Part shown: positions 1 to 64,000 of the stretch, piece by piece | Layout: each line of letters begins with the position of its first letter | Position numbering within the stretch: the first letter of the stretch is position 1 | IMG/VR virus record: IMGVR_UViG_3300030108_006260 | Span: 176,444-240,443 of that record | DNA: 64,000 nt | Direction: 5' to 3' (one strand) | The notes under the pieces: generated by a model | What the model was told of the DNA's origin: nothing | Seen by the model: only the letters and a program-made list of their open reading frames with translations | Database searches by the model: none | Made by a program: the position numbers and the translations under genes

Positions 1-3000
1 TTCCCCTTCTTCCAAAAGAGCTTGTGACAATACGGGGAAAAGCACCCCTGGTCTGGAATATTCCTACGGAGGAGCTTATACCATCAAGGGGGTCACTTAT
101 GTCTCCTCTCGCGTACCTGATAAGAAAGTCAGACCTTCTTCTTCTTGTGAGGTTCAAATCACGGTCAATAGCATTAAACCAATCAGCAAACTTTGGAACA
201 ACAGACAGAGACTGCCTTCCTAGAGGGTGACTAAACATGTTAGGGTCACCAGGAAAACAGGGCTCATCTTCGGAAGGAGGAGAAGCCGGGGTACGGTCAA
301 CTTCCTCGTGGTCTTCTAGAGTAGATCTTACACCAGACCTTCCTCTATCAGGGTTTGTTCCCTCAGGACCCTGTGTAGGATTGATAGTACTAGACCTATC
401 TGATATCTGAGATCTAGCGTCCTCCACTAGACGAGCACACTCTTCTAACTGCTCATTGATCTCTTCCTGGGAGAAGGAGCCAGAGTTAAGTGCTATTTCC
501 GTACAGAACTCCTGGGCACGCTGTAGGGTTGAAATTACCTCGTCCTCTGCTCCTTCGGGGAGATCAGACTGGGACCATATAGCAGCGCTAACAACGTTAT
601 AAGAGGACTGTCCTTGTGGAAGGATTGCGTTATACTGGTCCCGTAGCTGTGAGAGGTCCGCCTGGGTTATTGGAGAGTTAGAATCACGTAAAGAGCTTAT
701 GGCGTCAGAGAAGGTGCTTATACGACGAGATAGACTAGTTAAAATATCAGCTGCCCCTCCTCTCCTCTCACCAAAAAACATAGGCTGAGAGGGTCCTCCC
801 GTGATGAACCTGGGTATCCCGAGTTCGTCTATGCTTCTAGTGTAGTTGAGTGTTATGGAATAATCCGGAACAGTAGAGCCTGCTACTGACCCCGAGGTAA
901 CGGGTAAGGACCACCTGATACTATCGATTAGTGCATACCTCTCCCGGTATGCATTAAAGATCGGTTTGTTTAACAGCAACCACGGACGAAACGCCAGGCT
1001 TATCTGATAGTTGTCAGCAGCAGCCAAGAGCTTCTGAAACTCAAGCATTGCTAGCTTCTCAAGCCTAATTATAGATGTAATCTGGAAATAATTTCTTACC
1101 TGAACCTTGATCCCGTGCCGGGAAGCAAGACTAGGACTCCACACGCCCACAGTCTTAGCAGGATTGTAGTTTCTTAATTCCGTTCCCTCCGATACGTCGG
1201 CTCTACCCACGAAAGATCCATTAGCAACAACAGCAGTAGTTATTTCGTTTCCTTCTTCATCAAAGGATTCACTAAGGAGGTGATGGTCTAAAGTAAGAAC
1301 CTCTTTGTAGGGCCCATAGTCCCGTGGATCAAAGTCATACTGAGCAAACTCAAATATCAAATCACCAGTTCCAGAAACCCAGAACCTGTAGTCTACCTTG
1401 TCACATGCGTCACTTATCATGTGAAGTCGGTTAGTCCAGTTCAGGTTAGTAGCGGCATTTGACTGTGAAATTAGGCCAAGCTCGTCTATAAGACCTAGAG
1501 TAGGTGATTGACGAGAGGGATAGATCATGTTTACTGTCTGAGCGTCTACCGCCCACAAACCTTCCCTTCTTGTCTCAACACCGGCAGCGTGGACCTCGTC
1601 CTCACTCCAGTATCGACGAAGTGATGGACTCTGGTCTAGTTGTCCGTCACGCACAGACAGAGGACGAGTTAAGGAAGAAGTACCTACTAAGTCAGTACCC
1701 CCGAACTCTTGACTGGACACATTTATCCTCTTTGGAGATCCAAACAGGCATAGGTTATACCAGTCCTCCCACCACTCGGTTATGGCAGAGGATCCTTCTT
1801 CTGCCCTAGGGTAGATGGCACCAGAAACAGCGTAGGGGGGTCGAGTTTCTCCTTCAATTGAAGGTCTTCCCCACGGATATACCCCAGGACGCATCCTACC
1901 AATTCTTCCGGCGCCCCTAGATGATGTCGAAGTCAAAGGACGAGATTGTACAGGAGTCCCTTCGGTACCAGGAGGAGACTCAGGATTCTGGTCCGAACGA
2001 ACCTGGTCCAGTTGAGAGTCGATAGGTCTAGATACAGAGGAGTCTTGCTCGGAAGGGTCTCCAGAGGAAACCCCAGTGTCCTCAATCTCAGACAGGAGGC
2101 TGTTGTACCTATCTCTATCAGAGTCGGACAGTCTTCCTCTTCTCTCCAGTTTTCTTCTCAAAAAATGAAGCTCTGAGGCGGCGCTCCTTGAATTTCTTCT
2201 TCTTTCTGCGACTATTCTTCTCTCAACTGTTGTTCCTGCACGAGCAACTAAACCTTGAGCGTTGTCTATGAAGGTAAGTGCAGCAATCATCTCCCTAAAC
2301 TTAAGGGCAACCCAGGGGTTGGTATAGTTGTTACTAACTACAAGGTCCTGAAAAAAAGATCTGCTGAATTCTACGTTTGATTGCTCTCTGAATATCTGCA
2401 ACCCTCTGAACGGCGTAGTATTAGTAGGGTCAGCCGCAGCAGTAGCTTGCTGGCCTGGAAGAACAGCCAGAACTGTGTTAGTGTTAACACGCATGCTGTG
2501 CATTATGTGCCGTATATCACTGCACGACACAGAGACTATATTTTCTCCTGTGATGTAGTTCTCTGAAGTCGGCTTGTTTACTATCAGACCGGTAAACACG
2601 GGTAGCCACTCATCTGAATCAGAAGCAGGGTTGTGTATCCACACCCTAACGTGGTCTTGTTTATGGAAAATACTAGACCAATAGTGCAAAGGAAATCGAC
2701 GTCCCCCCGACTGAGGGTCTACAGGGTTAGATCCTGGGTTCTTCTTTCTGTCGTATATTTCCTTCTTAGCTGTCTCATCGTAGTCGATATGTGCTCCGCG
2801 AGATCTGGAAGAAGATGCTACAGTACGGAACTGATCCAGTTGTATGTTCTCTGGAGTAAGAGTAAACTTGTGACCTGAGTTGTCCAGCCGTAGATCACAT
2901 TTATTAGGGGAAGACCCAAGGCCATACGTAACAGATATTGAGCCTATAAGGTAGTCACTTACGTCCTGGCCCTCAATGTACACTATTGCATCATGGTAAA

Positions 3001-3427
3001 ATACCTGATGTGGTTGCTCTTTAAAGTAGTGAGGAGGGTTTACTGGAGAGGGAAAAGCTTCTCTCTCAGGTGTAGCGTCTCCTGATCTCCTTGGATCCGG
3101 GTCTTCCTGTCTGTATAACGAAGAACTTCCTGTACCAACGGCGTCTGGGTCTACTCTAGGGTCTGGGGACCTTCCCTGGTTTCCCTGTCCCGACCTCTCT
3201 CCCCTGATTATTCTAAGAGCCTGCTCCTCGGCGGACCTTCGTCTTTGAGAAGGGCTTTGGCCCCCTGCAAGAGGAACATCGTCAACAGAAGGATCTGGAG
3301 AAGGAACTCCGTCCGTAGAAGCCAAAGAAGCAGAAGAATACGAACTCAGGTTGTCAAGAACATCCTGACCTGAAGGTACTAACCTCTCAGCCTGGTCCCC
3401 GCGTATCTCTTTGTCGTCTTCGGCCAT
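1..3427 (-). CDS. Baseplate hub / central tail protein (gp27/gpD-like), >1140 aa, runs off the window start; possible C-terminal M23 peptidase
   Basis: Manual translation from ATG at 3427 (MAEDDKEIRG...). Read directly over most of its length; absence from the ORF track is consistent with no stop before base 1. Contains AIVYIEGQDVSDYLIGSISVTYGLGSSPNKCDLRLDN and WLPVFTGLI...IVSVSCSDIR, typical of phage hub proteins; last residues DPLDG...IVTSSFGRRG. Confidence 0.6.
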   Translation of the reverse strand, partial: MAEDDKEIRGDQAERLVPSGQDVLDNLSSYSSASLASTDGVPSPDPSVDDVPLAGGQSPSQRRRSAEEQALRIIRGERSGQGNQGRSPDPRVDPDAVGTGSSSLYRQEDPDPRRSGDATPEREAFPSPVNPPHYFKEQPHQVFYHDAIVYIEGQDVSDYLIGSISVTYGLGSSPNKCDLRLDNSGHKFTLTPENIQLDQFRTVASSSRSRGAHIDYDETAKKEIYDRKKNPGSNPVDPQSGGRRFPLHYWSSIFHKQDHVRVWIHNPASDSDEWLPVFTGLIVNKPTSENYITGENIVSVSCSDIRHIMHSMRVNTNTVLAVLPGQQATAAADPTNTTPFRGLQIFREQSNVEFSRSFFQDLVVSNNYTNPWVALKFREMIAALTFIDNAQGLVARAGTTVERRIVAERRRNSRSAASELHFLRRKLERRGRLSDSDRDRYNSLLSEIEDTGVSSGDPSEQDSSVSRPIDSQLDQVRSDQNPESPPGTEGTPVQSRPLTSTSSRGAGRIGRMRPGVYPWGRPSIEGETRPPYAVSGAIYPRAEEGSSAITEWWEDWYNLCLFGSPKRINVSSQEFGGTDLVGTSSLTRPLSVRDGQLDQSPSLRRYWSEDEVHAAGVETRREGLWAVDAQTVNMIYPSRQSPTLGLIDELGLISQSNAATNLNWTNRLHMISDACDKVDYRFWVSGTGDLIFEFAQYDFDPRDYGPYKEVLTLDHHLLSESFDEEGNEITTAVVANGSFVGRADVSEGTELRNYNPAKTVGVWSPSLASRHGIKVQVRNYFQITSIIRLEKLAMLEFQKLLAAADNYQISLAFRPWLLLNKPIFNAYRERYALIDSIRWSLPVTSGSVAGSTVPDYSITLNYTRSIDELGIPRFITGGPSQPMFFGERRGGAADILTSLSRRISTFSDAISSLRDSNSPITQADLSQLRDQYNAILPQGQSSYNVVSAAIWSQSDLPEGAEDEVISTLQRAQEFCTEIALNSGSFSQEEINEQLEECARLVEDARSQISDRSSTINPTQGPEGTNPDRGRSGVRSTLEDHEEVDRTPASPPSEDEPCFPGDPNMFSHPLGRQSLSVVPKFADWFNAIDRDLNLTRRRRSDFLIRYARGDISDPLDGISSSVGIFQTRGAFPRIVTSSFGRRG

Positions 3428-3482
3428 AATTTCAGTATATCAAATAATCCACCACCTATAATTTTAGTAGATAGCTGGGTAG

Positions 3483-3998
3483 CTAAGAGGAAGCAGAGTC
3501 TTCTTTACTGTGTAATAAATCTATAATTCTGGGTAGATCGTACGGACGACAAGAGTACCTAGTATGGTATGAGTCCCAAGGATTTATAAACGAAGTGTTT
3601 AGTACACCAATGGAAGGTATTCCCATAAACCCGGCGTAGGTTACTTCAGAAGACGAGAAGCTTTGCCCAAATTCTGAAATAACTACGTCAGATCTGCAAA
3701 GAATCCATAAATCCATTAGCACTGTATTTTCAGTAGAAGGGTCACTATCCCTAGACGTCATTATATCCTCAAAAGATGAAGACATAACAGCATCAAAAAG
3801 ACGTGATACATAAGTTCCCTCGAAAAGAGGAGCTGCTTTTTCTAGGCGTAGTGAAGGGTCCCTACCGGAAACAGAAGAGGACAGTGAGGGTGAAACAGAC
3901 CCTGACGATGCATAAAAAGTGTAGTCACCCAAAACGCTAGACCAAGAGTGGGGTCTACTCATGGGGTTTCTTGCCAAATAAATAAGAGGTGAAGTCAT
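3483..3998 (-). CDS. Nucleoside 2-deoxyribosyltransferase-like protein (NDT/Rcl/MilB fold)
   Basis: N-terminal IYLA strand and DLWILCRSDVVI...SSEVTYAGFMGIPSI match the NDT pattern DL..I..SD.VV...E.GYA...GKP. Confidence 0.6.
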   Translation of the reverse strand: MTSPLIYLARNPMSRPHSWSSVLGDYTFYASSGSVSPSLSSSVSGRDPSLRLEKAAPLFEGTYVSRLFDAVMSSSFEDIMTSRDSDPSTENTVLMDLWILCRSDVVISEFGQSFSSSEVTYAGFMGIPSIGVLNTSFINPWDSYHTRYSCRPYDLPRIIDLLHSKEDSASS

Positions 3999-4594
3999 AT
4001 CTTTGTCTTTAATCCCTTTCTACCGAACTCTCTTTCGATAAGAAGCGAAACTATCTGGTCAGTTTCTCCCTGGGATAAGAAACAAGATGAAAGGTGCTTT
4101 ATCATGCATATTTCATCTAAGGATGTCATGATTCCAAGTACCTTATTAGGGTCAATCTCGCAAACACTGTCCCCCATGTTTGTATTAATGTCTAATATAG
4201 TGCTCTCGCTAGACTTTACGGCAGAAAAATATCCCTGCTGCCTAGATAGGCGGTCTGAAAGAGCTGAATATAGTATATTCTCATAAACCTGGTGAGGTAT
4301 CTGGTGCTGCTCTTCTTTCTCCTCTAATATTCTAGACCTTATCCCGTCGTATAAGTCCATACCGATCTGGGCGGTCTCGTGAGAGTGCAGGTCCTCTAGC
4401 TCTTCAAGAGACTCCTTTAGAATGGATTCTCTCTTTTTCTTATCCTCGTCAGTTTCACCTTCTGACGGAGGAGAAAACCTAGAAACAAGAGATGCCTTCT
4501 CTTTTTCGTACGTTCTGAACTCTTCCCTAAGCCTATTTTTCCACCTAGAGATCTCGTCAGTGGCATTAAATTTTTCCTTAAGAAAAGAACTCAT
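3995..4594 (-). CDS. Hypothetical protein (charged, helical)
   Basis: 199-aa ORF with 4-bp overlaps to both neighbours. Confidence 0.6.
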   Translation of the reverse strand: MSSFLKEKFNATDEISRWKNRLREEFRTYEKEKASLVSRFSPPSEGETDEDKKKRESILKESLEELEDLHSHETAQIGMDLYDGIRSRILEEKEEQHQIPHQVYENILYSALSDRLSRQQGYFSAVKSSESTILDINTNMGDSVCEIDPNKVLGIMTSLDEICMIKHLSSCFLSQGETDQIVSLLIEREFGRKGLKTKI

Positions 4595-5163
4595 AACTCT
4601 GTAGCCAATTTCTGGCCCCTCATTGCTTTAGTAAGACCCGCTTCGTATCGAAGCTCCTTGAGAATATCTACCTGAACACGAAGTATATTAAAAGACTGGT
4701 TTGCGTTTAGTACAACCCGCTGAGCTGCATCTAGTATTCTTGATATACGAATCAAAGCATCCTCGATCTCTGGGCAGGTAAGGGATACAATGCTTTGCCT
4801 CTGCGCATCGTTCTTAAGTCCCATAACCTCTCTTTTAGAGAAGAGGTGGGACCTGACAATGGAGTGAAGTCTCTCTAGCTTGCTTTTATGGTTAGTGTAA
4901 ACAAGGGAAATGTATGATGATCTGTCTTTTATTGAAAGAAGACGTGCTGACACCTCAAGACCAACAGATAGGTCAGCTGGCCCTTGAATCTGCCTAATAC
5001 TGGTGTCCGCGTCTTCCATGTAAGGAAAGTAGCCGGATAGTTCTTTGATTAGAGAAAGATCGGCCTTGAACTTCTTTGCTGATCGCAAGGATGCCTCTAC
5101 TACGGGATCCTCTCGATACTCGGACACTTTTACGGTCCACCAGTTGTCGTCTTTTATACTCAT
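4591..5163 (-). CDS. UvsY-like recombination mediator
   Basis: All-helical; C-terminal FNILRVQVDILKELRYEAGL resembles the T4 UvsY end (...MRAFEAGK); lies near the Mre11 and RecA genes. Confidence 0.45.
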   Translation of the reverse strand: MSIKDDNWWTVKVSEYREDPVVEASLRSAKKFKADLSLIKELSGYFPYMEDADTSIRQIQGPADLSVGLEVSARLLSIKDRSSYISLVYTNHKSKLERLHSIVRSHLFSKREVMGLKNDAQRQSIVSLTCPEIEDALIRISRILDAAQRVVLNANQSFNILRVQVDILKELRYEAGLTKAMRGQKLATEL

Positions 5164-5423
5164 AGAATCATAACCTGAACGTTAGGGGAGTTGATTGACC
5201 CTATAGAGTGAGAGACTGATTTTCTTATACATAGCCATGTTTCATTTTTCATAAGTAAATCACTCTCACCATAGTGAGCCTTTACAATAGGAGAAAACCA
5301 CCGAATCAAATCATCTACTTTACCTTTGTATATGGAGGCATCTCCGTCGTCCCTCACAATAAGAAGGACGTGTTTTCCTTGAGACAAAGCTTTCCATATA
5401 ATGTTGTATGCGTCGTCAGACAT
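5160..5423 (-). CDS. Hypothetical protein
   Basis: 87-aa ORF overlapping both neighbours in operon fashion. Confidence 0.55.
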   Translation of the reverse strand: MSDDAYNIIWKALSQGKHVLLIVRDDGDASIYKGKVDDLIRWFSPIVKAHYGESDLLMKNETWLCIRKSVSHSIGSINSPNVQVMIL

Positions 5424-6450
5424 CTTGGAACGAAAGTAGTAAAGATTCTATTTCTTCTAGTGCCATATCCATAACAGTACCTTCAGCACCCTGCTGTTTA
5501 ACTCCATCGATAAGTAGCTGCTTAAGTGATCCGCTCATATCGAGGCTCAGTGAGCTTAGTGTCTTTTTGACCTCATACTTCACTACGTTTGTAGGAATAT
5601 CCTCGGAAACCAAATCAGACTTACTGTCTAAAACTAACTTTACGTAAGCGTTTGAAGGAACACTGTCACCTATTTTAGCTTTGACTAACTGGTTAGTATC
5701 AATAGGTATAAACTCAGGGGAGTCGGGGAAGTCAGTATCTACCAGTAGCACACCCTTAGGCCAATCACTGTCAAATCTAGTCTGGAGAGGACTACCTGGA
5801 TAATAAGCACACGGACCTACCCTCTGCATCTTATGGATGTCACCTAGGGCCCAGTATGTTACATCAAGAGACGGGTCAGGAGGAGACTCTCCCGTATCCA
5901 TACGATAGTAATCTCCGGTAGAAAGCTTTATCTCTGTCTGAGAGCCACGAATAGTTTCGTGCGCAACCATAACGAAGTTTTTTGCCCCAGTAGCTATGCT
6001 AGACTCATGGAAATCTATAACTGCTTTCCTAGATTCCTCAGGAAAGCATCCCTTATTGTGAAATAGTAAACAAAAGACAGTGTCATCTATCTGGTGATAA
6101 GTAGTACTGTCAACTATTACGGAGTTGGACAACCTCTCATGCTTGCACAACATACTAAGGTAGTTAAGAGCAGTATAGCCGCTGTGGTCTACCAGATCAT
6201 GATTGCCAGGAATAACCAGTATGTTGTACCCAGCAGCGTCATAATCAAGTATTTTACGCTCTACAAGGTCCCTCTCTTCAGGGGAAGGGTCAGAAACATC
6301 AAAAATGTCTCCAGCAATGACCACAGTATTAACTCCTGCGTCTGCTGCTGTATCAAAAATCTGATCTAGGGCCTCCTCTTGTCTTTCGAGGAAGTTAGGC
6401 AAAAACCTAGACCCTCCTATGTGGAGGTCGCCTGTGTGTATGAACTTCAT
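5416..6450 (-). CDS. sbcD: Mre11/SbcD-like recombination nuclease (T4 gp47-like)
   Basis: Metallophosphoesterase motifs HTGDLHIG, IAGDIFD, PGNHD, ALGDIHK, YPGSP. Confidence 0.92.
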   Translation of the reverse strand: MKFIHTGDLHIGGSRFLPNFLERQEEALDQIFDTAADAGVNTVVIAGDIFDVSDPSPEERDLVERKILDYDAAGYNILVIPGNHDLVDHSGYTALNYLSMLCKHERLSNSVIVDSTTYHQIDDTVFCLLFHNKGCFPEESRKAVIDFHESSIATGAKNFVMVAHETIRGSQTEIKLSTGDYYRMDTGESPPDPSLDVTYWALGDIHKMQRVGPCAYYPGSPLQTRFDSDWPKGVLLVDTDFPDSPEFIPIDTNQLVKAKIGDSVPSNAYVKLVLDSKSDLVSEDIPTNVVKYEVKKTLSSLSLDMSGSLKQLLIDGVKQQGAEGTVMDMALEEIESLLLSFQDV

Positions 6451-7092
6451 TTATATATTAGCTATTATTCTTTCATCCCGAAGATAGTTCAGTATGAGGG
6501 CCGACGCCTCTTCTCTTTTTATAAAAGATCTCTGCGTTCGGTCCCCATGTACATGGTAGCGACCCTCCCTAGACATCCACAGTCTGATATGACTAATACC
6601 TACCCTTTCAGTAGATAGTTGTTCTTTAAAGTGAACGAGAACAACAGGGTGTCTCTTACATATTAGTACTAGACCAAACCAAGAAGCTACGCCCTCTTCT
6701 ACCTTAAGACCTTTCTGGTTTATCACTACGAATATACTCTTGCTCTGAATTGCAGCAAGAACACGGTCATAGGCATGTTCGTCTATGGGTACCACACCTA
6801 TAGCATCCCCTAAAAATCTGGCTAGTGGAAGAACATACCTGTGCTCCGCCGATAGTATCTCTGTAGGGTGAGAAGGGTATGCATCCTGGGGACGGTAAGA
6901 GAAAGAGGGCTTCGAGTCTAGACCTATAATGTTAGGGTCGTCATTACCCATTTTAATGGGTTTACCGTCAAAACCATACAAAGTAGTTTTGTCTGTCTTA
7001 GAAGAGGGGTCGGATCCCATGTACCCCTGGTCTACCATATCAGATGTAACTGAAGGAGTGCCAGAAAAATCAGGTCTTGTTTTTTCAGTCAT
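6451..7092 (-). CDS. Hypothetical protein
   Basis: 213-aa ORF abutting sbcD. Confidence 0.6.
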   Translation of the reverse strand: MTEKTRPDFSGTPSVTSDMVDQGYMGSDPSSKTDKTTLYGFDGKPIKMGNDDPNIIGLDSKPSFSYRPQDAYPSHPTEILSAEHRYVLPLARFLGDAIGVVPIDEHAYDRVLAAIQSKSIFVVINQKGLKVEEGVASWFGLVLICKRHPVVLVHFKEQLSTERVGISHIRLWMSREGRYHVHGDRTQRSFIKREEASALILNYLRDERIIANI

Positions 7093-7556
7093 GATAGGCT
7101 CATTGAATCTAAGTATGATCTTAGAATTTTTCTAGCGGATTTAAGAGTCCTACACCTGGAAGTTATAAGCTCTCCGTCTATTTTTAGTGTTACACCAGAA
7201 ACCCTGGTTCCCTTTGAATCATAGGTAGAACGTAAAGACCCTACCTGATCCCCACAAACAAAAATAGTTAGTGGAGCCCACGTACAATAAAGCGAAGAAC
7301 CCTTAGTTCTAGATTCAAAGTCTGTATATCCGAAGACCATGTAAGATGTTTTACAAAGGGTAGCTTCCTCTACAGAATCAATATCTTCCTGTAGGTATAG
7401 CTTCCAGCCAGAGTCCTTGCTCAAAGCAACAGCAGAAGACCACAATGAAGACTGAAATCTTCTAACGTGGACCCCACAACGAGTGGCTCCAAAGTCAATA
7501 ACACCAGGATTGTCTTCCAAAAAGACAAGGACTTCTGAGGGACAAAAAGAACTCAT
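7089..7556 (-). CDS. Hypothetical protein
   Basis: 155-aa ORF in the same operon. Confidence 0.55.
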   Translation of the reverse strand: MSSFCPSEVLVFLEDNPGVIDFGATRCGVHVRRFQSSLWSSAVALSKDSGWKLYLQEDIDSVEEATLCKTSYMVFGYTDFESRTKGSSLYCTWAPLTIFVCGDQVGSLRSTYDSKGTRVSGVTLKIDGELITSRCRTLKSARKILRSYLDSMSLS

Positions 7557-7559
7557 GTT

Positions 7560-8870
7560 CTACACAGCAGTTACTTCTTTTGCTTTAGTCTTTCTTTTAC
7601 GCTTAGGGGTGCGATCACTACCCTCATTATCGCTTTCTTCCTCGTCAGAGGAAGAAGAGGAGTAATCTTTAGAAAAAGAGGAGTCACTAAACTGCTCGAA
7701 TATGTTTTCCTCATCCTCTGACGCCTCAAGGTCTACCTCATCGTACAGAGATGCCCAGTCGTTTGCCTTAAAGAACAAGTCAAAAGCTTTACCTGAAATA
7801 AGCTGGCTCCTGCACAGCTCACGAAACTCATTTGTGGCAAATAAAGGAAGTATGTCCTTCTCATAGTGGTTTTTATTGTTCCATTCAAACTCACCAGGAA
7901 CATCAAGAGATAGAGATCTATATTTTCCTGCCCTTACGAACTGACCAGTCATCTCAAGATATCCCTTTGTGTCTCGAACCCTCTCAAATCCACGACCAAA
8001 AGCTACACAAAGAGTGTCCTTTATATCCAAGAATGGAACAAATTGTTTATTCTTCTTGGTAGAGATATTGATGAACCGCATTGAACGTCTTCTTTCTTCA
8101 AAGACCTTTCCTACAGCACTCATTCTAACCTGAAGATCGGGATAAAACCCTACAGCCTGTCCTCCCGGCTGGTACTCAGGGTTTCCGAATAACTGACCAG
8201 GGTTTAGGCGTAGCTGATTTGTAGCAAACCAGCTAACGTTTTTTCTTCCAAGCTTGGTCTTGATAAGCGGCATATACTGAGAATGAACCGAAGCGCTTAC
8301 GGCACGTCTACCATCAGTATCATCTATCTCATATGCCTCTGGCAACATAGCTGCCAAACTATCAACAATGAATAGTGCCTGAGGCTTAGGTCTCGATCCG
8401 TCCTCATTAGGGTCGTAGTCAGGTAGAGCCCTCAAAAGCCTAGCCATCATTCGATAGGATGCCTCCCCCGTAGTGGGCTGGAAATAGTTAAAGTACGGGT
8501 TCTTTTTACCGTCGTTTGTTCTTATGCGAACACCTATGCTTCGCAGGTACTTAGAGTCAGCACTTGCTTCATGATCAAAGACAAAAACAGGTACTTTCTC
8601 TTCTAAAGCTGATGCGATCAAATGGTAGCTCAAGGTGCTTTTTGCGGATCCCTGAGGTCCATAAGCAACAGTGAACTTACCCGGAGGAAGACCTCCTCCG
8701 GTAATAAGATCCATTATCAAAGATCCCATGGACAATGATCCAGCAACAAAGGATCCACGGTCCAAGTTAACAGGGGGATTGTCAAGACCGGGCCCCAGCC
8801 TTTCTGCTAAAGCAGCTAGCTCTATGGGGTCACTTACGAACTCTTGTTCTGGTTTTTTCTTTTTAGCCAT
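7560..8870 (-). CDS. recA: RecA/UvsX recombinase
   Basis: GSLIMDLITGGGLPPGK, Walker A GPQGSAKST, FDHE, Walker B FIVDSLAAM, NQLR...GNPEYQPGGQAV. Confidence 0.92.
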   Translation of the reverse strand: MAKKKKPEQEFVSDPIELAALAERLGPGLDNPPVNLDRGSFVAGSLSMGSLIMDLITGGGLPPGKFTVAYGPQGSAKSTLSYHLIASALEEKVPVFVFDHEASADSKYLRSIGVRIRTNDGKKNPYFNYFQPTTGEASYRMMARLLRALPDYDPNEDGSRPKPQALFIVDSLAAMLPEAYEIDDTDGRRAVSASVHSQYMPLIKTKLGRKNVSWFATNQLRLNPGQLFGNPEYQPGGQAVGFYPDLQVRMSAVGKVFEERRRSMRFINISTKKNKQFVPFLDIKDTLCVAFGRGFERVRDTKGYLEMTGQFVRAGKYRSLSLDVPGEFEWNNKNHYEKDILPLFATNEFRELCRSQLISGKAFDLFFKANDWASLYDEVDLEASEDEENIFEQFSDSSFSKDYSSSSSDEEESDNEGSDRTPKRKRKTKAKEVTAV

Positions 8871-8871
8871 C

Positions 8872-10584
8872 TTATGATTCTTTTACACTTTCAGAAGGAA
8901 GTATTCGGCCCCTACTGTCGAAGCTAACGTCACAGGACCATTTGTTAGAAGGAGAATATGCTCTGGGGTAAGGGTCAACCCAAACCCTAAGTGGTTCATT
9001 TGAGGGAGACTTAAATGATGGCCGGAGAAAAGAAGATCTTATCTTTTTCAGGTAAGGGGAAAACATAGAAAACAAGTAAGAAGAGAAATCCACGTACGAT
9101 AGTTCTCCAAGAAGTACCCTATCCAACTCCTCTTCTATCTCTGCATGAAAATCAGGGTCTATAAAATCAGGAAACACCTGTCTAAGAAATGTAACACATG
9201 CCTCTCCTTTAGGAGTTATTTGTATCAATCCTCTGGACATGGTCACCATGTCAAACTCTACTAGGGAATCTAATATAATAGAAACGTTGGACGGCCTTAG
9301 AATAAGGGAAGAGTCTAAGAAACCTACGACGTCAGATAGGGACGTACCAAACTTATAAGGAGTCTTAGTGTGTAGAGAAGACTCTAATATTCCCGTCTCT
9401 TCACAAGAAACAGGTATACTAGGTGAGCTAAACAAGAAGCTGCTTACCTTGTGCCACCCCGGCTTTACAAGCTCAGTGCTAGTAGCCTCCACAATTAGGT
9501 CGCTACCTTCTAAAGGTCTATAGGTACAGATGTTTGTCTGAGTAATACTGGTGACCGACTGAGACGCGAGGGCCCTAAACCATATGGAAGCGTATACGGT
9601 TCTGAGGTCACCCTTTATGCCTGAGGAAGAAGGAGTGATGGAAGGGTCTAAGGGAAATAATCCAAAGTATCTATCGGATGCATCTCCTATGAAGTCAGCA
9701 CCAGCGGTTTTGGTTATGAAAGACACTCCCTTATCAAAGGACTGAATGGACGTTTCTTTTGTTTCAAAGTCAGAGTTACCTACCAACTTACGTGTCATGA
9801 GAGACTCTAACAGACCTGCACTATATGAAGGAGAAAATCCGTACCTTGATGAAAGGAACGAGCATAGAGAAACTAGCCCAAAGCAGGAGGGAGGATCCTC
9901 TGCACTCTTTACTTCTTGGTACTCAGGTGTACATGAGGACAATAATTCCATGGCTCTCTCTGCCTTATCCCTATCAGGGATAGGAGTAGATTCGGCCAAA
10001 GCGCCACTCTCAAGCAAAGAGGATATCTGATAGTCCACCGTAGACCTTGATAGTCTGGTGTTCTTGGCTAAGATAGAAAGAACTACACCGCTGTGTCTTT
10101 CCAGGGCAACAGTGCCTATCCTGGAGGAGACTTCTTTAGAGGTCACAACAGAGGATAGATTCTCAACAAGACGACAAGACAGATAGTATGAAACCAAGGA
10201 GGTAGAGACGTCTATATTCTCATAAGAGAGACCAGAAGAAAGGTCTCCCAATTTTATTCTGTAGAAGGACGCACCACACTTGTTAGCCATAGATTCTACC
10301 CTAGAACTTATGAACTCTCCTAGGGGAGACCTATAAAAAGCTGAGTAGACTTTATCCCCTTCCGAGAAGGCGGAGGATAATCTAGAAAAAACACTAGAGT
10401 TAAGTATGCCTATCTTGGGCAGGAAGGATTTATCCTCTATTTTAAATGGCATTCCATCAGAATGTAATCCCTCAAAAACACCATCTGTAGATAAAACAGA
10501 CCATGAAGAAGGGTCCTCAAAGCGATCTATACAAGAGACTATTAAAGATGCTCTGGAGATGTTCTCTACTACTATGTAGTTCAC
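8872..10584 (-). CDS. topA: DNA topoisomerase IA-like protein, apparently catalytically degenerate
   Basis: TOPRIM-like start YIVVENISRA; later LYASIWFRALASQ, PGWHKV, LRPSNVSIILDSL, TPKGEAC, DFHAEIEEELDRV follow TopA order. DxDREGE and ITYxRTD motifs are missing. Confidence 0.7.
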   Translation of the reverse strand: MNYIVVENISRASLIVSCIDRFEDPSSWSVLSTDGVFEGLHSDGMPFKIEDKSFLPKIGILNSSVFSRLSSAFSEGDKVYSAFYRSPLGEFISSRVESMANKCGASFYRIKLGDLSSGLSYENIDVSTSLVSYYLSCRLVENLSSVVTSKEVSSRIGTVALERHSGVVLSILAKNTRLSRSTVDYQISSLLESGALAESTPIPDRDKAERAMELLSSCTPEYQEVKSAEDPPSCFGLVSLCSFLSSRYGFSPSYSAGLLESLMTRKLVGNSDFETKETSIQSFDKGVSFITKTAGADFIGDASDRYFGLFPLDPSITPSSSGIKGDLRTVYASIWFRALASQSVTSITQTNICTYRPLEGSDLIVEATSTELVKPGWHKVSSFLFSSPSIPVSCEETGILESSLHTKTPYKFGTSLSDVVGFLDSSLILRPSNVSIILDSLVEFDMVTMSRGLIQITPKGEACVTFLRQVFPDFIDPDFHAEIEEELDRVLLGELSYVDFSSYLFSMFSPYLKKIRSSFLRPSFKSPSNEPLRVWVDPYPRAYSPSNKWSCDVSFDSRGRILPSESVKES

Positions 10585-10898
10585 GATACCTCCATAAGAG
10601 CCGATTCTGCAATCGAGGACGTAAGAATACCTTCTGACTTGAACTGTAGGTGACCTCCCCTAAATATACGTAGCTGGGGTACACGGACGCAACTAGTCTC
10701 TGGCAAACTGGATCCAAGCTCACTTGCTTCAGTAGACGCTACTAAATATCCAAGACCTGAAAATCTAGATTCGAACAAACTAAGAAGTGACAAAGACCTA
10801 GAACTCATAGAGTCGCCTGGTGTTACTAGTAGTAAAACTAAGGGTGTTTTAAGTCTAACCAGAGCTGACGCTGAATCGTAAGTTAATTTGGTGATCAT
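10581..10898 (-). CDS. Thioredoxin-fold protein lacking CxxC
   Basis: 105 aa; PLVLLLVTPGDSMS at the WCGPC position; VRVPQLRIFRGG matches the cis-Pro/beta-hairpin. Confidence 0.55.
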   Translation of the reverse strand: MITKLTYDSASALVRLKTPLVLLLVTPGDSMSSRSLSLLSLFESRFSGLGYLVASTEASELGSSLPETSCVRVPQLRIFRGGHLQFKSEGILTSSIAESALMEVS

Positions 10899-10901
10899 AG
10901 C

Positions 10902-10933
10902 AAAAAGGGAAGGAGATAATCTCCTTCCCTTTT
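10902..10933 (-). terminator. Rho-independent terminator after SSB (symmetric, could act in both directions)
   Basis: AAAAGGGAAGGAGA-taa-TCTCCTTCCCTTTT perfect hairpin. Confidence 0.8.
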
Positions 10934-10954
10934 ACACTAAGGCACTACTTTTTA

Positions 10955-11989
10955 TTACAAATCGTCAAAGTCATCGAAGTCATCGTCGAAGTCGTCATCC
11001 ATGTCGTCGACGGGAGGACTCTTTTTCTTTGTCTTCTTGGGAGGAGTATCCTCCTCATCATCGTCGTCGAAGTCGTCGAAGTCATCATCGTCGTCTTCTT
11101 CTACAGGTTCGACCTTTTTAGGCTTTCGCCTCTTAGGTGAAGGAGGAACATCCTCTTCATCGTCCTCGTCGTCATCGTCCTCGTCGTCATCCTCTGGTTC
11201 AGGTTCAGGCTTTTTAGCCTTTCTCTTCTTCTTGGGGGATTTTTTAGCAGGAACGTCGTCGTCGTCATCATCATCTTCGTCATCAACAGAAACAGATGCC
11301 TTCTTCTTACTTGGAAGAACTACCGAAGAGTCAGGGCCCCCAGAAGAGTCCTCTCCTTCGAAGTAACCGTGGCGACGCAAATCCATTCTAATTTTATCAA
11401 GGTCAGGCTCCAGCCAGTACTCGCTGAAGTCAACTACCTCTAGGGACAGTTCGCTCTCATCAAGAGGAGCCCTATCACCCTTCTGTACTTGCCACTCGAT
11501 CCCACCTCTCTTTTTAGAGTTCTGCTTCATAAGATGAATGTCGCATCCATTTTTCTTATGGCTGACAGAATAAGGTGTTCCCTTGACAGAGTTTAGTTTC
11601 TTTAGGTCAACAAGCTGCCTCATGACAGTCGGGGAAATGTCTAGTGCTACCATAGGATCTGATGTACCTGAGCCCTGGGCCTCTCTGTCGATAGCATTCA
11701 TCATGTATCGAACAGAAGGACGCATGCCAAGTTCACAACAAGGACATCCTCCCTTTTTAGAGGGGGATTCTGTCTCTTCGTCCCAGTTGTTGCAGTCTAC
11801 GGGGTATCTCTTGATCTGACCGTCTTTGTTCTTGAACTCGATCCAATGCTGTGCGTAAGAAAAGACTCCTCCTACTACACGGAAGGTGTAGAACTCGTCT
11901 TTCTTAGGCATCTGAGCAATGTTAATGTCTTGCTTCCAGTTGTGGTCCTTTGACCGTGGTTTAACATCATCGAAATCTTTTAGTGCCAT
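10955..11989 (-). CDS. Single-stranded DNA-binding protein (T4 gp32-like)
   Basis: QHW...C...GCPCCE Zn site, RYMMNAIDR, GCDIHL; long acidic C-terminal tail ending DDFDDFDDL. Confidence 0.75.
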   Translation of the reverse strand: MALKDFDDVKPRSKDHNWKQDINIAQMPKKDEFYTFRVVGGVFSYAQHWIEFKNKDGQIKRYPVDCNNWDEETESPSKKGGCPCCELGMRPSVRYMMNAIDREAQGSGTSDPMVALDISPTVMRQLVDLKKLNSVKGTPYSVSHKKNGCDIHLMKQNSKKRGGIEWQVQKGDRAPLDESELSLEVVDFSEYWLEPDLDKIRMDLRRHGYFEGEDSSGGPDSSVVLPSKKKASVSVDDEDDDDDDDVPAKKSPKKKRKAKKPEPEPEDDDEDDDDEDDEEDVPPSPKRRKPKKVEPVEEDDDDDFDDFDDDDEEDTPPKKTKKKSPPVDDMDDDFDDDFDDFDDL

Positions 11990-12014
11990 TATTACCTGTT
12001 ATACGTTTTACGTT

Positions 12015-13229
12015 CTAAAGTGTTTGATTCTCTTTTTCAAGTTGAACATCACGAGAATCCAAGTGTTGGTCTACATACTCTGTCAACCCAAAAGATAGAC
12101 AGACCATGTTCCTTAAGTCTGTTGGTAAGTTTTTAAGTAGAATCTTCACAGAGTCTGACGCCAGTTCATTTACAGAAGAGGAGTCGGGTGGTGCCTCGAT
12201 AAAACTAGCAAGTGTTGCTGTTTTAAGTGGATGGTCTAATGACCTTACCTGGCTGGCCCTGACCATTCCATATATGGAGGATATATGACCTTCAGAATAG
12301 CCAGAAAGGGTGCTCAGTGCCTTGTTGTCAAGAGGGCCCCTTTTGGACTCGTGCTTACGCCTAACATCCTCTAGTTTAGAGTAATGTTGCCAGGTGTTTG
12401 AGGATACTTTTATTATGTTAGAGTCTTCCTTCAAATGTAGGAGCATTCTTTGACGAATCCACCATCTTGCATGTCCTACAAAACGTGCATTAGAGATATG
12501 ATCGTAAGAAGATACTGCTCTAAGAAGACCAAAACTACCATTCTGGTAACAGTCAAGGGAATGATCTTCACTTATCGCTTGTGACTTAGCCTGCTTGAAT
12601 ATTACCCTAGCATACGCCTCAAAAATTCTATCATAAATCTTACGTAGTGATTTTATCCTAAGACCTATGTATCGAACCACACCAAAGGCAGTACGTGGCT
12701 CTAGACCAGAGTCTAGTTCTATTTTATTACAAGAAGAATCAAATTTAGAAGCAGCAACAAAGTCCTCTGCAATAGTAGCTTTAAGTCCAGATATTGAAGC
12801 ATCTACGTACCCCTCGGTCATAGAATACCACTCTGTAAGTATTTGCTCGAAAACCATTCGAGTGAGAGGAAGACTTAGTACAATTTCAAGCTGTCTCTGC
12901 TTGTCATCGTTTAACATAGCAAGCTGTAAGTCCATACATCGTGACAAGAAGTTGGCTTCGCGCGCTTCATTGTCTGCTGGAACGTCTTTTAACGTATCTT
13001 CAATATATGCTACACTTCTACGATAGATTGCCTTATTTCTATCTAAGTTAGAGGCTACTTCAGCACCCAAGTCTAATATACGAGACTGTACATAGGAGTT
13101 CTCTAGTATAAGAAGCCTAATGCAGTCCATTACTAGTGACGAACACTGAGCAAAAAGAGGAAACAGCTCCTCTTGGGTCAGGGTGTCACCAGAGTTTACC
13201 TTGTCTATGAATTTTCTGGCACTAAGCAT
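12015..13229 (-). CDS. Phage RNA polymerase sigma70-family factor
   Basis: Region 2 DCYQNGSFGLLRAVSSYD...RFVGHARWWIRQ, region 3 VRSLDHPL, region 4.1 LPTDLRNMVCLSFGL. Confidence 0.85.
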   Translation of the reverse strand: MLSARKFIDKVNSGDTLTQEELFPLFAQCSSLVMDCIRLLILENSYVQSRILDLGAEVASNLDRNKAIYRRSVAYIEDTLKDVPADNEAREANFLSRCMDLQLAMLNDDKQRQLEIVLSLPLTRMVFEQILTEWYSMTEGYVDASISGLKATIAEDFVAASKFDSSCNKIELDSGLEPRTAFGVVRYIGLRIKSLRKIYDRIFEAYARVIFKQAKSQAISEDHSLDCYQNGSFGLLRAVSSYDHISNARFVGHARWWIRQRMLLHLKEDSNIIKVSSNTWQHYSKLEDVRRKHESKRGPLDNKALSTLSGYSEGHISSIYGMVRASQVRSLDHPLKTATLASFIEAPPDSSSVNELASDSVKILLKNLPTDLRNMVCLSFGLTEYVDQHLDSRDVQLEKENQTL

Positions 13230-13675
13230 TATGTCAATCCTGAAAGCTTCTTATTAGGGGAGGATACGGCCTTCCTTGACTTCTCGTTGTTAGGGGACAA
13301 GATGGTCTCTGCAAGTTTCATGAGGTGAGGACATAATCCTATCTTCTGTGTCCCTGTGTAGGAAGTGGGAATGTCTGATTTACGTATTTTTACTTCAGTT
13401 GCATCGTTTGATGCCAAACTAAGAGCAAGTCGGTATCTGAAATAGTTACAAGAGCACGATACGGTACACGGAGAAGTAGATGAAACTTTTTCGTCATATA
13501 CCTTTATCTTTGGTACTCGTAAGTCCTTACCACCACTTACAACAGCTGAGAATAAAATAAACTCATCGTTGGGGTCATCGGACTCTGACCTTCCTAGCTT
13601 CTCTATTCTATAGTATGATTTCCACGATCTCTTATCGTTTTGACTCATGGCTACAAGCTGACCCAGATTAATCAT
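13229..13675 (-). CDS. SWIM zinc-finger protein
   Basis: VSCSCNYF...GLCPHL (CxC-xn-CxH). Confidence 0.7.
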   Translation of the reverse strand: MINLGQLVAMSQNDKRSWKSYYRIEKLGRSESDDPNDEFILFSAVVSGGKDLRVPKIKVYDEKVSSTSPCTVSCSCNYFRYRLALSLASNDATEVKIRKSDIPTSYTGTQKIGLCPHLMKLAETILSPNNEKSRKAVSSPNKKLSGLT

Positions 13676-13925
13676 CTAGGTTACCTTGTACGATATCAAG
13701 GGTACGAAGGCATGCCTTTAGCTTACGTATAGCAAACTTATTTTTAGGGTGCGACATACCTCTTTTAAGATCAGATACAGTAGACCCCTGAATAAGGAAA
13801 GAAAGAGACTGTGCTATGTGGAATATAGCATCATCTTCTGTCACACCCTGTTTTAGGGTCACAAACCCTAAAAGTTCCTGTGCGTCCATTCCTGTTGCTA
13901 CGTGTGCTTTTCTTCTCTTGCTCAT
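13668..13925 (-). CDS. Hypothetical protein
   Basis: ORF; ATG at 13925 (MSKRRKAH) preferred to the upstream TTG. Confidence 0.5.
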   Translation of the reverse strand: MSKRRKAHVATGMDAQELLGFVTLKQGVTEDDAIFHIAQSLSFLIQGSTVSDLKRGMSHPKNKFAIRKLKACLRTLDIVQGNLDD

Positions 13926-13985
13926 ACTATGGTTGTATTTCCAGGTAAGCAAAAGAAGAAAACACGTAAGGTGTATAAAGAATAG

Positions 13986-15923
13986 TCACGAACCAGTTTT
14001 TACAAGGTCCACAACTTCACATACACCACCAGAACACGCTAATGTGTGACTTCCAACCGTATTGTCCGTCTCCTCGTAAGAGGAAAGCTGAGACCAGTCT
14101 ATATCTGGCATGCTTTCTACGAGTGAGTTGTAAGTTTCTACGTCTACTTCCTCGTAAGGAGCCTGCTCGTAAACGTGGTCCGATTGGGGAAGGAAAGATA
14201 TGCCAGACACAGTGTCAAAATTATCCCACAGCCACTGTCCTACTTCCATGAAGTCATCGTCCTTATAATAAACAGTGCAAGATGGCTTGTGCTCACACCA
14301 GTGGTTCTGGTAAATCAACCATAGGTTCAACTGGTCTAGGGCAGATACGCTCTTGACCACCTTAGAAGACTTGGGGCTTTTTATTGGAAAAGAGAATACA
14401 AGAGCACTATCGTTAAATCCATCTTCCTCACAGGGAACACCTACGTCTTGTAGAAAAGTTCCGATTGGATCTTTCTTATCAATACGAACTCTCCTAATGT
14501 AATGAGAAGAGAAGCGTGCGTGAATTCCACTAGAGGAGTTTACTAACTGACTTACTGTGCCACTAGGTTTAACTGCGGTAACTGCTACACTGGCATTAAT
14601 TCCCAACATAGATGCCCACTTAGCATTAGTAGATACTGCATGGTCTCTTAGTCGTTCCAAAAGTGCAGGCAAGTCTTTGTTGTTTGCGTCTCCTAGAACA
14701 GGATGATCCATAATACCTGTGAGAGAAACTCCCAAAAGCCTCTCTTCCTCGGTGTTCTTCGACCATATTTTTCTAAGGTATCTAAATTTAGTAAGAGTAC
14801 TTTGCAGAGTACCTAAAGCAGCAGCTACTGTTATCTTGTCCTTAAGTGTCTGCTCGGTGTCCTCGGACCTAACAACAACTTCAGACAGGTTACAGAACTG
14901 ATAAGGTCTAAGTATAATTTCTGAGCAAGGATTTGTGCCGAAGTCGCGGTCAGAGTCGCGTCTTCCATTCTTAGCAGCCTGCTTCTGAGCAGCGACTCTG
15001 CTGAACACGCCACGTTCTCCCGATTTGCTTTCGTAAAGGGATGTCCATTCATTAAGGAACACTCTGAAGTCTGGCTTCTCTGTGTAGCAAGCGGAGTTGT
15101 TAGCCAGTGACCTCTGCTTCTCTTCAATGTACCACTGCCCTGCCTTGGCTCCCCTCATCCTGTCGTCGCTAAGGTTGCTCAAACTAATAAGAGCAGACCT
15201 TCTAACTCCTCCAACTACCACTATTTCTGCTATCTTACATACAAGGTCATGACATTCAAGAGAGGAAAGCTTTCGACCCGCTGCTTTTTTGAACAGGGAC
15301 ACAGAAAAGTTGAACAACTTTTCTAAGGGCTCAGGACCTGATGACCTTCCTCCAAATGTCTTAAGTCTGGCTCCTGCCTTTCTGACCTTAGAAAGGTCCC
15401 ATTGAGGTACCTGACCGTTGTACAACAGGCTTATGAGTGTCTTAAAAGAAGATGCCCATCCTATCCTAGAATCAGCAACATGTATAATGGTTTCGGACTG
15501 GTAGAACTCTTCTGCTACATCAGGTAGCTTATTAACATATTGTCGTTCTACAGAGAATCCTACGCCTGTTCCGCACATCAAAATGTACATTATCTCGTCA
15601 AAGGCGAGTGGATGGTCGATAGGAAGGTAAGAGCAGTTATAACCAGCTACTGAGTCCCTCTTAAGGGCTGGACCAGCAGTCATTAGAGCACGCATACTCG
15701 GCATGGTCTCGAAGCTTAGTATTTTAGGAGAAAGGGCTCTGATCTCTTTTTCTAGAGAAGGATTCCTCTCTACAAAGAAAGATATGTACCTCTCTACGGT
15801 CTCTTCCCACGTCTCCCTACGTTCTTTTTCATCGATCCACCTTGCGTACCTAGATAGGTGAATAAATTGTGAGTAAGAAGGTGTCCCAGTTGCTGCGAAA
15901 AAACCAGTAGGCTCATGTGTCAT
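13986..15923 (-). CDS. nrdJ: Class II (adenosylcobalamin-dependent) ribonucleotide reductase
   Basis: SRYARW, PSMRALMTAG, YNCSY, GGVRRSALISL, TNPCSEIIL, VKPSGTVSQL, WCEHKPS, C-terminal LACSGGVCE. Confidence 0.95.
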   Translation of the reverse strand: MTHEPTGFFAATGTPSYSQFIHLSRYARWIDEKERRETWEETVERYISFFVERNPSLEKEIRALSPKILSFETMPSMRALMTAGPALKRDSVAGYNCSYLPIDHPLAFDEIMYILMCGTGVGFSVERQYVNKLPDVAEEFYQSETIIHVADSRIGWASSFKTLISLLYNGQVPQWDLSKVRKAGARLKTFGGRSSGPEPLEKLFNFSVSLFKKAAGRKLSSLECHDLVCKIAEIVVVGGVRRSALISLSNLSDDRMRGAKAGQWYIEEKQRSLANNSACYTEKPDFRVFLNEWTSLYESKSGERGVFSRVAAQKQAAKNGRRDSDRDFGTNPCSEIILRPYQFCNLSEVVVRSEDTEQTLKDKITVAAALGTLQSTLTKFRYLRKIWSKNTEEERLLGVSLTGIMDHPVLGDANNKDLPALLERLRDHAVSTNAKWASMLGINASVAVTAVKPSGTVSQLVNSSSGIHARFSSHYIRRVRIDKKDPIGTFLQDVGVPCEEDGFNDSALVFSFPIKSPKSSKVVKSVSALDQLNLWLIYQNHWCEHKPSCTVYYKDDDFMEVGQWLWDNFDTVSGISFLPQSDHVYEQAPYEEVDVETYNSLVESMPDIDWSQLSSYEETDNTVGSHTLACSGGVCEVVDLVKTGS

Positions 15924-16085
15924 TTGATACAAGTCTCCATTTCTGCGAAGACGCAGAAAAACAAATACCTTCCCAGAATCATCCTCAGTAGGAGGGAGGG
16001 AAGGTCAATTTTTAACCTCTCTGAAGAGGTATAAAGTAGATAAGAGGATACAAGGTAAGAGTAAGTACAGTAAACAGGAAAAATG

Positions 16086-16541
16086 CTACAACCACTTATT
16101 AAGTGACTTCATGTACGCATTTAGGTGCTTTCTTAAGCAAGAAATGGCCAAGTCCAAAGATTTTTCATCCACAGCAGATGATACTGTAGGTACGAGGTCA
16201 GATTGTGCAACTTTCCAAACCTTAGAATCTACCTTAAAGGCATGTGCAATCTGAAGATAACTGTTACTTACAGCAGAAAGAGTAACTGCTTTATCTGAAG
16301 CAGAGTAAGAACTAGACTTATCCAAGGTGACTAAGAGAAGGTTGCTGATCTTTAGCAGTTCTTGTGCTCTCTTTACTGTGTACGTGTTGTCCTCTCCACC
16401 AGAAGACTTGTGTCCCCTAGATTCAAGGGAGGATTTAAGTGAAGACACCAAAGTCATTAGCTCGTCCTTTTCATCTTCAGGCAGAGAATCCGATAGTATC
16501 AACTTCTTAATCTCAAGAAGTGTATCCAAGGCACTAGTCAT
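16086..16541 (-). CDS. Hypothetical protein
   Basis: 151-aa helical ORF. Confidence 0.55.
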   Translation of the reverse strand: MTSALDTLLEIKKLILSDSLPEDEKDELMTLVSSLKSSLESRGHKSSGGEDNTYTVKRAQELLKISNLLLVTLDKSSSYSASDKAVTLSAVSNSYLQIAHAFKVDSKVWKVAQSDLVPTVSSAVDEKSLDLAISCLRKHLNAYMKSLNKWL

Positions 16542-16544
16542 TAG

Positions 16545-17381
16545 TCAAATCTTTTTCCTCAGAGAGGACACAGGAAGTAGCATAGAGTCTAGACTAGGAC
16601 TGAAACATATTCCGGCATACGTACATCCTGACCAGGACCCCTCACTAGAGGATTTACATATACCGTCGGGTATATGACCGGAATAGAGTGAGTCCCTCGC
16701 TTCAGAGTAAGATTCCACTGCATCGGTGTACGTGTCAGGTATAGGATCTACTACAAAAACCTTAAAATCCTGAGGACGGTCTCTACTTAGGTAGACAAAA
16801 ACAATCTTGTCTAGATCCCAACCTTCTTGTAAGTTTATTCCCTCAAGGTAAGCTGATGCCTGTACATGGTGTTTTTTATAAGGAGAGGTAAGCTTTGGAA
16901 GATTAGAAGAACCTGTGGTCTTAAACTCCCACACCGCATTCATTGAAGGAACTATACCATCTACGTGGGCACCTAGAGATCCTTCTATGTTGTATTCCTC
17001 ATACATCTGAGGTCTACCGCAGACAGGACAGCTACGGGAACCTAACCTCTCCTTTTCTATAACACCACAGCATGACCAATGGCCATACAAAACATTATTC
17101 ATTCCTAAGAACTGCTGTATAACTTCGTGGACGGCAGTTCCTATGCCTACGTAAAACCTAAACCCATAAGACTCTTCTCTGAGAGCTTCGTCAGGGTACC
17201 TGTGATGTATAACCATCTCCCTGGGACAGAATGGAAGCCTAGAAGCCCTGAACTCATACTTCTGGGGGTAGAAAATACCAGGGCTAGGATCTAGATCAGA
17301 CTGCTTATTACTGCCTATAGAAGCAGAGATGAGGTCCGCTGCCTGTTTCTCAAGCTTGCTCTTCTTTTTAAGACTAGACAT
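16545..17381 (-). CDS. Cas4-like / RecB-family PD-(D/E)XK exonuclease
   Basis: ASRLPFCPR, GTAVHE, HVDG, WEFKTT, QASAY, and C-terminal C...CTYAGIC Fe-S ligands. Confidence 0.85.
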   Translation of the reverse strand: MSSLKKKSKLEKQAADLISASIGSNKQSDLDPSPGIFYPQKYEFRASRLPFCPREMVIHHRYPDEALREESYGFRFYVGIGTAVHEVIQQFLGMNNVLYGHWSCCGVIEKERLGSRSCPVCGRPQMYEEYNIEGSLGAHVDGIVPSMNAVWEFKTTGSSNLPKLTSPYKKHHVQASAYLEGINLQEGWDLDKIVFVYLSRDRPQDFKVFVVDPIPDTYTDAVESYSEARDSLYSGHIPDGICKSSSEGSWSGCTYAGICFSPSLDSMLLPVSSLRKKI

Positions 17382-18312
17382 TAGAAATCTTGGATTTTAG
17401 CCACTCAATCTGATTATCGTCTAGGCTTCCGGGGTCATCTCCATCAGGTAAACGAAGTACTGAGAACGAAGTAAATGACTTCAGACTCTTTTTTATTTCT
17501 GCTGCTGCCTTCTTTCCCGCTGCGTCACCGTCCATTAGTACGAAGACATGCTTTTTGCTAAGTAGCAGTAGTAGGTCTCTTTTTGAAAAGGACCAGTTAG
17601 TTGAACCAAGTATCGACAAAGCCGGTATGCCCTGACTTAGTAAGTAGAGAGCATCGAATTCTCCCTCAACGAGAACTACAAATGGATAAGATCCGTAGTG
17701 GTCTACAACAAAGTCAAAAGGGAATAGTACTTTACGGGCAGAACACCATGGTGCTCTATAGTACTTAACCTCGGGAGAAGTGTCTAGCCTTCGTGCAACA
17801 TAACCAACTAGGGATCCCTGCTGGTAGTAGGGCCATAGTATACGGTCAACACCAGAATGGTCCCACCTAAAACTTGGGACCTTGGATAAGAAGGAACTTG
17901 TAGTTCCTCTCCAGTCTCCCCCGTCCCAAATTGATAAATTCTTAGGGAGATGACCTTCTTCAGTAGAAGAAGACCCCTCAAGCCTTGACTTAAGTCCTGA
18001 GAAAAGATTTTTATTTATTACTTTTTCGGTGAAAGTCTCAGACTCGAATGACATGGAGCTGAACTTAGCTAGACCCATCTCGGGTGCGAGTTTGTTCCAA
18101 CTACCTGACCAGTTACAGACCCAGCAGTGGCACTTTTTACCGTTACGAGTTATTTCAAGTTTATATTTAGAGTCACTTCCTTTGTCGTGAGGAAAAGGGC
18201 AGCATATTTTTATGTCTTTCCTACCGACTCTATAGTCAATACCAGCGCGACTAAGTTCGCTGGTGATATGAAGCTCAGCTTCTATCGGATTAGGCCATAT
18301 AAACTTCTTCAA
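17374..18312 (-). CDS. dnaG: DNA primase (DnaG-type)
   Basis: Zn finger CPFPH...CHCWVC; TOPRIM VLVEGEFDAL, MDGDAAG, DDPG. Confidence 0.9.
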   Translation of the reverse strand: MKKFIWPNPIEAELHITSELSRAGIDYRVGRKDIKICCPFPHDKGSDSKYKLEITRNGKKCHCWVCNWSGSWNKLAPEMGLAKFSSMSFESETFTEKVINKNLFSGLKSRLEGSSSTEEGHLPKNLSIWDGGDWRGTTSSFLSKVPSFRWDHSGVDRILWPYYQQGSLVGYVARRLDTSPEVKYYRAPWCSARKVLFPFDFVVDHYGSYPFVVLVEGEFDALYLLSQGIPALSILGSTNWSFSKRDLLLLLSKKHVFVLMDGDAAGKKAAAEIKKSLKSFTSFSVLRLPDGDDPGSLDDNQIEWLKSKISNV

Positions 18313-18316
18313 AGAA

Positions 18317-18658
18317 TCACTCGCTGATGAGAGAGTCTTTCTCCTCGCTAGGACCTGATAGGATCAGTTCAGTCCTGGAGATAAGATCATTCCATCGCAC
18401 GGCACCTAAGGGTGTGGAAGATGGGTCCATCTCTTTAGCGTGAGATAACCACTCTCCTAACAAGTTTAGGTGGGCATGAGGAGTAACAAAAATCTGAGTC
18501 AAAACAAGGAGAGGTGGATTGGAGTAATCCGAAATTGGTACATGTTCCTTACTCAAGGTAAGGTCCATTACCTTAGTGTCTCCTACTAAGTAGGTAACCA
18601 AGTGGTACTGGTCATCATGAGATGAAACCTGAACATTAACTAATGGAAGGGTCTTCAT
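18317..18658 (-). CDS. Hypothetical protein
   Basis: 113-aa ORF. Confidence 0.55.
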   Translation of the reverse strand: MKTLPLVNVQVSSHDDQYHLVTYLVGDTKVMDLTLSKEHVPISDYSNPPLLVLTQIFVTPHAHLNLLGEWLSHAKEMDPSSTPLGAVRWNDLISRTELILSGPSEEKDSLISE

Positions 18659-18675
18659 GGTAGCCCTTTACAGTA

Positions 18676-19527
18676 TCAAGGAGCCAGTGCCACTACTCCC
18701 GTTCCTTGGTAGGCAGCACGCCAGCTGCTCACAAGTTGAGCACTGTTATAGAAAGGAGGCTCAGTGGAACGAATCTTAAATGTGGATGTCCACTTAAGGT
18801 TCGCGGGATCCTGTGCGTTTTCCGAGAACTGGACTCCTTGCGGAGTGAAAAATCCTCGTAGGAAAATATCAGGATACACCAAGCTATGGTAGCTTATGAA
18901 CACAAAGTTTGGTCTTCCATCCGGGAGTATCTTTTCCTCGTCTAAAAGTTCAAAAAATTCGTAGAAATCAAATAATCCTTGAGGGAGAGCTACTACTTCT
19001 GCTTTTGTTTTTGAAATTGTACCTCCGTCTGAATCCCCTCTGCTTAGTCGTACAGGCATTATATTTCCTGCCTGGAAAGTTATATTCATCTCGGGTTCGT
19101 CAAAAAAAGTAGACCTAGAACCGTTTCTCCAAGTATGGAGTATGGTTCCCGACCTTGTTTGCTGCTGAGAGGCTCGTATAGGGAACTGCCACTGTACACT
19201 TTCTGGTCCTGCCCAAAATAATATGTACCTTCCTTGCGCAGCGAAACTTTCGGTAGTCATAATCATAGGAGCAGTACGCTGTACGTAGGGGCCCCGGCTT
19301 TGTCCCTGTCCAGATACCTTACCTGATACAATGGATCCTCCGGTAATAGTAGGAGGGTCTATTAGCTGTTCGAAACCTGCGTTCCTCTGACGAAGGAGGT
19401 CTAATATCCTCTCCTCATTTTCTACTAAGGATCTAAGACTGTCAAAACCAGATAGGTTATCCTCTGCGTTAGATCCTATACCTGATTGGTTTTGTCCTGG
19501 TTGAAGTGGGTTGTTAGGTCCTGACAT
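18676..19527 (-). CDS. Tail tube-like / baseplate-associated structural protein
   Basis: ILFWAGPESVQW...QQTRSGTILHTW...MNITFQAG and FLRGFF...FSENAQDP...WTSTFKI resemble tube-fold proteins of large myophages. Confidence 0.45.
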   Translation of the reverse strand: MSGPNNPLQPGQNQSGIGSNAEDNLSGFDSLRSLVENEERILDLLRQRNAGFEQLIDPPTITGGSIVSGKVSGQGQSRGPYVQRTAPMIMTTESFAAQGRYILFWAGPESVQWQFPIRASQQQTRSGTILHTWRNGSRSTFFDEPEMNITFQAGNIMPVRLSRGDSDGGTISKTKAEVVALPQGLFDFYEFFELLDEEKILPDGRPNFVFISYHSLVYPDIFLRGFFTPQGVQFSENAQDPANLKWTSTFKIRSTEPPFYNSAQLVSSWRAAYQGTGVVALAP

Positions 19528-19540
19528 TACTATTCTCTCT

Positions 19541-19577
19541 AAAAGAAAAGCCCCAGGGCAGTCATCCCTAGGGCTTT
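19541..19577 (-). terminator. Rho-independent terminator
   Basis: AAAGCCCCAGGG...CCCTAGGGCTTT stem followed by a T-rich tract on the - strand. Confidence 0.6.
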
Positions 19578-19596
19578 AGTTTCTATATAAGCAGTC

Positions 19597-20286
19597 TTAT
19601 AGGGACTCGATGTGGGAGTCACCATCTGATGTGACTTCTGCCATCTTCTCCTTAGCAAACTTCTGAACAATACCCACGGAATTTCCGATTATGAAAGTTA
19701 GGTCTTGTGCAGTAAGATCTAGGTTAGCCAACTCATTTTTAGCCTGCCTAGCCTTAAGATCACCACTAGCAATGGCCTCAACGATTGCCTCCACGCGAGG
19801 AGAAGGTCCGCCTTCTTCCGATGACTCGAACTCTATGTCAGAGCTTACGTCATTCAATCCTGCATCAAACGCACTAGAAGAATCGTCTGTGATCGATACA
19901 ATTCCATTGTTTTTAGAAATTTCGTCACCAGACGATTTCATCCTAGCAATGTCCCTGTTCTTATAACCTATTTTCTTGTATGCTTCTGCAAGAGCTTCTT
20001 TAACCCCGTCCCGCATAAGTTCTTCCTCTGCTTGAGAGGCCGGAATTAGTTCGAGAGCCCCAGCATCAAGGAACTGTCTAAGGCTAGAGCTATTCTTTAT
20101 CATTGAGGGAGTAGCCTTGTTGCTTAGGCATACAGGGTACCTAGTATTAGGTATTGCTTCCCTATGAGTCTTTCCTGACCCATCGTTAAGAGTCAGGACA
20201 ACAATTCCTCTTTCTTTAGAGGTGTTCCTCACATATATAGGCTCACCGCTGTCAATAACACTATCTAAGTATATGAAAGAACTCAT
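19597..20286 (-). CDS. Hypothetical (probable virion) protein
   Basis: 229-aa ORF; N-terminal IYVRNTS motif shared with neighbours. Confidence 0.55.
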   Translation of the reverse strand: MSSFIYLDSVIDSGEPIYVRNTSKERGIVVLTLNDGSGKTHREAIPNTRYPVCLSNKATPSMIKNSSSLRQFLDAGALELIPASQAEEELMRDGVKEALAEAYKKIGYKNRDIARMKSSGDEISKNNGIVSITDDSSSAFDAGLNDVSSDIEFESSEEGGPSPRVEAIVEAIASGDLKARQAKNELANLDLTAQDLTFIIGNSVGIVQKFAKEKMAEVTSDGDSHIESL

Positions 20287-20288
20287 AA

Positions 20289-20447
20289 TTAATCTTCATC
20301 CTTGCTTTGTTCTTGGTTAGAGGAAGTAGAAGAATCAATTTCCTTGTCTTCGTCTTTCTTATCGGAAGATTCTAATCTTTCCTTTAAGTTCTTCCCGTCA
20401 ATTGTATTTTTAGACGAAACAACGTCTCCATATTTTACAATAGCCAT
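20289..20447 (-). CDS. Small hypothetical protein (52 aa), not in ORF track
   Basis: MAIVKYGDVVSSKNTIDGKNLKERLESS...KDED* fills the gap between two - strand genes. Confidence 0.55.
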   Translation of the reverse strand: MAIVKYGDVVSSKNTIDGKNLKERLESSDKKDEDKEIDSSTSSNQEQSKDED

Positions 20448-20463
20448 ACCGTGTTTTTACCTT

Positions 20464-21450
20464 TTACAGACTTCTTGGCATTATTCCAGATGAAGTAAAC
20501 AACTCAGAGGGCCATAAACCCGATCTGGAAGCTATGAGGCGAGTCCTTGCCCATCTACCATTACGAACCGAGTGATTCCACCTGCCATAACTAGACCTTC
20601 CTAGCATAGCAAGTAACCTTTTAGAAAATACCTCTGGTTTTTCCAGAGGATCACTTATTTTTAGAGCAGCAGAAAGAAATCTCCACGCAATTGCAGGAGC
20701 ATTGACGCTGTGGCTCCACAGCACAGACAGAGCAAGGTCTAGTTCGGGAGATTCCACAACAGGATTATCGTGTTTCCCTCCGTAGAGCCACTGACTTAGG
20801 GTCTTCTTATCACCCGCAGTTATAGTCTTTCGGGTACAATACCTATGAAAGTGTTCCATTCCAAAAGAAGTCTGTGCATGGAACCCTTTAGGGTCAGAGA
20901 AAAGATTATGAAATAAAATAGCCCATGAAACAGATCTGTCCCAATCAGGACCACTTCTTGGTACTTTACCCTGATTGGGGGTAAACTCTTCTCTTATTGA
21001 GAATCCATATACTAGGTCTCCTGCGGAGACTTTTTTATTCCTAGACCTGACCTTAACTGTGTCGTCGCTAAGATACCTAAGGTCCCCCTTAGTAGAGACA
21101 TACCAATTCTTTTCAGCCAGTGCACTCCATAACTCGTTTAGAGCAGGAATTCCGTGAACCAGTTCAAGCATTCGAAGAAGCTTCCACAAGCTTCCCTGGT
21201 CATCAGCTGCTGAAAAATCTTCGTGAGCTAGCTCCTTAGGGTAAACTGCAATTGCCTGGTGCAGACCAGCTGTCATAGCTGTGCCATCATACATGGTTAT
21301 GGCACCAAACTTACCTCCGGATTCTACCTGAGAGGTAAGCCACAGTACCCTAGACCAGTGACTAGAGGCAGTATTGGGTTCCCAGTCTACCGTTCCCTTG
21401 ATAGAAGGGCCAGAATAGGAGTTGTACGAAACACGAGTTACTTTGGTCAA
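20464..21450 (-). CDS. Putative lysozyme-fold peptidoglycan hydrolase (endolysin or virion lysin)
   Basis: LTSQVESGGKFGAITMYDGTAMTAGLHQ resembles the E-S-x-G...S/A-x-G-h-h-Q lysozyme-like core. Confidence 0.45.
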   Translation of the reverse strand: MTKVTRVSYNSYSGPSIKGTVDWEPNTASSHWSRVLWLTSQVESGGKFGAITMYDGTAMTAGLHQAIAVYPKELAHEDFSAADDQGSLWKLLRMLELVHGIPALNELWSALAEKNWYVSTKGDLRYLSDDTVKVRSRNKKVSAGDLVYGFSIREEFTPNQGKVPRSGPDWDRSVSWAILFHNLFSDPKGFHAQTSFGMEHFHRYCTRKTITAGDKKTLSQWLYGGKHDNPVVESPELDLALSVLWSHSVNAPAIAWRFLSAALKISDPLEKPEVFSKRLLAMLGRSSYGRWNHSVRNGRWARTRLIASRSGLWPSELFTSSGIMPRSL

Positions 21451-21977
21451 GTGCTAGACTTCTTTCTCCTACCTCTGCGTCGCTTCGGTGCTTCTTCAGC
21501 CTTCTCTTCAGCCTTCTCTTCAGCCTTCTCTTCAGCTTCAGCTCCAGATTTGGCTTCTTCAGCCTTCTTAGCCTCTTCAGCCTTCTTAGCCTCTTCAGCC
21601 TTCTTAGCCTCTTCAGCCTTCTTAGCCTCTTCAGCCTTCTTAGCCTTAGCAGCTTCTTCAGCTTCCTTAGCCTTCTTAGCCTCTTCAGCCTTCTTAGCCT
21701 TAGCAGCTTCTTCAGCTTCCTTAGCCTTCTTAGATTTGGCTTCTTCTTCAGCCTTAGCAGCTTCTTCAGCTTCCTTAGCCTTCTTGGCCTTAACGCTTCT
21801 CTTGTCCAGAGGCATGTTAGTGTCCTCTACGCAGGTAACAGAAACACCATACTTTTTAAGTTCTTCTACAGACTGGCTGCTAAGGAAAGCAGTCCTCTTA
21901 GAGTAAGGAGGGACCCTAAGTCCCTTAACAAAAACCAGGGAACCGTTAGGGTTCTTTATCTCGTATCTTCTTGCCAT
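21447..21977 (-). CDS. Low-complexity Lys/Ala/Glu repeat protein
   Basis: Tandem AEEAKK repeats, basic C-terminus KRRRGRRKK. Confidence 0.65.
   Translation of the reverse strand: MARRYEIKNPNGSLVFVKGLRVPPYSKRTAFLSSQSVEELKKYGVSVTCVEDTNMPLDKRSVKAKKAKEAEEAAKAEEEAKSKKAKEAEEAAKAKKAEEAKKAKEAEEAAKAKKAEEAKKAEEAKKAEEAKKAEEAKKAEEAKSGAEAEEKAEEKAEEKAEEAPKRRRGRRKKSST
21490..21790 (-). repeat. Coding tandem repeats (18-bp unit encoding AEEAKK; 12-bp unit encoding AEEK)
   Basis: ttcttagcctcttcagcc units directly visible. Confidence 0.85.
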
Positions 21978-22006
21978 TTCAATAAATCCTTGAATTAATG
22001 TATAGT

Positions 22007-22381
22007 TTACTTAGCTACCCACCCGGTATTAGTTGCAGACCCGGATTCTTTCACATAAAGAGTGGTCGATGCTCCACCCTCTTTATCAACATATAGATCA
22101 CCAACTGACCCAATTACAGACCCATTTGGAGCACCCACCCCAGCAAGAACAACAGCCCCTCCTAATACAGACTCTGCTCTGTTATCCTCGTTTGTGGACG
22201 TAGGAGAGGTAGACCACTCGATGTTGCCGCTAGCTGCCAGGCTTATAAGTTGGTCCCTACTGCGTTCGAGTTCGTCTGAGGTTAGTTGTAGTTGAATGGT
22301 CTTGTTGGGTCCCAAGACCCCTACTGTCGATCCAACAGGAAGACGACTTGATGTCTTGTTAGTAATAGTTACTAGAGGCAT
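22007..22381 (-). CDS. Small virion protein with tailspike-type C-terminal motif
   Basis: GVGAPNGSVIGSVGDLYVDKEGGASTTLYVKESGSATNTGWVAK is a motif common at phage fibre/spike termini. Confidence 0.55.
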   Translation of the reverse strand: MPLVTITNKTSSRLPVGSTVGVLGPNKTIQLQLTSDELERSRDQLISLAASGNIEWSTSPTSTNEDNRAESVLGGAVVLAGVGAPNGSVIGSVGDLYVDKEGGASTTLYVKESGSATNTGWVAK

Positions 22382-22571
22382 TTTTTCTCCAAAAAAAAGT
22401 AGTTAGGGGGTGCTTCCCTGGATTTTCCAGTATATAACATCAGGGTCTCCCGTCTTTATCAATTAGGTACAGAAGCAGAGTAAGAGAGCCAGAGTAAGGT
22501 ACCTAGTTACCCTTACTACTATGTAGTAAGCGCATGTTCCCTGTTAGTTTAGAATAACTTATATATCGTGC

Positions 22572-25500
22572 ATGAGTTTAAAGGTCAGAATAACTAATAA
22601 GACCCGCAGTATAATAGCGGTGAACAAGGTCAAGAGGAAAGTACCGCCTTTAAGTACTACTACTTTTGAAATTAGTATATCAGACCTTGACGTACTTAGG
22701 CCATTCCTGCTTTCTCATAGGGAAAAGGGCCAAATAGACTTTGATGTTTTTAATGACCCGGGGTCTGTGGACAGCAGTGACACTGAACTTGTTACACTAG
22801 CGGACATACCTGACGTAATACCGGGAGGTGGAGGATCATCTGACGCATTAGATATATCCTACGATAATACTGCATCAGGATTAACAGCTACCAACGTAAA
22901 GGAAGCCATTGACGAAGTGGTATCCGCAGGGGGCTCCGGAACGGACAACCAGACAGCGTCTGAAGTTCCTTTCACACCTGCTGGTAACCTGACGTCCACT
23001 AATACTCAAGCTGCGTTAGAGGAGCTAGATGCAGAAAAAATAGATGTTGCTCATTTAGGGACAGGAGGTGCAGCACACGCTAGTGCCACTACCAGCACTG
23101 CTGGCTTCATGTCCTCTACGGACAAAGTTAAACTAAATAGCATAGAGTCCGGTGCTGACGTAACAGACACTGCTAACGTCACGTCAGCCGGAGCGCTCAT
23201 GCGCTCAGGCGGAACCATGACCGGCAATATTGTCATGTCTCCGTCACAAACAGTAGATGGCAGAGATCTGTCTGTAGACGGTGCCAAGTTAGATGGAATA
23301 GAGCCTGGAGCGGACGTAACAGACGCATCGAATGTCACTCTTGCTGGAGCGCTCATGCGTACTGGCGGTACCATGACAGGTGATGTGGTATTTAGCGGGA
23401 GTCAAACATTCGACGGTCGTGATGTGTCCGTTGATGGATCCAAGTTAGATGGCATAGAACCAGGAGCCGAAGTTAACACAGTGGATACTGTGTTCGGACG
23501 CACCGGAAATGTAGTTGCAACAGCAGGAGACTACGAAGCAAGCGAGGTTAGCTATGACAACACTACTAGCGGACTAACAGCTACTGATGTTAAGGCCGCT
23601 ATTGATGAGGTAGCAGCAAGTGTAGGAGGGGGAGGAACTGACGACCAAACAGCAGCCGAAGTACCTTTTACACCCTCCGGAAATTTATCGTCAACAGATG
23701 TACAAGATGCCCTAGAGGAGCTGGACTCTGAGAAGTTATCAACCACCCATGCAGGAACGGGCGGTACTTCCCATGCAAATGCCACTACCGGCACTGCTGG
23801 CTTCATGTCTAGTGGAGACAAGACTAAGCTAAACAGTATAGAGACAAACGCTGACGTAACGGACACCGCTAATGTCACGTCAGCCGGAGCGCTTATGCGC
23901 TCTGGCGGCACTATGACAGGCAATATTGTTATGTCAGGCGCCCAGACGGTAGACGGAAGAGACCTGTCTTCGGACGGTTCCAAGTTAGACGGTATCGAGT
24001 CCGGTGCTGACGTAACAGACACTGCTAATGTCACTTCAGCCGGAGCGCTCATGCGCTCAGGCGGAACCATGACGGGTGACATTGTATTCAATGCCAGTCA
24101 AACGTTTGACGGTAGGGACCTTTCAGTAGACGGGTCCAAGCTAGATGGGATCGAGCCTGGGGCTGAAGTTAACACGGTAGATACAGTTCATGGAAGAACT
24201 GGTGACATAGTTGCTGTTGCTGGAGATTATTCAGCAGACGAAGTCAGCTATGATAACGCAACGTCAGGACTAACAGCCACTGACGTCAAAGCAGCTATTG
24301 ACGAGTTAGCTGCGAGCGGAGGAGGGGGAGGTACCGATGACCAGACAGCAGCAGAAGTACCATTTACTCCCGCAGGAAACATAGCAGCAACTGACGTCCA
24401 AGATGCTATAGAAGAACTAGACTCTGAGAAGCTATCAGCTACCCACGCAGGAACAGGAGGAGCTGCCCATTCAAATGCCACTACTGGCACTGCTGGCTTC
24501 ATGTCCAGTGGGGATAAGACTAAACTAGACGGTATCGAGTCCGGTGCTGACGTAACAGACACTGCTAATGTCACTTCAGCCGGAGCGCTCATGCGCTCTG
24601 GCGGAACTATGACAGGCAATATTGTCATGTCTGGTTCCGAGACAGTAGATGGACGAGATCTATCTGTGGACGGTGCTAAACTAGACGGGATAGAGACAAA
24701 CGCTGACGTAACTGACACCGCTAATGTCACGTCCGCTGGAGCGCTTATGCGCTCTGGCGGAACTATGACAGGAAACATTGTCATGTCTGGAGCAGAGACC
24801 GTAGATGGACGAGATCTATCTGTGGACGGTGCTAAGCTAGACGGGATAGAGTCCGGAGCTGAAGTTAACACAGTAGACACTGTTCATGGACGAACAGGAG
24901 ATGTTGTCGCCGTAGCAGGAGACTATGCAGCAAGTGAGATTAGCTACGACAACACCACTAGCGGACTCACAGCAACAGACGTAAAAGCAGCTATAGATGA
25001 GGTTGTAGCAAGTGCAAGTACCGATGACCAGACAGCAGCAGAAGTACCATTTACTCCCGCAGGAAACATAGCAGCAACTGACGTCCAAGATGCTATAGAA
25101 GAACTCGACTCTGAGAAGCTATCGGCTACCCACGAAGGAACAGGAGGGGCGTCACACGCTAATGCCACTACAGGTACTGCTGGTTTCATGTCTAGCGGAG
25201 ACAAAACTAAGCTAAACAGCATAGAGTCAGGGGCGGATGTAACGGACACTGCTAATGTTACATCAGCTGGAGCGCTAATGCGTTCCGGGGGGACCATGAC
25301 TGGCAATATTGTCATGTCTGGAGCAGAGACCGTAGATGGAAGAGACCTATCGGTCGACGGGTCCAAACTAGACGGGATTGAACCTGGAGCTGAGGTCAAT
25401 ACAGTAGACACTGTTTTCGGCCGAACAGGTAATATAATAGCAGTTTCTGGTGATTATGCAGCGAGTGAGGTCAGCTACGACAATACTACGAGCGGACTCA

Positions 25501-28500
25501 CAGCCACTGACGTAAAAGAAGCTATTGATGAGTTAGCTGCAAGTGGTGGATCGGGAACTGACGACCAGACAGCGGCAGAAGTTCCATTTACCCCCGCTGG
25601 AAACATATCTGCAACTGACGTACAAGATGCCATAGAAGAGCTGGACACAGAGAAACTAGCAGCTACCCACGAAGGAACAGGAGGCGCGTCACATGCTAAC
25701 GCAACTACCGGCACTGCTGGCTTTATGTCCAGTGGGGACAAGACTAAACTAGACGGTATTGAGTCCGGAGCGGATGTAACAGACACTGCTAATGTCACTT
25801 CAGCTGGAGCACTCATGCGCTCAGGCGGCACCATGACGGGTGACATTGTATTCAATGCCAGTCAAACGTTTGACGGTAGGGACTTGTCTGTAGATGGCGC
25901 AAAACTAGACGGCATAGATCCAGGTGCTGAAGCGAATACAGTAGACACTGTATTCGGAAGGACAGGAGACATTGTTGCTGTTGCAGGGGACTATGCAGCG
26001 AGCGAGGTTAGCTATGACAACACAACGAGCGGCCTCACAGCCACTGACGTAAAGGCAGCTATCGATGAGGTTGCTAGCTCTGTAACCGATGATCAGACGG
26101 CACTTGAGGTTTCCTTCACTCCGTCCGGAAATATAGCAGCGACAGATGTACAGAACGCTATAGAAGAACTAGACTCTGAGAAGCTAGCGGCTACTCACGA
26201 AGGAACAGGCGGGGCTTCCCATGCGAATGCTACTACTGGCACTGCTGGCTTCATGTCTAGCGGAGACAAGACTAAACTAGATGGCGTAGAGGCGGGAGCG
26301 GATGTGACAGACACTGCTAATGTCACGTCATCCGGAGCGCTTATGCGCTCTGGCGGCACCATGACAGGCAATATTGTCATGTCTAGCACAGAGACAGTAG
26401 ACGGACGAGATCTATCTGTGGACGGTGCCAAGCTAGACGGAATTGAATCAGGGGCAGAGGTAAATACAGTAGACACTGTTTTTGGAAGAACAGGAGATGT
26501 AATTGCTGTTGCGGGTGACTATGCGGCAGAAGAAGTCAGTTACGACAACACCACGTCTGGTCTTACAGCAACCGACGTCAAAGCAGCTATTGACGAGGTA
26601 GCTGCTAGCGTAGGAGGGGGTACGGACGACCAAACAGCGGCAGAAGTCCCATTTACTCCTGCGGGGAACATAGCTGCAACAGATGTCCAAGATGCTATAG
26701 AAGAACTAGACTCTGAGAAGCTATCAGCTACCCACGAAGGAACGGGAGGAGCGTCACACGCAAATGCCACTACGGGTACTGCTGGTTTCATGTCTGCTAC
26801 AGACAAAGTTAAGTTGAATGGCATAGAGTCCGGTGCTGACGTAACAGACACTGCTAACGTCACGTCAGCCGGAGCGCTCATGCGCTCAGGCGGCACCATG
26901 ACCGGAAATATTGTCATGTCAGGTGCCCAAACTGTAGATGGAAGAGATCTGTCGGTGGATGGCGCCAAGCTAGACGGAATTGAATCGGGAGCGGAAATAA
27001 ATACAGTAGACACCGTTCACGGAAGAACAGGTGACGTGGTTGCTGTTGCAGGGGATTACTCTGACTCTGACATCAGCGTAGATCCTTCTGGATTTAACGT
27101 AATCAGTTCGTCCGCAACTACACAAGCTCTCTATAACGCAGAAAATGACGCACGTCTTCTCGACGCTAGGTCCTCCGGAGTCAGGTTCTTCGACGGATTT
27201 GGATCAACAGGAGGCACTACAATAGCCGTTGGGGCAGGGTCAGGAGTTACATTAGATTTATCAACTGACCCTGTAAGCTATGCGACTCCTTCGTGGGGGG
27301 CCCAAACCCTAACTCCCCCTGCTAGCCAGATTAGTTTCTTGATATGCGATTCGGCAGGCACACTTTCATGGCTGTCAGCCGAGCCGACACCATCACAACG
27401 TAGAACATCCGTACTTATTGGAACCGTAGCTACTCAAGGAACCACCATAACGGCTGCAATCTCGAACGCAATGCCCGTTCGTAACTCCATTCAGCAACTC
27501 CGAGATATGATGGAGGGTATGGGTAAGGTTAGGTTAGGGACAGGAACTGTCCCTCAACCTGTTACATCGACACTGGGATTTACTGTAACCTCAGGTTCTA
27601 TTCTGGTTCCTGGAATTTCAGTTGCATCAAACCCCAACAACCCTCACTCTTTTGTGTATCCAGGGTCTGCTTCTCCTGCTTCTTTTCAATATGCCACACC
27701 CTCAGGGTCTGACGGTGTAACTAGAACCGCAATAATACCTGACCAATACTGGAACGGTAGTACGTTGGTAACGATAGGAGGAAACTCCAACAGGGCAGCA
27801 ATACATACAATATATTTGTTCCCGTCTAGCAATATACGAGTAGCTAGGCCACAGCAGTTCTACTCTTCTATGTCAAGGGCACTTAGTGCCTTAGCTACAC
27901 GCATATACACTACCCCTGCTGGTTATGAAGCTAACGGTTTTATCGTAGGTTACATCATAGCCAGAAGGAACGCTACAAACCTGGCTTCATCTTCGGATGC
28001 TCTATTTGTGTCAACAAACCAGTTTGGAGGAATTGGAGGAGGAACAGCAGGTATTATACAGGGAGTTACTAGCGTTAATGGTCAGGCGGGACCAGCTGTA
28101 ACCCTAAACGAGTTTGTATCGGACGTGTTCCGCGTACAGGACAACACGGACACAACAAAAAAGATAGCATTCAATGCCTCTGCTATAACTACAGGAACAG
28201 TCCGTACAATTACGATGCCGGACGCAGACGTAGACCTTGGATCTCTCGGAGGAGGTGGAGGTGTTACCAGCGTAAACGGTGACTCTGGGCCTGCTGTAAT
28301 TTTGAATGAATTTGAATCGGATGTATTCCGAGTTCAAGACAACACAGATACCACAAAGAAAATATCTTTTGACGCGTCTGCAATAACCACGGGTACTGTA
28401 CGAACGATTACGATGCCGGATGCTGATGTGGACCTGGGGTCTCTTGGAGGCGGGGGAGGAGGTCCGGAGGAAAGTACTGGCGCTAGAGACTTCAGCTCAG

Positions 28501-29180
28501 CGAACTACTATGCAGGAGCAGCAGGAACTGGTGTAGGAAACGCATCCGGATTTATAGGAAGCGCACTAGTACGAATCAACGGAAGCTTTGCCGGATTAGG
28601 AAACCAAGTTTTCTTCGGAAATAACTGGTTCTTCATCAACGATGGTGGCTGGTACATCGGGATGAATGAAGACAGATTTAAGTTTGGAGTAGGGCAGGCT
28701 AGCGATGGTGTGGTCCTTGAAAACTTCGTAAATGCGGAGTTACCTTCTTACAATATTTATGGAAGGCTATTTCTTGTAACTTTAGCCTACGATGGAACGG
28801 ATGCACGCGGTTACGTTAATGGAGAACATTTTGTAACACTCACACCCTCAGGTGGATATGACACCAGCTTTGCATCTGACATGCTTATGCTAGGAAGAAG
28901 TAATAACGGAGGAGCAGCGGCTCCTTCGTCTGCCTGTTCCATACTTGGTGCCGGGTATTCCGAGGCCGTAATAACGGAGTCAGAAGTTATCGACCATTTT
29001 GTAGCGTGTATGGAATCCGGGGCATTCGAAGACCTTCCGACTACAGGATTCGAAAATATGTATTCATTCGAGGGACTTAGCAGTGCGCCTGCTACCCTTA
29101 GTGATGTAGGATCTGCGGCTGACACAGACCTGACCCTGAACGGATCGTTGACTGTGTCCGACTTTACCACCAGGTGGTGA
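22572..29180 (+). CDS. Long repetitive fibre protein (2202 aa) with C-terminal LamG/concanavalin-like domain
   Basis: Seven large repeats with fibre motifs (ATTGTAGFMSSGDKTKLDGI, GGTMTG, TVFGRTG, VTSVNG); C-terminal GWYIG...LFLVTLAYDGTDARGYVNG...LMLG is LamG-like. Confidence 0.8.
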   Translation: MSLKVRITNKTRSIIAVNKVKRKVPPLSTTTFEISISDLDVLRPFLLSHREKGQIDFDVFNDPGSVDSSDTELVTLADIPDVIPGGGGSSDALDISYDNTASGLTATNVKEAIDEVVSAGGSGTDNQTASEVPFTPAGNLTSTNTQAALEELDAEKIDVAHLGTGGAAHASATTSTAGFMSSTDKVKLNSIESGADVTDTANVTSAGALMRSGGTMTGNIVMSPSQTVDGRDLSVDGAKLDGIEPGADVTDASNVTLAGALMRTGGTMTGDVVFSGSQTFDGRDVSVDGSKLDGIEPGAEVNTVDTVFGRTGNVVATAGDYEASEVSYDNTTSGLTATDVKAAIDEVAASVGGGGTDDQTAAEVPFTPSGNLSSTDVQDALEELDSEKLSTTHAGTGGTSHANATTGTAGFMSSGDKTKLNSIETNADVTDTANVTSAGALMRSGGTMTGNIVMSGAQTVDGRDLSSDGSKLDGIESGADVTDTANVTSAGALMRSGGTMTGDIVFNASQTFDGRDLSVDGSKLDGIEPGAEVNTVDTVHGRTGDIVAVAGDYSADEVSYDNATSGLTATDVKAAIDELAASGGGGGTDDQTAAEVPFTPAGNIAATDVQDAIEELDSEKLSATHAGTGGAAHSNATTGTAGFMSSGDKTKLDGIESGADVTDTANVTSAGALMRSGGTMTGNIVMSGSETVDGRDLSVDGAKLDGIETNADVTDTANVTSAGALMRSGGTMTGNIVMSGAETVDGRDLSVDGAKLDGIESGAEVNTVDTVHGRTGDVVAVAGDYAASEISYDNTTSGLTATDVKAAIDEVVASASTDDQTAAEVPFTPAGNIAATDVQDAIEELDSEKLSATHEGTGGASHANATTGTAGFMSSGDKTKLNSIESGADVTDTANVTSAGALMRSGGTMTGNIVMSGAETVDGRDLSVDGSKLDGIEPGAEVNTVDTVFGRTGNIIAVSGDYAASEVSYDNTTSGLTATDVKEAIDELAASGGSGTDDQTAAEVPFTPAGNISATDVQDAIEELDTEKLAATHEGTGGASHANATTGTAGFMSSGDKTKLDGIESGADVTDTANVTSAGALMRSGGTMTGDIVFNASQTFDGRDLSVDGAKLDGIDPGAEANTVDTVFGRTGDIVAVAGDYAASEVSYDNTTSGLTATDVKAAIDEVASSVTDDQTALEVSFTPSGNIAATDVQNAIEELDSEKLAATHEGTGGASHANATTGTAGFMSSGDKTKLDGVEAGADVTDTANVTSSGALMRSGGTMTGNIVMSSTETVDGRDLSVDGAKLDGIESGAEVNTVDTVFGRTGDVIAVAGDYAAEEVSYDNTTSGLTATDVKAAIDEVAASVGGGTDDQTAAEVPFTPAGNIAATDVQDAIEELDSEKLSATHEGTGGASHANATTGTAGFMSATDKVKLNGIESGADVTDTANVTSAGALMRSGGTMTGNIVMSGAQTVDGRDLSVDGAKLDGIESGAEINTVDTVHGRTGDVVAVAGDYSDSDISVDPSGFNVISSSATTQALYNAENDARLLDARSSGVRFFDGFGSTGGTTIAVGAGSGVTLDLSTDPVSYATPSWGAQTLTPPASQISFLICDSAGTLSWLSAEPTPSQRRTSVLIGTVATQGTTITAAISNAMPVRNSIQQLRDMMEGMGKVRLGTGTVPQPVTSTLGFTVTSGSILVPGISVASNPNNPHSFVYPGSASPASFQYATPSGSDGVTRTAIIPDQYWNGSTLVTIGGNSNRAAIHTIYLFPSSNIRVARPQQFYSSMSRALSALATRIYTTPAGYEANGFIVGYIIARRNATNLASSSDALFVSTNQFGGIGGGTAGIIQGVTSVNGQAGPAVTLNEFVSDVFRVQDNTDTTKKIAFNASAITTGTVRTITMPDADVDLGSLGGGGGVTSVNGDSGPAVILNEFESDVFRVQDNTDTTKKISFDASAITTGTVRTITMPDADVDLGSLGGGGGGPEESTGARDFSSANYYAGAAGTGVGNASGFIGSALVRINGSFAGLGNQVFFGNNWFFINDGGWYIGMNEDRFKFGVGQASDGVVLENFVNAELPSYNIYGRLFLVTLAYDGTDARGYVNGEHFVTLTPSGGYDTSFASDMLMLGRSNNGGAAAPSSACSILGAGYSEAVITESEVIDHFVACMESGAFEDLPTTGFENMYSFEGLSSAPATLSDVGSAADTDLTLNGSLTVSDFTTRW
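22855..27060 (+). repeat. Seven tandem coding repeats (three of ~696 bp, four of ~530 bp)
   Basis: Each unit starts at SYDN (about 22858, 23550, 24246, 24942, 25473, 26010, 26538). Confidence 0.85.
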
Positions 29181-29194
29181 TAGAAATAGTGGTA

Positions 29195-30334
29195 TCAGAC
29201 CAAACCGAGGCGAGAGAACAAAGGAAGTACTTGACTGTTTCCGCCGTTGACTGTCTGAACGCGAGTCACCAGGCTTGTTAGACCAAAATCGTAAGGACGG
29301 GTTGCGATGGCTCCGACAGAAACTCTACGTAAGGCGTTTCTCTTCGTCTTCTCTAGCTCAGAGTCCAGATAATCCTTTAGACGACTCATAGCACTCTCGT
29401 AGATTCCTGTACGATCTACGTCAAGAGTAACAGTCTGACCAGAGAAACTGAAGCTAAGTTCTCCTTCACTGAGATACTGTGCTTGTAGTCCCCACCAGGC
29501 AGCAGCAGCGATAAGGAATGTGGTCATACCATATTGAGTAGGAAAAGAGTGCAGGCTCCATCCCGTAATGGGGTTGGTCTGGTTGATTATATCAACGCCT
29601 CTCTGAAGGTACCCGTACAGGTCTGCGTCAGAGTACGCCTGAACGTGGCCTATCTTTTTCTGTAGCTTGTCTATTAGCATCCGGAAGTCAGGCTGTAGCT
29701 GCCAGAACAGCATCTCGGGGACCCGGATCTGCTGGATGAAGGTACTCGCAGGCGATAAGGGCGTCTGACGAGTGTTCCATACGACCATGTAGCTACCTGT
29801 TTGAGTCAGGGGAGCGGTATCTACGTAGTAGACGTAGTACTGACCCTGCTGCACTTCTTGCACAGTAGGCGAGAGGTCTGTCACTGTAGACCCACACATT
29901 AGGGATACCTTGACGCTATCTTGTCTGTCCTTGAACTTGATGAGGGACCGCTCAGATTGTCCACAGAAAGTAAGGTTGAAGTACTGTCTCTCGTCAGGAG
30001 TAGCTTCAATATTATCGCATATGACGAAGTTAGCAGATCGTGTAACTTGTCTGCCCCCGTTTGTGAGCATAACCCACTCTATCTGCCAGGGAGTATCAGA
30101 AGTGGATAGCTCTGCGTCTGCTGGAACAAACCAGGAAAACTGCCAGCGACCGGGTGAGGCCGGGACTTGTGTAGCAACACCTGTCTGTATTGCCTCCTCA
30201 GTGGGAGACATGATTGAAAGAGAAGGATAAGCAGATGGGTCTGAAGGTAGAAGCGGCGTACCGTCCTCTTCTATGAATAGCTCCTGAAATAGTACAGATG
30301 TACCGCGAACTACTTTTTGAGGTGAGGTGGCCAT
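29195..30334 (-). CDS. Neck / head-tail adaptor protein with N-terminal Ig-like domains
   Basis: AYSDADLYGYLQRGVDIIN...FSFSGQTVTLDVDRTGIYESAMSRL resembles head-completion adaptors of large myophages. Confidence 0.55.
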   Translation of the reverse strand: MATSPQKVVRGTSVLFQELFIEEDGTPLLPSDPSAYPSLSIMSPTEEAIQTGVATQVPASPGRWQFSWFVPADAELSTSDTPWQIEWVMLTNGGRQVTRSANFVICDNIEATPDERQYFNLTFCGQSERSLIKFKDRQDSVKVSLMCGSTVTDLSPTVQEVQQGQYYVYYVDTAPLTQTGSYMVVWNTRQTPLSPASTFIQQIRVPEMLFWQLQPDFRMLIDKLQKKIGHVQAYSDADLYGYLQRGVDIINQTNPITGWSLHSFPTQYGMTTFLIAAAAWWGLQAQYLSEGELSFSFSGQTVTLDVDRTGIYESAMSRLKDYLDSELEKTKRNALRRVSVGAIATRPYDFGLTSLVTRVQTVNGGNSQVLPLFSRLGLV

Positions 30335-30415
30335 ATCTAGAGAACTTTTATAAGGGTTATCCTACTGGTAACAGGGACTAAATAAGTACCCAAACGAACA
30401 AGCTAAAGGTAAATT

Positions 30416-31546
30416 TTGGGCGCAAATGGCTACAGACCTCCGGATGACGATAGAGTCGTATCCAAAACTGACATCCTAGGGGACTTACCCCAGAGGCATG
30501 CCAGAGAGGATCTAATTCCAATAATCGCCAGGGCTTCCCAAAACGCCAGCAACGTAAACCCTACGTATTTTGAATACTTCCAGAGGATTAAAACTGGAAG
30601 AAGATGCTCGTGTTGGACCGTAGAAACGGAACCAGCAGGTATATGCCCTTGTTGCTTTGGAACTGGAGTTGTTGGGGGCTACAACAAAAGGGGAACTAAG
30701 ACACATGTGTTTGATGTCACACACCCTAAAACGAGCACAGCGAACATAAGTCCTGACTATAACCAAGTAACACGTCCTTGTTACTGGTCCCTCATCAAAA
30801 GTGCTGTCTATGGGGTCATGGACTTTGACTTCGATATACGAAAAAACATAGGAGTCCTTGATACACTAGACATCAAGGACTATTCCCCTGAGGGGACAGA
30901 AATTAACTACTGGGTCAAATCCCCTAGTGAGACAGAGTACAAGAGACTCACACACGAAGAGATCCAATGTAGACTTGGACAGAAGAGAATTCAAATCAGA
31001 GTAGAGATGAAGAGAGTGTCACCTTCCTCACCTCTGCCTAAGTTAGTGTGCATAAGAGTAGCATATAGAATTATACCTCTAACAGAGATACGCGTCAACA
31101 TACCAAGAGCACAAGAGTCCCTAACACTTGAAGAGTTGGGAATATATCAAAGCTTCTCTAGCCAATCTTTCTGGCTAGACAACACTCTAAAAAACATCTC
31201 TACCGAAGACTGGCTATACAACACTTTAGACGGTACTCGGTGGAAAGTAATAGAGTCATCTGACAACAAGCCGCATGGGATACTTACGTCTTGGGATCTT
31301 ACATGTAGGCTTATACAGAGCTACGAATCTTACTCACTCATACCCATAGGTAAGACAGTAACAAGTAAGCTACCGGAGGCCGTAAAGTCAATACAAACTG
31401 ATAAAGAGCTAGAAGATTTCGTCTACAAAAGTGACTCAAACCACCTTAGAAAGCCAGGTAACAGAGCACAGACCTCCCAACCTGACGGTCCATACGTAAC
31501 TCCACCCGGACAAACTGACGTTAGCAACAAGAAGAGAGAAGTGTAG
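30416..31546 (+). CDS. Neck / head-completion protein with Zn finger
   Basis: GRRCSCW...CPCCFGTGVVGGY; C-terminal ISTEDWL...GTRWKV barrel. Confidence 0.5.
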   Translation: MGANGYRPPDDDRVVSKTDILGDLPQRHAREDLIPIIARASQNASNVNPTYFEYFQRIKTGRRCSCWTVETEPAGICPCCFGTGVVGGYNKRGTKTHVFDVTHPKTSTANISPDYNQVTRPCYWSLIKSAVYGVMDFDFDIRKNIGVLDTLDIKDYSPEGTEINYWVKSPSETEYKRLTHEEIQCRLGQKRIQIRVEMKRVSPSSPLPKLVCIRVAYRIIPLTEIRVNIPRAQESLTLEELGIYQSFSSQSFWLDNTLKNISTEDWLYNTLDGTRWKVIESSDNKPHGILTSWDLTCRLIQSYESYSLIPIGKTVTSKLPEAVKSIQTDKELEDFVYKSDSNHLRKPGNRAQTSQPDGPYVTPPGQTDVSNKKREV

Positions 31547-31547
31547 T

Positions 31548-31754
31548 ATGAAAACTTCAAAAATAAAAAGATACCAGAGTAATCTTATGGAGTTAAGAAG
31601 ACTACGGAATCCTGAAAACTACGACAAGGAAAAAGAGAAGGTAATACTTGATTTAATGTCGATTATTTGGGAGTCCATGAGCGTTGAAGAAAGGGATTTC
31701 TTCCACAAGAACAGTGCATTGTCTTGGCCGCCACCTGTCACCGAAGAAGATTGA
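31548..31754 (+). CDS. Hypothetical protein
   Basis: 68-aa ORF tightly packed between neighbours. Confidence 0.5.
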   Translation: MKTSKIKRYQSNLMELRRLRNPENYDKEKEKVILDLMSIIWESMSVEERDFFHKNSALSWPPPVTEED

Positions 31755-31757
31755 TCT

Positions 31758-32171
31758 ATGACGTACTACATTTTTAGAGCAGACCCAGAAACAAGCCCGC
31801 CACCTAGCAATGTGGCAGCTTCCTCAGTTCCCCTTGCAGCTCCCGACCGTACAGTCATCACAATTGGAGCCAAGATGTTCTCCTCGTCTGACGTTGCAAT
31901 TATCAGCCGAACTGAACAAGCTCGAAGGGTAGGACGTAGGTCGAACGATCGTTTTGGAGACACTTCTCGTGTCCAGCCTTCTCACGGAAAAACCATCAAC
32001 GTCGGATTCGACGGGATAGAGCTGGAGGACCTCGTATTCGAGAACCTAGACCAGTACACACAGGATGCTGTAGCGGACCTCGTTTACGCCAGGTACCTCA
32101 TTGTCAGTCAGGACCCAAATAGGGCAAATACGGCTGCTTATCTAGATCCACCCGACATACGGGCTCTGTAG
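31758..32171 (+). CDS. Hypothetical protein
   Basis: 137-aa ORF. Confidence 0.55.
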   Translation: MTYYIFRADPETSPPPSNVAASSVPLAAPDRTVITIGAKMFSSSDVAIISRTEQARRVGRRSNDRFGDTSRVQPSHGKTINVGFDGIELEDLVFENLDQYTQDAVADLVYARYLIVSQDPNRANTAAYLDPPDIRAL

Positions 32172-32175
32172 TTCC

Positions 32176-32583
32176 ATGTCTTCTCTTGAGATAGATCTCA
32201 GGCATCATGAAGACGGCTCTTACATGCTTGAGATCCGAACAAGGGGAGGCAAGTCGGACATCAACATCACAGGAATTATACACGATATTGTCGTGGACAA
32301 AATCAGGTATCTACAGAAAAAGCTAGATATATCGGAAAAGTATAAGGACTGGATGTTATCTTCTACTACAGAGACACACGAAAGTCTAACAACTCTTAAG
32401 ATTCGATATGACAGCATCTACAAGAGGCTGAGCTTGACGACTGAAGCGGTGTCGGAGTTGGTTTCATCGTGGGAAGAAGGAAAAGAAAGCAGTCTAGTGC
32501 TAAAGAACCTGAGGCAGGTTCTTGCTCAAAACGAGAGCTTCTTAGAAGAAGATCTCTCCCTCCAGAAGGAGAGCGGCAAGTAA
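32176..32583 (+). CDS. Hypothetical protein
   Basis: 135-aa ORF. Confidence 0.5.
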   Translation: MSSLEIDLRHHEDGSYMLEIRTRGGKSDINITGIIHDIVVDKIRYLQKKLDISEKYKDWMLSSTTETHESLTTLKIRYDSIYKRLSLTTEAVSELVSSWEEGKESSLVLKNLRQVLAQNESFLEEDLSLQKESGK

Positions 32584-33020
32584 GAATACTTGCCATGGAC
32601 CCTGGGCGTAAGAACTTTGCCTGGGCCCTAAGAGAAGAAGGAGAGGTCACACGAGTAGGGTGGGTAGATCCCATCGACACTGTGACAGAGGACACTGCTT
32701 TCATTAATAGCTGCATCGAGCTTCTTGTCGATACTCAGCCAGACTTTGTTGTGCTAGAGAGGTTCATGGTGAGGGGAGGAGGCCAGTCAATGTTGGCTGA
32801 GACTCTAAACCAGATGATCGGAAGAGTAGCTGTCCTAACCCGTACCTACGCAGGCGTAGAGCTGATCCAGATTACGTCGGCTCAGTGGAAGAACTGGTGG
32901 AACAAGTCCATCAAAGAGGACTGGCATGAAGCCTATGCAAACGTGGAAAGCATACACCAACGAGACGCCTGCGGTATGAGCGAGTACATCCAAAACTACT
33001 GGATCGACAAGAACCTGTGA
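32469..33020 (+). CDS. ruvC: RuvC-like Holliday junction resolvase
   Basis: RILAMDPGRKNFAWA, PDFVVLERF, ITSAQWKN, HQRDAC. Confidence 0.8.
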   Translation: MGRRKRKQSSAKEPEAGSCSKRELLRRRSLPPEGERQVRILAMDPGRKNFAWALREEGEVTRVGWVDPIDTVTEDTAFINSCIELLVDTQPDFVVLERFMVRGGGQSMLAETLNQMIGRVAVLTRTYAGVELIQITSAQWKNWWNKSIKEDWHEAYANVESIHQRDACGMSEYIQNYWIDKNL

Positions 33021-33049
33021 CTGGCTCAGCAAGTTTTTTTTTAAAAAAT

Positions 33050-33346
33050 TTAGTTCCGGCAGACGTGCTCTGAGTTGAAGTCGAGTACAATATTTCCAGT
33101 AAGAGGGTCTACTGTAGGTGATACGGTACTTTCGGTCGACCACATACCTCCAGAATCCTCACACAGCTCTCGCTCCGTCTTGCTGCGACAAGAAGCACCT
33201 GTCCATACTCTTCCTCCTTGTACGCACTCAGAGATGCGCTCTTGAAGCAAAGCCTCCCTACACCCTGGAGAATACTGACAAGCATCGCTCACAGTCTCCC
33301 TGGCGCAAGAGACAACAACAAGAAGTAGGATGAGTAGTGCTCTCAT
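33050..33346 (-). CDS. Cys-rich putative lipoprotein
   Basis: MRALLILLLVVVSC signal/lipobox; repeated C...GG.W motifs. Confidence 0.55.
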   Translation of the reverse strand: MRALLILLLVVVSCARETVSDACQYSPGCREALLQERISECVQGGRVWTGASCRSKTERELCEDSGGMWSTESTVSPTVDPLTGNIVLDFNSEHVCRN

Positions 33347-33741
33347 CGCAGGACCCTTAGGGACCCGAGTATGTCCTGAAGAGTATCCTCGTTTGTCTCT
33401 GTAGCAAGAGCATGAGATTCTATGCGCTGCATAAGGCAGTCCCAGCTGCCCTGGTAGTGGCCTCTACACACTCTGGTGGCCATGAGTGCACCAATAGCTA
33501 ACTGAGCCTCTACGTCCTCTACAGGGAAGCTGGAGAGCATCTCTGATATGCTGTCCCAATCCTTGACCCATAACCTCTCGTCAGACCACATGAATACAGC
33601 ATCTAGCTTTGCATCGTAAGACTGGGGGCTGGAAAGCTCCTCCAGTATCTCTTCAATTAAAGTAAACTCAAGGCTAGTGTCTACGTTAGGAGACATCTTG
33701 ATGTCAGGTTGTTCGTCTGTAAGAGTGTTTCTCTTAGTCAT
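33343..33741 (-). CDS. Hypothetical protein
   Basis: 132-aa ORF with AGAGGA RBS-like sequence upstream. Confidence 0.55.
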   Translation of the reverse strand: MTKRNTLTDEQPDIKMSPNVDTSLEFTLIEEILEELSSPQSYDAKLDAVFMWSDERLWVKDWDSISEMLSSFPVEDVEAQLAIGALMATRVCRGHYQGSWDCLMQRIESHALATETNEDTLQDILGSLRVLR

Positions 33742-33923
33742 ATCCTCTATTTACAAATAGTAAATGAATATGTTCTTAGTCTATAAGAGACTGATCTACG
33801 TACATGGGTAGCTTAGAGTCACTCGTACTCTGGATATGCCTATTGTTCCTCTCATGGAACACTACTAAGGACTTAGGAGTAAGTGTCTACTTGGCCCACA
33901 GTGGCACAGTAGATCCAAGTGTG

Positions 33924-34154
33924 TCACTCGTTGAGGTAGAACTCATCGAAGTCGGAGGGGTCTTCTTCCTCATCAAGGAATTCTCTACCCAGGTATCGGT
34001 TGAGACTTTGAAGTAGGGGAACTAAGGAATCTGGATCGGGATCACTGGGTTCCCAGTCATTTGCAAGTTGCTCATCCTCTATAGCGGAGGAGAGGAAGGT
34101 ACGTATACGGAGGATCTGTTCCTCACTCATAGACTCTAGATCTTTTATTGCCAT
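33924..34154 (-). CDS. Small acidic hypothetical protein
   Basis: 76-aa acidic ORF. Confidence 0.5.
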   Translation of the reverse strand: MAIKDLESMSEEQILRIRTFLSSAIEDEQLANDWEPSDPDPDSLVPLLQSLNRYLGREFLDEEEDPSDFDEFYLNE

Positions 34155-34559
34155 TAGATTACCTGGAAGATAAGTAAGTAGATATAATCTCTAATGGGAG
34201 ATAGCAGGTATTAGATATTAGATGTGGGTGAGTGTAGCTTTGTCTCTCAGGCGGGGAGTAGATAGTGGGCCTTCGGCAGGTCATCAGCTCCCCCGCACCC
34301 CGGTTACTTGGCTCTAGACCCAGCGTCTAGTTAACTCTAATTCTAATTATTTAATTTAAGGATCCCTGGGGAGGGGAACCGCTTGAAGTGAGTTAATGAA
34401 CGAATTAGGTTTACAATTCACGACCCCCAAAATCGTAACTTTTTTAGTTAAAAGTTGTAAGACCATGATATCACTAAGGATAGTGCCTTAAACCTGGCTA
34501 CCACTGGTATCTTCTAAATATTTTATATTTATTTTAACTATAAATGTAAATAAAATGGA

Positions 34560-35345
34560 GTGACTACAAATGTACGATGCCAGGTGCATGGCGAAATGAT
34601 CCGAAGGGACTGCTCCCTTTCCAAGTGTGTCTTCTCTACAAAGTATCCGGGAGTCAAAAACTGCATCCTCGTGTATATGGCTAAGCAGGGCATAGACAGC
34701 TTGAAGCCCCTGGACATCTCCTTACTCAAGGGCATTCCCAGCAACCAAGTCAGCAGGAGCCTATCGAAGGCAACGGTGCTGATGCGCAATAACACCCTCA
34801 AGGTTTCCAACCAGGTAGACATCGAACCTAAGTTCAAGGTTTTGATGGGAATGAATACTTGCTACCACTGTGAGACACCCATCACGAGTAAGAACCAGAG
34901 GCACAGCGTAGAGTCTAAAATCCCCCGGACAGGAGAGAAGGTGGTCTACTGCTCTTCTAAGTGTGCAGAGGCACGTCCTGCTCAGTATGTTGCAGCAGAG
35001 GCTGCCTGCGGAACGGACATCAAGAACATCGTGTCCTGGGCCGTCAAGAAGTATTCCACCTTAGGAGGACTTGAGCAGGCACTCGGCATGAACAGGACAC
35101 TTTTAGGTAAAACCCTGAAGGACTTGCTTGGCCTGGAGGCAGACACACTTTACTCTACCACTGAAAGAGTCAAGACTCGGTCAAAGTCTTTGGTACGTAG
35201 AACAGGGAGCCGACCTGAGTGGCTTACGTCTTTTCACGAGATACTCCAACCCCTGATAGACGACATGAGTGACGAGCATGGCCCTCCTACAGTCGACCAT
35301 TCTTCGTTGATAGAAAACGTCAATAATGTTATTGAATCTATCTAA
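34560..35345 (+). CDS. Zinc-finger protein, possible transcriptional regulator
   Basis: Cys cluster CQVH..C....C.F; CYHC...YCSSKC treble-clef; HTH-like LGGLEQALGMNRTLL. Confidence 0.55.
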   Translation: MTTNVRCQVHGEMIRRDCSLSKCVFSTKYPGVKNCILVYMAKQGIDSLKPLDISLLKGIPSNQVSRSLSKATVLMRNNTLKVSNQVDIEPKFKVLMGMNTCYHCETPITSKNQRHSVESKIPRTGEKVVYCSSKCAEARPAQYVAAEAACGTDIKNIVSWAVKKYSTLGGLEQALGMNRTLLGKTLKDLLGLEADTLYSTTERVKTRSKSLVRRTGSRPEWLTSFHEILQPLIDDMSDEHGPPTVDHSSLIENVNNVIESI

Positions 35346-35429
35346 TCATTAGAGTCGCTAAAAAACTACTTATCTAGTGGCGTTGGTACCAAACATTCGG
35401 GCAGATATCGCCCACCTTAGGAGATTTTC

Positions 35430-36248
35430 ATGAGAGATAACATTAACCACCGGATCCTTGCTCGTTTGAGCAATGCAGTAGAGGACCGGAATCTTCCTCC
35501 CCGGTCGGACATGTATCTTGCCGATGTTCAACCCATTGACGCAACACAGTGTAAGATCCTCGTAGGATATGACAGCCATGTAGCAGGAGAGCCTAGGCTT
35601 TCTCAGATTGAAAGGTTCGTAGAGTCTCGCTGGAACAACGCTGTTGTTGCACAGGCTACCACGGCCCGCAATCATGACGGAGCAGAAGCTGTATCTATCC
35701 TAGTGACAGCCAATGTTCCTACTCGTAATGTTGCTGATGCTACAGTCATGCGTAGGATCACCGCAGGAACCTACATGGATAACCAGACAGGTCATGTCTG
35801 GGTTGTCGCAGACAACGGAACCAATAAATATCTCATGAGGCGCCCTGAAAAGCCCATCGAGGAGATTGTTGGAGCCCCAGAGCGTGTTTCTAGGAAGCAA
35901 GCCCGCTTTGAAGATCTACGCACAGCCTCGGCTATGGTAGGTGAGGGTGACACTGTTCGTTTCTGGGACGGCTCTATGCCCATGGTAGGCAAGGTAACAT
36001 CCTCAGCAGCAGACTCCTTGTCTGTATCTGCAAACGGCAGGTCCTACAAGATCAGCCCCGAGGCTGTTTTCAATGTGGTCGAGCGCTCGGAGTCCAGGCT
36101 CAGCGGCGAACAGTCAACTCTAGAGGACTACTACGCCCGTGCTTTTGGAAGTGAAGACTTTGCTCGTAAGTTTACACGCAAGCTAAACAGGCAAGAAGAT
36201 CCACTTTCTTCTGACACCGGCTGGTCCGGTGGTGGAAGTGAGGACTGA
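35430..36248 (+). CDS. Hypothetical head-module protein
   Basis: 272-aa ORF with AGGAGA RBS; C-terminal SH3-like segment. Confidence 0.6.
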   Translation: MRDNINHRILARLSNAVEDRNLPPRSDMYLADVQPIDATQCKILVGYDSHVAGEPRLSQIERFVESRWNNAVVAQATTARNHDGAEAVSILVTANVPTRNVADATVMRRITAGTYMDNQTGHVWVVADNGTNKYLMRRPEKPIEEIVGAPERVSRKQARFEDLRTASAMVGEGDTVRFWDGSMPMVGKVTSSAADSLSVSANGRSYKISPEAVFNVVERSESRLSGEQSTLEDYYARAFGSEDFARKFTRKLNRQEDPLSSDTGWSGGGSED

Positions 36249-36270
36249 TTTATAGGCGTTATGCCTTTTC

Positions 36271-36531
36271 ATGTCAAAACGACTTAAAAGACTTAGAGTT
36301 CTATCTAAAAAGTTAGATTCTCTTCTGGATAGGGGTGAAAACCTCAGGTTTCCTCGTGATCCAGATAAAACAGTAGATGAGAATGTGCCCGTAAGCCCTC
36401 ATGGGTTTCCGGGCATTCTCACTGATACCATGGGAGGCCCAGGTAGTGCCCGGCATAGGGAACACCAAGCTCCTGGGCCTCGTGGTATAGCCTCCTCGGA
36501 AGAAGAGGAAGAAGAGGAAAAGGATGACTAG
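36271..36531 (+). CDS. Hypothetical protein
   Basis: 86-aa ORF with KRLKRLRVLS leader. Confidence 0.5.
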   Translation: MSKRLKRLRVLSKKLDSLLDRGENLRFPRDPDKTVDENVPVSPHGFPGILTDTMGGPGSARHREHQAPGPRGIASSEEEEEEEKDD

Positions 36532-37129
36532 GGAAAATCCCTTTAAAAATCTATCATCTGACCAGAGAGAACTTATAGAGAAAGCCTACGAGTCGGGACA
36601 GTCTCCTGAGGAGATAGGTATAAAGTTCGAGCTGGACTTTGACGATGTACGGTTTTATTGTGAAAACTTCATCACACCTCCTAAATCTAGGTATGAGAGA
36701 CTGCAAGAGATTGTATCAGATCTAGAAAGCACGACAGAGCAGTGTAGGCATCGTATTGACAGCGGGAGCCAAGACTCTGCAATGATGATACAGTCATATC
36801 AGAGGCTTATGTCCGAGTACCGTGTTGCACTTGCGGAGTTGGATGAAGTTAAGACCCCCACTGATGTAGTTGAGGACATCGTAAAGAAAGTCCTGAACCC
36901 ATTTGTAATAGGAATAGCAAAGGTGTCCACAGAGGAGACTAAGAAGCTACAAGAGGAGCTGATTAAGCTAAACGTACCTAGTAGAGATGCTAAGGGTATG
37001 TCTGAAGAGATTTTTCGTAGGCTAATGGCCAACGTAAAAACAAACTTGGTAGATGCTGAACGTGCATTGAATGGGTACTATGGAATAAAGTCGAAGAAGA
37101 ATGACGACATCATGGGAGGCATACGATGA
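36524..37129 (+). CDS. Putative terminase small subunit
   Basis: N-terminal HTH (GQSPEEIGIKFEL) then coiled coil; upstream of the large terminase. Confidence 0.45.
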   Translation: MTRENPFKNLSSDQRELIEKAYESGQSPEEIGIKFELDFDDVRFYCENFITPPKSRYERLQEIVSDLESTTEQCRHRIDSGSQDSAMMIQSYQRLMSEYRVALAELDEVKTPTDVVEDIVKKVLNPFVIGIAKVSTEETKKLQEELIKLNVPSRDAKGMSEEIFRRLMANVKTNLVDAERALNGYYGIKSKKNDDIMGGIR

Positions 37130-37428
37130 ATCCTCAGATAAAAGCTAGACTTGCCCATGTTGCTTCTAATGTCCGGTTACTAGAAAAATTTTCTAAAATT
37201 TTACTAGCAGAGATCAGTACGTCTGATGAAGTACTGAGAGATCTTGGAGTAGTCGAGGACACCGAGAACGAAGAAGATGAGTGCGACATGTCCCTGGATC
37301 CTATGGATTGTGGCATGGACGATGGATCTGTCCCTGCGGGCCCCAGGAACGAGCCAAACAAATCCATTTACCAGGTGTCCACAGGACATGGACAGTCTAC
37401 AGTAGATATGTTCACTTCTGTTGCCTGA
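37126..37428 (+). CDS. Hypothetical protein
   Basis: 100-aa ORF with IKARLAHVAS leader. Confidence 0.55.
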   Translation: MNPQIKARLAHVASNVRLLEKFSKILLAEISTSDEVLRDLGVVEDTENEEDECDMSLDPMDCGMDDGSVPAGPRNEPNKSIYQVSTGHGQSTVDMFTSVA

Positions 37429-37455
37429 GACCTGTTGTCTTATTAGAGGATAATT

Positions 37456-40400
37456 ATGCTTGACTTTGAATCGTCATCTTTTGACGAAGAGAACAGCCAT
37501 CTATTAGACTTAGATAGGCTTATCGAACAGGTAATAGAATCTGGACTAGATCCTAGTGTATTCGACCACGCCATTGACATTGAATACGCTAAAAACGTAA
37601 TAGACTTTGCACTTAATCCTGATTTCTTGGACACTGTTCTATGGGCTAAACAGGCCGAGCAAGCAGTAAGGCTATTTTCTGAGTATTGTCCCGAGTGTAC
37701 CGACATGGACTTCTTCAATGATGTCCCTGTTGATGCTGTTATGGGAACATTCAAGTCTAAGGTAGTATTACTTGAGAACGGTGTCTGCCCAGTATGTTCT
37801 AAAAACAAGAAGGAGCTGTTCAAAGAGCTTCCTTTTGAGCTGGTTTCTTGTTTGGGTCAGCGCGCAGGAAAGACTGCTCTTACCGGAGGAGTTCTTGCCC
37901 CTTATTACGTACACAAATTTCTACAAATACCTAACCCTGCGCGGCACTATGGTCTAATGAAAGGATCTTTCTTTCAGATGACCTTTGTTGCCGTTACAGC
38001 AGGACAGGCTTATGAGTCTGTGTGGATGGCGTTTAAGGGTGCTATCGCAAACAGCCCGTGGTTCCAGAAGTACATAGCCAGACTTCATGCAATAGAAAAA
38101 GAAAGAAACCTCGAAAAGGGAGACCTCGTAAAGGTCCTTGACACTGGCATCTTGTTTAAAAACAAGATGCTTTCTTGCAGCTTTGCCGCAGCAGATATGA
38201 AATCTCTTCGTGGTAGAACACGTGTATTCTGTGTAAGTGGAGATACTAGTATTGTAACAAATAGTGGTATCGTTCACGCGAGAGATATATCTTCATTAGA
38301 AGATCCCTTGTTCCTTACAAAAGATGGCGGGTACAAAAAAGTCACACGTTCTTTTGAAAGAGAAACTGATACATTACGCATAGTAAGTTCTTGTGGGTAT
38401 GAACTAACCGGGAGCACGGAACACCCTGTCCTAATCGCAAACCCTGACGCTACGTTACAGTACAAACCGCTCGGAGAATTGTCTGAGGGGGACGTTCTAG
38501 TTATATCGAGAGACCCCCAGCAGATGAGACCTGACGCAGACCCAGGACCACTTCCTGCTCCGCCTAAGAAAGGTCCACTGGGTCACAACAACAGGAAGTA
38601 CATACCTACTGATAAGATGACAGCAGACCTTGCGTACCTCCTTGGAATCCTGGCAGCAGAGGGGTACCTTACTAAAAAAGTGGTTAGGTGGCACACTTCC
38701 GATAAAGATATATTAGACAAGTCCTTAGCTTCTTTTGAGTCTGTTTTTGGTACCCTTCCTAAAGTTATACCGCATGATTCTCTTGAGGAAAACTGGTCCC
38801 CAGGTTGGTATATTGAGGCACAGAGCCCTATTGTATACAACTTCCTGAAGGGTATAGGGCTAAGTGGAAAGTCCCACGAGAAAACTGTTCCTTGGTCGAT
38901 ATTGAGGAGTAACAGTTCTTGTGTGAGGAGCTTCCTTGCTGGTTACCTAGACGGAGATGGCAACGTTGAGTTCGATTCTGAAGGAAAAGCCAAGGCTGTT
39001 ACGGTTCATAGTAAGAGCGAGGACCTTCTTCGAGAAGTTCAGCTACTTCTTCTTTCTCTAGGTATCGTATCCCATAGGTCAAAATACACTAGGGAGATAA
39101 AAGGCAAAGAAGGAACATACTACAAACTACAGATGTTCGGTAAAAATGTAGGACTTTTTAGTCAGAAGGTCGAGTTGATACCAAGAAAAAGAGGAAGTTC
39201 CACTCCATCTGAGTACATAGACACTGACCGTGTTTACCTAGACCTAGGTGAATTACACACAATGTCAGAAGAAACCAACTTTGCACTATACTACAAGAGA
39301 AACTATCAAAACTCTGTCTATGCTTCGACTATAAAAAAGAAATTTTCTGTTCTTCAGGATAGTCACCCTGATGTGGCAGGTAGATTGTCTGAGTTCTTTG
39401 AGCAGAACCTATTTTTCGATCCAGTAAAGTCGATAGAAGAAACAGGCATTCAGAAAGTGTACGACTGGACCGTAGAGGATGAGCATAATTTCATAGGAAA
39501 TGGAATAATACAGCATAACTGCGCAATTGACGAATTGGGCTGGTTCAACTCATCTGATATGAAAAGGGCAAATGCAGATGAAACCTACGCTGCTTTATCA
39601 AACTCACTGAGAACTATACGCTCTGCTTCAGACCGTCTGTGGGACCAGGGAAACTATAATACTCTCCCAGGATACATGGCCAACTTTTCCTCACCCAGCT
39701 CTCAGTATGATAAGATTATGAGGCTCCTAAAAGAAGGAGAGCGAGATAAGAGAAAGGTTTGCTTTCACATGGCGTCTTGGGAGGCGTCACCGCTAATTAC
39801 TAGAAAGAGTCTTTCTTCCGAAGAACTGAACGATCCAGTAAAGTTTTGGAGAGACTTTGGTGCCGTTCCTCCTCTTGCCAACAACCCGTTCATAGAATCG
39901 GAGAGTGCTATAAAGTCCACACAATCGGCTACTAAGCCTGTGATAAACTGGAGACCTAAATACGTACAGGACAAGGTCAATCCTGATATGAGGTACATTG
40001 CTGCGGAGCTGGTGGGTAACGTAAAAGACAGGCTAACGCCTCGTCTGATAGCAGTGGATGGCGGAGAGAGGCAGAACTCCTTCGCTATTGGAATATTCCG
40101 AATGGAACCAAAGCCCGATGGAGGATTCCAGATCATACAGGATGCCATTATCGAAGCAAAACCAGAGAAGATAGAAAGAACAAACGAGGTCATACCCGTT
40201 CACTTTCCTACCATGTTCGACCTTGTACTTAAGCTATCTGACAAATATAAGGGTCTGAACGTTTTAGCGGTTGTGTACGATAGGTGGCAGTCTACTGGAG
40301 AGGTTCAACGCCTCCGTGAGATGAAGGTTAAGGCAGAGAGATACTCTCCAAAAGAGTCAGATTTCAAGATACTTCGTAACATGGTATACAGCGGTGACTT

Positions 40401-40752
40401 CAAGACACCAAAATGGGAACACAAAGAACTTTCAGACCTGGACATCAGCAACGTAGCTGAGGTCCGTAAAGCACCCTATACACACCAAGCTATACAGTTT
40501 GCTACAGTAAGATCTGTCGGTAAGAAAATAGTCAAGCCTGAGGTTGGAGAAGATGACTTGTTCCGTGTATGTGTTCTTGGAGCACATTACCTCATAGACA
40601 ATCAAAAGGACTTTATCTCTAAGAACTTCGGTGCAAGTAAAGATAGGGGATCTATAGGTACTGTAGCTATGAAGACGAGCAACAGTACATATTTTGGGGC
40701 GCGGTCAAAGACTAACATTGGGTCGGTTAGAGGTAAGTACAAGAAGTTTTAG
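37456..40752 (+). CDS. terL: Terminase large subunit (intein-containing)
   Basis: Walker A GQRAGKT, LRGRT, Walker B AIDE after the intein, SSP, RNase H-like IAVDGG...YDRWQS...EDDL. Confidence 0.9.
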   Translation: MLDFESSSFDEENSHLLDLDRLIEQVIESGLDPSVFDHAIDIEYAKNVIDFALNPDFLDTVLWAKQAEQAVRLFSEYCPECTDMDFFNDVPVDAVMGTFKSKVVLLENGVCPVCSKNKKELFKELPFELVSCLGQRAGKTALTGGVLAPYYVHKFLQIPNPARHYGLMKGSFFQMTFVAVTAGQAYESVWMAFKGAIANSPWFQKYIARLHAIEKERNLEKGDLVKVLDTGILFKNKMLSCSFAAADMKSLRGRTRVFCVSGDTSIVTNSGIVHARDISSLEDPLFLTKDGGYKKVTRSFERETDTLRIVSSCGYELTGSTEHPVLIANPDATLQYKPLGELSEGDVLVISRDPQQMRPDADPGPLPAPPKKGPLGHNNRKYIPTDKMTADLAYLLGILAAEGYLTKKVVRWHTSDKDILDKSLASFESVFGTLPKVIPHDSLEENWSPGWYIEAQSPIVYNFLKGIGLSGKSHEKTVPWSILRSNSSCVRSFLAGYLDGDGNVEFDSEGKAKAVTVHSKSEDLLREVQLLLLSLGIVSHRSKYTREIKGKEGTYYKLQMFGKNVGLFSQKVELIPRKRGSSTPSEYIDTDRVYLDLGELHTMSEETNFALYYKRNYQNSVYASTIKKKFSVLQDSHPDVAGRLSEFFEQNLFFDPVKSIEETGIQKVYDWTVEDEHNFIGNGIIQHNCAIDELGWFNSSDMKRANADETYAALSNSLRTIRSASDRLWDQGNYNTLPGYMANFSSPSSQYDKIMRLLKEGERDKRKVCFHMASWEASPLITRKSLSSEELNDPVKFWRDFGAVPPLANNPFIESESAIKSTQSATKPVINWRPKYVQDKVNPDMRYIAAELVGNVKDRLTPRLIAVDGGERQNSFAIGIFRMEPKPDGGFQIIQDAIIEAKPEKIERTNEVIPVHFPTMFDLVLKLSDKYKGLNVLAVVYDRWQSTGEVQRLREMKVKAERYSPKESDFKILRNMVYSGDFKTPKWEHKELSDLDISNVAEVRKAPYTHQAIQFATVRSVGKKIVKPEVGEDDLFRVCVLGAHYLIDNQKDFISKNFGASKDRGSIGTVAMKTSNSTYFGARSKTNIGSVRGKYKKF
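38230..39519 (+). mobile_element. Intein with LAGLIDADG homing endonuclease in terL (430 aa)
   Basis: CVSGDT start, block B TEHPVL, LLGILAAEG and FLAGYLDGDG, ends IIQHN followed by Cys. Confidence 0.93.
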
Positions 40753-40822
40753 GACAAACAACAGGTAACTTCAAGGTTCCTTCGGTTATTTACGTCTGGA
40801 CCCTATACATCAGGAGCACAGT

Positions 40823-41179
40823 GTGGCTGGCAATATCGAAAAATTTATCAGGGATACTCATAAGCAGTACAACATTAAGTATGCCCTTACAGGTGAGAGA
40901 ATCCGTAAGATTAGGTATAAGCTAGCTGCGGCCGATATCGTAGATTCTGTACACCCTAACGACGAGAAATTGGCCCAGAACATAATCCTTGCGGATTACA
41001 ATAAGGCGTCTTCTACTATGCGTACTGCTTCCGCTACAGGGCACACTACACATGGTTTTTCTCAGAAAAACGCGGGAATGTGCCCCCGGTGTGGCCAGGG
41101 AATGGTATTCGCTAACCTTGCTTCTCAGTCTGAAGCAAGATACTGTCACAGCTGCCACGTCTGCGTACCTGTAAACTAA
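40823..41179 (+). CDS. Zinc-ribbon protein
   Basis: CPRCG...YCHSCHVC. Confidence 0.6.
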   Translation: MAGNIEKFIRDTHKQYNIKYALTGERIRKIRYKLAAADIVDSVHPNDEKLAQNIILADYNKASSTMRTASATGHTTHGFSQKNAGMCPRCGQGMVFANLASQSEARYCHSCHVCVPVN

Positions 41180-41183
41180 TAGT

Positions 41184-41552
41184 ATGCCTTCCTATAAAAT
41201 AGAAGCTGCTAGCTTAGAGCTGGTGGCTGGAGATCTACTTAAAGAGGGTCTTGTAGATGAGGCAGCTGAACTTCTTTCTCTTGCTTCTTCGTCAATGACG
41301 GAGAAGGATCAAGAGTTACAAATGAATGTGTTTGAAAGGGTCCTTTCTGACACCCCTGTTGATGTTTCTACTTTGTCTTTAGATCCTAAGACTAAGGTGA
41401 TGAAGTTTTCAGTAACAGGAATGGACGTATTATCTCTTCCTAAGTTTTTGGATAAATTAATGCGCCGTTTGTCTAACTACGGTACCACCGATTATACCCT
41501 GGAAGGTGTAGACCGTGGTAGGTCTCTTGTGGCAAGGATCAAGATTGGGTAG
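41184..41552 (+). CDS. Hypothetical protein (putative capsid-targeting leader)
   Basis: LELVAGDLLKEGLVDEAAELLSLA leader. Confidence 0.55.
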   Translation: MPSYKIEAASLELVAGDLLKEGLVDEAAELLSLASSSMTEKDQELQMNVFERVLSDTPVDVSTLSLDPKTKVMKFSVTGMDVLSLPKFLDKLMRRLSNYGTTDYTLEGVDRGRSLVARIKIG

Positions 41553-41606
41553 CTGCGAACGATGAGTTCATTCCTCCTCCTTATAAAAGACTCCTAACTG
41601 GTAACT

Positions 41607-44600
41607 ATGTCTAGCATTAAACTAAATTACAACAAAATGAAGATCGCATCCCTACGCAGGGCAGCTGTAGGGGGTAGTAGTTTTGGATTTGGTAATGGTG
41701 GAGGATCCGGTGGTAGTGGCGGGTTCTCAGGTCCCTTCAGTTATGGTGGAGGAGGCGGAGGAGGAAGGAACTCCCACAATAGGTACAACCCTGTATACGA
41801 TGACCTTTCCGAGGGCACTATTATCGAGCAGTTCATGCCGGTGGACCCTCGTCGCCTGCATAGGATTTGGAGAAGAATTTATCTTCAGGACCCTGTTGCC
41901 GGTCCTGCTGTAGAGCTGTACAAAGACCTTCCTTGGTCTGACTTTGAACTCCTTGGTATTGATGACCCTGCTGTAGCGCGTTTATACACTGACGCAATGA
42001 ACGCAATCAATATCAATGACCTTTTGCCTGAACTCTCAGCGGAGTTTCTGACAATGGGAAAGGTTATTGGTCATCTTACAATGAATGAATCCAAAGGTCA
42101 TTGGGATCGATGTATTATACATGATCCTGATTGGATTCGAGTAACTCCTATTCCTATTCCTGGATTCCAGCCTAAGCTAGACATTATTGCTACTCCTGAA
42201 ATGAGAGCATGGTCCCACTCTAAAGATCCTAGAGACCTGCAAGCTCAAGAAGAAGTCGAAGAGCTGGTGGAAATGATTCGTAGGGGGTTGGACATTCCTC
42301 TTCCTACAGAGCAGACGTTCTACATTCCTAGGAGAACCTCCCCCTATGATGTGATAGGTGCATCTGCCTATACACGAATCATCATGTTCGTTGCTTATGA
42401 GAAGGCCCTCGTAAATGCAACAATCGCGGCTTCTAGAAGAAGAGCATCTCGTATACGCCACATCACGGCTGGAATCGACGACGTTTGGGAGCCAAGTCCG
42501 GACGAGATTAACGACCTATCCAACTTGTTCATGCAAGCGGACGAGGACCCTGTTGGAGCTATTGTTGTGACCAGAACGGGTGTCAATGTGAACGAAGTGG
42601 GAGGTAGCTCTCCACAAGACATTCTTAAGATCTCGGATGAGTGGCAGTTCCTTCTACAAGGTAAACTTAATGCTCTTGGTGTTAGCGAGGCGTTTCTTAC
42701 GGGTGAGGCTTGCCTTGTCGGTGACAGTCTAGTTCCGACCTCTAAAGGTCTTGTTGAAATTGGTAGTTTCCGCAGCAGAGAAGACGGACAGTGGCAGGAC
42801 CTATCTGAAGAAGTAAGTTCTAGGTACGGTAGTGCCCCCACGTCTAAATGGCTATACAACGGATACAGAGAAACCTTCAAGTTAGAGACAAAGTCAGGGC
42901 ACACACTTCAGAGTACTCCTAATCATCCTGTTCTTGTATTTGATCAAGAATCGGGAGTAGCTGATTGGAAGAGGACAGACGAATTGTCTCTGGGAGATTT
43001 GCTCTGCGTTTCAACCGCTAAGATGGTCAGGACGGAGCCTCTCCCCCTCAATTTGAGTCTACCCTCTGTTCGAAGTGCTTCCTGCAAAGTTCCTTCTACA
43101 CCCTCTCACATGAATGCAGACCTAGCCTACTTGCTGGGGTGTGTTGTTGCTGAGGGATCTTCCACTAAACATATGGTTAGTGTGAGCAACTCTTCTCAAG
43201 ACATACTGTTTAGGTATGAAAGATGCTGGTCATCCGTGTTTGGAATGACAGGGTCCCAATACCCAGTTAGTAAGGCTGGCGATACAGGTGTTATTAACGG
43301 AGTATCTTTTACCGTAAATAACGACTGTTACGACTACAGGGTACATAGCATCATTGCTAGCCAGTGGCTAGAGGACTTGGGCGCAGCTAACGTAAAGTCT
43401 AAGGATAAGAGAATTCCTTGGTCTGTGCTTCAAGCGGATGAGGAATCCCAACTGGCGTTTCTTGGCGCTTATTTGGATTGCGATGGATCTATACACCACA
43501 ACAAGGGTCAGATATCATTCCACTCAAGCAGTAAGAAGCTTCTACGTGACCTACAGGCCTTACTAAACTCACATGGTTACGTTTGTAGGCGTACTAAAAA
43601 GTCTGTAGAGCTTACCCGGAGGGACAGTAAGGACCTTTGGGAAAGTCTGAAAAAATACGTGGTAACTAAGTCTTACCCATCTGATGAGTCCCTCGCTACC
43701 AAATCCAGAAACAGGTTTGGCGTACCTAACAACTTCGTCAAGAAAATAATTTCGGAAAGAAAAATCAAGCACAATCGTCATGGATCTTACTTCCTTAACG
43801 ACGAAGGCAAAGAGATTCTCGTTCCTAGTGTAAGAAGCCCATTGAACGACGAGAAAAAGTTCCTTTACGACAGGTATTCCTCTGGTAACTACGATGAATG
43901 GCTTGATAACCTCAAGAAAATAAGCCCAAGTACCCACAAAAAACTTATAGGTCTCCTAGACCTTAGGTATGACTTTACTCCCATTGTATCGCTTTCTACG
44001 GGAGGTAAGCAGCATGTATATGATATTTCTATGGAAGAAGGACACGAGCCTGCTTTTGTAGCAAACGCGCTTGTCGTCCACAACACTTACAATACCATGG
44101 AACAGCTCATGTCTGTCTTCTTGGAGAAGATCAAGGCGTTCCGTAACTTCTTTGTCAACCAGCTTTTGCTTGAGAAAATCATTAAGCCACTAGCTGTTAA
44201 GCACCACTTCGTCCACCGACGACAAGCGGACCTGGACCACAATGTACGCACTGGTGGAAGAAAAGATCCTGAGTACATCATACCCTCTATTGTATGGGAA
44301 AAAAGTCTCCGTCCTGTAGCTGACCGTGACTATCTAGAAATCCTAGATATGATGGAAAGCAAGGGGATTCCTATCACTCTTCGCACGTGGGCAAGTGCTG
44401 CTGGCTTCGACGTCGAGGCCGAGACTGAGCAGTTTGTAGACGACATACGTGTTCGTCGAAAGATGGCAGACCAAAAGAAAAAGATCGTAGAGCAGGCTCC
44501 AGAGGCAGCGGGTGGATCTGGTGGTGGCGATGGACTCGGTGGCGACATGGGAGGACTAGGCGGTATAGGTGATGACCTAGGCGGCCTCGGTGGAGATCTT

Positions 44601-45320
44601 GGCGGCCTCGGTGGCGATATGGGTGGCATGGGAGACCTTGGCGGTGACATGGGAGGCATGGGCGGAGGCGGAGGAGATGACCTCGGCGGCCTCGAACTAC
44701 CTCAGGTAGGAGCATCCTTTAAGGAAGCACAAGCAAAGAGGTATGCTCAGGATCAAGAGTTCCTCACTAAACTACGTGCCCTACCTTTTTGGGGAAATAA
44801 GAAAGAACTCCTAGGTGTAACCTACGATAGAGCAGAGCTTACGGTACGTAGGATTCTAGATCACATGGGGACGCGAGAGGCTTCTGTCCTATCCACCCGT
44901 GAAGAAAGAAACATCTTAGGTACTAAGAACAAGGTTAGTACTGGCGCACTAAAATTTATTCTTAGTAGAATAGGTCTAGTCAAGAATGGGAGCTTGAACA
45001 AAGACACCGCTATAAAGATCCAAGAAGAACTATCTGCTCGTCTTGGTAGTCATCCTGGTGTACTTGCTAATGAACTTAGGCAAGTAGCTGTGTGCTTAGC
45101 CATGGGTAAGCGAGCTACTATGGAAAGATCCGCAGAAGACTACGAGGAAGAGGCGAGGAAAGCCATCGTAGAGGCAGACCAACGCCGCAGGAATCTAAAT
45201 GTAAACTCTGACCTCGTAAACGCCACAATGAAGATGGCGGGAAGTGCAATAAAGGGCGAATCTAACGGAAATCGTTTATTAACCGGTTATGTAGAGGACA
45301 GTAGCCTACTAAAGGAATAA
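41607..45320 (+). CDS. Portal protein (intein-containing)
   Basis: IYLQDPVAGPAVELY...ALGVSEAFLTGE[intein]TYN portal signature; lies between terL and protease; Gly/Asp-rich tail. Confidence 0.8.
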   Translation: MSSIKLNYNKMKIASLRRAAVGGSSFGFGNGGGSGGSGGFSGPFSYGGGGGGGRNSHNRYNPVYDDLSEGTIIEQFMPVDPRRLHRIWRRIYLQDPVAGPAVELYKDLPWSDFELLGIDDPAVARLYTDAMNAININDLLPELSAEFLTMGKVIGHLTMNESKGHWDRCIIHDPDWIRVTPIPIPGFQPKLDIIATPEMRAWSHSKDPRDLQAQEEVEELVEMIRRGLDIPLPTEQTFYIPRRTSPYDVIGASAYTRIIMFVAYEKALVNATIAASRRRASRIRHITAGIDDVWEPSPDEINDLSNLFMQADEDPVGAIVVTRTGVNVNEVGGSSPQDILKISDEWQFLLQGKLNALGVSEAFLTGEACLVGDSLVPTSKGLVEIGSFRSREDGQWQDLSEEVSSRYGSAPTSKWLYNGYRETFKLETKSGHTLQSTPNHPVLVFDQESGVADWKRTDELSLGDLLCVSTAKMVRTEPLPLNLSLPSVRSASCKVPSTPSHMNADLAYLLGCVVAEGSSTKHMVSVSNSSQDILFRYERCWSSVFGMTGSQYPVSKAGDTGVINGVSFTVNNDCYDYRVHSIIASQWLEDLGAANVKSKDKRIPWSVLQADEESQLAFLGAYLDCDGSIHHNKGQISFHSSSKKLLRDLQALLNSHGYVCRRTKKSVELTRRDSKDLWESLKKYVVTKSYPSDESLATKSRNRFGVPNNFVKKIISERKIKHNRHGSYFLNDEGKEILVPSVRSPLNDEKKFLYDRYSSGNYDEWLDNLKKISPSTHKKLIGLLDLRYDFTPIVSLSTGGKQHVYDISMEEGHEPAFVANALVVHNTYNTMEQLMSVFLEKIKAFRNFFVNQLLLEKIIKPLAVKHHFVHRRQADLDHNVRTGGRKDPEYIIPSIVWEKSLRPVADRDYLEILDMMESKGIPITLRTWASAAGFDVEAETEQFVDDIRVRRKMADQKKKIVEQAPEAAGGSGGGDGLGGDMGGLGGIGDDLGGLGGDLGGLGGDMGGMGDLGGDMGGMGGGGGDDLGGLELPQVGASFKEAQAKRYAQDQEFLTKLRALPFWGNKKELLGVTYDRAELTVRRILDHMGTREASVLSTREERNILGTKNKVSTGALKFILSRIGLVKNGSLNKDTAIKIQEELSARLGSHPGVLANELRQVAVCLAMGKRATMERSAEDYEEEARKAIVEADQRRRNLNVNSDLVNATMKMAGSAIKGESNGNRLLTGYVEDSSLLKE
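42711..44084 (+). mobile_element. Intein with LAGLIDADG homing endonuclease in portal (458 aa)
   Basis: CLVGDS start, TPNHPVL, LLGCVVAEG and FLGAYLDCDG, ends VVHN followed by Thr. Confidence 0.93.
44511..44694 (+). repeat. Low-complexity GG(D/L/M) coding repeat in portal tail
   Basis: GGDMGGLGGIGDDLGGLGGDLGG... Confidence 0.75.
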
Positions 45321-45326
45321 AACGGA

Positions 45327-46065
45327 ATGTTCAAAACTGGTGAAAACATCGGATCTTCTCGTGTTTTTGAGGNNNNNNNNNNAGACTTGTCAACAAGGAA
45401 GAGACTACAGAGGAAACCTAAAGGTTGCCTCTGATAACTTTCTAACTTCTAGTCGTGAAATTGACGTAAGTTGGCTTCCTGCTGCGGCCGAGAAGTACCA
45501 GATTTCTGGTAACATCAACGACTACATCATCAATGAGATTCCTATTGTAACAGTAGGTGTTCCTAACAGGAACCTAGATGAGTTCCCTTATGAAGAGGTA
45601 ACCTCGTTCAACGAAGAGATTGGTCGGATGGTTTACCAGACCTTCATTGGTAAGCCAACTCACATCGATCACGATAATAGGGACCCACGTAAGGCAAAGG
45701 GAGTCCACTTTGATGCACAGTTACAGAAGGTAGGCAACGTCTGGAAGATTGTCGTTCTTGCTGGATGGGACAAGACAAAAGACCCTGAACTAGCTCGTGC
45801 AATTCTAAACAGAACACGTACTGGGTTTTCCATGGGTGCCCTCGTTGGATACACTCAGTGTTCCTACCCTGGATGTGACGCAACTAGTCCGAACGGAAAG
45901 ATTGCATGCCGTCACCAGGACTACGGACGTGGGAAGGGTCGTGTATTAGAGTCGCATCTAGTATATGAAAGATGTTACCGCATAAATTATATTGAAACCA
46001 GCTCAGTAGCAGATCCAGCAGACCATACTGCCCACGATAGGTGGGTAAAGCCCTGGAATACTTGA
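45327..46065 (+). CDS. Prohead (capsid maturation) protease; 5' part crosses an assembly gap
   Basis: PNRNLDEF...YQTFIGKPTHIDHDN...AKG...GFSMG...ETSSVADPAD. Likely start ATG 45327 (MFKTGENIG); the frame change coincides with the N run. Confidence 0.7.
45373..45382. other. Assembly gap (10 N)
   Basis: Run of N. Confidence 1.
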
Positions 46066-46139
46066 TATTTTAATCATTATTACCTATATGTTTGATACTT
46101 TAGCGCTTTTGATGTAGGATTTTTAGTCTACAAAAGTAG

Positions 46140-46168
46140 TTGACAGCTTATCATAGCGTGTTAAGTAT
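46140..46168 (+). promoter_or_regulatory. Sigma70-like promoter for endonuclease 1
   Basis: TTGACA, 16 bp spacer, weak -10 TAAGTA, 7 bp before ATG 46175. Confidence 0.4.
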
Positions 46169-46174
46169 CAAGCT

Positions 46175-48412
46175 ATGATAAGTAAAATTCAGAAAGCCCA
46201 AGCTAGGGTAGATAAAGCTGTACCTGACAGGTACCAGGTTGTTGCTCTCGAAGGCGAAGGAAAGCAAAAGAAAGCTACCGTTTTAGATAAAGAAAGGGAA
46301 GTACAGTTTACTTATGACTTAGATTCCCTAGTCAAAAGACTCAGGAAAGATCCTTCCCTAATCTTTGGTAAGACCGACGAAGAAGACATAGAGGAAGTAC
46401 AGCAGCGTATAAATTCTATTGTTAGCTGGTACAAAGTAGTAAGAGTACTTCGTGAAGAAAAGTACCCAAGAGTTCATCTAACTGACCTTAGATGCGGAAC
46501 CACATTTAGTTACATCCTAAATCAATTTGTATCAAATCTTAAGAAGAACCCAGATAGAGTATTCTTTTCTGCTAAAAGAGGAAATGTACTTTCAGTAAGA
46601 AACAACAAAGACCCTTTGCTTTTTCAGGCACAAGAGAGACTGAAGGAGGCAGGAGGTAAAAATCTTAAAGTTATATCCTACGATACAGAGACTGATAAGG
46701 CAACTATTCTAGACGAGGAAACAGAAGCGATAGATTCTTTTTCCTTTAAACACCTTTTATCAAATCTTAGAAGAGGAACCTCTTCAGGTAGGATAGAGAG
46801 CCCCCTATCAAAAGCCAGGATAATTGAAACCCTTACGCCTGGCCGTTTTACTATAATAGAAGCATTTTCAGATCGTCTATCAGGTAAAACAATCGTTGTT
46901 ATTCGAGACAAAGAAACAGGAGTCCGGTATAGAAACCTACTTTCCTATATTAAGTCTGCTCTAGAGAAAGATCCCTCTTACGTATTTGGGAGAACTCAGG
47001 ATGAGATTAACGATATCAGGAAAAGCACGAACTTGGAGCGACACGGAGTCGAGTTTCCTCTTCAGTCGGATGAGATAAAGGAAAAAATGAAGAGGACGCT
47101 CCAAGAAAAGTATGGAGTGGATAACTACTCTCAGACAGATGATTACGTGGAGTCGTTCAGAAGAACGAGCCTAGATCGCTATGGTGTTGAACACCCTATG
47201 AAATCAGAAGAAATTAGAAAACGGGCGATATCTAATTCATTAGAAAAGTACGACGGGATACACCATACTCAACACCCAGATGTCGTGTCTAAGATCCGAT
47301 CCACGAACCAAGAAAGGTATGGTGTAGACACTCCTCTGGAATCAAAGGAGATACAAGAAAAAGCGCTTAAGTCCCTTGAGAAGAACTGGGGAGTGACCAA
47401 TCCCCAGTTGCACCCTGACATTAGGGAAAGGACGTTCCAGACCAACGTAGAGAACGGTCGATTCACTTTATACGAGGGAAAAACAGTCCCTCAGATTGCA
47501 GATGAAATTGGATCTGGGATAGGATATGTACGTAGGCTCATATCTCGATTAGGGTATGAAGGGGCCAAACCTCTTTTCGATCAATATGAGCCAGGAGGTT
47601 CAACCCTTACACGATATACAGTATCTTTGTTCGGGGACAGGGACAATCTAATTGTAGACCGTAAACTAGAGGGCACTTCCTTTCGTCCAGATCTCTGCTT
47701 CCCTGAAGCTAAGGTCATCGTAGAAGCAGACGGACTATACTGGCACAGTGAGGGATCTAAGACTGAATCGTGGAATCCTAACTCCACGTACCATAAGAGA
47801 AAGCTCAAAGCCTATGAAGATGAGGGATATCGTGCTCTCTTCTTCCGTAGCGATGAGATTTATGAGAAGCCCGAAATCGTCAGAAGTATCACACTGAATG
47901 CTCTTGGAGAAAACGAACGTAGAGTCTTTGCGCGCAAGTGCTCCATCCAAGAAATCAGCCCTGACTTCTTTGACAGAGTACATCTTATGGGCAAAGGATC
48001 GGGCAGATGTTACGGACTCGTTCTTGATGGTGAAGTTCAGGCCGGTATCCAGGTTAGGTGGGTCAAAAAGAAGGCAAAACTACTTGATGTAAGTAGATTT
48101 GCTACCGCACCTTCTACATCAGTTGTAGGAGGATGGTCTAGGCTCATCAAGCACGTCTCTAAAGTAGAGAAGCCGCACACTATTCAAACCTTCATCGACC
48201 GTAGGTACGGGACGGGAGCGCATCTATCTTCACAGGGGTGGGTAAAGAGGACAGAAGAACCTAGCTTCCGTTGGACCGATGGTATTATGTCCCTCCACCG
48301 CATGAAATTTCCTGGTAATACAGGGTATGAGAACGGGTTCTTTAAGATATGGGACTGTGGTCAGGCTAAATGGACGTTATCTTTACCCAGTGGACACCTC
48401 GACTCGAATTAG
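46175..48412 (+). CDS. Free-standing Hef-like homing endonuclease 1 (repeats + Vsr-like nuclease + GNAT/Mom-like domain)
   Basis: TNLERYGV-type repeats; FRPDLCFP...VEADGLYWHS nuclease; RVFARKC...HLMG...SRFAT...VVGG...WDCGQ C-domain. Confidence 0.75.
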   Translation: MISKIQKAQARVDKAVPDRYQVVALEGEGKQKKATVLDKEREVQFTYDLDSLVKRLRKDPSLIFGKTDEEDIEEVQQRINSIVSWYKVVRVLREEKYPRVHLTDLRCGTTFSYILNQFVSNLKKNPDRVFFSAKRGNVLSVRNNKDPLLFQAQERLKEAGGKNLKVISYDTETDKATILDEETEAIDSFSFKHLLSNLRRGTSSGRIESPLSKARIIETLTPGRFTIIEAFSDRLSGKTIVVIRDKETGVRYRNLLSYIKSALEKDPSYVFGRTQDEINDIRKSTNLERHGVEFPLQSDEIKEKMKRTLQEKYGVDNYSQTDDYVESFRRTSLDRYGVEHPMKSEEIRKRAISNSLEKYDGIHHTQHPDVVSKIRSTNQERYGVDTPLESKEIQEKALKSLEKNWGVTNPQLHPDIRERTFQTNVENGRFTLYEGKTVPQIADEIGSGIGYVRRLISRLGYEGAKPLFDQYEPGGSTLTRYTVSLFGDRDNLIVDRKLEGTSFRPDLCFPEAKVIVEADGLYWHSEGSKTESWNPNSTYHKRKLKAYEDEGYRALFFRSDEIYEKPEIVRSITLNALGENERRVFARKCSIQEISPDFFDRVHLMGKGSGRCYGLVLDGEVQAGIQVRWVKKKAKLLDVSRFATAPSTSVVGGWSRLIKHVSKVEKPHTIQTFIDRRYGTGAHLSSQGWVKRTEEPSFRWTDGIMSLHRMKFPGNTGYENGFFKIWDCGQAKWTLSLPSGHLDSN

Positions 48413-49193
48413 GCTACTGGTCCTTGCTCAACAGGACTTGTCTAAGGTAAAGAAGAATGACTGGATCACTGTGTATCACGGTACACCTTTATTCAGACTA
48501 CCGCAGCTTATCAATGGATTTGATGCTACTGCTTCGTGGAAACGAGACTATAGAGCAGGGAAACACCCAGGTCTTTTCGTTACTACGGACATGAATACTG
48601 CGAAGAGCTTCGGTGGTGGTGCTGTTATCGAGATCAAGGTTAGGGCCAAGAACCTTCATGGCACTGATTACAGCGGAGACATAGGTAGGGATCAGGAGAA
48701 AGAGGGTAAAGACCACGATTGGATCCGTAGAAAACACCCCGAAAGCTTCAGACCGTACCTAACCTATACCATGAATCAGGAACATGAGCCCCAGGCCCTG
48801 CTCAGGGGAATAGTTAAGCCTAGTCAAATTACTCGTGTATGGATAAAGAGGCATAAAACTAAGGAGTGGGAACAATTTACACGAGAACAGTTCCTTAAGA
48901 GACAGGAAGTATTCAACAAGCAGTACTCCAAAGAAGAAAAATTCCAGGATGCTGGAATAGATCTTTCTAGTCCTAAACTTAATCTCCGAGATTTTGTATC
49001 CGCCTACAGAAAGTTTCATGGTTCCCCAGGAAACGAGGACAGGACTATTGAAAAGCTTGTATTCTTTGGAAAGAAAGATCCTTCTCGTGTTCGAGAAATA
49101 CTATCCCAGATGAAATTTGGAGGATCTAGTCTTGGTGAGCGCGCAGTAGAGAACCTTCTACGCCAAGTTATGACACTTGTACGGTCTTCATAG
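48390..49193 (+). CDS. ADP-ribosyltransferase-fold protein
   Basis: TVYHGT, GLFVTTDMNTAKSFG, AVIEIKV, EHEPQAL; likely GTG start at 48390 (MDTSTRIRLLVLA). Confidence 0.6.
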   Translation: MDTSTRIRLLVLAQQDLSKVKKNDWITVYHGTPLFRLPQLINGFDATASWKRDYRAGKHPGLFVTTDMNTAKSFGGGAVIEIKVRAKNLHGTDYSGDIGRDQEKEGKDHDWIRRKHPESFRPYLTYTMNQEHEPQALLRGIVKPSQITRVWIKRHKTKEWEQFTREQFLKRQEVFNKQYSKEEKFQDAGIDLSSPKLNLRDFVSAYRKFHGSPGNEDRTIEKLVFFGKKDPSRVREILSQMKFGGSSLGERAVENLLRQVMTLVRSS

Positions 49194-49228
49194 GATGTAT
49201 CCTGATACCGTTTCCATACTAAGACAGT

Positions 49229-49606
49229 ATGTCAGAAACCCCAGGTACTTCTTTAACCCACGTAAAAGTGGGAGACAAGCTAATTGTAACCGCTTCCAAG
49301 CACTGGCAGCCTCCCTATAAAGTAGTCATTGTCTCCAAAGTCGGAAGAAACTGGCTTTACGTAAAAAACTATAGGGAGGGAATGGTTGTTTCAGAATTCT
49401 CTAAGGGAGACAGAGGATTTTCTAGGAAAGATGGACGACCTAAGGTTATTAATACGGGCAAAGCTCATACGATTGAGAAATACGAGTACGATCAGAAGTA
49501 CGCAAGCCTTCTGAAAAAGGCCCGAGGAATCCTATCATCACCTAACCCGAAGGTAAGTCTTGAAGACCTGAAGTCTTTTGTTTCTTCCGTTGAAGAAACT
49601 TCTTAA
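49229..49606 (+). CDS. Hypothetical protein (SH3/KOW-like)
   Basis: VKVGDKLIV...VSKVGRNWLYV. Confidence 0.55.
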   Translation: MSETPGTSLTHVKVGDKLIVTASKHWQPPYKVVIVSKVGRNWLYVKNYREGMVVSEFSKGDRGFSRKDGRPKVINTGKAHTIEKYEYDQKYASLLKKARGILSSPNPKVSLEDLKSFVSSVEETS

Positions 49607-49746
49607 GTTTGTAAAAAAACTATAAGTTTAGTCACTTAGATAAAAAACCTATTAGTGTTGTTATCTAAGTGCTGCACGTAGTGCATCGCTTTAGTCTTAG
49701 TAGTAACTTTATTGTTCCTACACCCCAAGAGCGAGTCTATTTCCTT

Positions 49747-50820
49747 ATGGTTTTCCCTTCAAATCACACAGAACTACGAAAGCGTCTCCTATTTATTGCA
49801 GAGGCTGTTACTGTAGGACCTTCGATTGTTCGAAGGATCAAGATGAAGTTGGAAGACGAGGGAGAGGAGTCCTTGTCTCGACGAGAGAAGGCTATCCTAA
49901 ATAGGGCCCGTAAGGTTCATGATAGACTCACGAGTGGTAACATCGACCCTACATCGGAGACGATGCCTGCCCCCGATAAAAAGAAAAACTACGAGCACTT
50001 CAGGGAAGCGCTTGAAGAAGCAGGCATTGAAGTAGATCGTATGTCAGTTCCTGACATGATTGATCTTGTCAAAAAGAGTGTAGAAAAAGATCCTCTGACA
50101 TCATCTGACCCCGTACGTAAGACGATGGGGTCCATTAGCAAGTTCAGGAAACTACTTCTTGTTCAGAAGATGGGTCTTCCTGCTGCTATTAAGGACCTAT
50201 CCGAAGCAAATGACGAGAACATGAGGAATACAGCTTCAAAACTGAAGCCTCTTGTCTCAAGTATCTTAGGTCCTGTAAGCTTACTTACAGACCAACTCCA
50301 GGATATTTTTGATATGCTGGACGGCATTGATGGTAGAGACACTAAGGTTATCCGTAAAGCGTACTCCATGCTAAAAGAGGTAGAGTCTACCTACCGCAAC
50401 TATGGATCTGACATAAACGAGCAGCTTGCACCCATTAAAAACAAGCATGAGAGAGCAGCACAGGAGATTACTAAGGTACTTCGTGTTCGCTACAAAGATG
50501 CTATGCAGGAAATGAGGGAAAAGGGAGCTTCCCCCGAGCAGGCAGCAGAAGGCGCAATGAGCCTTCCTGTTATTCGTAAGTTGAAGTCACAGGCAGAGAC
50601 AATGAAGGCTCTGGCGTCCGGTGTGGACTTCGTATTGCAGGAGTTCTCCCACAGGTTCGTAGAATCAATGAAAAGTTTCAAGGAACTAAAGTCTGACTTT
50701 AGTTCCTTGTTGGATAAAAATGTTTCAAAAGTAGCTTTTGTTCCGTCTTTATCCGAAAGATTACGTAAAGTGTCTAAAACATTAGTCACTTTGCGGTATT
50801 TATACAATACGTCACATTGA
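49747..50820 (+). CDS. Helical hypothetical protein, putative internal head protein
   Basis: ATG 49747; LRKRLLFIAE leader and C-terminal LSERLRKVS. Confidence 0.55.
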   Translation: MVFPSNHTELRKRLLFIAEAVTVGPSIVRRIKMKLEDEGEESLSRREKAILNRARKVHDRLTSGNIDPTSETMPAPDKKKNYEHFREALEEAGIEVDRMSVPDMIDLVKKSVEKDPLTSSDPVRKTMGSISKFRKLLLVQKMGLPAAIKDLSEANDENMRNTASKLKPLVSSILGPVSLLTDQLQDIFDMLDGIDGRDTKVIRKAYSMLKEVESTYRNYGSDINEQLAPIKNKHERAAQEITKVLRVRYKDAMQEMREKGASPEQAAEGAMSLPVIRKLKSQAETMKALASGVDFVLQEFSHRFVESMKSFKELKSDFSSLLDKNVSKVAFVPSLSERLRKVSKTLVTLRYLYNTSH

Positions 50821-50914
50821 GTCCCTCCGTGACTCGGGTCCTGGCAATGGTGCGAGGCCCCAAAACGCTCGGAGGCCCACTCCCCAGTTTACTGGGATAA
50901 AGGTCAAAGAAAAC

Positions 50915-51844
50915 ATGGCAAAGCAAGACGCAGCAGCCTTACGAGCAGCCCGACAGAAGCGAATCGCATCGCGGACAAAGGGCACACAGTCTAATCCCGC
51001 AACCAAGACCGCCGCACCCACCGAGAAAGCGCCTGCGACCGCTCCTTCGGTACTTACCGCAGCAGTTTTGGACCCTCAGTCCGTAACTAAGACTGCCGAA
51101 ATCGATCTCATCGGTTACGGCCAGGCCCAGGATCCTTTCTGGGTTGTCCTAGCTAACGGTCGTCCTGTAGCTGAGATTCGTCTCAGCGATCAGGAAGATC
51201 CCTCTGGGATCGCCAAGCTCTTCGTGGGAGAGCAGTACGCCGCAGGCGTACGTGAAGCTGCTAAGCAGTTTCCATTCTCTGAGGTTCTAGAAGGTGTTCG
51301 CGCCCGTCCCTACCAGGCATCGGTTGCCACGGATGACGCGTACCGCACCATCGAAGCCAAGCTTACCGAGAAGCACGATGTTGCTCTTCGTGAGGCAAAG
51401 GCAAACGTCAGAGACGACATGTCCAACATGTTGAACCTCGTAGTTCTTGCACAAAACAAGAACTTCCTCCGCGAGAATCCTCTCAAGGACGAGCTTTTCC
51501 GTCGCATGGCGTCGGCAGGCATCGAGGACAGCAGGGCAATCGCCCTTATTGAAGGAGCCTTCCAGGCCCGAGCACCTGAGCACTTCGAAATCTGCTTCAA
51601 GCAGGCTATGAAGTGGATGGATCTTACTCCTCAGGCTCTCGGTGAACTTGAGGAGCAGATTAAGGATCTCGGATACCGTCAGCCTGTTGCTGCCGCTTCT
51701 GATGAGATTCGTGCAGCTTCTGCTGCTGCCCCCTCAGGCTCTCATAACGTCCCTCTCTACACCCGTACCGCAGGTAGCAATGCTGCTTCCAGCGAGAAGG
51801 AAGACATGAGGGCTGCTATGGGATTTGGTCGCCGCCAAAACTAA
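50915..51844 (+). CDS. Putative capsid scaffold protein
   Basis: Ala-rich helical protein with strong codon bias, just upstream of decoration and capsid genes. Confidence 0.5.
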   Translation: MAKQDAAALRAARQKRIASRTKGTQSNPATKTAAPTEKAPATAPSVLTAAVLDPQSVTKTAEIDLIGYGQAQDPFWVVLANGRPVAEIRLSDQEDPSGIAKLFVGEQYAAGVREAAKQFPFSEVLEGVRARPYQASVATDDAYRTIEAKLTEKHDVALREAKANVRDDMSNMLNLVVLAQNKNFLRENPLKDELFRRMASAGIEDSRAIALIEGAFQARAPEHFEICFKQAMKWMDLTPQALGELEEQIKDLGYRQPVAAASDEIRAASAAAPSGSHNVPLYTRTAGSNAASSEKEDMRAAMGFGRRQN

Positions 51845-51876
51845 TAACCCAAGTCTATTTTTAGGAGAGACAAACA

Positions 51877-52587
51877 ATGGCATTCGATACAACCCGATCA
51901 TATTTCAATGATCTTCGTGAACGTCCCGTAGCTGATGGTGCTTCCGTCAGCGAAGAGGGACAGGTTCTTGTGTACGTTACTTCGGGATCCGGCTCCCTTG
52001 CTGTTCAGCCTTCGGCTGGTGCAGCTAACGAGCGTGTCGCTGGTTTCGCTATCACAGACGCCCTTAAGCTTGTTACCAAGTCTGTAGTCGAGGAGCTTGT
52101 CGTTCCCACCGGTGGTGGTACCGTCGACCTTCGCAACCAGGCACTCGTAACGGGTTCCACCCGTGCTTACGATGTCACCGCCGCTGGCGCTCTTGCTCTT
52201 ACCGGAGCAGCACCCGCAGCTGGTGAGTACCAGCCTAACCTTGCCCAGGGTACAGTAACGTTCAACGCTGCTGAAGCTGGTAACACCGTTCGCGTCTTCT
52301 ATCGCTACAGCCCAACGCTTGAAGAGATTCTTGCTACGGACCACGAGCGTCCCATCAACAACCGTGCGCAGGACTTCTTCTCCTCGGTTTCCGTTGGCTG
52401 TCTAGACGGCGAAATCTTTACGACAATGTATGACACGAGTCAGACATACGCCGTAGGAGCTACCATTTACTCCGGCGCTGGTGGTCTATGCACCGCTGCC
52501 GCAGGCGGAACAGCTCTTGGCTTCGTATCCCAGGAGCCTTCCGTCGCTGACGGTCTTCTTGGTGTGAAGTACGCTAACCTTAGCTGA
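51877..52587 (+). CDS. Head decoration / minor capsid protein
   Basis: Strong RBS, Ala/Gly/Thr-rich beta protein, TTMYDTSQTYAVGATIY...G.V...P (beta-tulip-like). Confidence 0.65.
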   Translation: MAFDTTRSYFNDLRERPVADGASVSEEGQVLVYVTSGSGSLAVQPSAGAANERVAGFAITDALKLVTKSVVEELVVPTGGGTVDLRNQALVTGSTRAYDVTAAGALALTGAAPAAGEYQPNLAQGTVTFNAAEAGNTVRVFYRYSPTLEEILATDHERPINNRAQDFFSSVSVGCLDGEIFTTMYDTSQTYAVGATIYSGAGGLCTAAAGGTALGFVSQEPSVADGLLGVKYANLS

Positions 52588-52593
52588 TCTAGC

Positions 52594-52649
52594 GCCGCAA
52601 TCGCGGCTTTTTGGGAATGGCCTCGCTTTATGCGGGGCTTTTCTCTTTT
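52594..52649 (+). terminator. Two tandem rho-independent terminators
   Basis: GCCGC-aatc-GCGGC-TTTTT and GCCTCGC-tttat-GCGGGGC-TTTTCTCTTTT. Confidence 0.75.
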
Positions 52650-54174
52650 AAACCACACGTTCCCACCTGGCCTGACCACAGTCCCATATCTTAACCAGTC
52701 CCTCCTCATACCCAGATTCTTTAGGGTATCGCATACGATGAAATGTAGACCTCAAGTCTGTCCATGCAAAGGAAGTATTTTCACTGAGTCTTTTCCACCC
52801 TAGACTTTTAAGGTATTTTCCGTCTCCATACCTTCTATCTACGTAGGTTCGAATAGAGTTCGGAGACTCTTTATTGATCACATGTTTGATTAGCTTACTA
52901 AATCCGCCTACAACAGAGTATCCAGGTGCAGTACAGAATCTAGAGATGTCCATAAATTTTTTATTTCTTGTAATCCAACGAACTCTGATTCCTGCCACAA
53001 CCTTTCCATTGTGATAAAGGCCGTATCTTCTACCCATACCCCTACCCATCAAGTGGTTGTTCTGGAAGAACTCTACGGGGGCCTCATCTACCGTTGTGTT
53101 CCTGGCGTATACTCTAATGGACTTCCCTAGTTTATTGTCTATAATTGATTTTACTACATGAGGAGAATTTCGTATCTCGTCACCTCTGAAGAATAGGCTA
53201 TTCACTCCTACTTCATCGTACAATACCTTTTTATCTCTGTGATATTCTGATGAGCAATTTAGTTCACTATGCCAGTATAGTCCGTCGCACTCTACTACTA
53301 GGTTTCTTTCGGGTATGTAGAAGTCCGGCTTGAAAGATGTACCAGAGAGCTGCTTGTCTCTCACCACATTAAATCCTTTGAAGAAAGGAAGAACCATTTC
53401 TTCTAATGACGATCCTTTCTTTGGAGATGATACAATCGCATGGATTTGTTCTCTGGAGTAGTTTCTTTTAAGGAAATAAAGGTGACTCTTAGAGTACCCT
53501 GTACTTTCTGCTACGTCATCCACTTTTTTTCCCAATATACTTACAGGTTTACGAGGATTCCACGTCTCGTTTACGAGCATGCTTCTCAGCCTGTATGATT
53601 CTTCGGATACAGTTACATCCGACACATTATCAGTGACTGTAACATAGAACCTATTTTTGGATCTCCTAACGCTCTTTACTGAGACACGGTCCTTTGAAAT
53701 TAGGTCATATTCCTTTTGCCATTTGTCCCTAAGACTATCTTCGTCAGGTATAAACCTGTGGCTTTTATTTTTGGAAGATTTTACGAAGCTCTTCCAATCG
53801 CATTCAAAGTAGTACTTGTGCAACGCGTCATAGAACCTGAACCGGGGGTTATCGCCTTCTTCTCCTAGGCTCTCTTTAATGGAATACCTCAAATGGTCCG
53901 TAGAACTTTCTTTAATGTAGGCATTGTGCCTAGCAATTATGTCTACTGCGTTCTTTGGCCAAGTTCTATCAGGATTAGACTTTAATGCCCTATAAAAAGA
54001 ATCCCAGGCTACCTTTATTGTGTAGTCTTCGTACCTGTCTCTTATCGTAACCGTGTGTTTCGTCCGTATTCTTTGTCCCTCACGAACTTCTTCGCTGTCC
54101 ACTTGTTTGATAACAAACCTTTGGCGAGACACAGCATCAACTTTTAGCTGTAGATCTTCTATTCTACCAGTCAT
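52648..54174 (-). CDS. Free-standing Hef-like homing endonuclease 2 (antisense in the head operon)
   Basis: FKPDFYIP...VECDGLYWHS; RVYARNT...HLMG...SRFCT...VVGGFSKL...WDCGQ. Confidence 0.75.
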   Translation of the reverse strand: MTGRIEDLQLKVDAVSRQRFVIKQVDSEEVREGQRIRTKHTVTIRDRYEDYTIKVAWDSFYRALKSNPDRTWPKNAVDIIARHNAYIKESSTDHLRYSIKESLGEEGDNPRFRFYDALHKYYFECDWKSFVKSSKNKSHRFIPDEDSLRDKWQKEYDLISKDRVSVKSVRRSKNRFYVTVTDNVSDVTVSEESYRLRSMLVNETWNPRKPVSILGKKVDDVAESTGYSKSHLYFLKRNYSREQIHAIVSSPKKGSSLEEMVLPFFKGFNVVRDKQLSGTSFKPDFYIPERNLVVECDGLYWHSELNCSSEYHRDKKVLYDEVGVNSLFFRGDEIRNSPHVVKSIIDNKLGKSIRVYARNTTVDEAPVEFFQNNHLMGRGMGRRYGLYHNGKVVAGIRVRWITRNKKFMDISRFCTAPGYSVVGGFSKLIKHVINKESPNSIRTYVDRRYGDGKYLKSLGWKRLSENTSFAWTDLRSTFHRMRYPKESGYEEGLVKIWDCGQARWERVV

Positions 54175-54182
54175 GTCATTCT

Positions 54183-54210
54183 ACTATAGCTAGGGTTTAC
54201 TTGCTATCAA
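54183..54210 (-). promoter_or_regulatory. Sigma70-like promoter for endonuclease 2
   Basis: TTGATA-16-TATAGT, 8 bp before ATG 54174. Confidence 0.5.
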
Positions 54211-54266
54211 GCAATAACTCCATAAAACTTATACTTTCTTTGTTTATATCCTGGATGGAATAATCT

Positions 54267-54593
54267 ATGACTGACACTCCAATAGTTGCCCCTCCTTCCC
54301 CTCAATATGTGCCTTCCGTAGACGGTATTAATCTCCCGTACTCGGGGCATGCAGCCAGGAGACGAGCTTCCGTAGTGAACGGATCGTCTGTCATCGACAA
54401 CGAGCTTAACGTCACTGTCTCTTTAAATGTAGATTCTTCTGTAGGACCAAATCCAGAGACAGTCTACATCATAAGAAGGCTAAAGTACGGAAGCTTTGTT
54501 CCAAGTGCAGCTATGCATGTAGTCGGTCTTTCGTTCATTGAGAACTATTCTTTCGCCTTTAGCAGCGGAAAAAGGCCATATAGATTCTATTGA
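54267..54593 (+). CDS. Hypothetical protein
   Basis: 108-aa ORF. Confidence 0.5.
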   Translation: MTDTPIVAPPSPQYVPSVDGINLPYSGHAARRRASVVNGSSVIDNELNVTVSLNVDSSVGPNPETVYIIRRLKYGSFVPSAAMHVVGLSFIENYSFAFSSGKRPYRFY

Positions 54594-54597
54594 TTAT

Positions 54598-54635
54598 GTT
54601 TTGACCTATAATTTTATAAAATTATAGGTCAAAAC
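54598..54635. repeat. Perfect 38-bp palindrome
   Basis: GTTTTGACCTATAATTTTA|TAAAATTATAGGTCAAAAC. Confidence 0.95.
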
Positions 54636-54835
54636 CGTTAAAAGAACTTTTTCTTTTATCCTTATTCTATAAACGTTCCAAGTCTTATACCATTTCTGGT
54701 AACTTATCACCTCATGTGATCCAGAAGCTAGTCTTTAGGAGTGGCATCTCCTCCCAACAAAGGTCAAGTCTGATTTAGCGAAATAATTCGCACATAAAAT
54801 CAAAACTTTTCTAATAAACGAGAGAAAATAAACAA

Positions 54836-55957
54836 ATGTCAAGCCCATACGCTTCTGGTCCCGGTGTTAAAGTAATTCGAGGAACCGATATTCCTGCTAC
54901 CTCGCAGGACGGTCTTCGCGGAGGAATCCGCACCGCTGGCCGCACCATGGTTTCTGATGGACCCGCTTTCGGATCTAACGGAGAAATCAACGCTTCTTCT
55001 AAGCGCGAACTCATGCAGTCGATTGGTCACGTTGTGCACCAGTCTCGTCAGAGTGTCATGACGCGCCAAGCTTCTGCTGAGGTTCAGCAGCAGCGCCTTG
55101 CAAGCCTTCGTGAGGCTTACGCCGACAAGAGCGGAACCAAGTTCCAGGTTCTTGGTGAGGTTATCTCCGAGGAAATCTGGGAGACCCTTGGTCGTGAAGG
55201 TTTTTCCCGTCGTCTCCTTTCCGTTATGCCCCTCGCTAAGGGACAGACCGGTCGAGTAAAGGTACGTCGTAAGGATGTTGTTGCTTATCAGGTCACCACT
55301 GACGTGAAGATCACCGAGCAGCGCATTCGTCAGCCCTACGTATATCCTCCCGAGTTCTACCTCGGTGCCCAGATCCTCATCGAGGACAAGGAAATCGAGC
55401 AGGCATCCACTGACCTCCTTGACGCTAAGTTCCAGGACGGTCTTGAGGCTATCCTTCGTCGTGAGGACCTTATCACCCGCGCTCTTATGACTCGTGCAGC
55501 AACGACGTTCAACGACCTCGTTCTCTTCACCACGTTCAACCCGAGCGTTCTTACAACCCTCCGTACCCAGGTCAACCGCTGGGGTACCCCGGCCGCTACC
55601 ATGGTCATCGCTTTCGACATCTGGGATGACATCATCGCAGACGCCGACTTCGTTGCATGGTGGGACCAGGTCCACAAGCATGAGTTGATCCTTGAGGGTC
55701 GTCTTGGTAGCATGCTCGGAATGGAAATCATCACGGATGGTTACCGCTACGACACCCTCCAGGTTCTTGAGCCTGGTGAGGTCTTCGTTACCGCTTCTCC
55801 TGTTACCGTTGGTTCCATCGTTCAGCGTAAGGAACTCGACAGCCGCGCAATCGACCAGTACAACCTTGGTCGTCCTGCTCGTGGTTGGTTCATGGAGCAG
55901 ATCCAGGGACAGGTGATCGTCAACGGCCGCGCCGTCGACCGTGGTATCCGTGTCTGA
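54836..55957 (+). CDS. Major capsid protein (HK97 fold)
   Basis: 373 aa, strong codon bias, REGFSRRLL, VYPPEF, EAILRRED, GRLGSMLGMEII, RGWFM; followed by a strong terminator. Confidence 0.85.
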   Translation: MSSPYASGPGVKVIRGTDIPATSQDGLRGGIRTAGRTMVSDGPAFGSNGEINASSKRELMQSIGHVVHQSRQSVMTRQASAEVQQQRLASLREAYADKSGTKFQVLGEVISEEIWETLGREGFSRRLLSVMPLAKGQTGRVKVRRKDVVAYQVTTDVKITEQRIRQPYVYPPEFYLGAQILIEDKEIEQASTDLLDAKFQDGLEAILRREDLITRALMTRAATTFNDLVLFTTFNPSVLTTLRTQVNRWGTPAATMVIAFDIWDDIIADADFVAWWDQVHKHELILEGRLGSMLGMEIITDGYRYDTLQVLEPGEVFVTASPVTVGSIVQRKELDSRAIDQYNLGRPARGWFMEQIQGQVIVNGRAVDRGIRV

Positions 55958-55980
55958 TAAGTAGACGCTCTTTTGAGTTG

Positions 55981-56013
55981 AAAAGGCCCAGGTCTCTTGA
56001 CTTGGGCCTTTTT
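55981..56013 (+). terminator. Rho-independent terminator after MCP
   Basis: AAAAGGCCCAGGTC-tctt-GACTTGGGCCTTTTT. Confidence 0.85.
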
Positions 56014-56025
56014 CAATTGTATAGT
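55997..56025 (+). promoter_or_regulatory. Sigma70-like promoter for endonuclease 3, overlapping the MCP terminator
   Basis: TTGACT-17-TATAGT, 9 bp before ATG 56035. Confidence 0.6.
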
Positions 56026-56034
56026 GACCTGTCG

Positions 56035-57549
56035 ATGACCAAGGTGTCTCAGGAGTATGTTCTTCGTAGACTCTCGGAAGGAGCATCGTTAACCCTCATT
56101 GCTCGTGAACTCAAAGTCAGCCCTTCTACCCTAAAAAGGAAGGTAGACTTACCCAAGCAGGGTACCTTAGAATGGTATCGTATCAAGTTTCCGGACGCTG
56201 GGGTCGAGTCAGTGGAAGAAGGGAAGCTGATCCTTTCTGAAGGACGGAGAGTGTCACCGGGTGAGCTACGTCAGGAGAGTTCTTTCATATCTAATAAGGA
56301 CCGTCTACTTCAGCGGTGGGCCCGTGGGGACAGTATTAGTACCATCGCTAAAGAGCTAAAGACTTCAAGGACTAGACTAGCGCCCCGTCTAGGAATACCT
56401 CCTATAGGTACAGTCGACTATTACTCTTTTCTGCTTTCACTTCTTACTTCCTCAATTAAGGTGAAGGAACTGATCCCTGGAGATGTGGTTCAACTCGAAT
56501 GCAGGGACGTGAAGAGGGGTGTACAATTCACAGCGCCTGCCTGGTGGGTTGTTTCTAGGTTACGTAAAGATCCTGACTACACTTTCTTTCCAAGCCAAGA
56601 CGAAAGAAAGAGCAAGATGATTGCAAACGGTACGATTTCTACGATCAGCGGGATGACACTGCCTGCCTACGCTGAACAGGTCGGGGCCTCCTACGCTACT
56701 GTACACAAGAGGCTGTCTTTAGTAGGGGAAGAGAACGCTATTCGTTCTTTTGACGGGTACTCCACCAGGGAAAGCACCCTAGAGTCTATGGTGTCCTCTT
56801 GGGTGGAGGACGTAGGCTGTTCTTTCGTGCGTAATAACAAGCTAGAGGGAACATCGTACCTCCCTGACCTCGTTGTGCATTCTAGGCGGCTGGTTATTGA
56901 ATGTGATGGTCTCTACTGGCACTCAGAAGCTCAAAAGGAAAAGAACTATCATCGAGACAAGAAGCTAACATACCAGAACCTTGGGTATAAATCAATCTTT
57001 CTTAGGGAAGATGAATTGCTCAAGTCGCCTGACATATGTCGAAGTATTATACTTAATCACCTAGGGTCTAACAGAAGGGTGTACGCTAGAAAGACCACTG
57101 TCTCCTCAGGGGGAAGAGATTTTATCTCGCAAAATCACTTGATGGGAAAGGGGAAGGGTACAACATGGTCCCTCATTTCAGGAGATGACATCGTTGCTGC
57201 TATGCAAGTTCGGTGGGTATCCAGAGATAAAGGTATACTTGACATCTCTAGGTTCTGTTCTTCTCCTGGTGTTACTGTGGTAGGGGGATTTTCTAAGCTG
57301 ATAAAGCATGTCACAGAAGAAATGAAGCCTAATTCTATACAGAATTTCATAGACCTGCGCTACGGGTCGGGCAGCTACCTGCGTGGGATGGGGTGGAAGT
57401 CTCACAGAACTTACCTATCATTCAGGTGGACAGACTGTAGAGGTAACACGTTCCATAGAATGAGGTACCCAGGTAAAACTGGATATGAACATGGTCTTTT
57501 GAAAATATGGGACTGTGGACAAGCCAAGTGGACTTTAGACCTGTCCTAG
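56035..57549 (+). CDS. Free-standing Hef-like homing endonuclease 3 (HTH + Vsr-like + GNAT/Mom-like)
   Basis: Two HTHs (SLTLIARELKVSPSTL; SISTIAKELKTS), YLPDLVV...IECDGLYWHS, RVYARKT...WDCGQAKW; likely start ATG 56035. Confidence 0.75.
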   Translation: MTKVSQEYVLRRLSEGASLTLIARELKVSPSTLKRKVDLPKQGTLEWYRIKFPDAGVESVEEGKLILSEGRRVSPGELRQESSFISNKDRLLQRWARGDSISTIAKELKTSRTRLAPRLGIPPIGTVDYYSFLLSLLTSSIKVKELIPGDVVQLECRDVKRGVQFTAPAWWVVSRLRKDPDYTFFPSQDERKSKMIANGTISTISGMTLPAYAEQVGASYATVHKRLSLVGEENAIRSFDGYSTRESTLESMVSSWVEDVGCSFVRNNKLEGTSYLPDLVVHSRRLVIECDGLYWHSEAQKEKNYHRDKKLTYQNLGYKSIFLREDELLKSPDICRSIILNHLGSNRRVYARKTTVSSGGRDFISQNHLMGKGKGTTWSLISGDDIVAAMQVRWVSRDKGILDISRFCSSPGVTVVGGFSKLIKHVTEEMKPNSIQNFIDLRYGSGSYLRGMGWKSHRTYLSFRWTDCRGNTFHRMRYPGKTGYEHGLLKIWDCGQAKWTLDLS

Positions 57550-57596
57550 ACTTATATCCATGTAAACGTACTATACACCATAATATTACCTTATAG

Positions 57597-57629
57597 GAGG
57601 TGCCCACTTTTGGGGGCGCCTATTTCTTT
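57597..57629 (+). terminator. Possible terminator
   Basis: GGTGCCC...GGGCGCC followed by TATTTCTTT. Confidence 0.4.
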
Positions 57630-57710
57630 GCCTATAATAGGACACTATACACGCATAGGTAACTACCTAATAACAGGTTATATTTTTGTGCCTTCTTATC
57701 TAAGTATACT

Positions 57711-57926
57711 ATGAGAGATATCAAAGAAAGACTTCTACGCATAGGTCTTGAGATCAGGTCCTCCTTGGATGCCCGGTCTGTAGCGGAGGAACTATTTTCC
57801 GCTCATGCACTAATGCAAGAATCTCTCGATAAGAGAGACCCTACTTCCTTTGCCTCTGCATTTAGAGACGCAAAGAAGTCACTTTCTAGGTTAAGAAGAG
57901 TCCTTAGGCTGAACAGCAGACCCTGA
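57711..57926 (+). CDS. Hypothetical protein (putative internal head protein)
   Basis: MRDIKERLLRIG leader. Confidence 0.55.
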   Translation: MRDIKERLLRIGLEIRSSLDARSVAEELFSAHALMQESLDKRDPTSFASAFRDAKKSLSRLRRVLRLNSRP

Positions 57927-57969
57927 TCCTCTAGGCTGTCTATTATCTCGTTACGGATTAAAAATTTAA

Positions 57970-58326
57970 ATGGAAAAAAGTATTGCAGAAAGACTGCGCC
58001 AGGTGTCCAAAAACATCGACAAACTGGCCCAAGTAAAAGAGATAGTGGAATCCAGCATAGGTCTTAGCCCCCAGGAGCAGATATGTGCCGCAGCATCTAT
58101 TGGCGCAGAGTATATTGCTGCTATGACAGGAAACCAGGATGAATCTGGGCTGATATATCGTGCTTACGAAGAAATACTCGCGTCACTATCACAGTCCCCC
58201 GCTATAGAAGAGATGCTACAGTGGAGCCGTGTTCCCCTTACTAAAGAAGCTTCATACAAAGAAGACCTTGATGATGCCTGGGTAGGGTTTAGGCTGGCTC
58301 TCCTTTCTGCTGGGAGGTCAAAATGA
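57970..58326 (+). CDS. Hypothetical protein (putative internal head protein)
   Basis: MEKSIAERLRQVS leader. Confidence 0.55.
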   Translation: MEKSIAERLRQVSKNIDKLAQVKEIVESSIGLSPQEQICAAASIGAEYIAAMTGNQDESGLIYRAYEEILASLSQSPAIEEMLQWSRVPLTKEASYKEDLDDAWVGFRLALLSAGRSK

Positions 58327-59042
58327 GTTTTTATAGCAGGATACTGGCTGTAGCAGGAATTAAATCAGCTGCTGCTAAGAAAAAGAAGACTACCAAGAAG
58401 TCGCCTAAGAAGACGCCTAAGAAGTCGCCTAAGAAGACTACCAAGAAAACAACTCCTTCTGTGGAGGATGCGTTTTACGCTCTACGCACCTGCTTGCACA
58501 GTGACCTTGGAAAAGGGACTGGATCGAGAGAGATGCGCCTCCTAGATCGTATAAAGTACGCTTTAGAGGTAGAGGGGTATAAGCTAACCACCTCTACTAA
58601 TGAACCAGGGTCAATGCCCAAGACACCTAGTAGACTAAGTTCTTCCACTCACTTTGTAGCTAGCGGTGGTATGTGTACTCTTATAAGAGGATCTGCTCCT
58701 GAGGGATTAGACATCAATGCTGTAGTATCTCTTTCCGACTTGTTTCGTAGTAAGCAGTGCTACAAGTGCACCATAGACCCATCTGATAACACTAACTCCA
58801 GGTCTCGTGGTGCAAACATGGCGCTTCCTAAGCCAGTTACCTGGCATAAGCTGCAAAAGTATGGGCTCTCTGTTGAGAATGTACTTGATGATGAGGGTAA
58901 AGTGCTACTAAAGAAGTACACTATCGAAGGAGTGAGTAGTTACACTGTAGATAGTCATACATTTTTTATGTCAAATAAAGAAAAGTTCCGCCGATGGATG
59001 GACGGACTTGATAGGTCAATCTCTAACTACCTAGAAAAGTAA
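58323..59042 (+). CDS. Protein with histone H1-like (S/T)PKK repeats
   Basis: KKKKTTKKSPKKTPKKSPKKTTKKTTP after leader YSRILAVAGIKSAA. Confidence 0.55.
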   Translation: MSFYSRILAVAGIKSAAAKKKKTTKKSPKKTPKKSPKKTTKKTTPSVEDAFYALRTCLHSDLGKGTGSREMRLLDRIKYALEVEGYKLTTSTNEPGSMPKTPSRLSSSTHFVASGGMCTLIRGSAPEGLDINAVVSLSDLFRSKQCYKCTIDPSDNTNSRSRGANMALPKPVTWHKLQKYGLSVENVLDDEGKVLLKKYTIEGVSSYTVDSHTFFMSNKEKFRRWMDGLDRSISNYLEK

Positions 59043-60436
59043 TGCTATCCTTCGTCAAAAAAGCAACTGTGCAGGATGCAGAGTCCGCAGCAAGGATTTA
59101 TTCCCAGTACCTTAATAGGGACGTAGACCTAAGCGTAGACTTTAATTCGATTCCTGTTAGTCTTTTGGATGCGCAGGCTGACGACGGAGTTTTGTACCTT
59201 AAGTTTTCTTGGCAAGCGGAAGATATAGGTAATGATTATAGAATTATTAGGAGTAAACTGGGTAAGGAAGTACGAGTACGCATAAACTCTGAAGAAATGG
59301 TAGGAGTCTTAGGTACAACAACGGAGATTCCTCCAGGTGCTGACATGGACACCTATAAAAATTCTCCATTTGTTCTGGCTATGACTTTTCCTTCTTCTAA
59401 GTTTGCTTCTTTTAAGGGCTCCATCATAGGAATCGACGTTCCCTCTAACATCCGGGACCTTCTTCCCATAGCAGATGACTTAGAGTACGATCCTCACATT
59501 ACAGTTGCCTTCTTCCCTAACCTAAGTACAGAAGATATACCTCTGGTACTCAGGGCAGCTAAAGAAGCCGCTAAGAAAGTTGGGTCCTTTTCTGTACGTG
59601 TTACCCAAAGCAAGACGTTTCCTACTCCTGACGAAGAAGGTAACTATCCTCATGTAGCTCTTATCGAAAGTGATGAGCTTAGATTTATGCATGAGGAGAT
59701 AGTACGCGTGCTAGAGCACTATTCTCCAGGATTAGTAAGTACTGATTTTGTTGGTAAGAACTACAATCCTCACATTACTCTTAAGTATTCTAAGAATCCA
59801 TCGTCTTACTCTCCCATTAAAGAGCTGAAGTGGAGCGTAGACTCTATGTTCCTGTCTTACAGAGGAGGGGACGAGTTTTTCCCTATACCCCTTAGTGGTG
59901 AAAAGTGTGCCTCAGGTGGGGGATCCATACAAGTAGGTGATGTGACGATTCCTGTCATGTCAGTAAATGACAACGACAACATAATATCTATAAATTTAGA
60001 GAGAGGCAAACACTCTGACTTAGTATCTACATGTGAGGGGCAACAAGTTACGTTGTCTACCCCCTCTTACAATAAAAAGATACAGATTTTAGAGGTTTCC
60101 GAAGAAGGTCCCGATCGCTTCTCTTTATCTTATCGTCCCTTAGTTACTTATATGTCAAAAAAGTCACGGTACCTACTCATAAAGGTGTCTAACCTCCTTG
60201 AGTTGAGAGGGTTTACCGCTTTATCTAAGCGTGTGGCTTCACTTTTAGACTTTTCTCCTGAGGAATCTGAATCAGAGGGGACTGAAGAGGAAGAACCAGA
60301 AGACGTAGACGCCCTAGGACCGGGCTTTCCCGGAACTGACCCCCGCATCGTAACTTATGTTAAGGCTCCACAGACTACTCAAACTATTGACGAGCCAAAG
60401 TTCCCTATGACCTTACCCCTGCACGAGAGAATTTAG
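59042..60436 (+). CDS. Multidomain protein with central 2H phosphoesterase (2'-5' RNA ligase / Acb1-like) domain
   Basis: Two HxT motifs: DPHITVAF and NPHITLKY. Confidence 0.8.
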   Translation: MLSFVKKATVQDAESAARIYSQYLNRDVDLSVDFNSIPVSLLDAQADDGVLYLKFSWQAEDIGNDYRIIRSKLGKEVRVRINSEEMVGVLGTTTEIPPGADMDTYKNSPFVLAMTFPSSKFASFKGSIIGIDVPSNIRDLLPIADDLEYDPHITVAFFPNLSTEDIPLVLRAAKEAAKKVGSFSVRVTQSKTFPTPDEEGNYPHVALIESDELRFMHEEIVRVLEHYSPGLVSTDFVGKNYNPHITLKYSKNPSSYSPIKELKWSVDSMFLSYRGGDEFFPIPLSGEKCASGGGSIQVGDVTIPVMSVNDNDNIISINLERGKHSDLVSTCEGQQVTLSTPSYNKKIQILEVSEEGPDRFSLSYRPLVTYMSKKSRYLLIKVSNLLELRGFTALSKRVASLLDFSPEESESEGTEEEEPEDVDALGPGFPGTDPRIVTYVKAPQTTQTIDEPKFPMTLPLHERI

Positions 60437-60439
60437 CAA

Positions 60440-61279
60440 ATGGATAAAGAAATCAAGAAGATGTACACGGCATCCGCCCGTCTACAGCGTGTCGTGTACA
60501 ACGACTTTATGGAAAAGACAGCGAATCCCGCAATTATGGGTATAGCACGTGCTTTGCTTCCAGCACTCAAGTCACTTGGTCCTCAGGTCCTGAAGCTTGT
60601 TGCTAAAGTACCTCCTGCTGCGTGGGCTAACATCATTCCTACTATAGTACGTGGCATAGCTCCTAAGGAAAACCCTGCTGGGGTAACCGCTTCTTCGTCC
60701 AGCAAGGAGGCATTTGGTCCTGCCGCTGGTCTTGCCATGCGTATGCTTGCACCTGCTGCACTGGACATGGTTATGGGTGACGATGACGAGCCAGAGGATA
60801 TGGATGCATCTTCTGAAAATGAAGAGGACATGGACGAGGATAAAGAAGGTATTGCTCCTCTTGCTGGTCTAGCCCTCAGTACGCTCGCTCCCATGGCTCT
60901 AGACTCTCTTATGGGAGACGATGACGAAGCCACTACAGCTTCTAAGAACGATGAAAACGACGAAGATGAGGATGAGGACAAGGAGGGCTTAGGGCCCTTG
61001 GCTGGACTGGCACTCAGTACTCTTGCTCCTATGGCTATTGACTCCATCATGGGAGACGACGATGAGGCTACAACAGCTTCCGCACACTGTGAGGTAATCG
61101 AAACTGTCCTCAAGAAGCACAAGGTTGCTCATGCAGAAATTGTGGCCAAGTCTCTTTACCTTGCGGCCCTTGAGACCAGAAATTCCCATAAAAAGAAGCC
61201 ACGTAAGGCTGTAGCAGAGGCAGTCAAGCTCGTGCAACGGATGCAGGACGAGCTTGAGGCACTCAGGGCTTACCTATAA
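60440..61279 (+). CDS. Repeat protein: amphipathic/hydrophobic peptides separated by acidic spacers
   Basis: Three PxAGLA...LAP.A.D..MGDDDE units plus one cationic amphipathic segment. Confidence 0.65.
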   Translation: MDKEIKKMYTASARLQRVVYNDFMEKTANPAIMGIARALLPALKSLGPQVLKLVAKVPPAAWANIIPTIVRGIAPKENPAGVTASSSSKEAFGPAAGLAMRMLAPAALDMVMGDDDEPEDMDASSENEEDMDEDKEGIAPLAGLALSTLAPMALDSLMGDDDEATTASKNDENDEDEDEDKEGLGPLAGLALSTLAPMAIDSIMGDDDEATTASAHCEVIETVLKKHKVAHAEIVAKSLYLAALETRNSHKKKPRKAVAEAVKLVQRMQDELEALRAYL

Positions 61280-62100
61280 TGGATCCGCTTTCTCTAGAAC
61301 AGCAGAAACAGGCAATTTCGTCTGCTTCTAAGACTCTTTTATGGGAAATTCTAGAGGAAGAAGGCGCTTGGCTTAAGGTTCTGGGGGTTCTTCCTAGGGA
61401 ATACTTCGACTCTTTTCTCTCTGCTCTTAGGAGAGCAGGAGTTACAGGAGAGAATACGAACAAAGTTCGAGCACATGCATCTATGTTCGTAAAGAACAAG
61501 GTAAGCCTTCCTCACTTGCAGGCTGCCCTTGTGCAGGCATGGAATCCTTCCGACCTTAAAGACTCTGCTTCTTGGTTGAAAGAGAAGGGATTTTTGTCTA
61601 CTCCTCTGTCTCCTCTTACTGTAGATGACAAAAAGGAGATAGTAAAGTCCGCAAGTTCTGTTCCCTCTGCTACAAAAGAGAGAATGCTCCGTCAGGCAGG
61701 AGGTAAAAAACCAAGATCAAACCACCCTCCTGACGGTGCTTCTTTAGAGGGCCGTAAACTGTGGAACAGAGTCCTGAGGAATCCTGGTAGAAGAAAAATC
61801 ATTTTTGGCCCCAAGTCTCTGAGTGACCAGTGGTCTCTCGCTACTAAGTTTTGGCTAAAAGAATGTGCAGATCAGGGTGTTGCCCCCTATAAATCGGACG
61901 CGGAATCTAGCTCTAAGTCCATGCACGCTCAGAATGTCATAAGTAGAGCTATGCAAGAGCTACATGGGGGTCTATGTTACGATGGGTACTCTATGAGCCG
62001 TCCTGCGGCTCGCGCCTATAAGAAGCTATGGCGCCAGCTAGAACGAGATGGTGTTTCGTTAGGAAGTTGGACCTCTATAAAGCCTAAGAGAAAAATCTAA
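61279..62100 (+). CDS. Hypothetical protein
   Basis: 273-aa ORF with 1-bp overlaps to neighbours. Confidence 0.6.
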   Translation: MDPLSLEQQKQAISSASKTLLWEILEEEGAWLKVLGVLPREYFDSFLSALRRAGVTGENTNKVRAHASMFVKNKVSLPHLQAALVQAWNPSDLKDSASWLKEKGFLSTPLSPLTVDDKKEIVKSASSVPSATKERMLRQAGGKKPRSNHPPDGASLEGRKLWNRVLRNPGRRKIIFGPKSLSDQWSLATKFWLKECADQGVAPYKSDAESSSKSMHAQNVISRAMQELHGGLCYDGYSMSRPAARAYKKLWRQLERDGVSLGSWTSIKPKRKI

Positions 62101-63575
62101 TGAGTATTTACGACGAGACAGAAAGTTACTCTATACACCTACAGAAGGTGGCGCACATGGTATTGTCGTCACCTGACATTAAGGTTGCTACACTTTCCAA
62201 GTTAGTGGGTGAAGCAGGTCTATTTGATAGGGAGCTAGCTTCCATACTTACGGTCCTTTACTCTCACAATAACTTAAGTGGAAGAGGCATGCCTGAGGCT
62301 AGCAAGCCCATTGTCCTTTTAAAGAGGATTGCAGAAGACCTACAGGACCGTGGATTCTATTTTCCATCGTTTTCTCGTAGGCTCAAGCACATCGAATCCG
62401 CTACAAATGGGTCTTTCGAGAGAAAAGAAGGGTCCCAGTACGGAGGCGGTGAGTCTCAAGCGCTAGACAGGCCCCTACGGTCTCTTAGAGAAAAGCTCTA
62501 CGAGGTTAGGCTCCATGATGCTGGGCACGCCAAAGATGAGGGTGGTAAGGACATAACAAAACGTACCGGAGAAGAGACTCTATCCATGGTGGAGAAGCTC
62601 ATAGGGGCTATTAAGACCTTAGAGACAGAGGGGTCTCCTTATGGAGTGAGTGATAGTTCGGACAGAGCTAACTCCCGTCGAAATGAATTCTTGGACAAGA
62701 GGTTCGATGAGTTCGGACAGAAGCTGAACTTCTCGGTAGGGTCTACCGCAGAGGGACAGAAGATAGAAATGTATCACCTGCACCCTGTCCACACCGAAGA
62801 TTTTGGAGAACGTACCTACGCAATATCCGAAGACAACTATGCCCTACTTGTTTCGGTTATGAGGAAAGCAGTTCCTGACTGGTCACCTTCCGAATCCTAC
62901 GCGTATGTGGACAATATTATTCCTCCTATCTATCCCTCTAAAGATAGGGGCAGATCTATCGAGTCACCCGACAGATCTACACAGAAGCAAAGAGAGCAAG
63001 AAGCGCAAAAAGAGAGGGACTTACTAACGTCTATCTCTCAGAAGGGTGAATACGATCAGTCTGTAGTCCGTACTATAAGGCTTCCCTTCGCTCCTGACCA
63101 GATAGACGACAACTTCCCCAGCCTGGAGCTTGACTCCGACACTTATATCGGACAAAACGTATCTAAGGTTGTTGTCGAAAGTATAAACCGGATGAGATTT
63201 TCGGGGTTCGTAGACTTTGATCAAGACTATCGAATGATGATAATGTGGGCGAACGCACCAAGTGACGATCACAAAGACGTCATGGGAAAAACATATAGAG
63301 ATTTACTAGAAAAAGTATTGAAGGCGTACTCTTCTAAGTTTGGTGACCTACTCAAGGTAAAGCCCGAGGTTAGGAAGATAAAAAGGGGTGCAGCCCTTTA
63401 CTTCCCCAAGCCCATAAGCCTACATGTTTTGGTAAAATCGTTCACTCCACTTCAAAACCTCCTAAACCAGACGAACGCAAGTATTGAGAACGCGGAAATA
63501 GCTCGTGGCCTTGAGAGGTCTTTCAACAGGGAGATCAACGATGATGAGCTTCCTGGACACATGGAGAATTCCTGA
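62100..63575 (+). CDS. Hypothetical protein (putative internal head protein)
   Basis: 491-aa ORF; HLQKVAH / IKVAT leader. Confidence 0.6.
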   Translation: MSIYDETESYSIHLQKVAHMVLSSPDIKVATLSKLVGEAGLFDRELASILTVLYSHNNLSGRGMPEASKPIVLLKRIAEDLQDRGFYFPSFSRRLKHIESATNGSFERKEGSQYGGGESQALDRPLRSLREKLYEVRLHDAGHAKDEGGKDITKRTGEETLSMVEKLIGAIKTLETEGSPYGVSDSSDRANSRRNEFLDKRFDEFGQKLNFSVGSTAEGQKIEMYHLHPVHTEDFGERTYAISEDNYALLVSVMRKAVPDWSPSESYAYVDNIIPPIYPSKDRGRSIESPDRSTQKQREQEAQKERDLLTSISQKGEYDQSVVRTIRLPFAPDQIDDNFPSLELDSDTYIGQNVSKVVVESINRMRFSGFVDFDQDYRMMIMWANAPSDDHKDVMGKTYRDLLEKVLKAYSSKFGDLLKVKPEVRKIKRGAALYFPKPISLHVLVKSFTPLQNLLNQTNASIENAEIARGLERSFNREINDDELPGHMENS

Positions 63576-64000
63576 TGAGTCAAGGTTACATACAATGTTA
63601 CAGACAGCAGGGGTTCATCTCTATAAGTGTAGTTGCTCTAGATAATGACGGTGTTCCTGTAGTTCCTGACTCTGACCCGTTAGCAGAGCTTTTCCGAATT
63701 GACCCAAACACTGGTACAGCTGCAAAGGACCTGAACATAAACGGACTGACGGGAGAAATAAGCCTGCCACTAGTTGCTGGCTCTTCTTTTCTCTATAGTG
63801 GGGCTCTAGATTTATCAGAGGCTCTATTCGAGCACTATGAAATAACAGTAACCTATTCCTATAATTCTGGAGCAGACACGGCAGTCCATCATATTAGGTT
63901 GTTTATATCAAACATAGACCAGATTCTTTACGAGAGTAGAAACGTAACTGTTGCATCCGTAGGAACTACCTTTAAAGCACCAACACCTGACATTCCATAA
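63575..64000 (+). CDS. Ig-like virion structural protein
   Basis: LDNDGVPVVPDSDP resembles the neck protein N-terminus (EEDGTPLLPSDP); beta-rich; stop at 63998-64000. Confidence 0.45.
   Translation: MSQGYIQCYRQQGFISISVVALDNDGVPVVPDSDPLAELFRIDPNTGTAAKDLNINGLTGEISLPLVAGSSFLYSGALDLSEALFEHYEITVTYSYNSGADTAVHHIRLFISNIDQILYESRNVTVASVGTTFKAPTPDIP

Follow-up and report, generated by a model that had tools for sequence, protein, structure and literature searches.

We have analyzed the gene at positions 60440..61279 (+ strand) of the window, i.e., the whole stretch of 64,000 nucleotides under study, from an uncultured marine giant phage, and found that it codes for a 279-aa protein that, judged from alignments, belongs to a small all-alpha family not described before, whose members have about 150-175 aa. 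Between its conserved ends the protein carries three tandem cassettes, each presenting a hydrophobic peptide of 22 residues in an acidic context, and the codon differences among them indicate strong purifying selection on the peptide. The cassette repeats clearly matter to the phage. The reading that we tentatively prefer is that of an internal-head protein whose disordered acidic loop would display several copies of a short motif for binding or targeting, with possible trimming by the prohead protease.

The helical family and its tandem cassettes

The gene is complete, with 279 codons from the ATG plus a TAA stop, and head genes adjoin it. The exact protein was found on at least 24 contigs within the 32 blocks of the collection searched, and since it recurs across independent assemblies the ORF is not an assembly artefact. 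The + frame can be taken as the coding frame of 60440-61279 because both the homologs and the conserved synteny support it. All the peptides quoted by the original prediction were located in this ORF, with EKTA at residues 25-28. A cluster variant of 202 aa (P0024) was considered as a two-repeat allele and rejected; it looks like a frameshifted or chimeric assembly.

The family is confined to a clade of uncultured jumbo phages (jumbo myophages) from marine and other environments. Phmmer recovered ten homologs of the 279-aa protein with E-values from 6e-26 to 1e-6, and the homologs P0002-P0022 align to its residues 1-90 and 214-279, without its repeats. The hallmark of the family is an N-terminal block (K-T-A-N/H-P-A ... 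L-G-P-K ... P-P-x-x-W) together with a C-terminal three-helix block and the same gene neighbourhood, all of them present here. Some members bear an N-terminal ChaB domain: the profile (PF06150) was matched by the orthologs P0002 and P0020 (E 1.4e-12), and the reading frames of L048/L049 extend upstream into ChaB-like sequence. The 279-aa protein itself gave no ChaB match in Pfam, nor any other in Pfam, PHROG or NCBIfam. A literature search on ChaB returned only unrelated matches, and no cultured-phage homolog of the target or of two short homologs emerged when 50,697 phage records were searched by tblastn and megablast. A 1,928-aa repeat protein (P0006) that came up in the profile search was discarded as a spurious low-complexity match.

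The N-terminal half of the helical domain (residues 1-75; 60440..60664, +) is supported by the alignments and by an AlphaFold model with pLDDT about 88-90 over residues 1-70, and contains a near-invariant K-T-A-N-P-A motif. The C-terminal half (residues 214-279; 61079..61276, +) is modelled as three helices with a conserved aromatic tail at the end (pLDDT about 82-94, residues 211-279). Both ends were thus predicted with high confidence, and most of residues 81-203 fell below 50 pLDDT. A short ortholog was modelled as one seven-helix domain (pTM 0.72). From alignments and models together, the N- and C-terminal thirds form the conserved helical domain, and the middle 130 residues are a lineage-specific, predicted-disordered insertion of three tandem cassettes in the interdomain loop. 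Foldseek searches with both AlphaFold models against PDB and BFVD gave nothing significant (best E 0.18-0.33, generic helical bundles), the top weak fold match being to the lipid-binding TIPE proteins (E 0.33, TM 0.42), and the ESM Atlas held nothing informative for one ortholog and both downstream neighbours.

The cassettes are preceded by the start of the variable interdomain linker (residues 76-84, K-E-N-P-A-G-V-T-A; 60665..60691, +) that ends at the first A|S junction. Cassette 1 (residues 85-123; 60692..60808, +) has SKE-A, a core at residues 92-113 (nt 60713-60778) and GDDDE...MDA. Cassette 2 (residues 124-167; 60809..60940, +) has an acidic spacer, DKE-G, a core at residues 138-159 (nt 60851-60916) and GDDDEATTA, and cassette 3 (residues 168-213; 60941..61078, +) repeats this order with its core at residues 184-205 (nt 60989-61054). 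The common plan is an acidic run, D-K-E, A or G, a peptide of 22 residues rich in Ala, Gly, Leu, Pro and Met, G-D-D-D-E and T-T-A-S (M-D-A-S in cassette 1). The three related hydrophobic peptides proposed in the original prediction were therefore confirmed, each with KE(A/G) before it (SKEA, DKEG and DKEG, in order) and, after it, an acidic spacer that closes with (T/D)AS (GDDDE...MDAS in the first, GDDDEATTAS in the other two). Tandem Repeats Finder reported a 138-nt period in the gene (1.8 copies, score 307), and a profile of the module matched the three copies in the protein with E-values from 6e-20 to 9e-22. These repeats are not due to chance.

Variation in repeat number among relatives, one of the checks that had been proposed, was indeed found: the copy number is 0, 1 or 3, and most orthologs have none. 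The linkers of P0002 and P0004 are purely acidic, without hydrophobic modules, and in most family members the linker is short and non-acidic. As a source of the module we considered an internal duplication of the 'NPAIAGLARALMPAL' helix of the family, which gave z = 5.4 for the P0020 module and z 1.3-2.4 for the repeats of the window. This is suggestive for the single copy of P0020 and weak for the window repeats, and we do not claim such an origin.

Selection on the cassette and its genomic context

Repeats 2 and 3 are identical at 33 of 38 residues (87%), and 20 of these 33 are written with different codons, where 19.8 would be expected for independent codon draws. The corresponding values were pN 0.09 and pS 0.88, and pN/pS was about 0.1 or lower in all three repeat pairs. 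The conservation of 33 residues while the synonymous sites have become fully randomised points to strong purifying selection on the peptide sequence of the cassette. The same numbers bear on the idea that the cassettes are a neutral low-complexity expansion, i.e., functionless products of slippage or recombination tolerated in a permissive loop. The insertion does sit in a loop that is variable and disordered, it occurs sporadically among relatives, and the genome is rich in mobile elements (homing endonucleases and inteins). However, neutrality is incompatible with full randomisation of synonymous sites next to such residue identity, and the low pN/pS of every pair, together with the conservation of the module across two different phages and two different proteins, largely refutes this explanation, which we consider highly improbable.

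The family gene is always found after a gene for a 2H phosphoesterase, within a late structural operon and a few genes downstream of the major capsid gene; L014, L016, L045 and L049 share this gene order. In the window the 279-aa gene lies four genes plus one homing endonuclease downstream of the capsid gene (54836..55957, +), within a series of overlapping genes. The gene just before it, which in every relative is that of a LigT-like 2H phosphoesterase, codes here for 464 aa (59042..60436, +). Downstream there are two conserved genes of 273 aa and 491 aa with no function assigned (61279..63575, +), whose overlapping start and stop codons are consistent with one operon. Among the products of the phage are tail-fibre-like, connector and very large structural proteins, and its capsid protein clusters with those of contractile-tailed jumbo phages. 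Synteny with PaBG was looked for and rejected, as nothing is shared beyond the capsid gene and a virion structural protein. No RNA sequencing runs containing the stretch were listed.

The cassette has traces in other proteins. In the relatives, the C-terminal acidic linker of the 2H phosphoesterase ends in 'EDKEALGPG', which is the junction that opens the cassette (acidic run-DKE-A-LGPG); at the shared junction the 2H protein of the window has EDVD in place of EDKE. A complete hydrophobic module was found in the acidic linker of P0013, a protein unrelated to the helical family that is encoded in a related phage between the TerS-like and TerL genes. The ortholog of its C-terminal part in the window, a 100-aa ORF also between the TerS-like and TerL genes (37126..37428, +), has only the acidic linker and no module. 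P0020, the family ortholog with one module copy, lies on a separate contig from P0013, and because both come from sequencing run SRR27364936 they probably belong to one genome. The flanks, KE before and T-x-A-S after, are conserved in 5/5 known copies of the module. Searches with degenerate DNA patterns recovered in IMG/VR only this phage plus five false matches in a non-coding frame, and in JGI metagenomes only this phage plus 19 chance matches. Acidic runs are limited in the window to a few proteins near terminase and head genes, with the exceptions of the SSB and of an ORF at 33974 (-).

This context could also suit a late helper that is not a virion component (such as a chaperone for assembly, a regulator or a factor associated with the membrane); while assembly or packaging proceeds, the modules would hold the 279-aa protein and P0013 for a time at the cell membrane or at a host protein. 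Several members are fused to ChaB, which points to a soluble domain of regulatory type; P0013, encoded beside the terminase genes, has a likely transmembrane helix; and the only fold matches are weak ones to helical bundles, with the TIPE proteins on top. Nevertheless, the module is strongly acidic on both sides, contrary to what is known of membrane-targeting helices and to the positive-inside rule, the gene is located inside a structural operon, and no family or fold match indicates any particular enzyme or regulator. We regard a helper of this kind as rather unlikely.

Peptide chemistry and candidate cleavage sites

The original prediction described the protein as a precursor of antimicrobial or lytic peptides, beginning with a cationic amphipathic segment. 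That segment, residues 29-74 in the N-terminal half of the domain, has a net charge of +5 and is amphipathic locally (moment 0.71 over 11 residues) but not over its whole 46 residues (0.18, with six prolines). It does not qualify as a separate cargo peptide, being a conserved part of the helical domain in all homologs, modelled at pLDDT about 90 and not flanked by spacers. Of the precursor plan the anionic spacers stood, whereas charge, amphipathicity, an N-terminal hydrophobic stretch and dibasic sites did not. The N-terminus is a charged helix with no stretch of the signal-peptide type (no 19-residue Kyte-Doolittle window above 1.0 before residue 39), and no dibasic (K/R-K/R) processing sites were found at the unit borders, which are K-E and A-S.

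The helical amphipathicity claimed for the repeats was found to be weak, with muH of 0.16-0.24 versus 0.35 in melittin and 0.45 in magainin, and their cores have a net charge of 0 or -1 versus +5 and +3. With their spacers, the A|S-delimited units reach -7, -12 and -13. The copies of the window have Kyte-Doolittle values of 1.24-1.42 (19-residue windows), below the usual transmembrane cut-off of 1.6; 1.42 is the maximum of the whole protein, versus 0.81 in the repeat-less ortholog P0015. Copies in relatives reach 1.56-1.65, and P0013 has a probable transmembrane helix (KD 1.93). Each window copy holds 4-5 Pro+Gly and no Trp or Tyr, and the only Phe is in repeat 1. By mean hydrophobicity (0.45-0.55) and low helical moment the repeats are nearer to the HIV and HA2 fusion peptides than to antimicrobial peptides. 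They are not AMP-like and, by composition, at most resemble fusion peptides.

We have looked for sites at which such peptides could be freed. The prohead maturation protease of the phage (phrog_18299; 45340..46065, +, with a 10-base N run at 45373-45382) has no BLAST similarity to T4 gp21, and no relative with a solved structure was found. The variable N-terminal region of the major capsid protein ends at (N/T)-G-E-(I/L/F)-N-(A/V), and the capsid alignment has an invariant G-E-x-N motif that is a candidate maturation site; the alignment does not indicate which bond is cut. The motif (N/T)GE(I/L/F)N appears nowhere in the 279-aa protein, nor in any other window protein besides the capsid protein, so that processing of the 279-aa protein by the protease is conjecture. 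The conserved K-E|(A/G) and A|S flanks are candidate cleavage sites only, and the literature on PaBG and Agrican357 phages held no cleavage data.

The core of the original prediction is that maturation cleavage would free membrane-active peptides stored in the head. In an adjusted form, the prohead protease would cut at K-E|(A/G) and/or A|S, leaving three fusion-peptide-like peptides per protein, stored in the head and kept soluble by the acidic spacers, that would perturb the host inner membrane at ejection. Several observations are in keeping with this: the conservation of the flanks in the known copies, the Gly/Ala-rich composition and hydrophobicity profile of fusion peptides, the strong purifying selection on the peptide, the higher Kyte-Doolittle values of the relatives' copies and the probable transmembrane helix of P0013. 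Besides, T4-type proteases cut after Glu (PMC9026906), and a peptide freed in this way would begin with Gly or Ala and continue into the hydrophobic stretch. The original prediction knew of no such description for tailed phages; chopped prohead core proteins (PMC9026906) and head-stored proteins that insert into membranes on ejection, such as T7 gp14/gp15/gp16 and P22 gp16 (PMC8954989), are already described. Against release stand the net charge, the Kyte-Doolittle values below 1.6, the content of Pro+Gly and scarcity of aromatic residues, the absence of the capsid-protein site motif and the contractile-tailed grouping of the phage, since envelope penetration is normally the task of the tail machinery (PMC8954989). 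Conservation would be expected of an essential device for membrane penetration, and with most orthologs lacking it, the module cannot be a core infection step in the clade. We consider this adjusted model possible, if unlikely. Its more elaborate version, a head-stored polyprotein whose fusion-peptide-like peptides, freed at K-E|G and A|S, would be ejected together with the DNA and destabilise or open the inner membrane, as a system adjustable in copy number and movable between packaged proteins, seems to us decidedly improbable.

The known systems that release or store membrane-active sequences resemble this protein in part. Melittin and magainin precursors, nodavirus gamma and adenovirus VI offer the likeness of tandem cargo with anionic spacers and conserved residues at the unit boundaries, but the cargo here is neutral or anionic, weakly amphipathic and not in the capsid protein. 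The influenza HA2 and HIV gp41 fusion peptides are likewise of ~20 residues, rich in Gly, Ala, Leu and Met, low in moment and neutral or anionic, and a K-E|G cut would put the module directly after a protease site; they belong, however, to a membrane-anchored glycoprotein of enveloped viruses, and the likeness is only compositional. The ejection proteins T7 gp14/gp15/gp16 and P22 gp7/gp20/gp16 are helical and capsid-stored, soluble globules that later insert helices into membranes (PMC8954989), and gp14-like proteins have about 200 aa. Unlike the present case, they act whole and have 2-5 predicted transmembrane helices, while no segment of the 279-aa protein reaches the threshold; neither is there a PHROG match, and the phage of the window appears to be contractile-tailed.

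A possible head-targeting motif

According to the reading that we prefer, with the reservation due to a tentative choice, the 279-aa protein would be packaged into the prohead and serve there as one of its core or internal proteins. Each cassette would act as a short linear binding motif, a sticker on an acidic tether, that anchors or targets the protein to a common partner in the prohead interior (the shell interior, the core or the portal). Its action might be like that of the T4 capsid-targeting sequence (CTS), with three copies adding avidity, and the prohead protease may later trim or free pieces at the candidate sites in the K-E and A-S flanks. This reading is favoured because the same module is shared by the unrelated P0013 and P0020, with a copy number of 0, 1 or 3, and because the 'acidic run-DKE-A-LGPG' junction recurs in the adjacent 2H phosphoesterase orthologs. 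The purifying selection, the operon position in the head region, a composition like that of T4 gp67, the conserved family with its shared synteny and the insertion in a loop between ends that AlphaFold models confidently also argue for it. It is weakened by the lack of a cultured-phage homolog, of a PHROG or Pfam match and of a relation to T4 gp68 or PaBG gp079, both of which were rejected as homologs by hhalign, and by the difference between an N-terminal CTS of ~10 residues and an internal module of 22; the EDVD of the window's own 2H protein also weakens it.

In T4, CTS peptides are common to otherwise unrelated packaged proteins (PMC9026906). The module resembles the CTS of IPI, IPII, IPIII and Alt in being shared by unrelated, putatively packaged proteins that probably belong to one phage, in an adjoining Glu that could serve as a prohead-protease site and in the linkage of the genes to the head module. 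The CTS, however, is N-terminal and single-copy, while the module is internal, has polyacidic flanks and occurs in up to three copies; moreover, it lies downstream and not upstream of the Glu, and there is no sequence similarity between the two.

T4 also provides the model for a scaffold or core filler, in which the acidic disordered loop would fill space and repel DNA, the hydrophobic segments would drive self-association of the core, and the whole would be degraded at maturation into pieces that leave or stay inert. In T4 the prohead protease chops each of the core proteins gp22, gp67 and gp68 into several fragments, most of which leave the head (PMC9026906). Like the 279-aa protein, gp67, gp68 and gp22 are small helical proteins among head genes, and gp67 has the same design of a helix followed by a long polyacidic tail. 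The purely acidic linkers of P0002 and P0004 and the position of most acidic runs of the window near terminase and head genes would also fit. But the T4 proteins have no hydrophobic repeats, hhalign against gp68 gave a probability of 0.4%, and no homology to known scaffold or core proteins was found. The acidic region is missing altogether in most members of the helical family, and their short, non-acidic linker indicates that the conserved role of the family needs no acidic filler. Other scaffold candidates are encoded between the protease and the capsid gene, and copies serving as a filler would not need to keep 87% residue identity once their synonymous sites are saturated. All considered, core filling looks improbable to us.

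To our knowledge, the sorting of proteins into the heads of large phages and their roles on ejection are largely unknown outside T4 and the phiKZ group. The locus described here is a compact, testable case: a selected peptide of 22 residues on an acidic tether, found in 0, 1 or 3 copies and, within one sample, in two unrelated proteins. If the module serves for targeting or anchoring, capsid targeting would have a second solution of a different structure, and the module might be used as a tag to load cargo into the heads of jumbo phages. If it is instead a released membrane-active peptide, it would represent a new entry mechanism for tailed phages, and the head-stored polyprotein of the more elaborate version would be the phage equivalent of the lytic peptides that non-enveloped eukaryotic viruses derive from their capsids. 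Either way, the adjacent 2H phosphoesterase is flagged as a possible packaged enzyme, and a new protein family is defined for a clade of uncultured environmental jumbo phages.

A triple repeat in a conserved phage protein family

The gene at 60440-61279 (+) is a 279-aa ORF that runs from ATG to TAA without interruption. We have found in its product all the strings from which the original prediction had derived a polyprotein releasing membrane-active peptides stored in the head, i.e., E-K-T-A (residues 25-28) and three related 22-residue hydrophobic peptides (92-113, 138-159 and 184-205) with K-E-(A/G) before and acidic spacers containing (T/D)-A-S after them. The residues preceding the peptides are S-K-E-A in the first copy and D-K-E-G in the second and third. 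Each peptide is followed by G-D-D-D-E and then by a spacer that closes in M-D-A-S, T-T-A-S and T-T-A-S, respectively. Taking the A-S junctions as borders leaves no remainder: an N-terminal block is followed by three units of 39, 44 and 46 residues and then by a C-terminal block. The units are acidic, with net charges of -7, -12 and -13. The repeat is beyond chance, with a 138-nt period (score 307) detected by Tandem Repeats Finder and matches of 6e-20 to 9e-22 between the three copies and a profile of the module (hydrophobic peptide plus acidic spacer). The identical protein is carried by at least 24 contigs, spread over 32 blocks of the collection; they stem from independent marine assemblies and reach a length of about 340 kb, so that the triple repeat is no assembly artefact. 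An antisense ORF of 179 aa (60583-61122) was discarded as a by-product of the compositional bias; the + frame is favoured by the homologs, by synteny and by the evolution of the codons.

Searched exhaustively with phmmer, a set of 1.84 billion representatives yielded 10 true homologs (147-233 aa, E 6e-26 to 1e-6), to which profile searching added nine members and IMG/VR two. The homologs all align with residues 1-90 and 214-279 and lack the triple repeat, the ortholog P0020 having a single module. Four relatives (L014, L016, L045 and L049) share one gene order around the family gene: capsid, ~118 aa, ~225 aa, a ~470-aa 2H phosphoesterase, the target family, ~275 aa and ~490-545 aa. The repeat-less homologs and the shared order indicate that the family is conserved and that the repeats are a lineage-specific insertion in its variable linker. 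The AlphaFold models agree with such an insertion: pLDDT was ~82-94 at residues 1-70 and 211-279 and below 50 over most of 81-203, and the 163-aa ortholog P0015 was modeled as one seven-helix domain (pTM 0.72). The segment predicted to be cationic and amphipathic is present as a proline-rich stretch of charge +5 (residues 29-74), but it equals helices 1-4 of the domain, a part where conservation is among the highest.

No names or Pfam domains were found among the members except an N-terminal ChaB (PF06150) in P0002 and P0020 (L045); the L048 and L049 frames extend upstream into ChaB-like sequence. The window protein, unlike several orthologs, has no ChaB domain, and a phage role for this domain was searched for and not found. 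The target and P0015 models had no significant structural neighbours in PDB or BFVD, and tblastn gave no homologs in cultured phages. The family is new; Pfam, PHROG, NCBIfam and the structure searches gave no match.

The head module and predicted maturation sites

The window is from a marine jumbo phage that has not been cultured and occurs in Tara Oceans and further marine metagenomes. Its head genes code for a TerS-like protein (36524-37129), a large terminase with an intein (37456-40752 (+), 1,098 aa), a portal with an intein-like insert (41607-45320 (+), 1,237 aa), a prohead protease (45340-46065), a virion structural protein (51877-52587) and the major capsid protein (54836-55957 (+)), which shares ~31-34% identity with its counterparts in the jumbo phages PaBG, Lu11, phiRSL1 and Vibrio GR11A. 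After a strong terminator-like hairpin (57598-57621), the genes from 57711 up to the end of the window follow one another with start and stop codons that overlap or abut; their products have 71, 118, 239, 464, 279 (the target), 273, 491 and 141 aa. The full contig continues this series by nine genes, up to a protein exceeding 2,000 aa. The new helical family lies within the structural operon.

Directly upstream of the target is a 464-aa 2H phosphoesterase or LigT-like protein (59042-60436 (+); PF13563 1.6e-10, PF02834 3e-9), which also matched Acb1, an anti-CBASS family, below threshold (E 7e-4). Its gene has the same position in all relatives, within the structural operon, and the product could be an enzyme that is packaged and injected to break down cyclic-nucleotide defence signals.

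The large inserts of terminase and portal each match endonuclease-type PHROGs. The TerL of a related phage (L015, 622 aa) aligns to 37486-38265 and 39523-40611, so that the ~1.25 kb it skips (roughly 38266-39522) is an intein-like insertion. Three homing-endonuclease genes, paralogs with a DUF559/Vsr-like nuclease domain (phrog_3339/559), also break up the module, at 46175-48412 (+), 52648-54174 (-) and 55885-57549 (+), the last of which, following the capsid gene, is missing in L014 and L016. Because of a 10-N run (45373-45382) in the 5' part of the protease ORF, its GTG start (45340) and first ~15 codons are uncertain. The 415-aa ORF antisense to the capsid gene (54839-56086 (-)), called in its place in some public assemblies (L002 and L007), is almost certainly a miscall. 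In a 309-aa head-module protein (50915-51844 (+)), V-(T/P)-K-T-A is conserved in three phages at residues ~55-62, directly after a variable N-terminal linker; K-T-A is near-invariant in the target family too, perhaps by chance or perhaps because the two have a recognition element in common. Outside this region, a 2,202-aa protein (22572-29180 (+)) gave many repeated tail-fibre-type PHROG matches, eight stretches of it to phrog_32829, and contains an exact internal duplication, the same 20-residue string at residues 514 and 1102.

T4-type prohead proteases cleave after Glu, the known motifs being L/I-x-E (T4), S/A-x-E (phiKZ) and A-x-E (SPN3US) (PMC9026906, PMC10052503). For the window protease we found no relative of solved structure, and BLAST showed no similarity to T4 gp21. 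Nine aligned capsid proteins (this clade, PaBG, Lu11, RSL1, GR11A, Sen-NF and Peetri) have a variable N-terminal region up to an invariant (N/T)-G-E-(I/L/F)-N-(A/V)-(S/G/A), at residues ~50-58 of the window protein. This is probably the maturation cleavage site in all jumbo phages of this group, with E or A/V as the residue preceding the predicted cut. The motif is absent from the other window proteins, target included, and cleavage data for it were not found in PMC7412058 or PMC6690015. In the cassette, the conserved borders between K-E and (A/G) and between A and S would be sensible candidate sites for a putative processing.

Distribution and selection of the cassette

The original prediction had proposed looking for variation of repeat number in relatives, and we found zero, one or three copies. 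Most family members have none and carry a short linker, in which (K/R)-x-A-S is conserved as a loop motif; P0002 and P0004 have an acidic linker without the hydrophobic module, P0020 an acidic linker with one module and the target an acidic linker with three. A near-identical single copy is found in P0013, a protein of 335 aa that is unrelated to the family and is encoded, in a related phage, between the gene for the TerS-like protein and that for TerL. P0013 and P0020 come from the same sequencing run and so probably from one genome. K-E, P, G-L-A, L-A-P, A and the following D are invariant in all five copies, and T-x-A-S plus an acidic run is common to P0013 and the window copies, P0020 having T-T-Q-A there. 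No further module came up in targeted scans of IMG/VR and JGI metagenomes. In three relatives (L014, L016 and L045), the C-terminal linker of the adjacent 2H phosphoesterase likewise contains the junction that opens the module (acidic run-E-D-K-E-A-L-G-P-G); the window's own 2H protein has E-D-V-D-A-L-G-P-G there.

The window ortholog of P0013 is a 100-aa ORF (37126-37428 (+)) with only an acidic linker at the module's place. This ORF and another at 36271-36531 (+), on either side of the TerS-like gene, both have polyacidic stretches, the one at 36271-36531 closing in G-I-A-S-S, seven Glu and K-D-D. Acidic runs occur in the window only in these two, the 2H protein, the target, SSB and an ORF at 33974 (-).

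Repeats 2 and 3 are identical at 33 of 38 residues, and 20 of these 33 use different codons (19.8 expected for independent codon draws), with pN 0.09 and pS 0.88; pairs including repeat 1 gave dN/dS of 0.09-0.15. Codons have been randomised while residues were kept, indicating an old duplication and strong purifying selection on the amino-acid sequence. Neutral low-complexity expansion, which we regard as very improbable, is essentially refuted by these values. The disordered loop insertion consists of three selected cassettes. The modular cassette of hydrophobic peptide and acidic tether, variable in copy number and strongly selected, is new, as is the sharing of the cassette by two unrelated proteins.

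Properties of the peptides and possible roles

The module cores have a net charge of 0 or -1, a helical hydrophobic moment of 0.16-0.24 and an Eisenberg mean hydrophobicity of 0.45-0.55. Melittin and magainin 2 have charges of +5 and +3 and moments of 0.35 and 0.45. By these values the peptides are unlike cationic amphipathic antimicrobial peptides, and the antimicrobial-type cargo originally proposed does not fit. The cores contain 4-5 Pro+Gly, no Trp or Tyr and one Phe (repeat 1). In composition they are nearest to Gly/Ala-rich fusion peptides such as those of HIV gp41 and influenza HA2; simple scales of this kind neither prove nor exclude membrane activity. The 19-residue Kyte-Doolittle maxima of the window cores were 1.24-1.42, below the usual transmembrane cut-off of 1.6, and those of the copies in P0013 and P0020 were 1.56 and 1.65; in P0013, a transmembrane helix is also probable at residues 57-75 (1.93).

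Prohead core proteins cut into peptides are classical biology in T4. For podophages, proteins that are kept in the head and later enter host membranes are well documented (PMC8954989). The general idea is thus not unprecedented in tailed phages. Recast as fusion-peptide-like, the release of membrane-active peptides is rather unlikely in our view: most orthologs lack the module, its hydrophobicity is sub-threshold and the phage is akin to contractile-tailed jumbo phages. Actual release of lytic or fusion-like peptides we consider improbable. A scaffold or core filler, degraded and then lost, seems unlikely, and we give the same low weight to a non-virion helper tethered to a membrane or host factor.

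Tentatively, we suggest that the target may be packaged as an internal-head or prohead-core protein, the reading that we favour over the others, though we do not hold it as probable. The cassette would be a short linear binding motif held on an acidic tether, by which the protein is targeted or anchored to a common prohead partner; three copies would provide avidity and the flanks might be trimmed later. The closest precedent is the capsid-targeting sequence of T4, common to unrelated packaged proteins and cut off by gp21 (PMC9026906), and T4 gp67, a core protein with helix and polyacidic parts, is a precedent in composition. We would place the target with the phage internal or core proteins that share short motifs.
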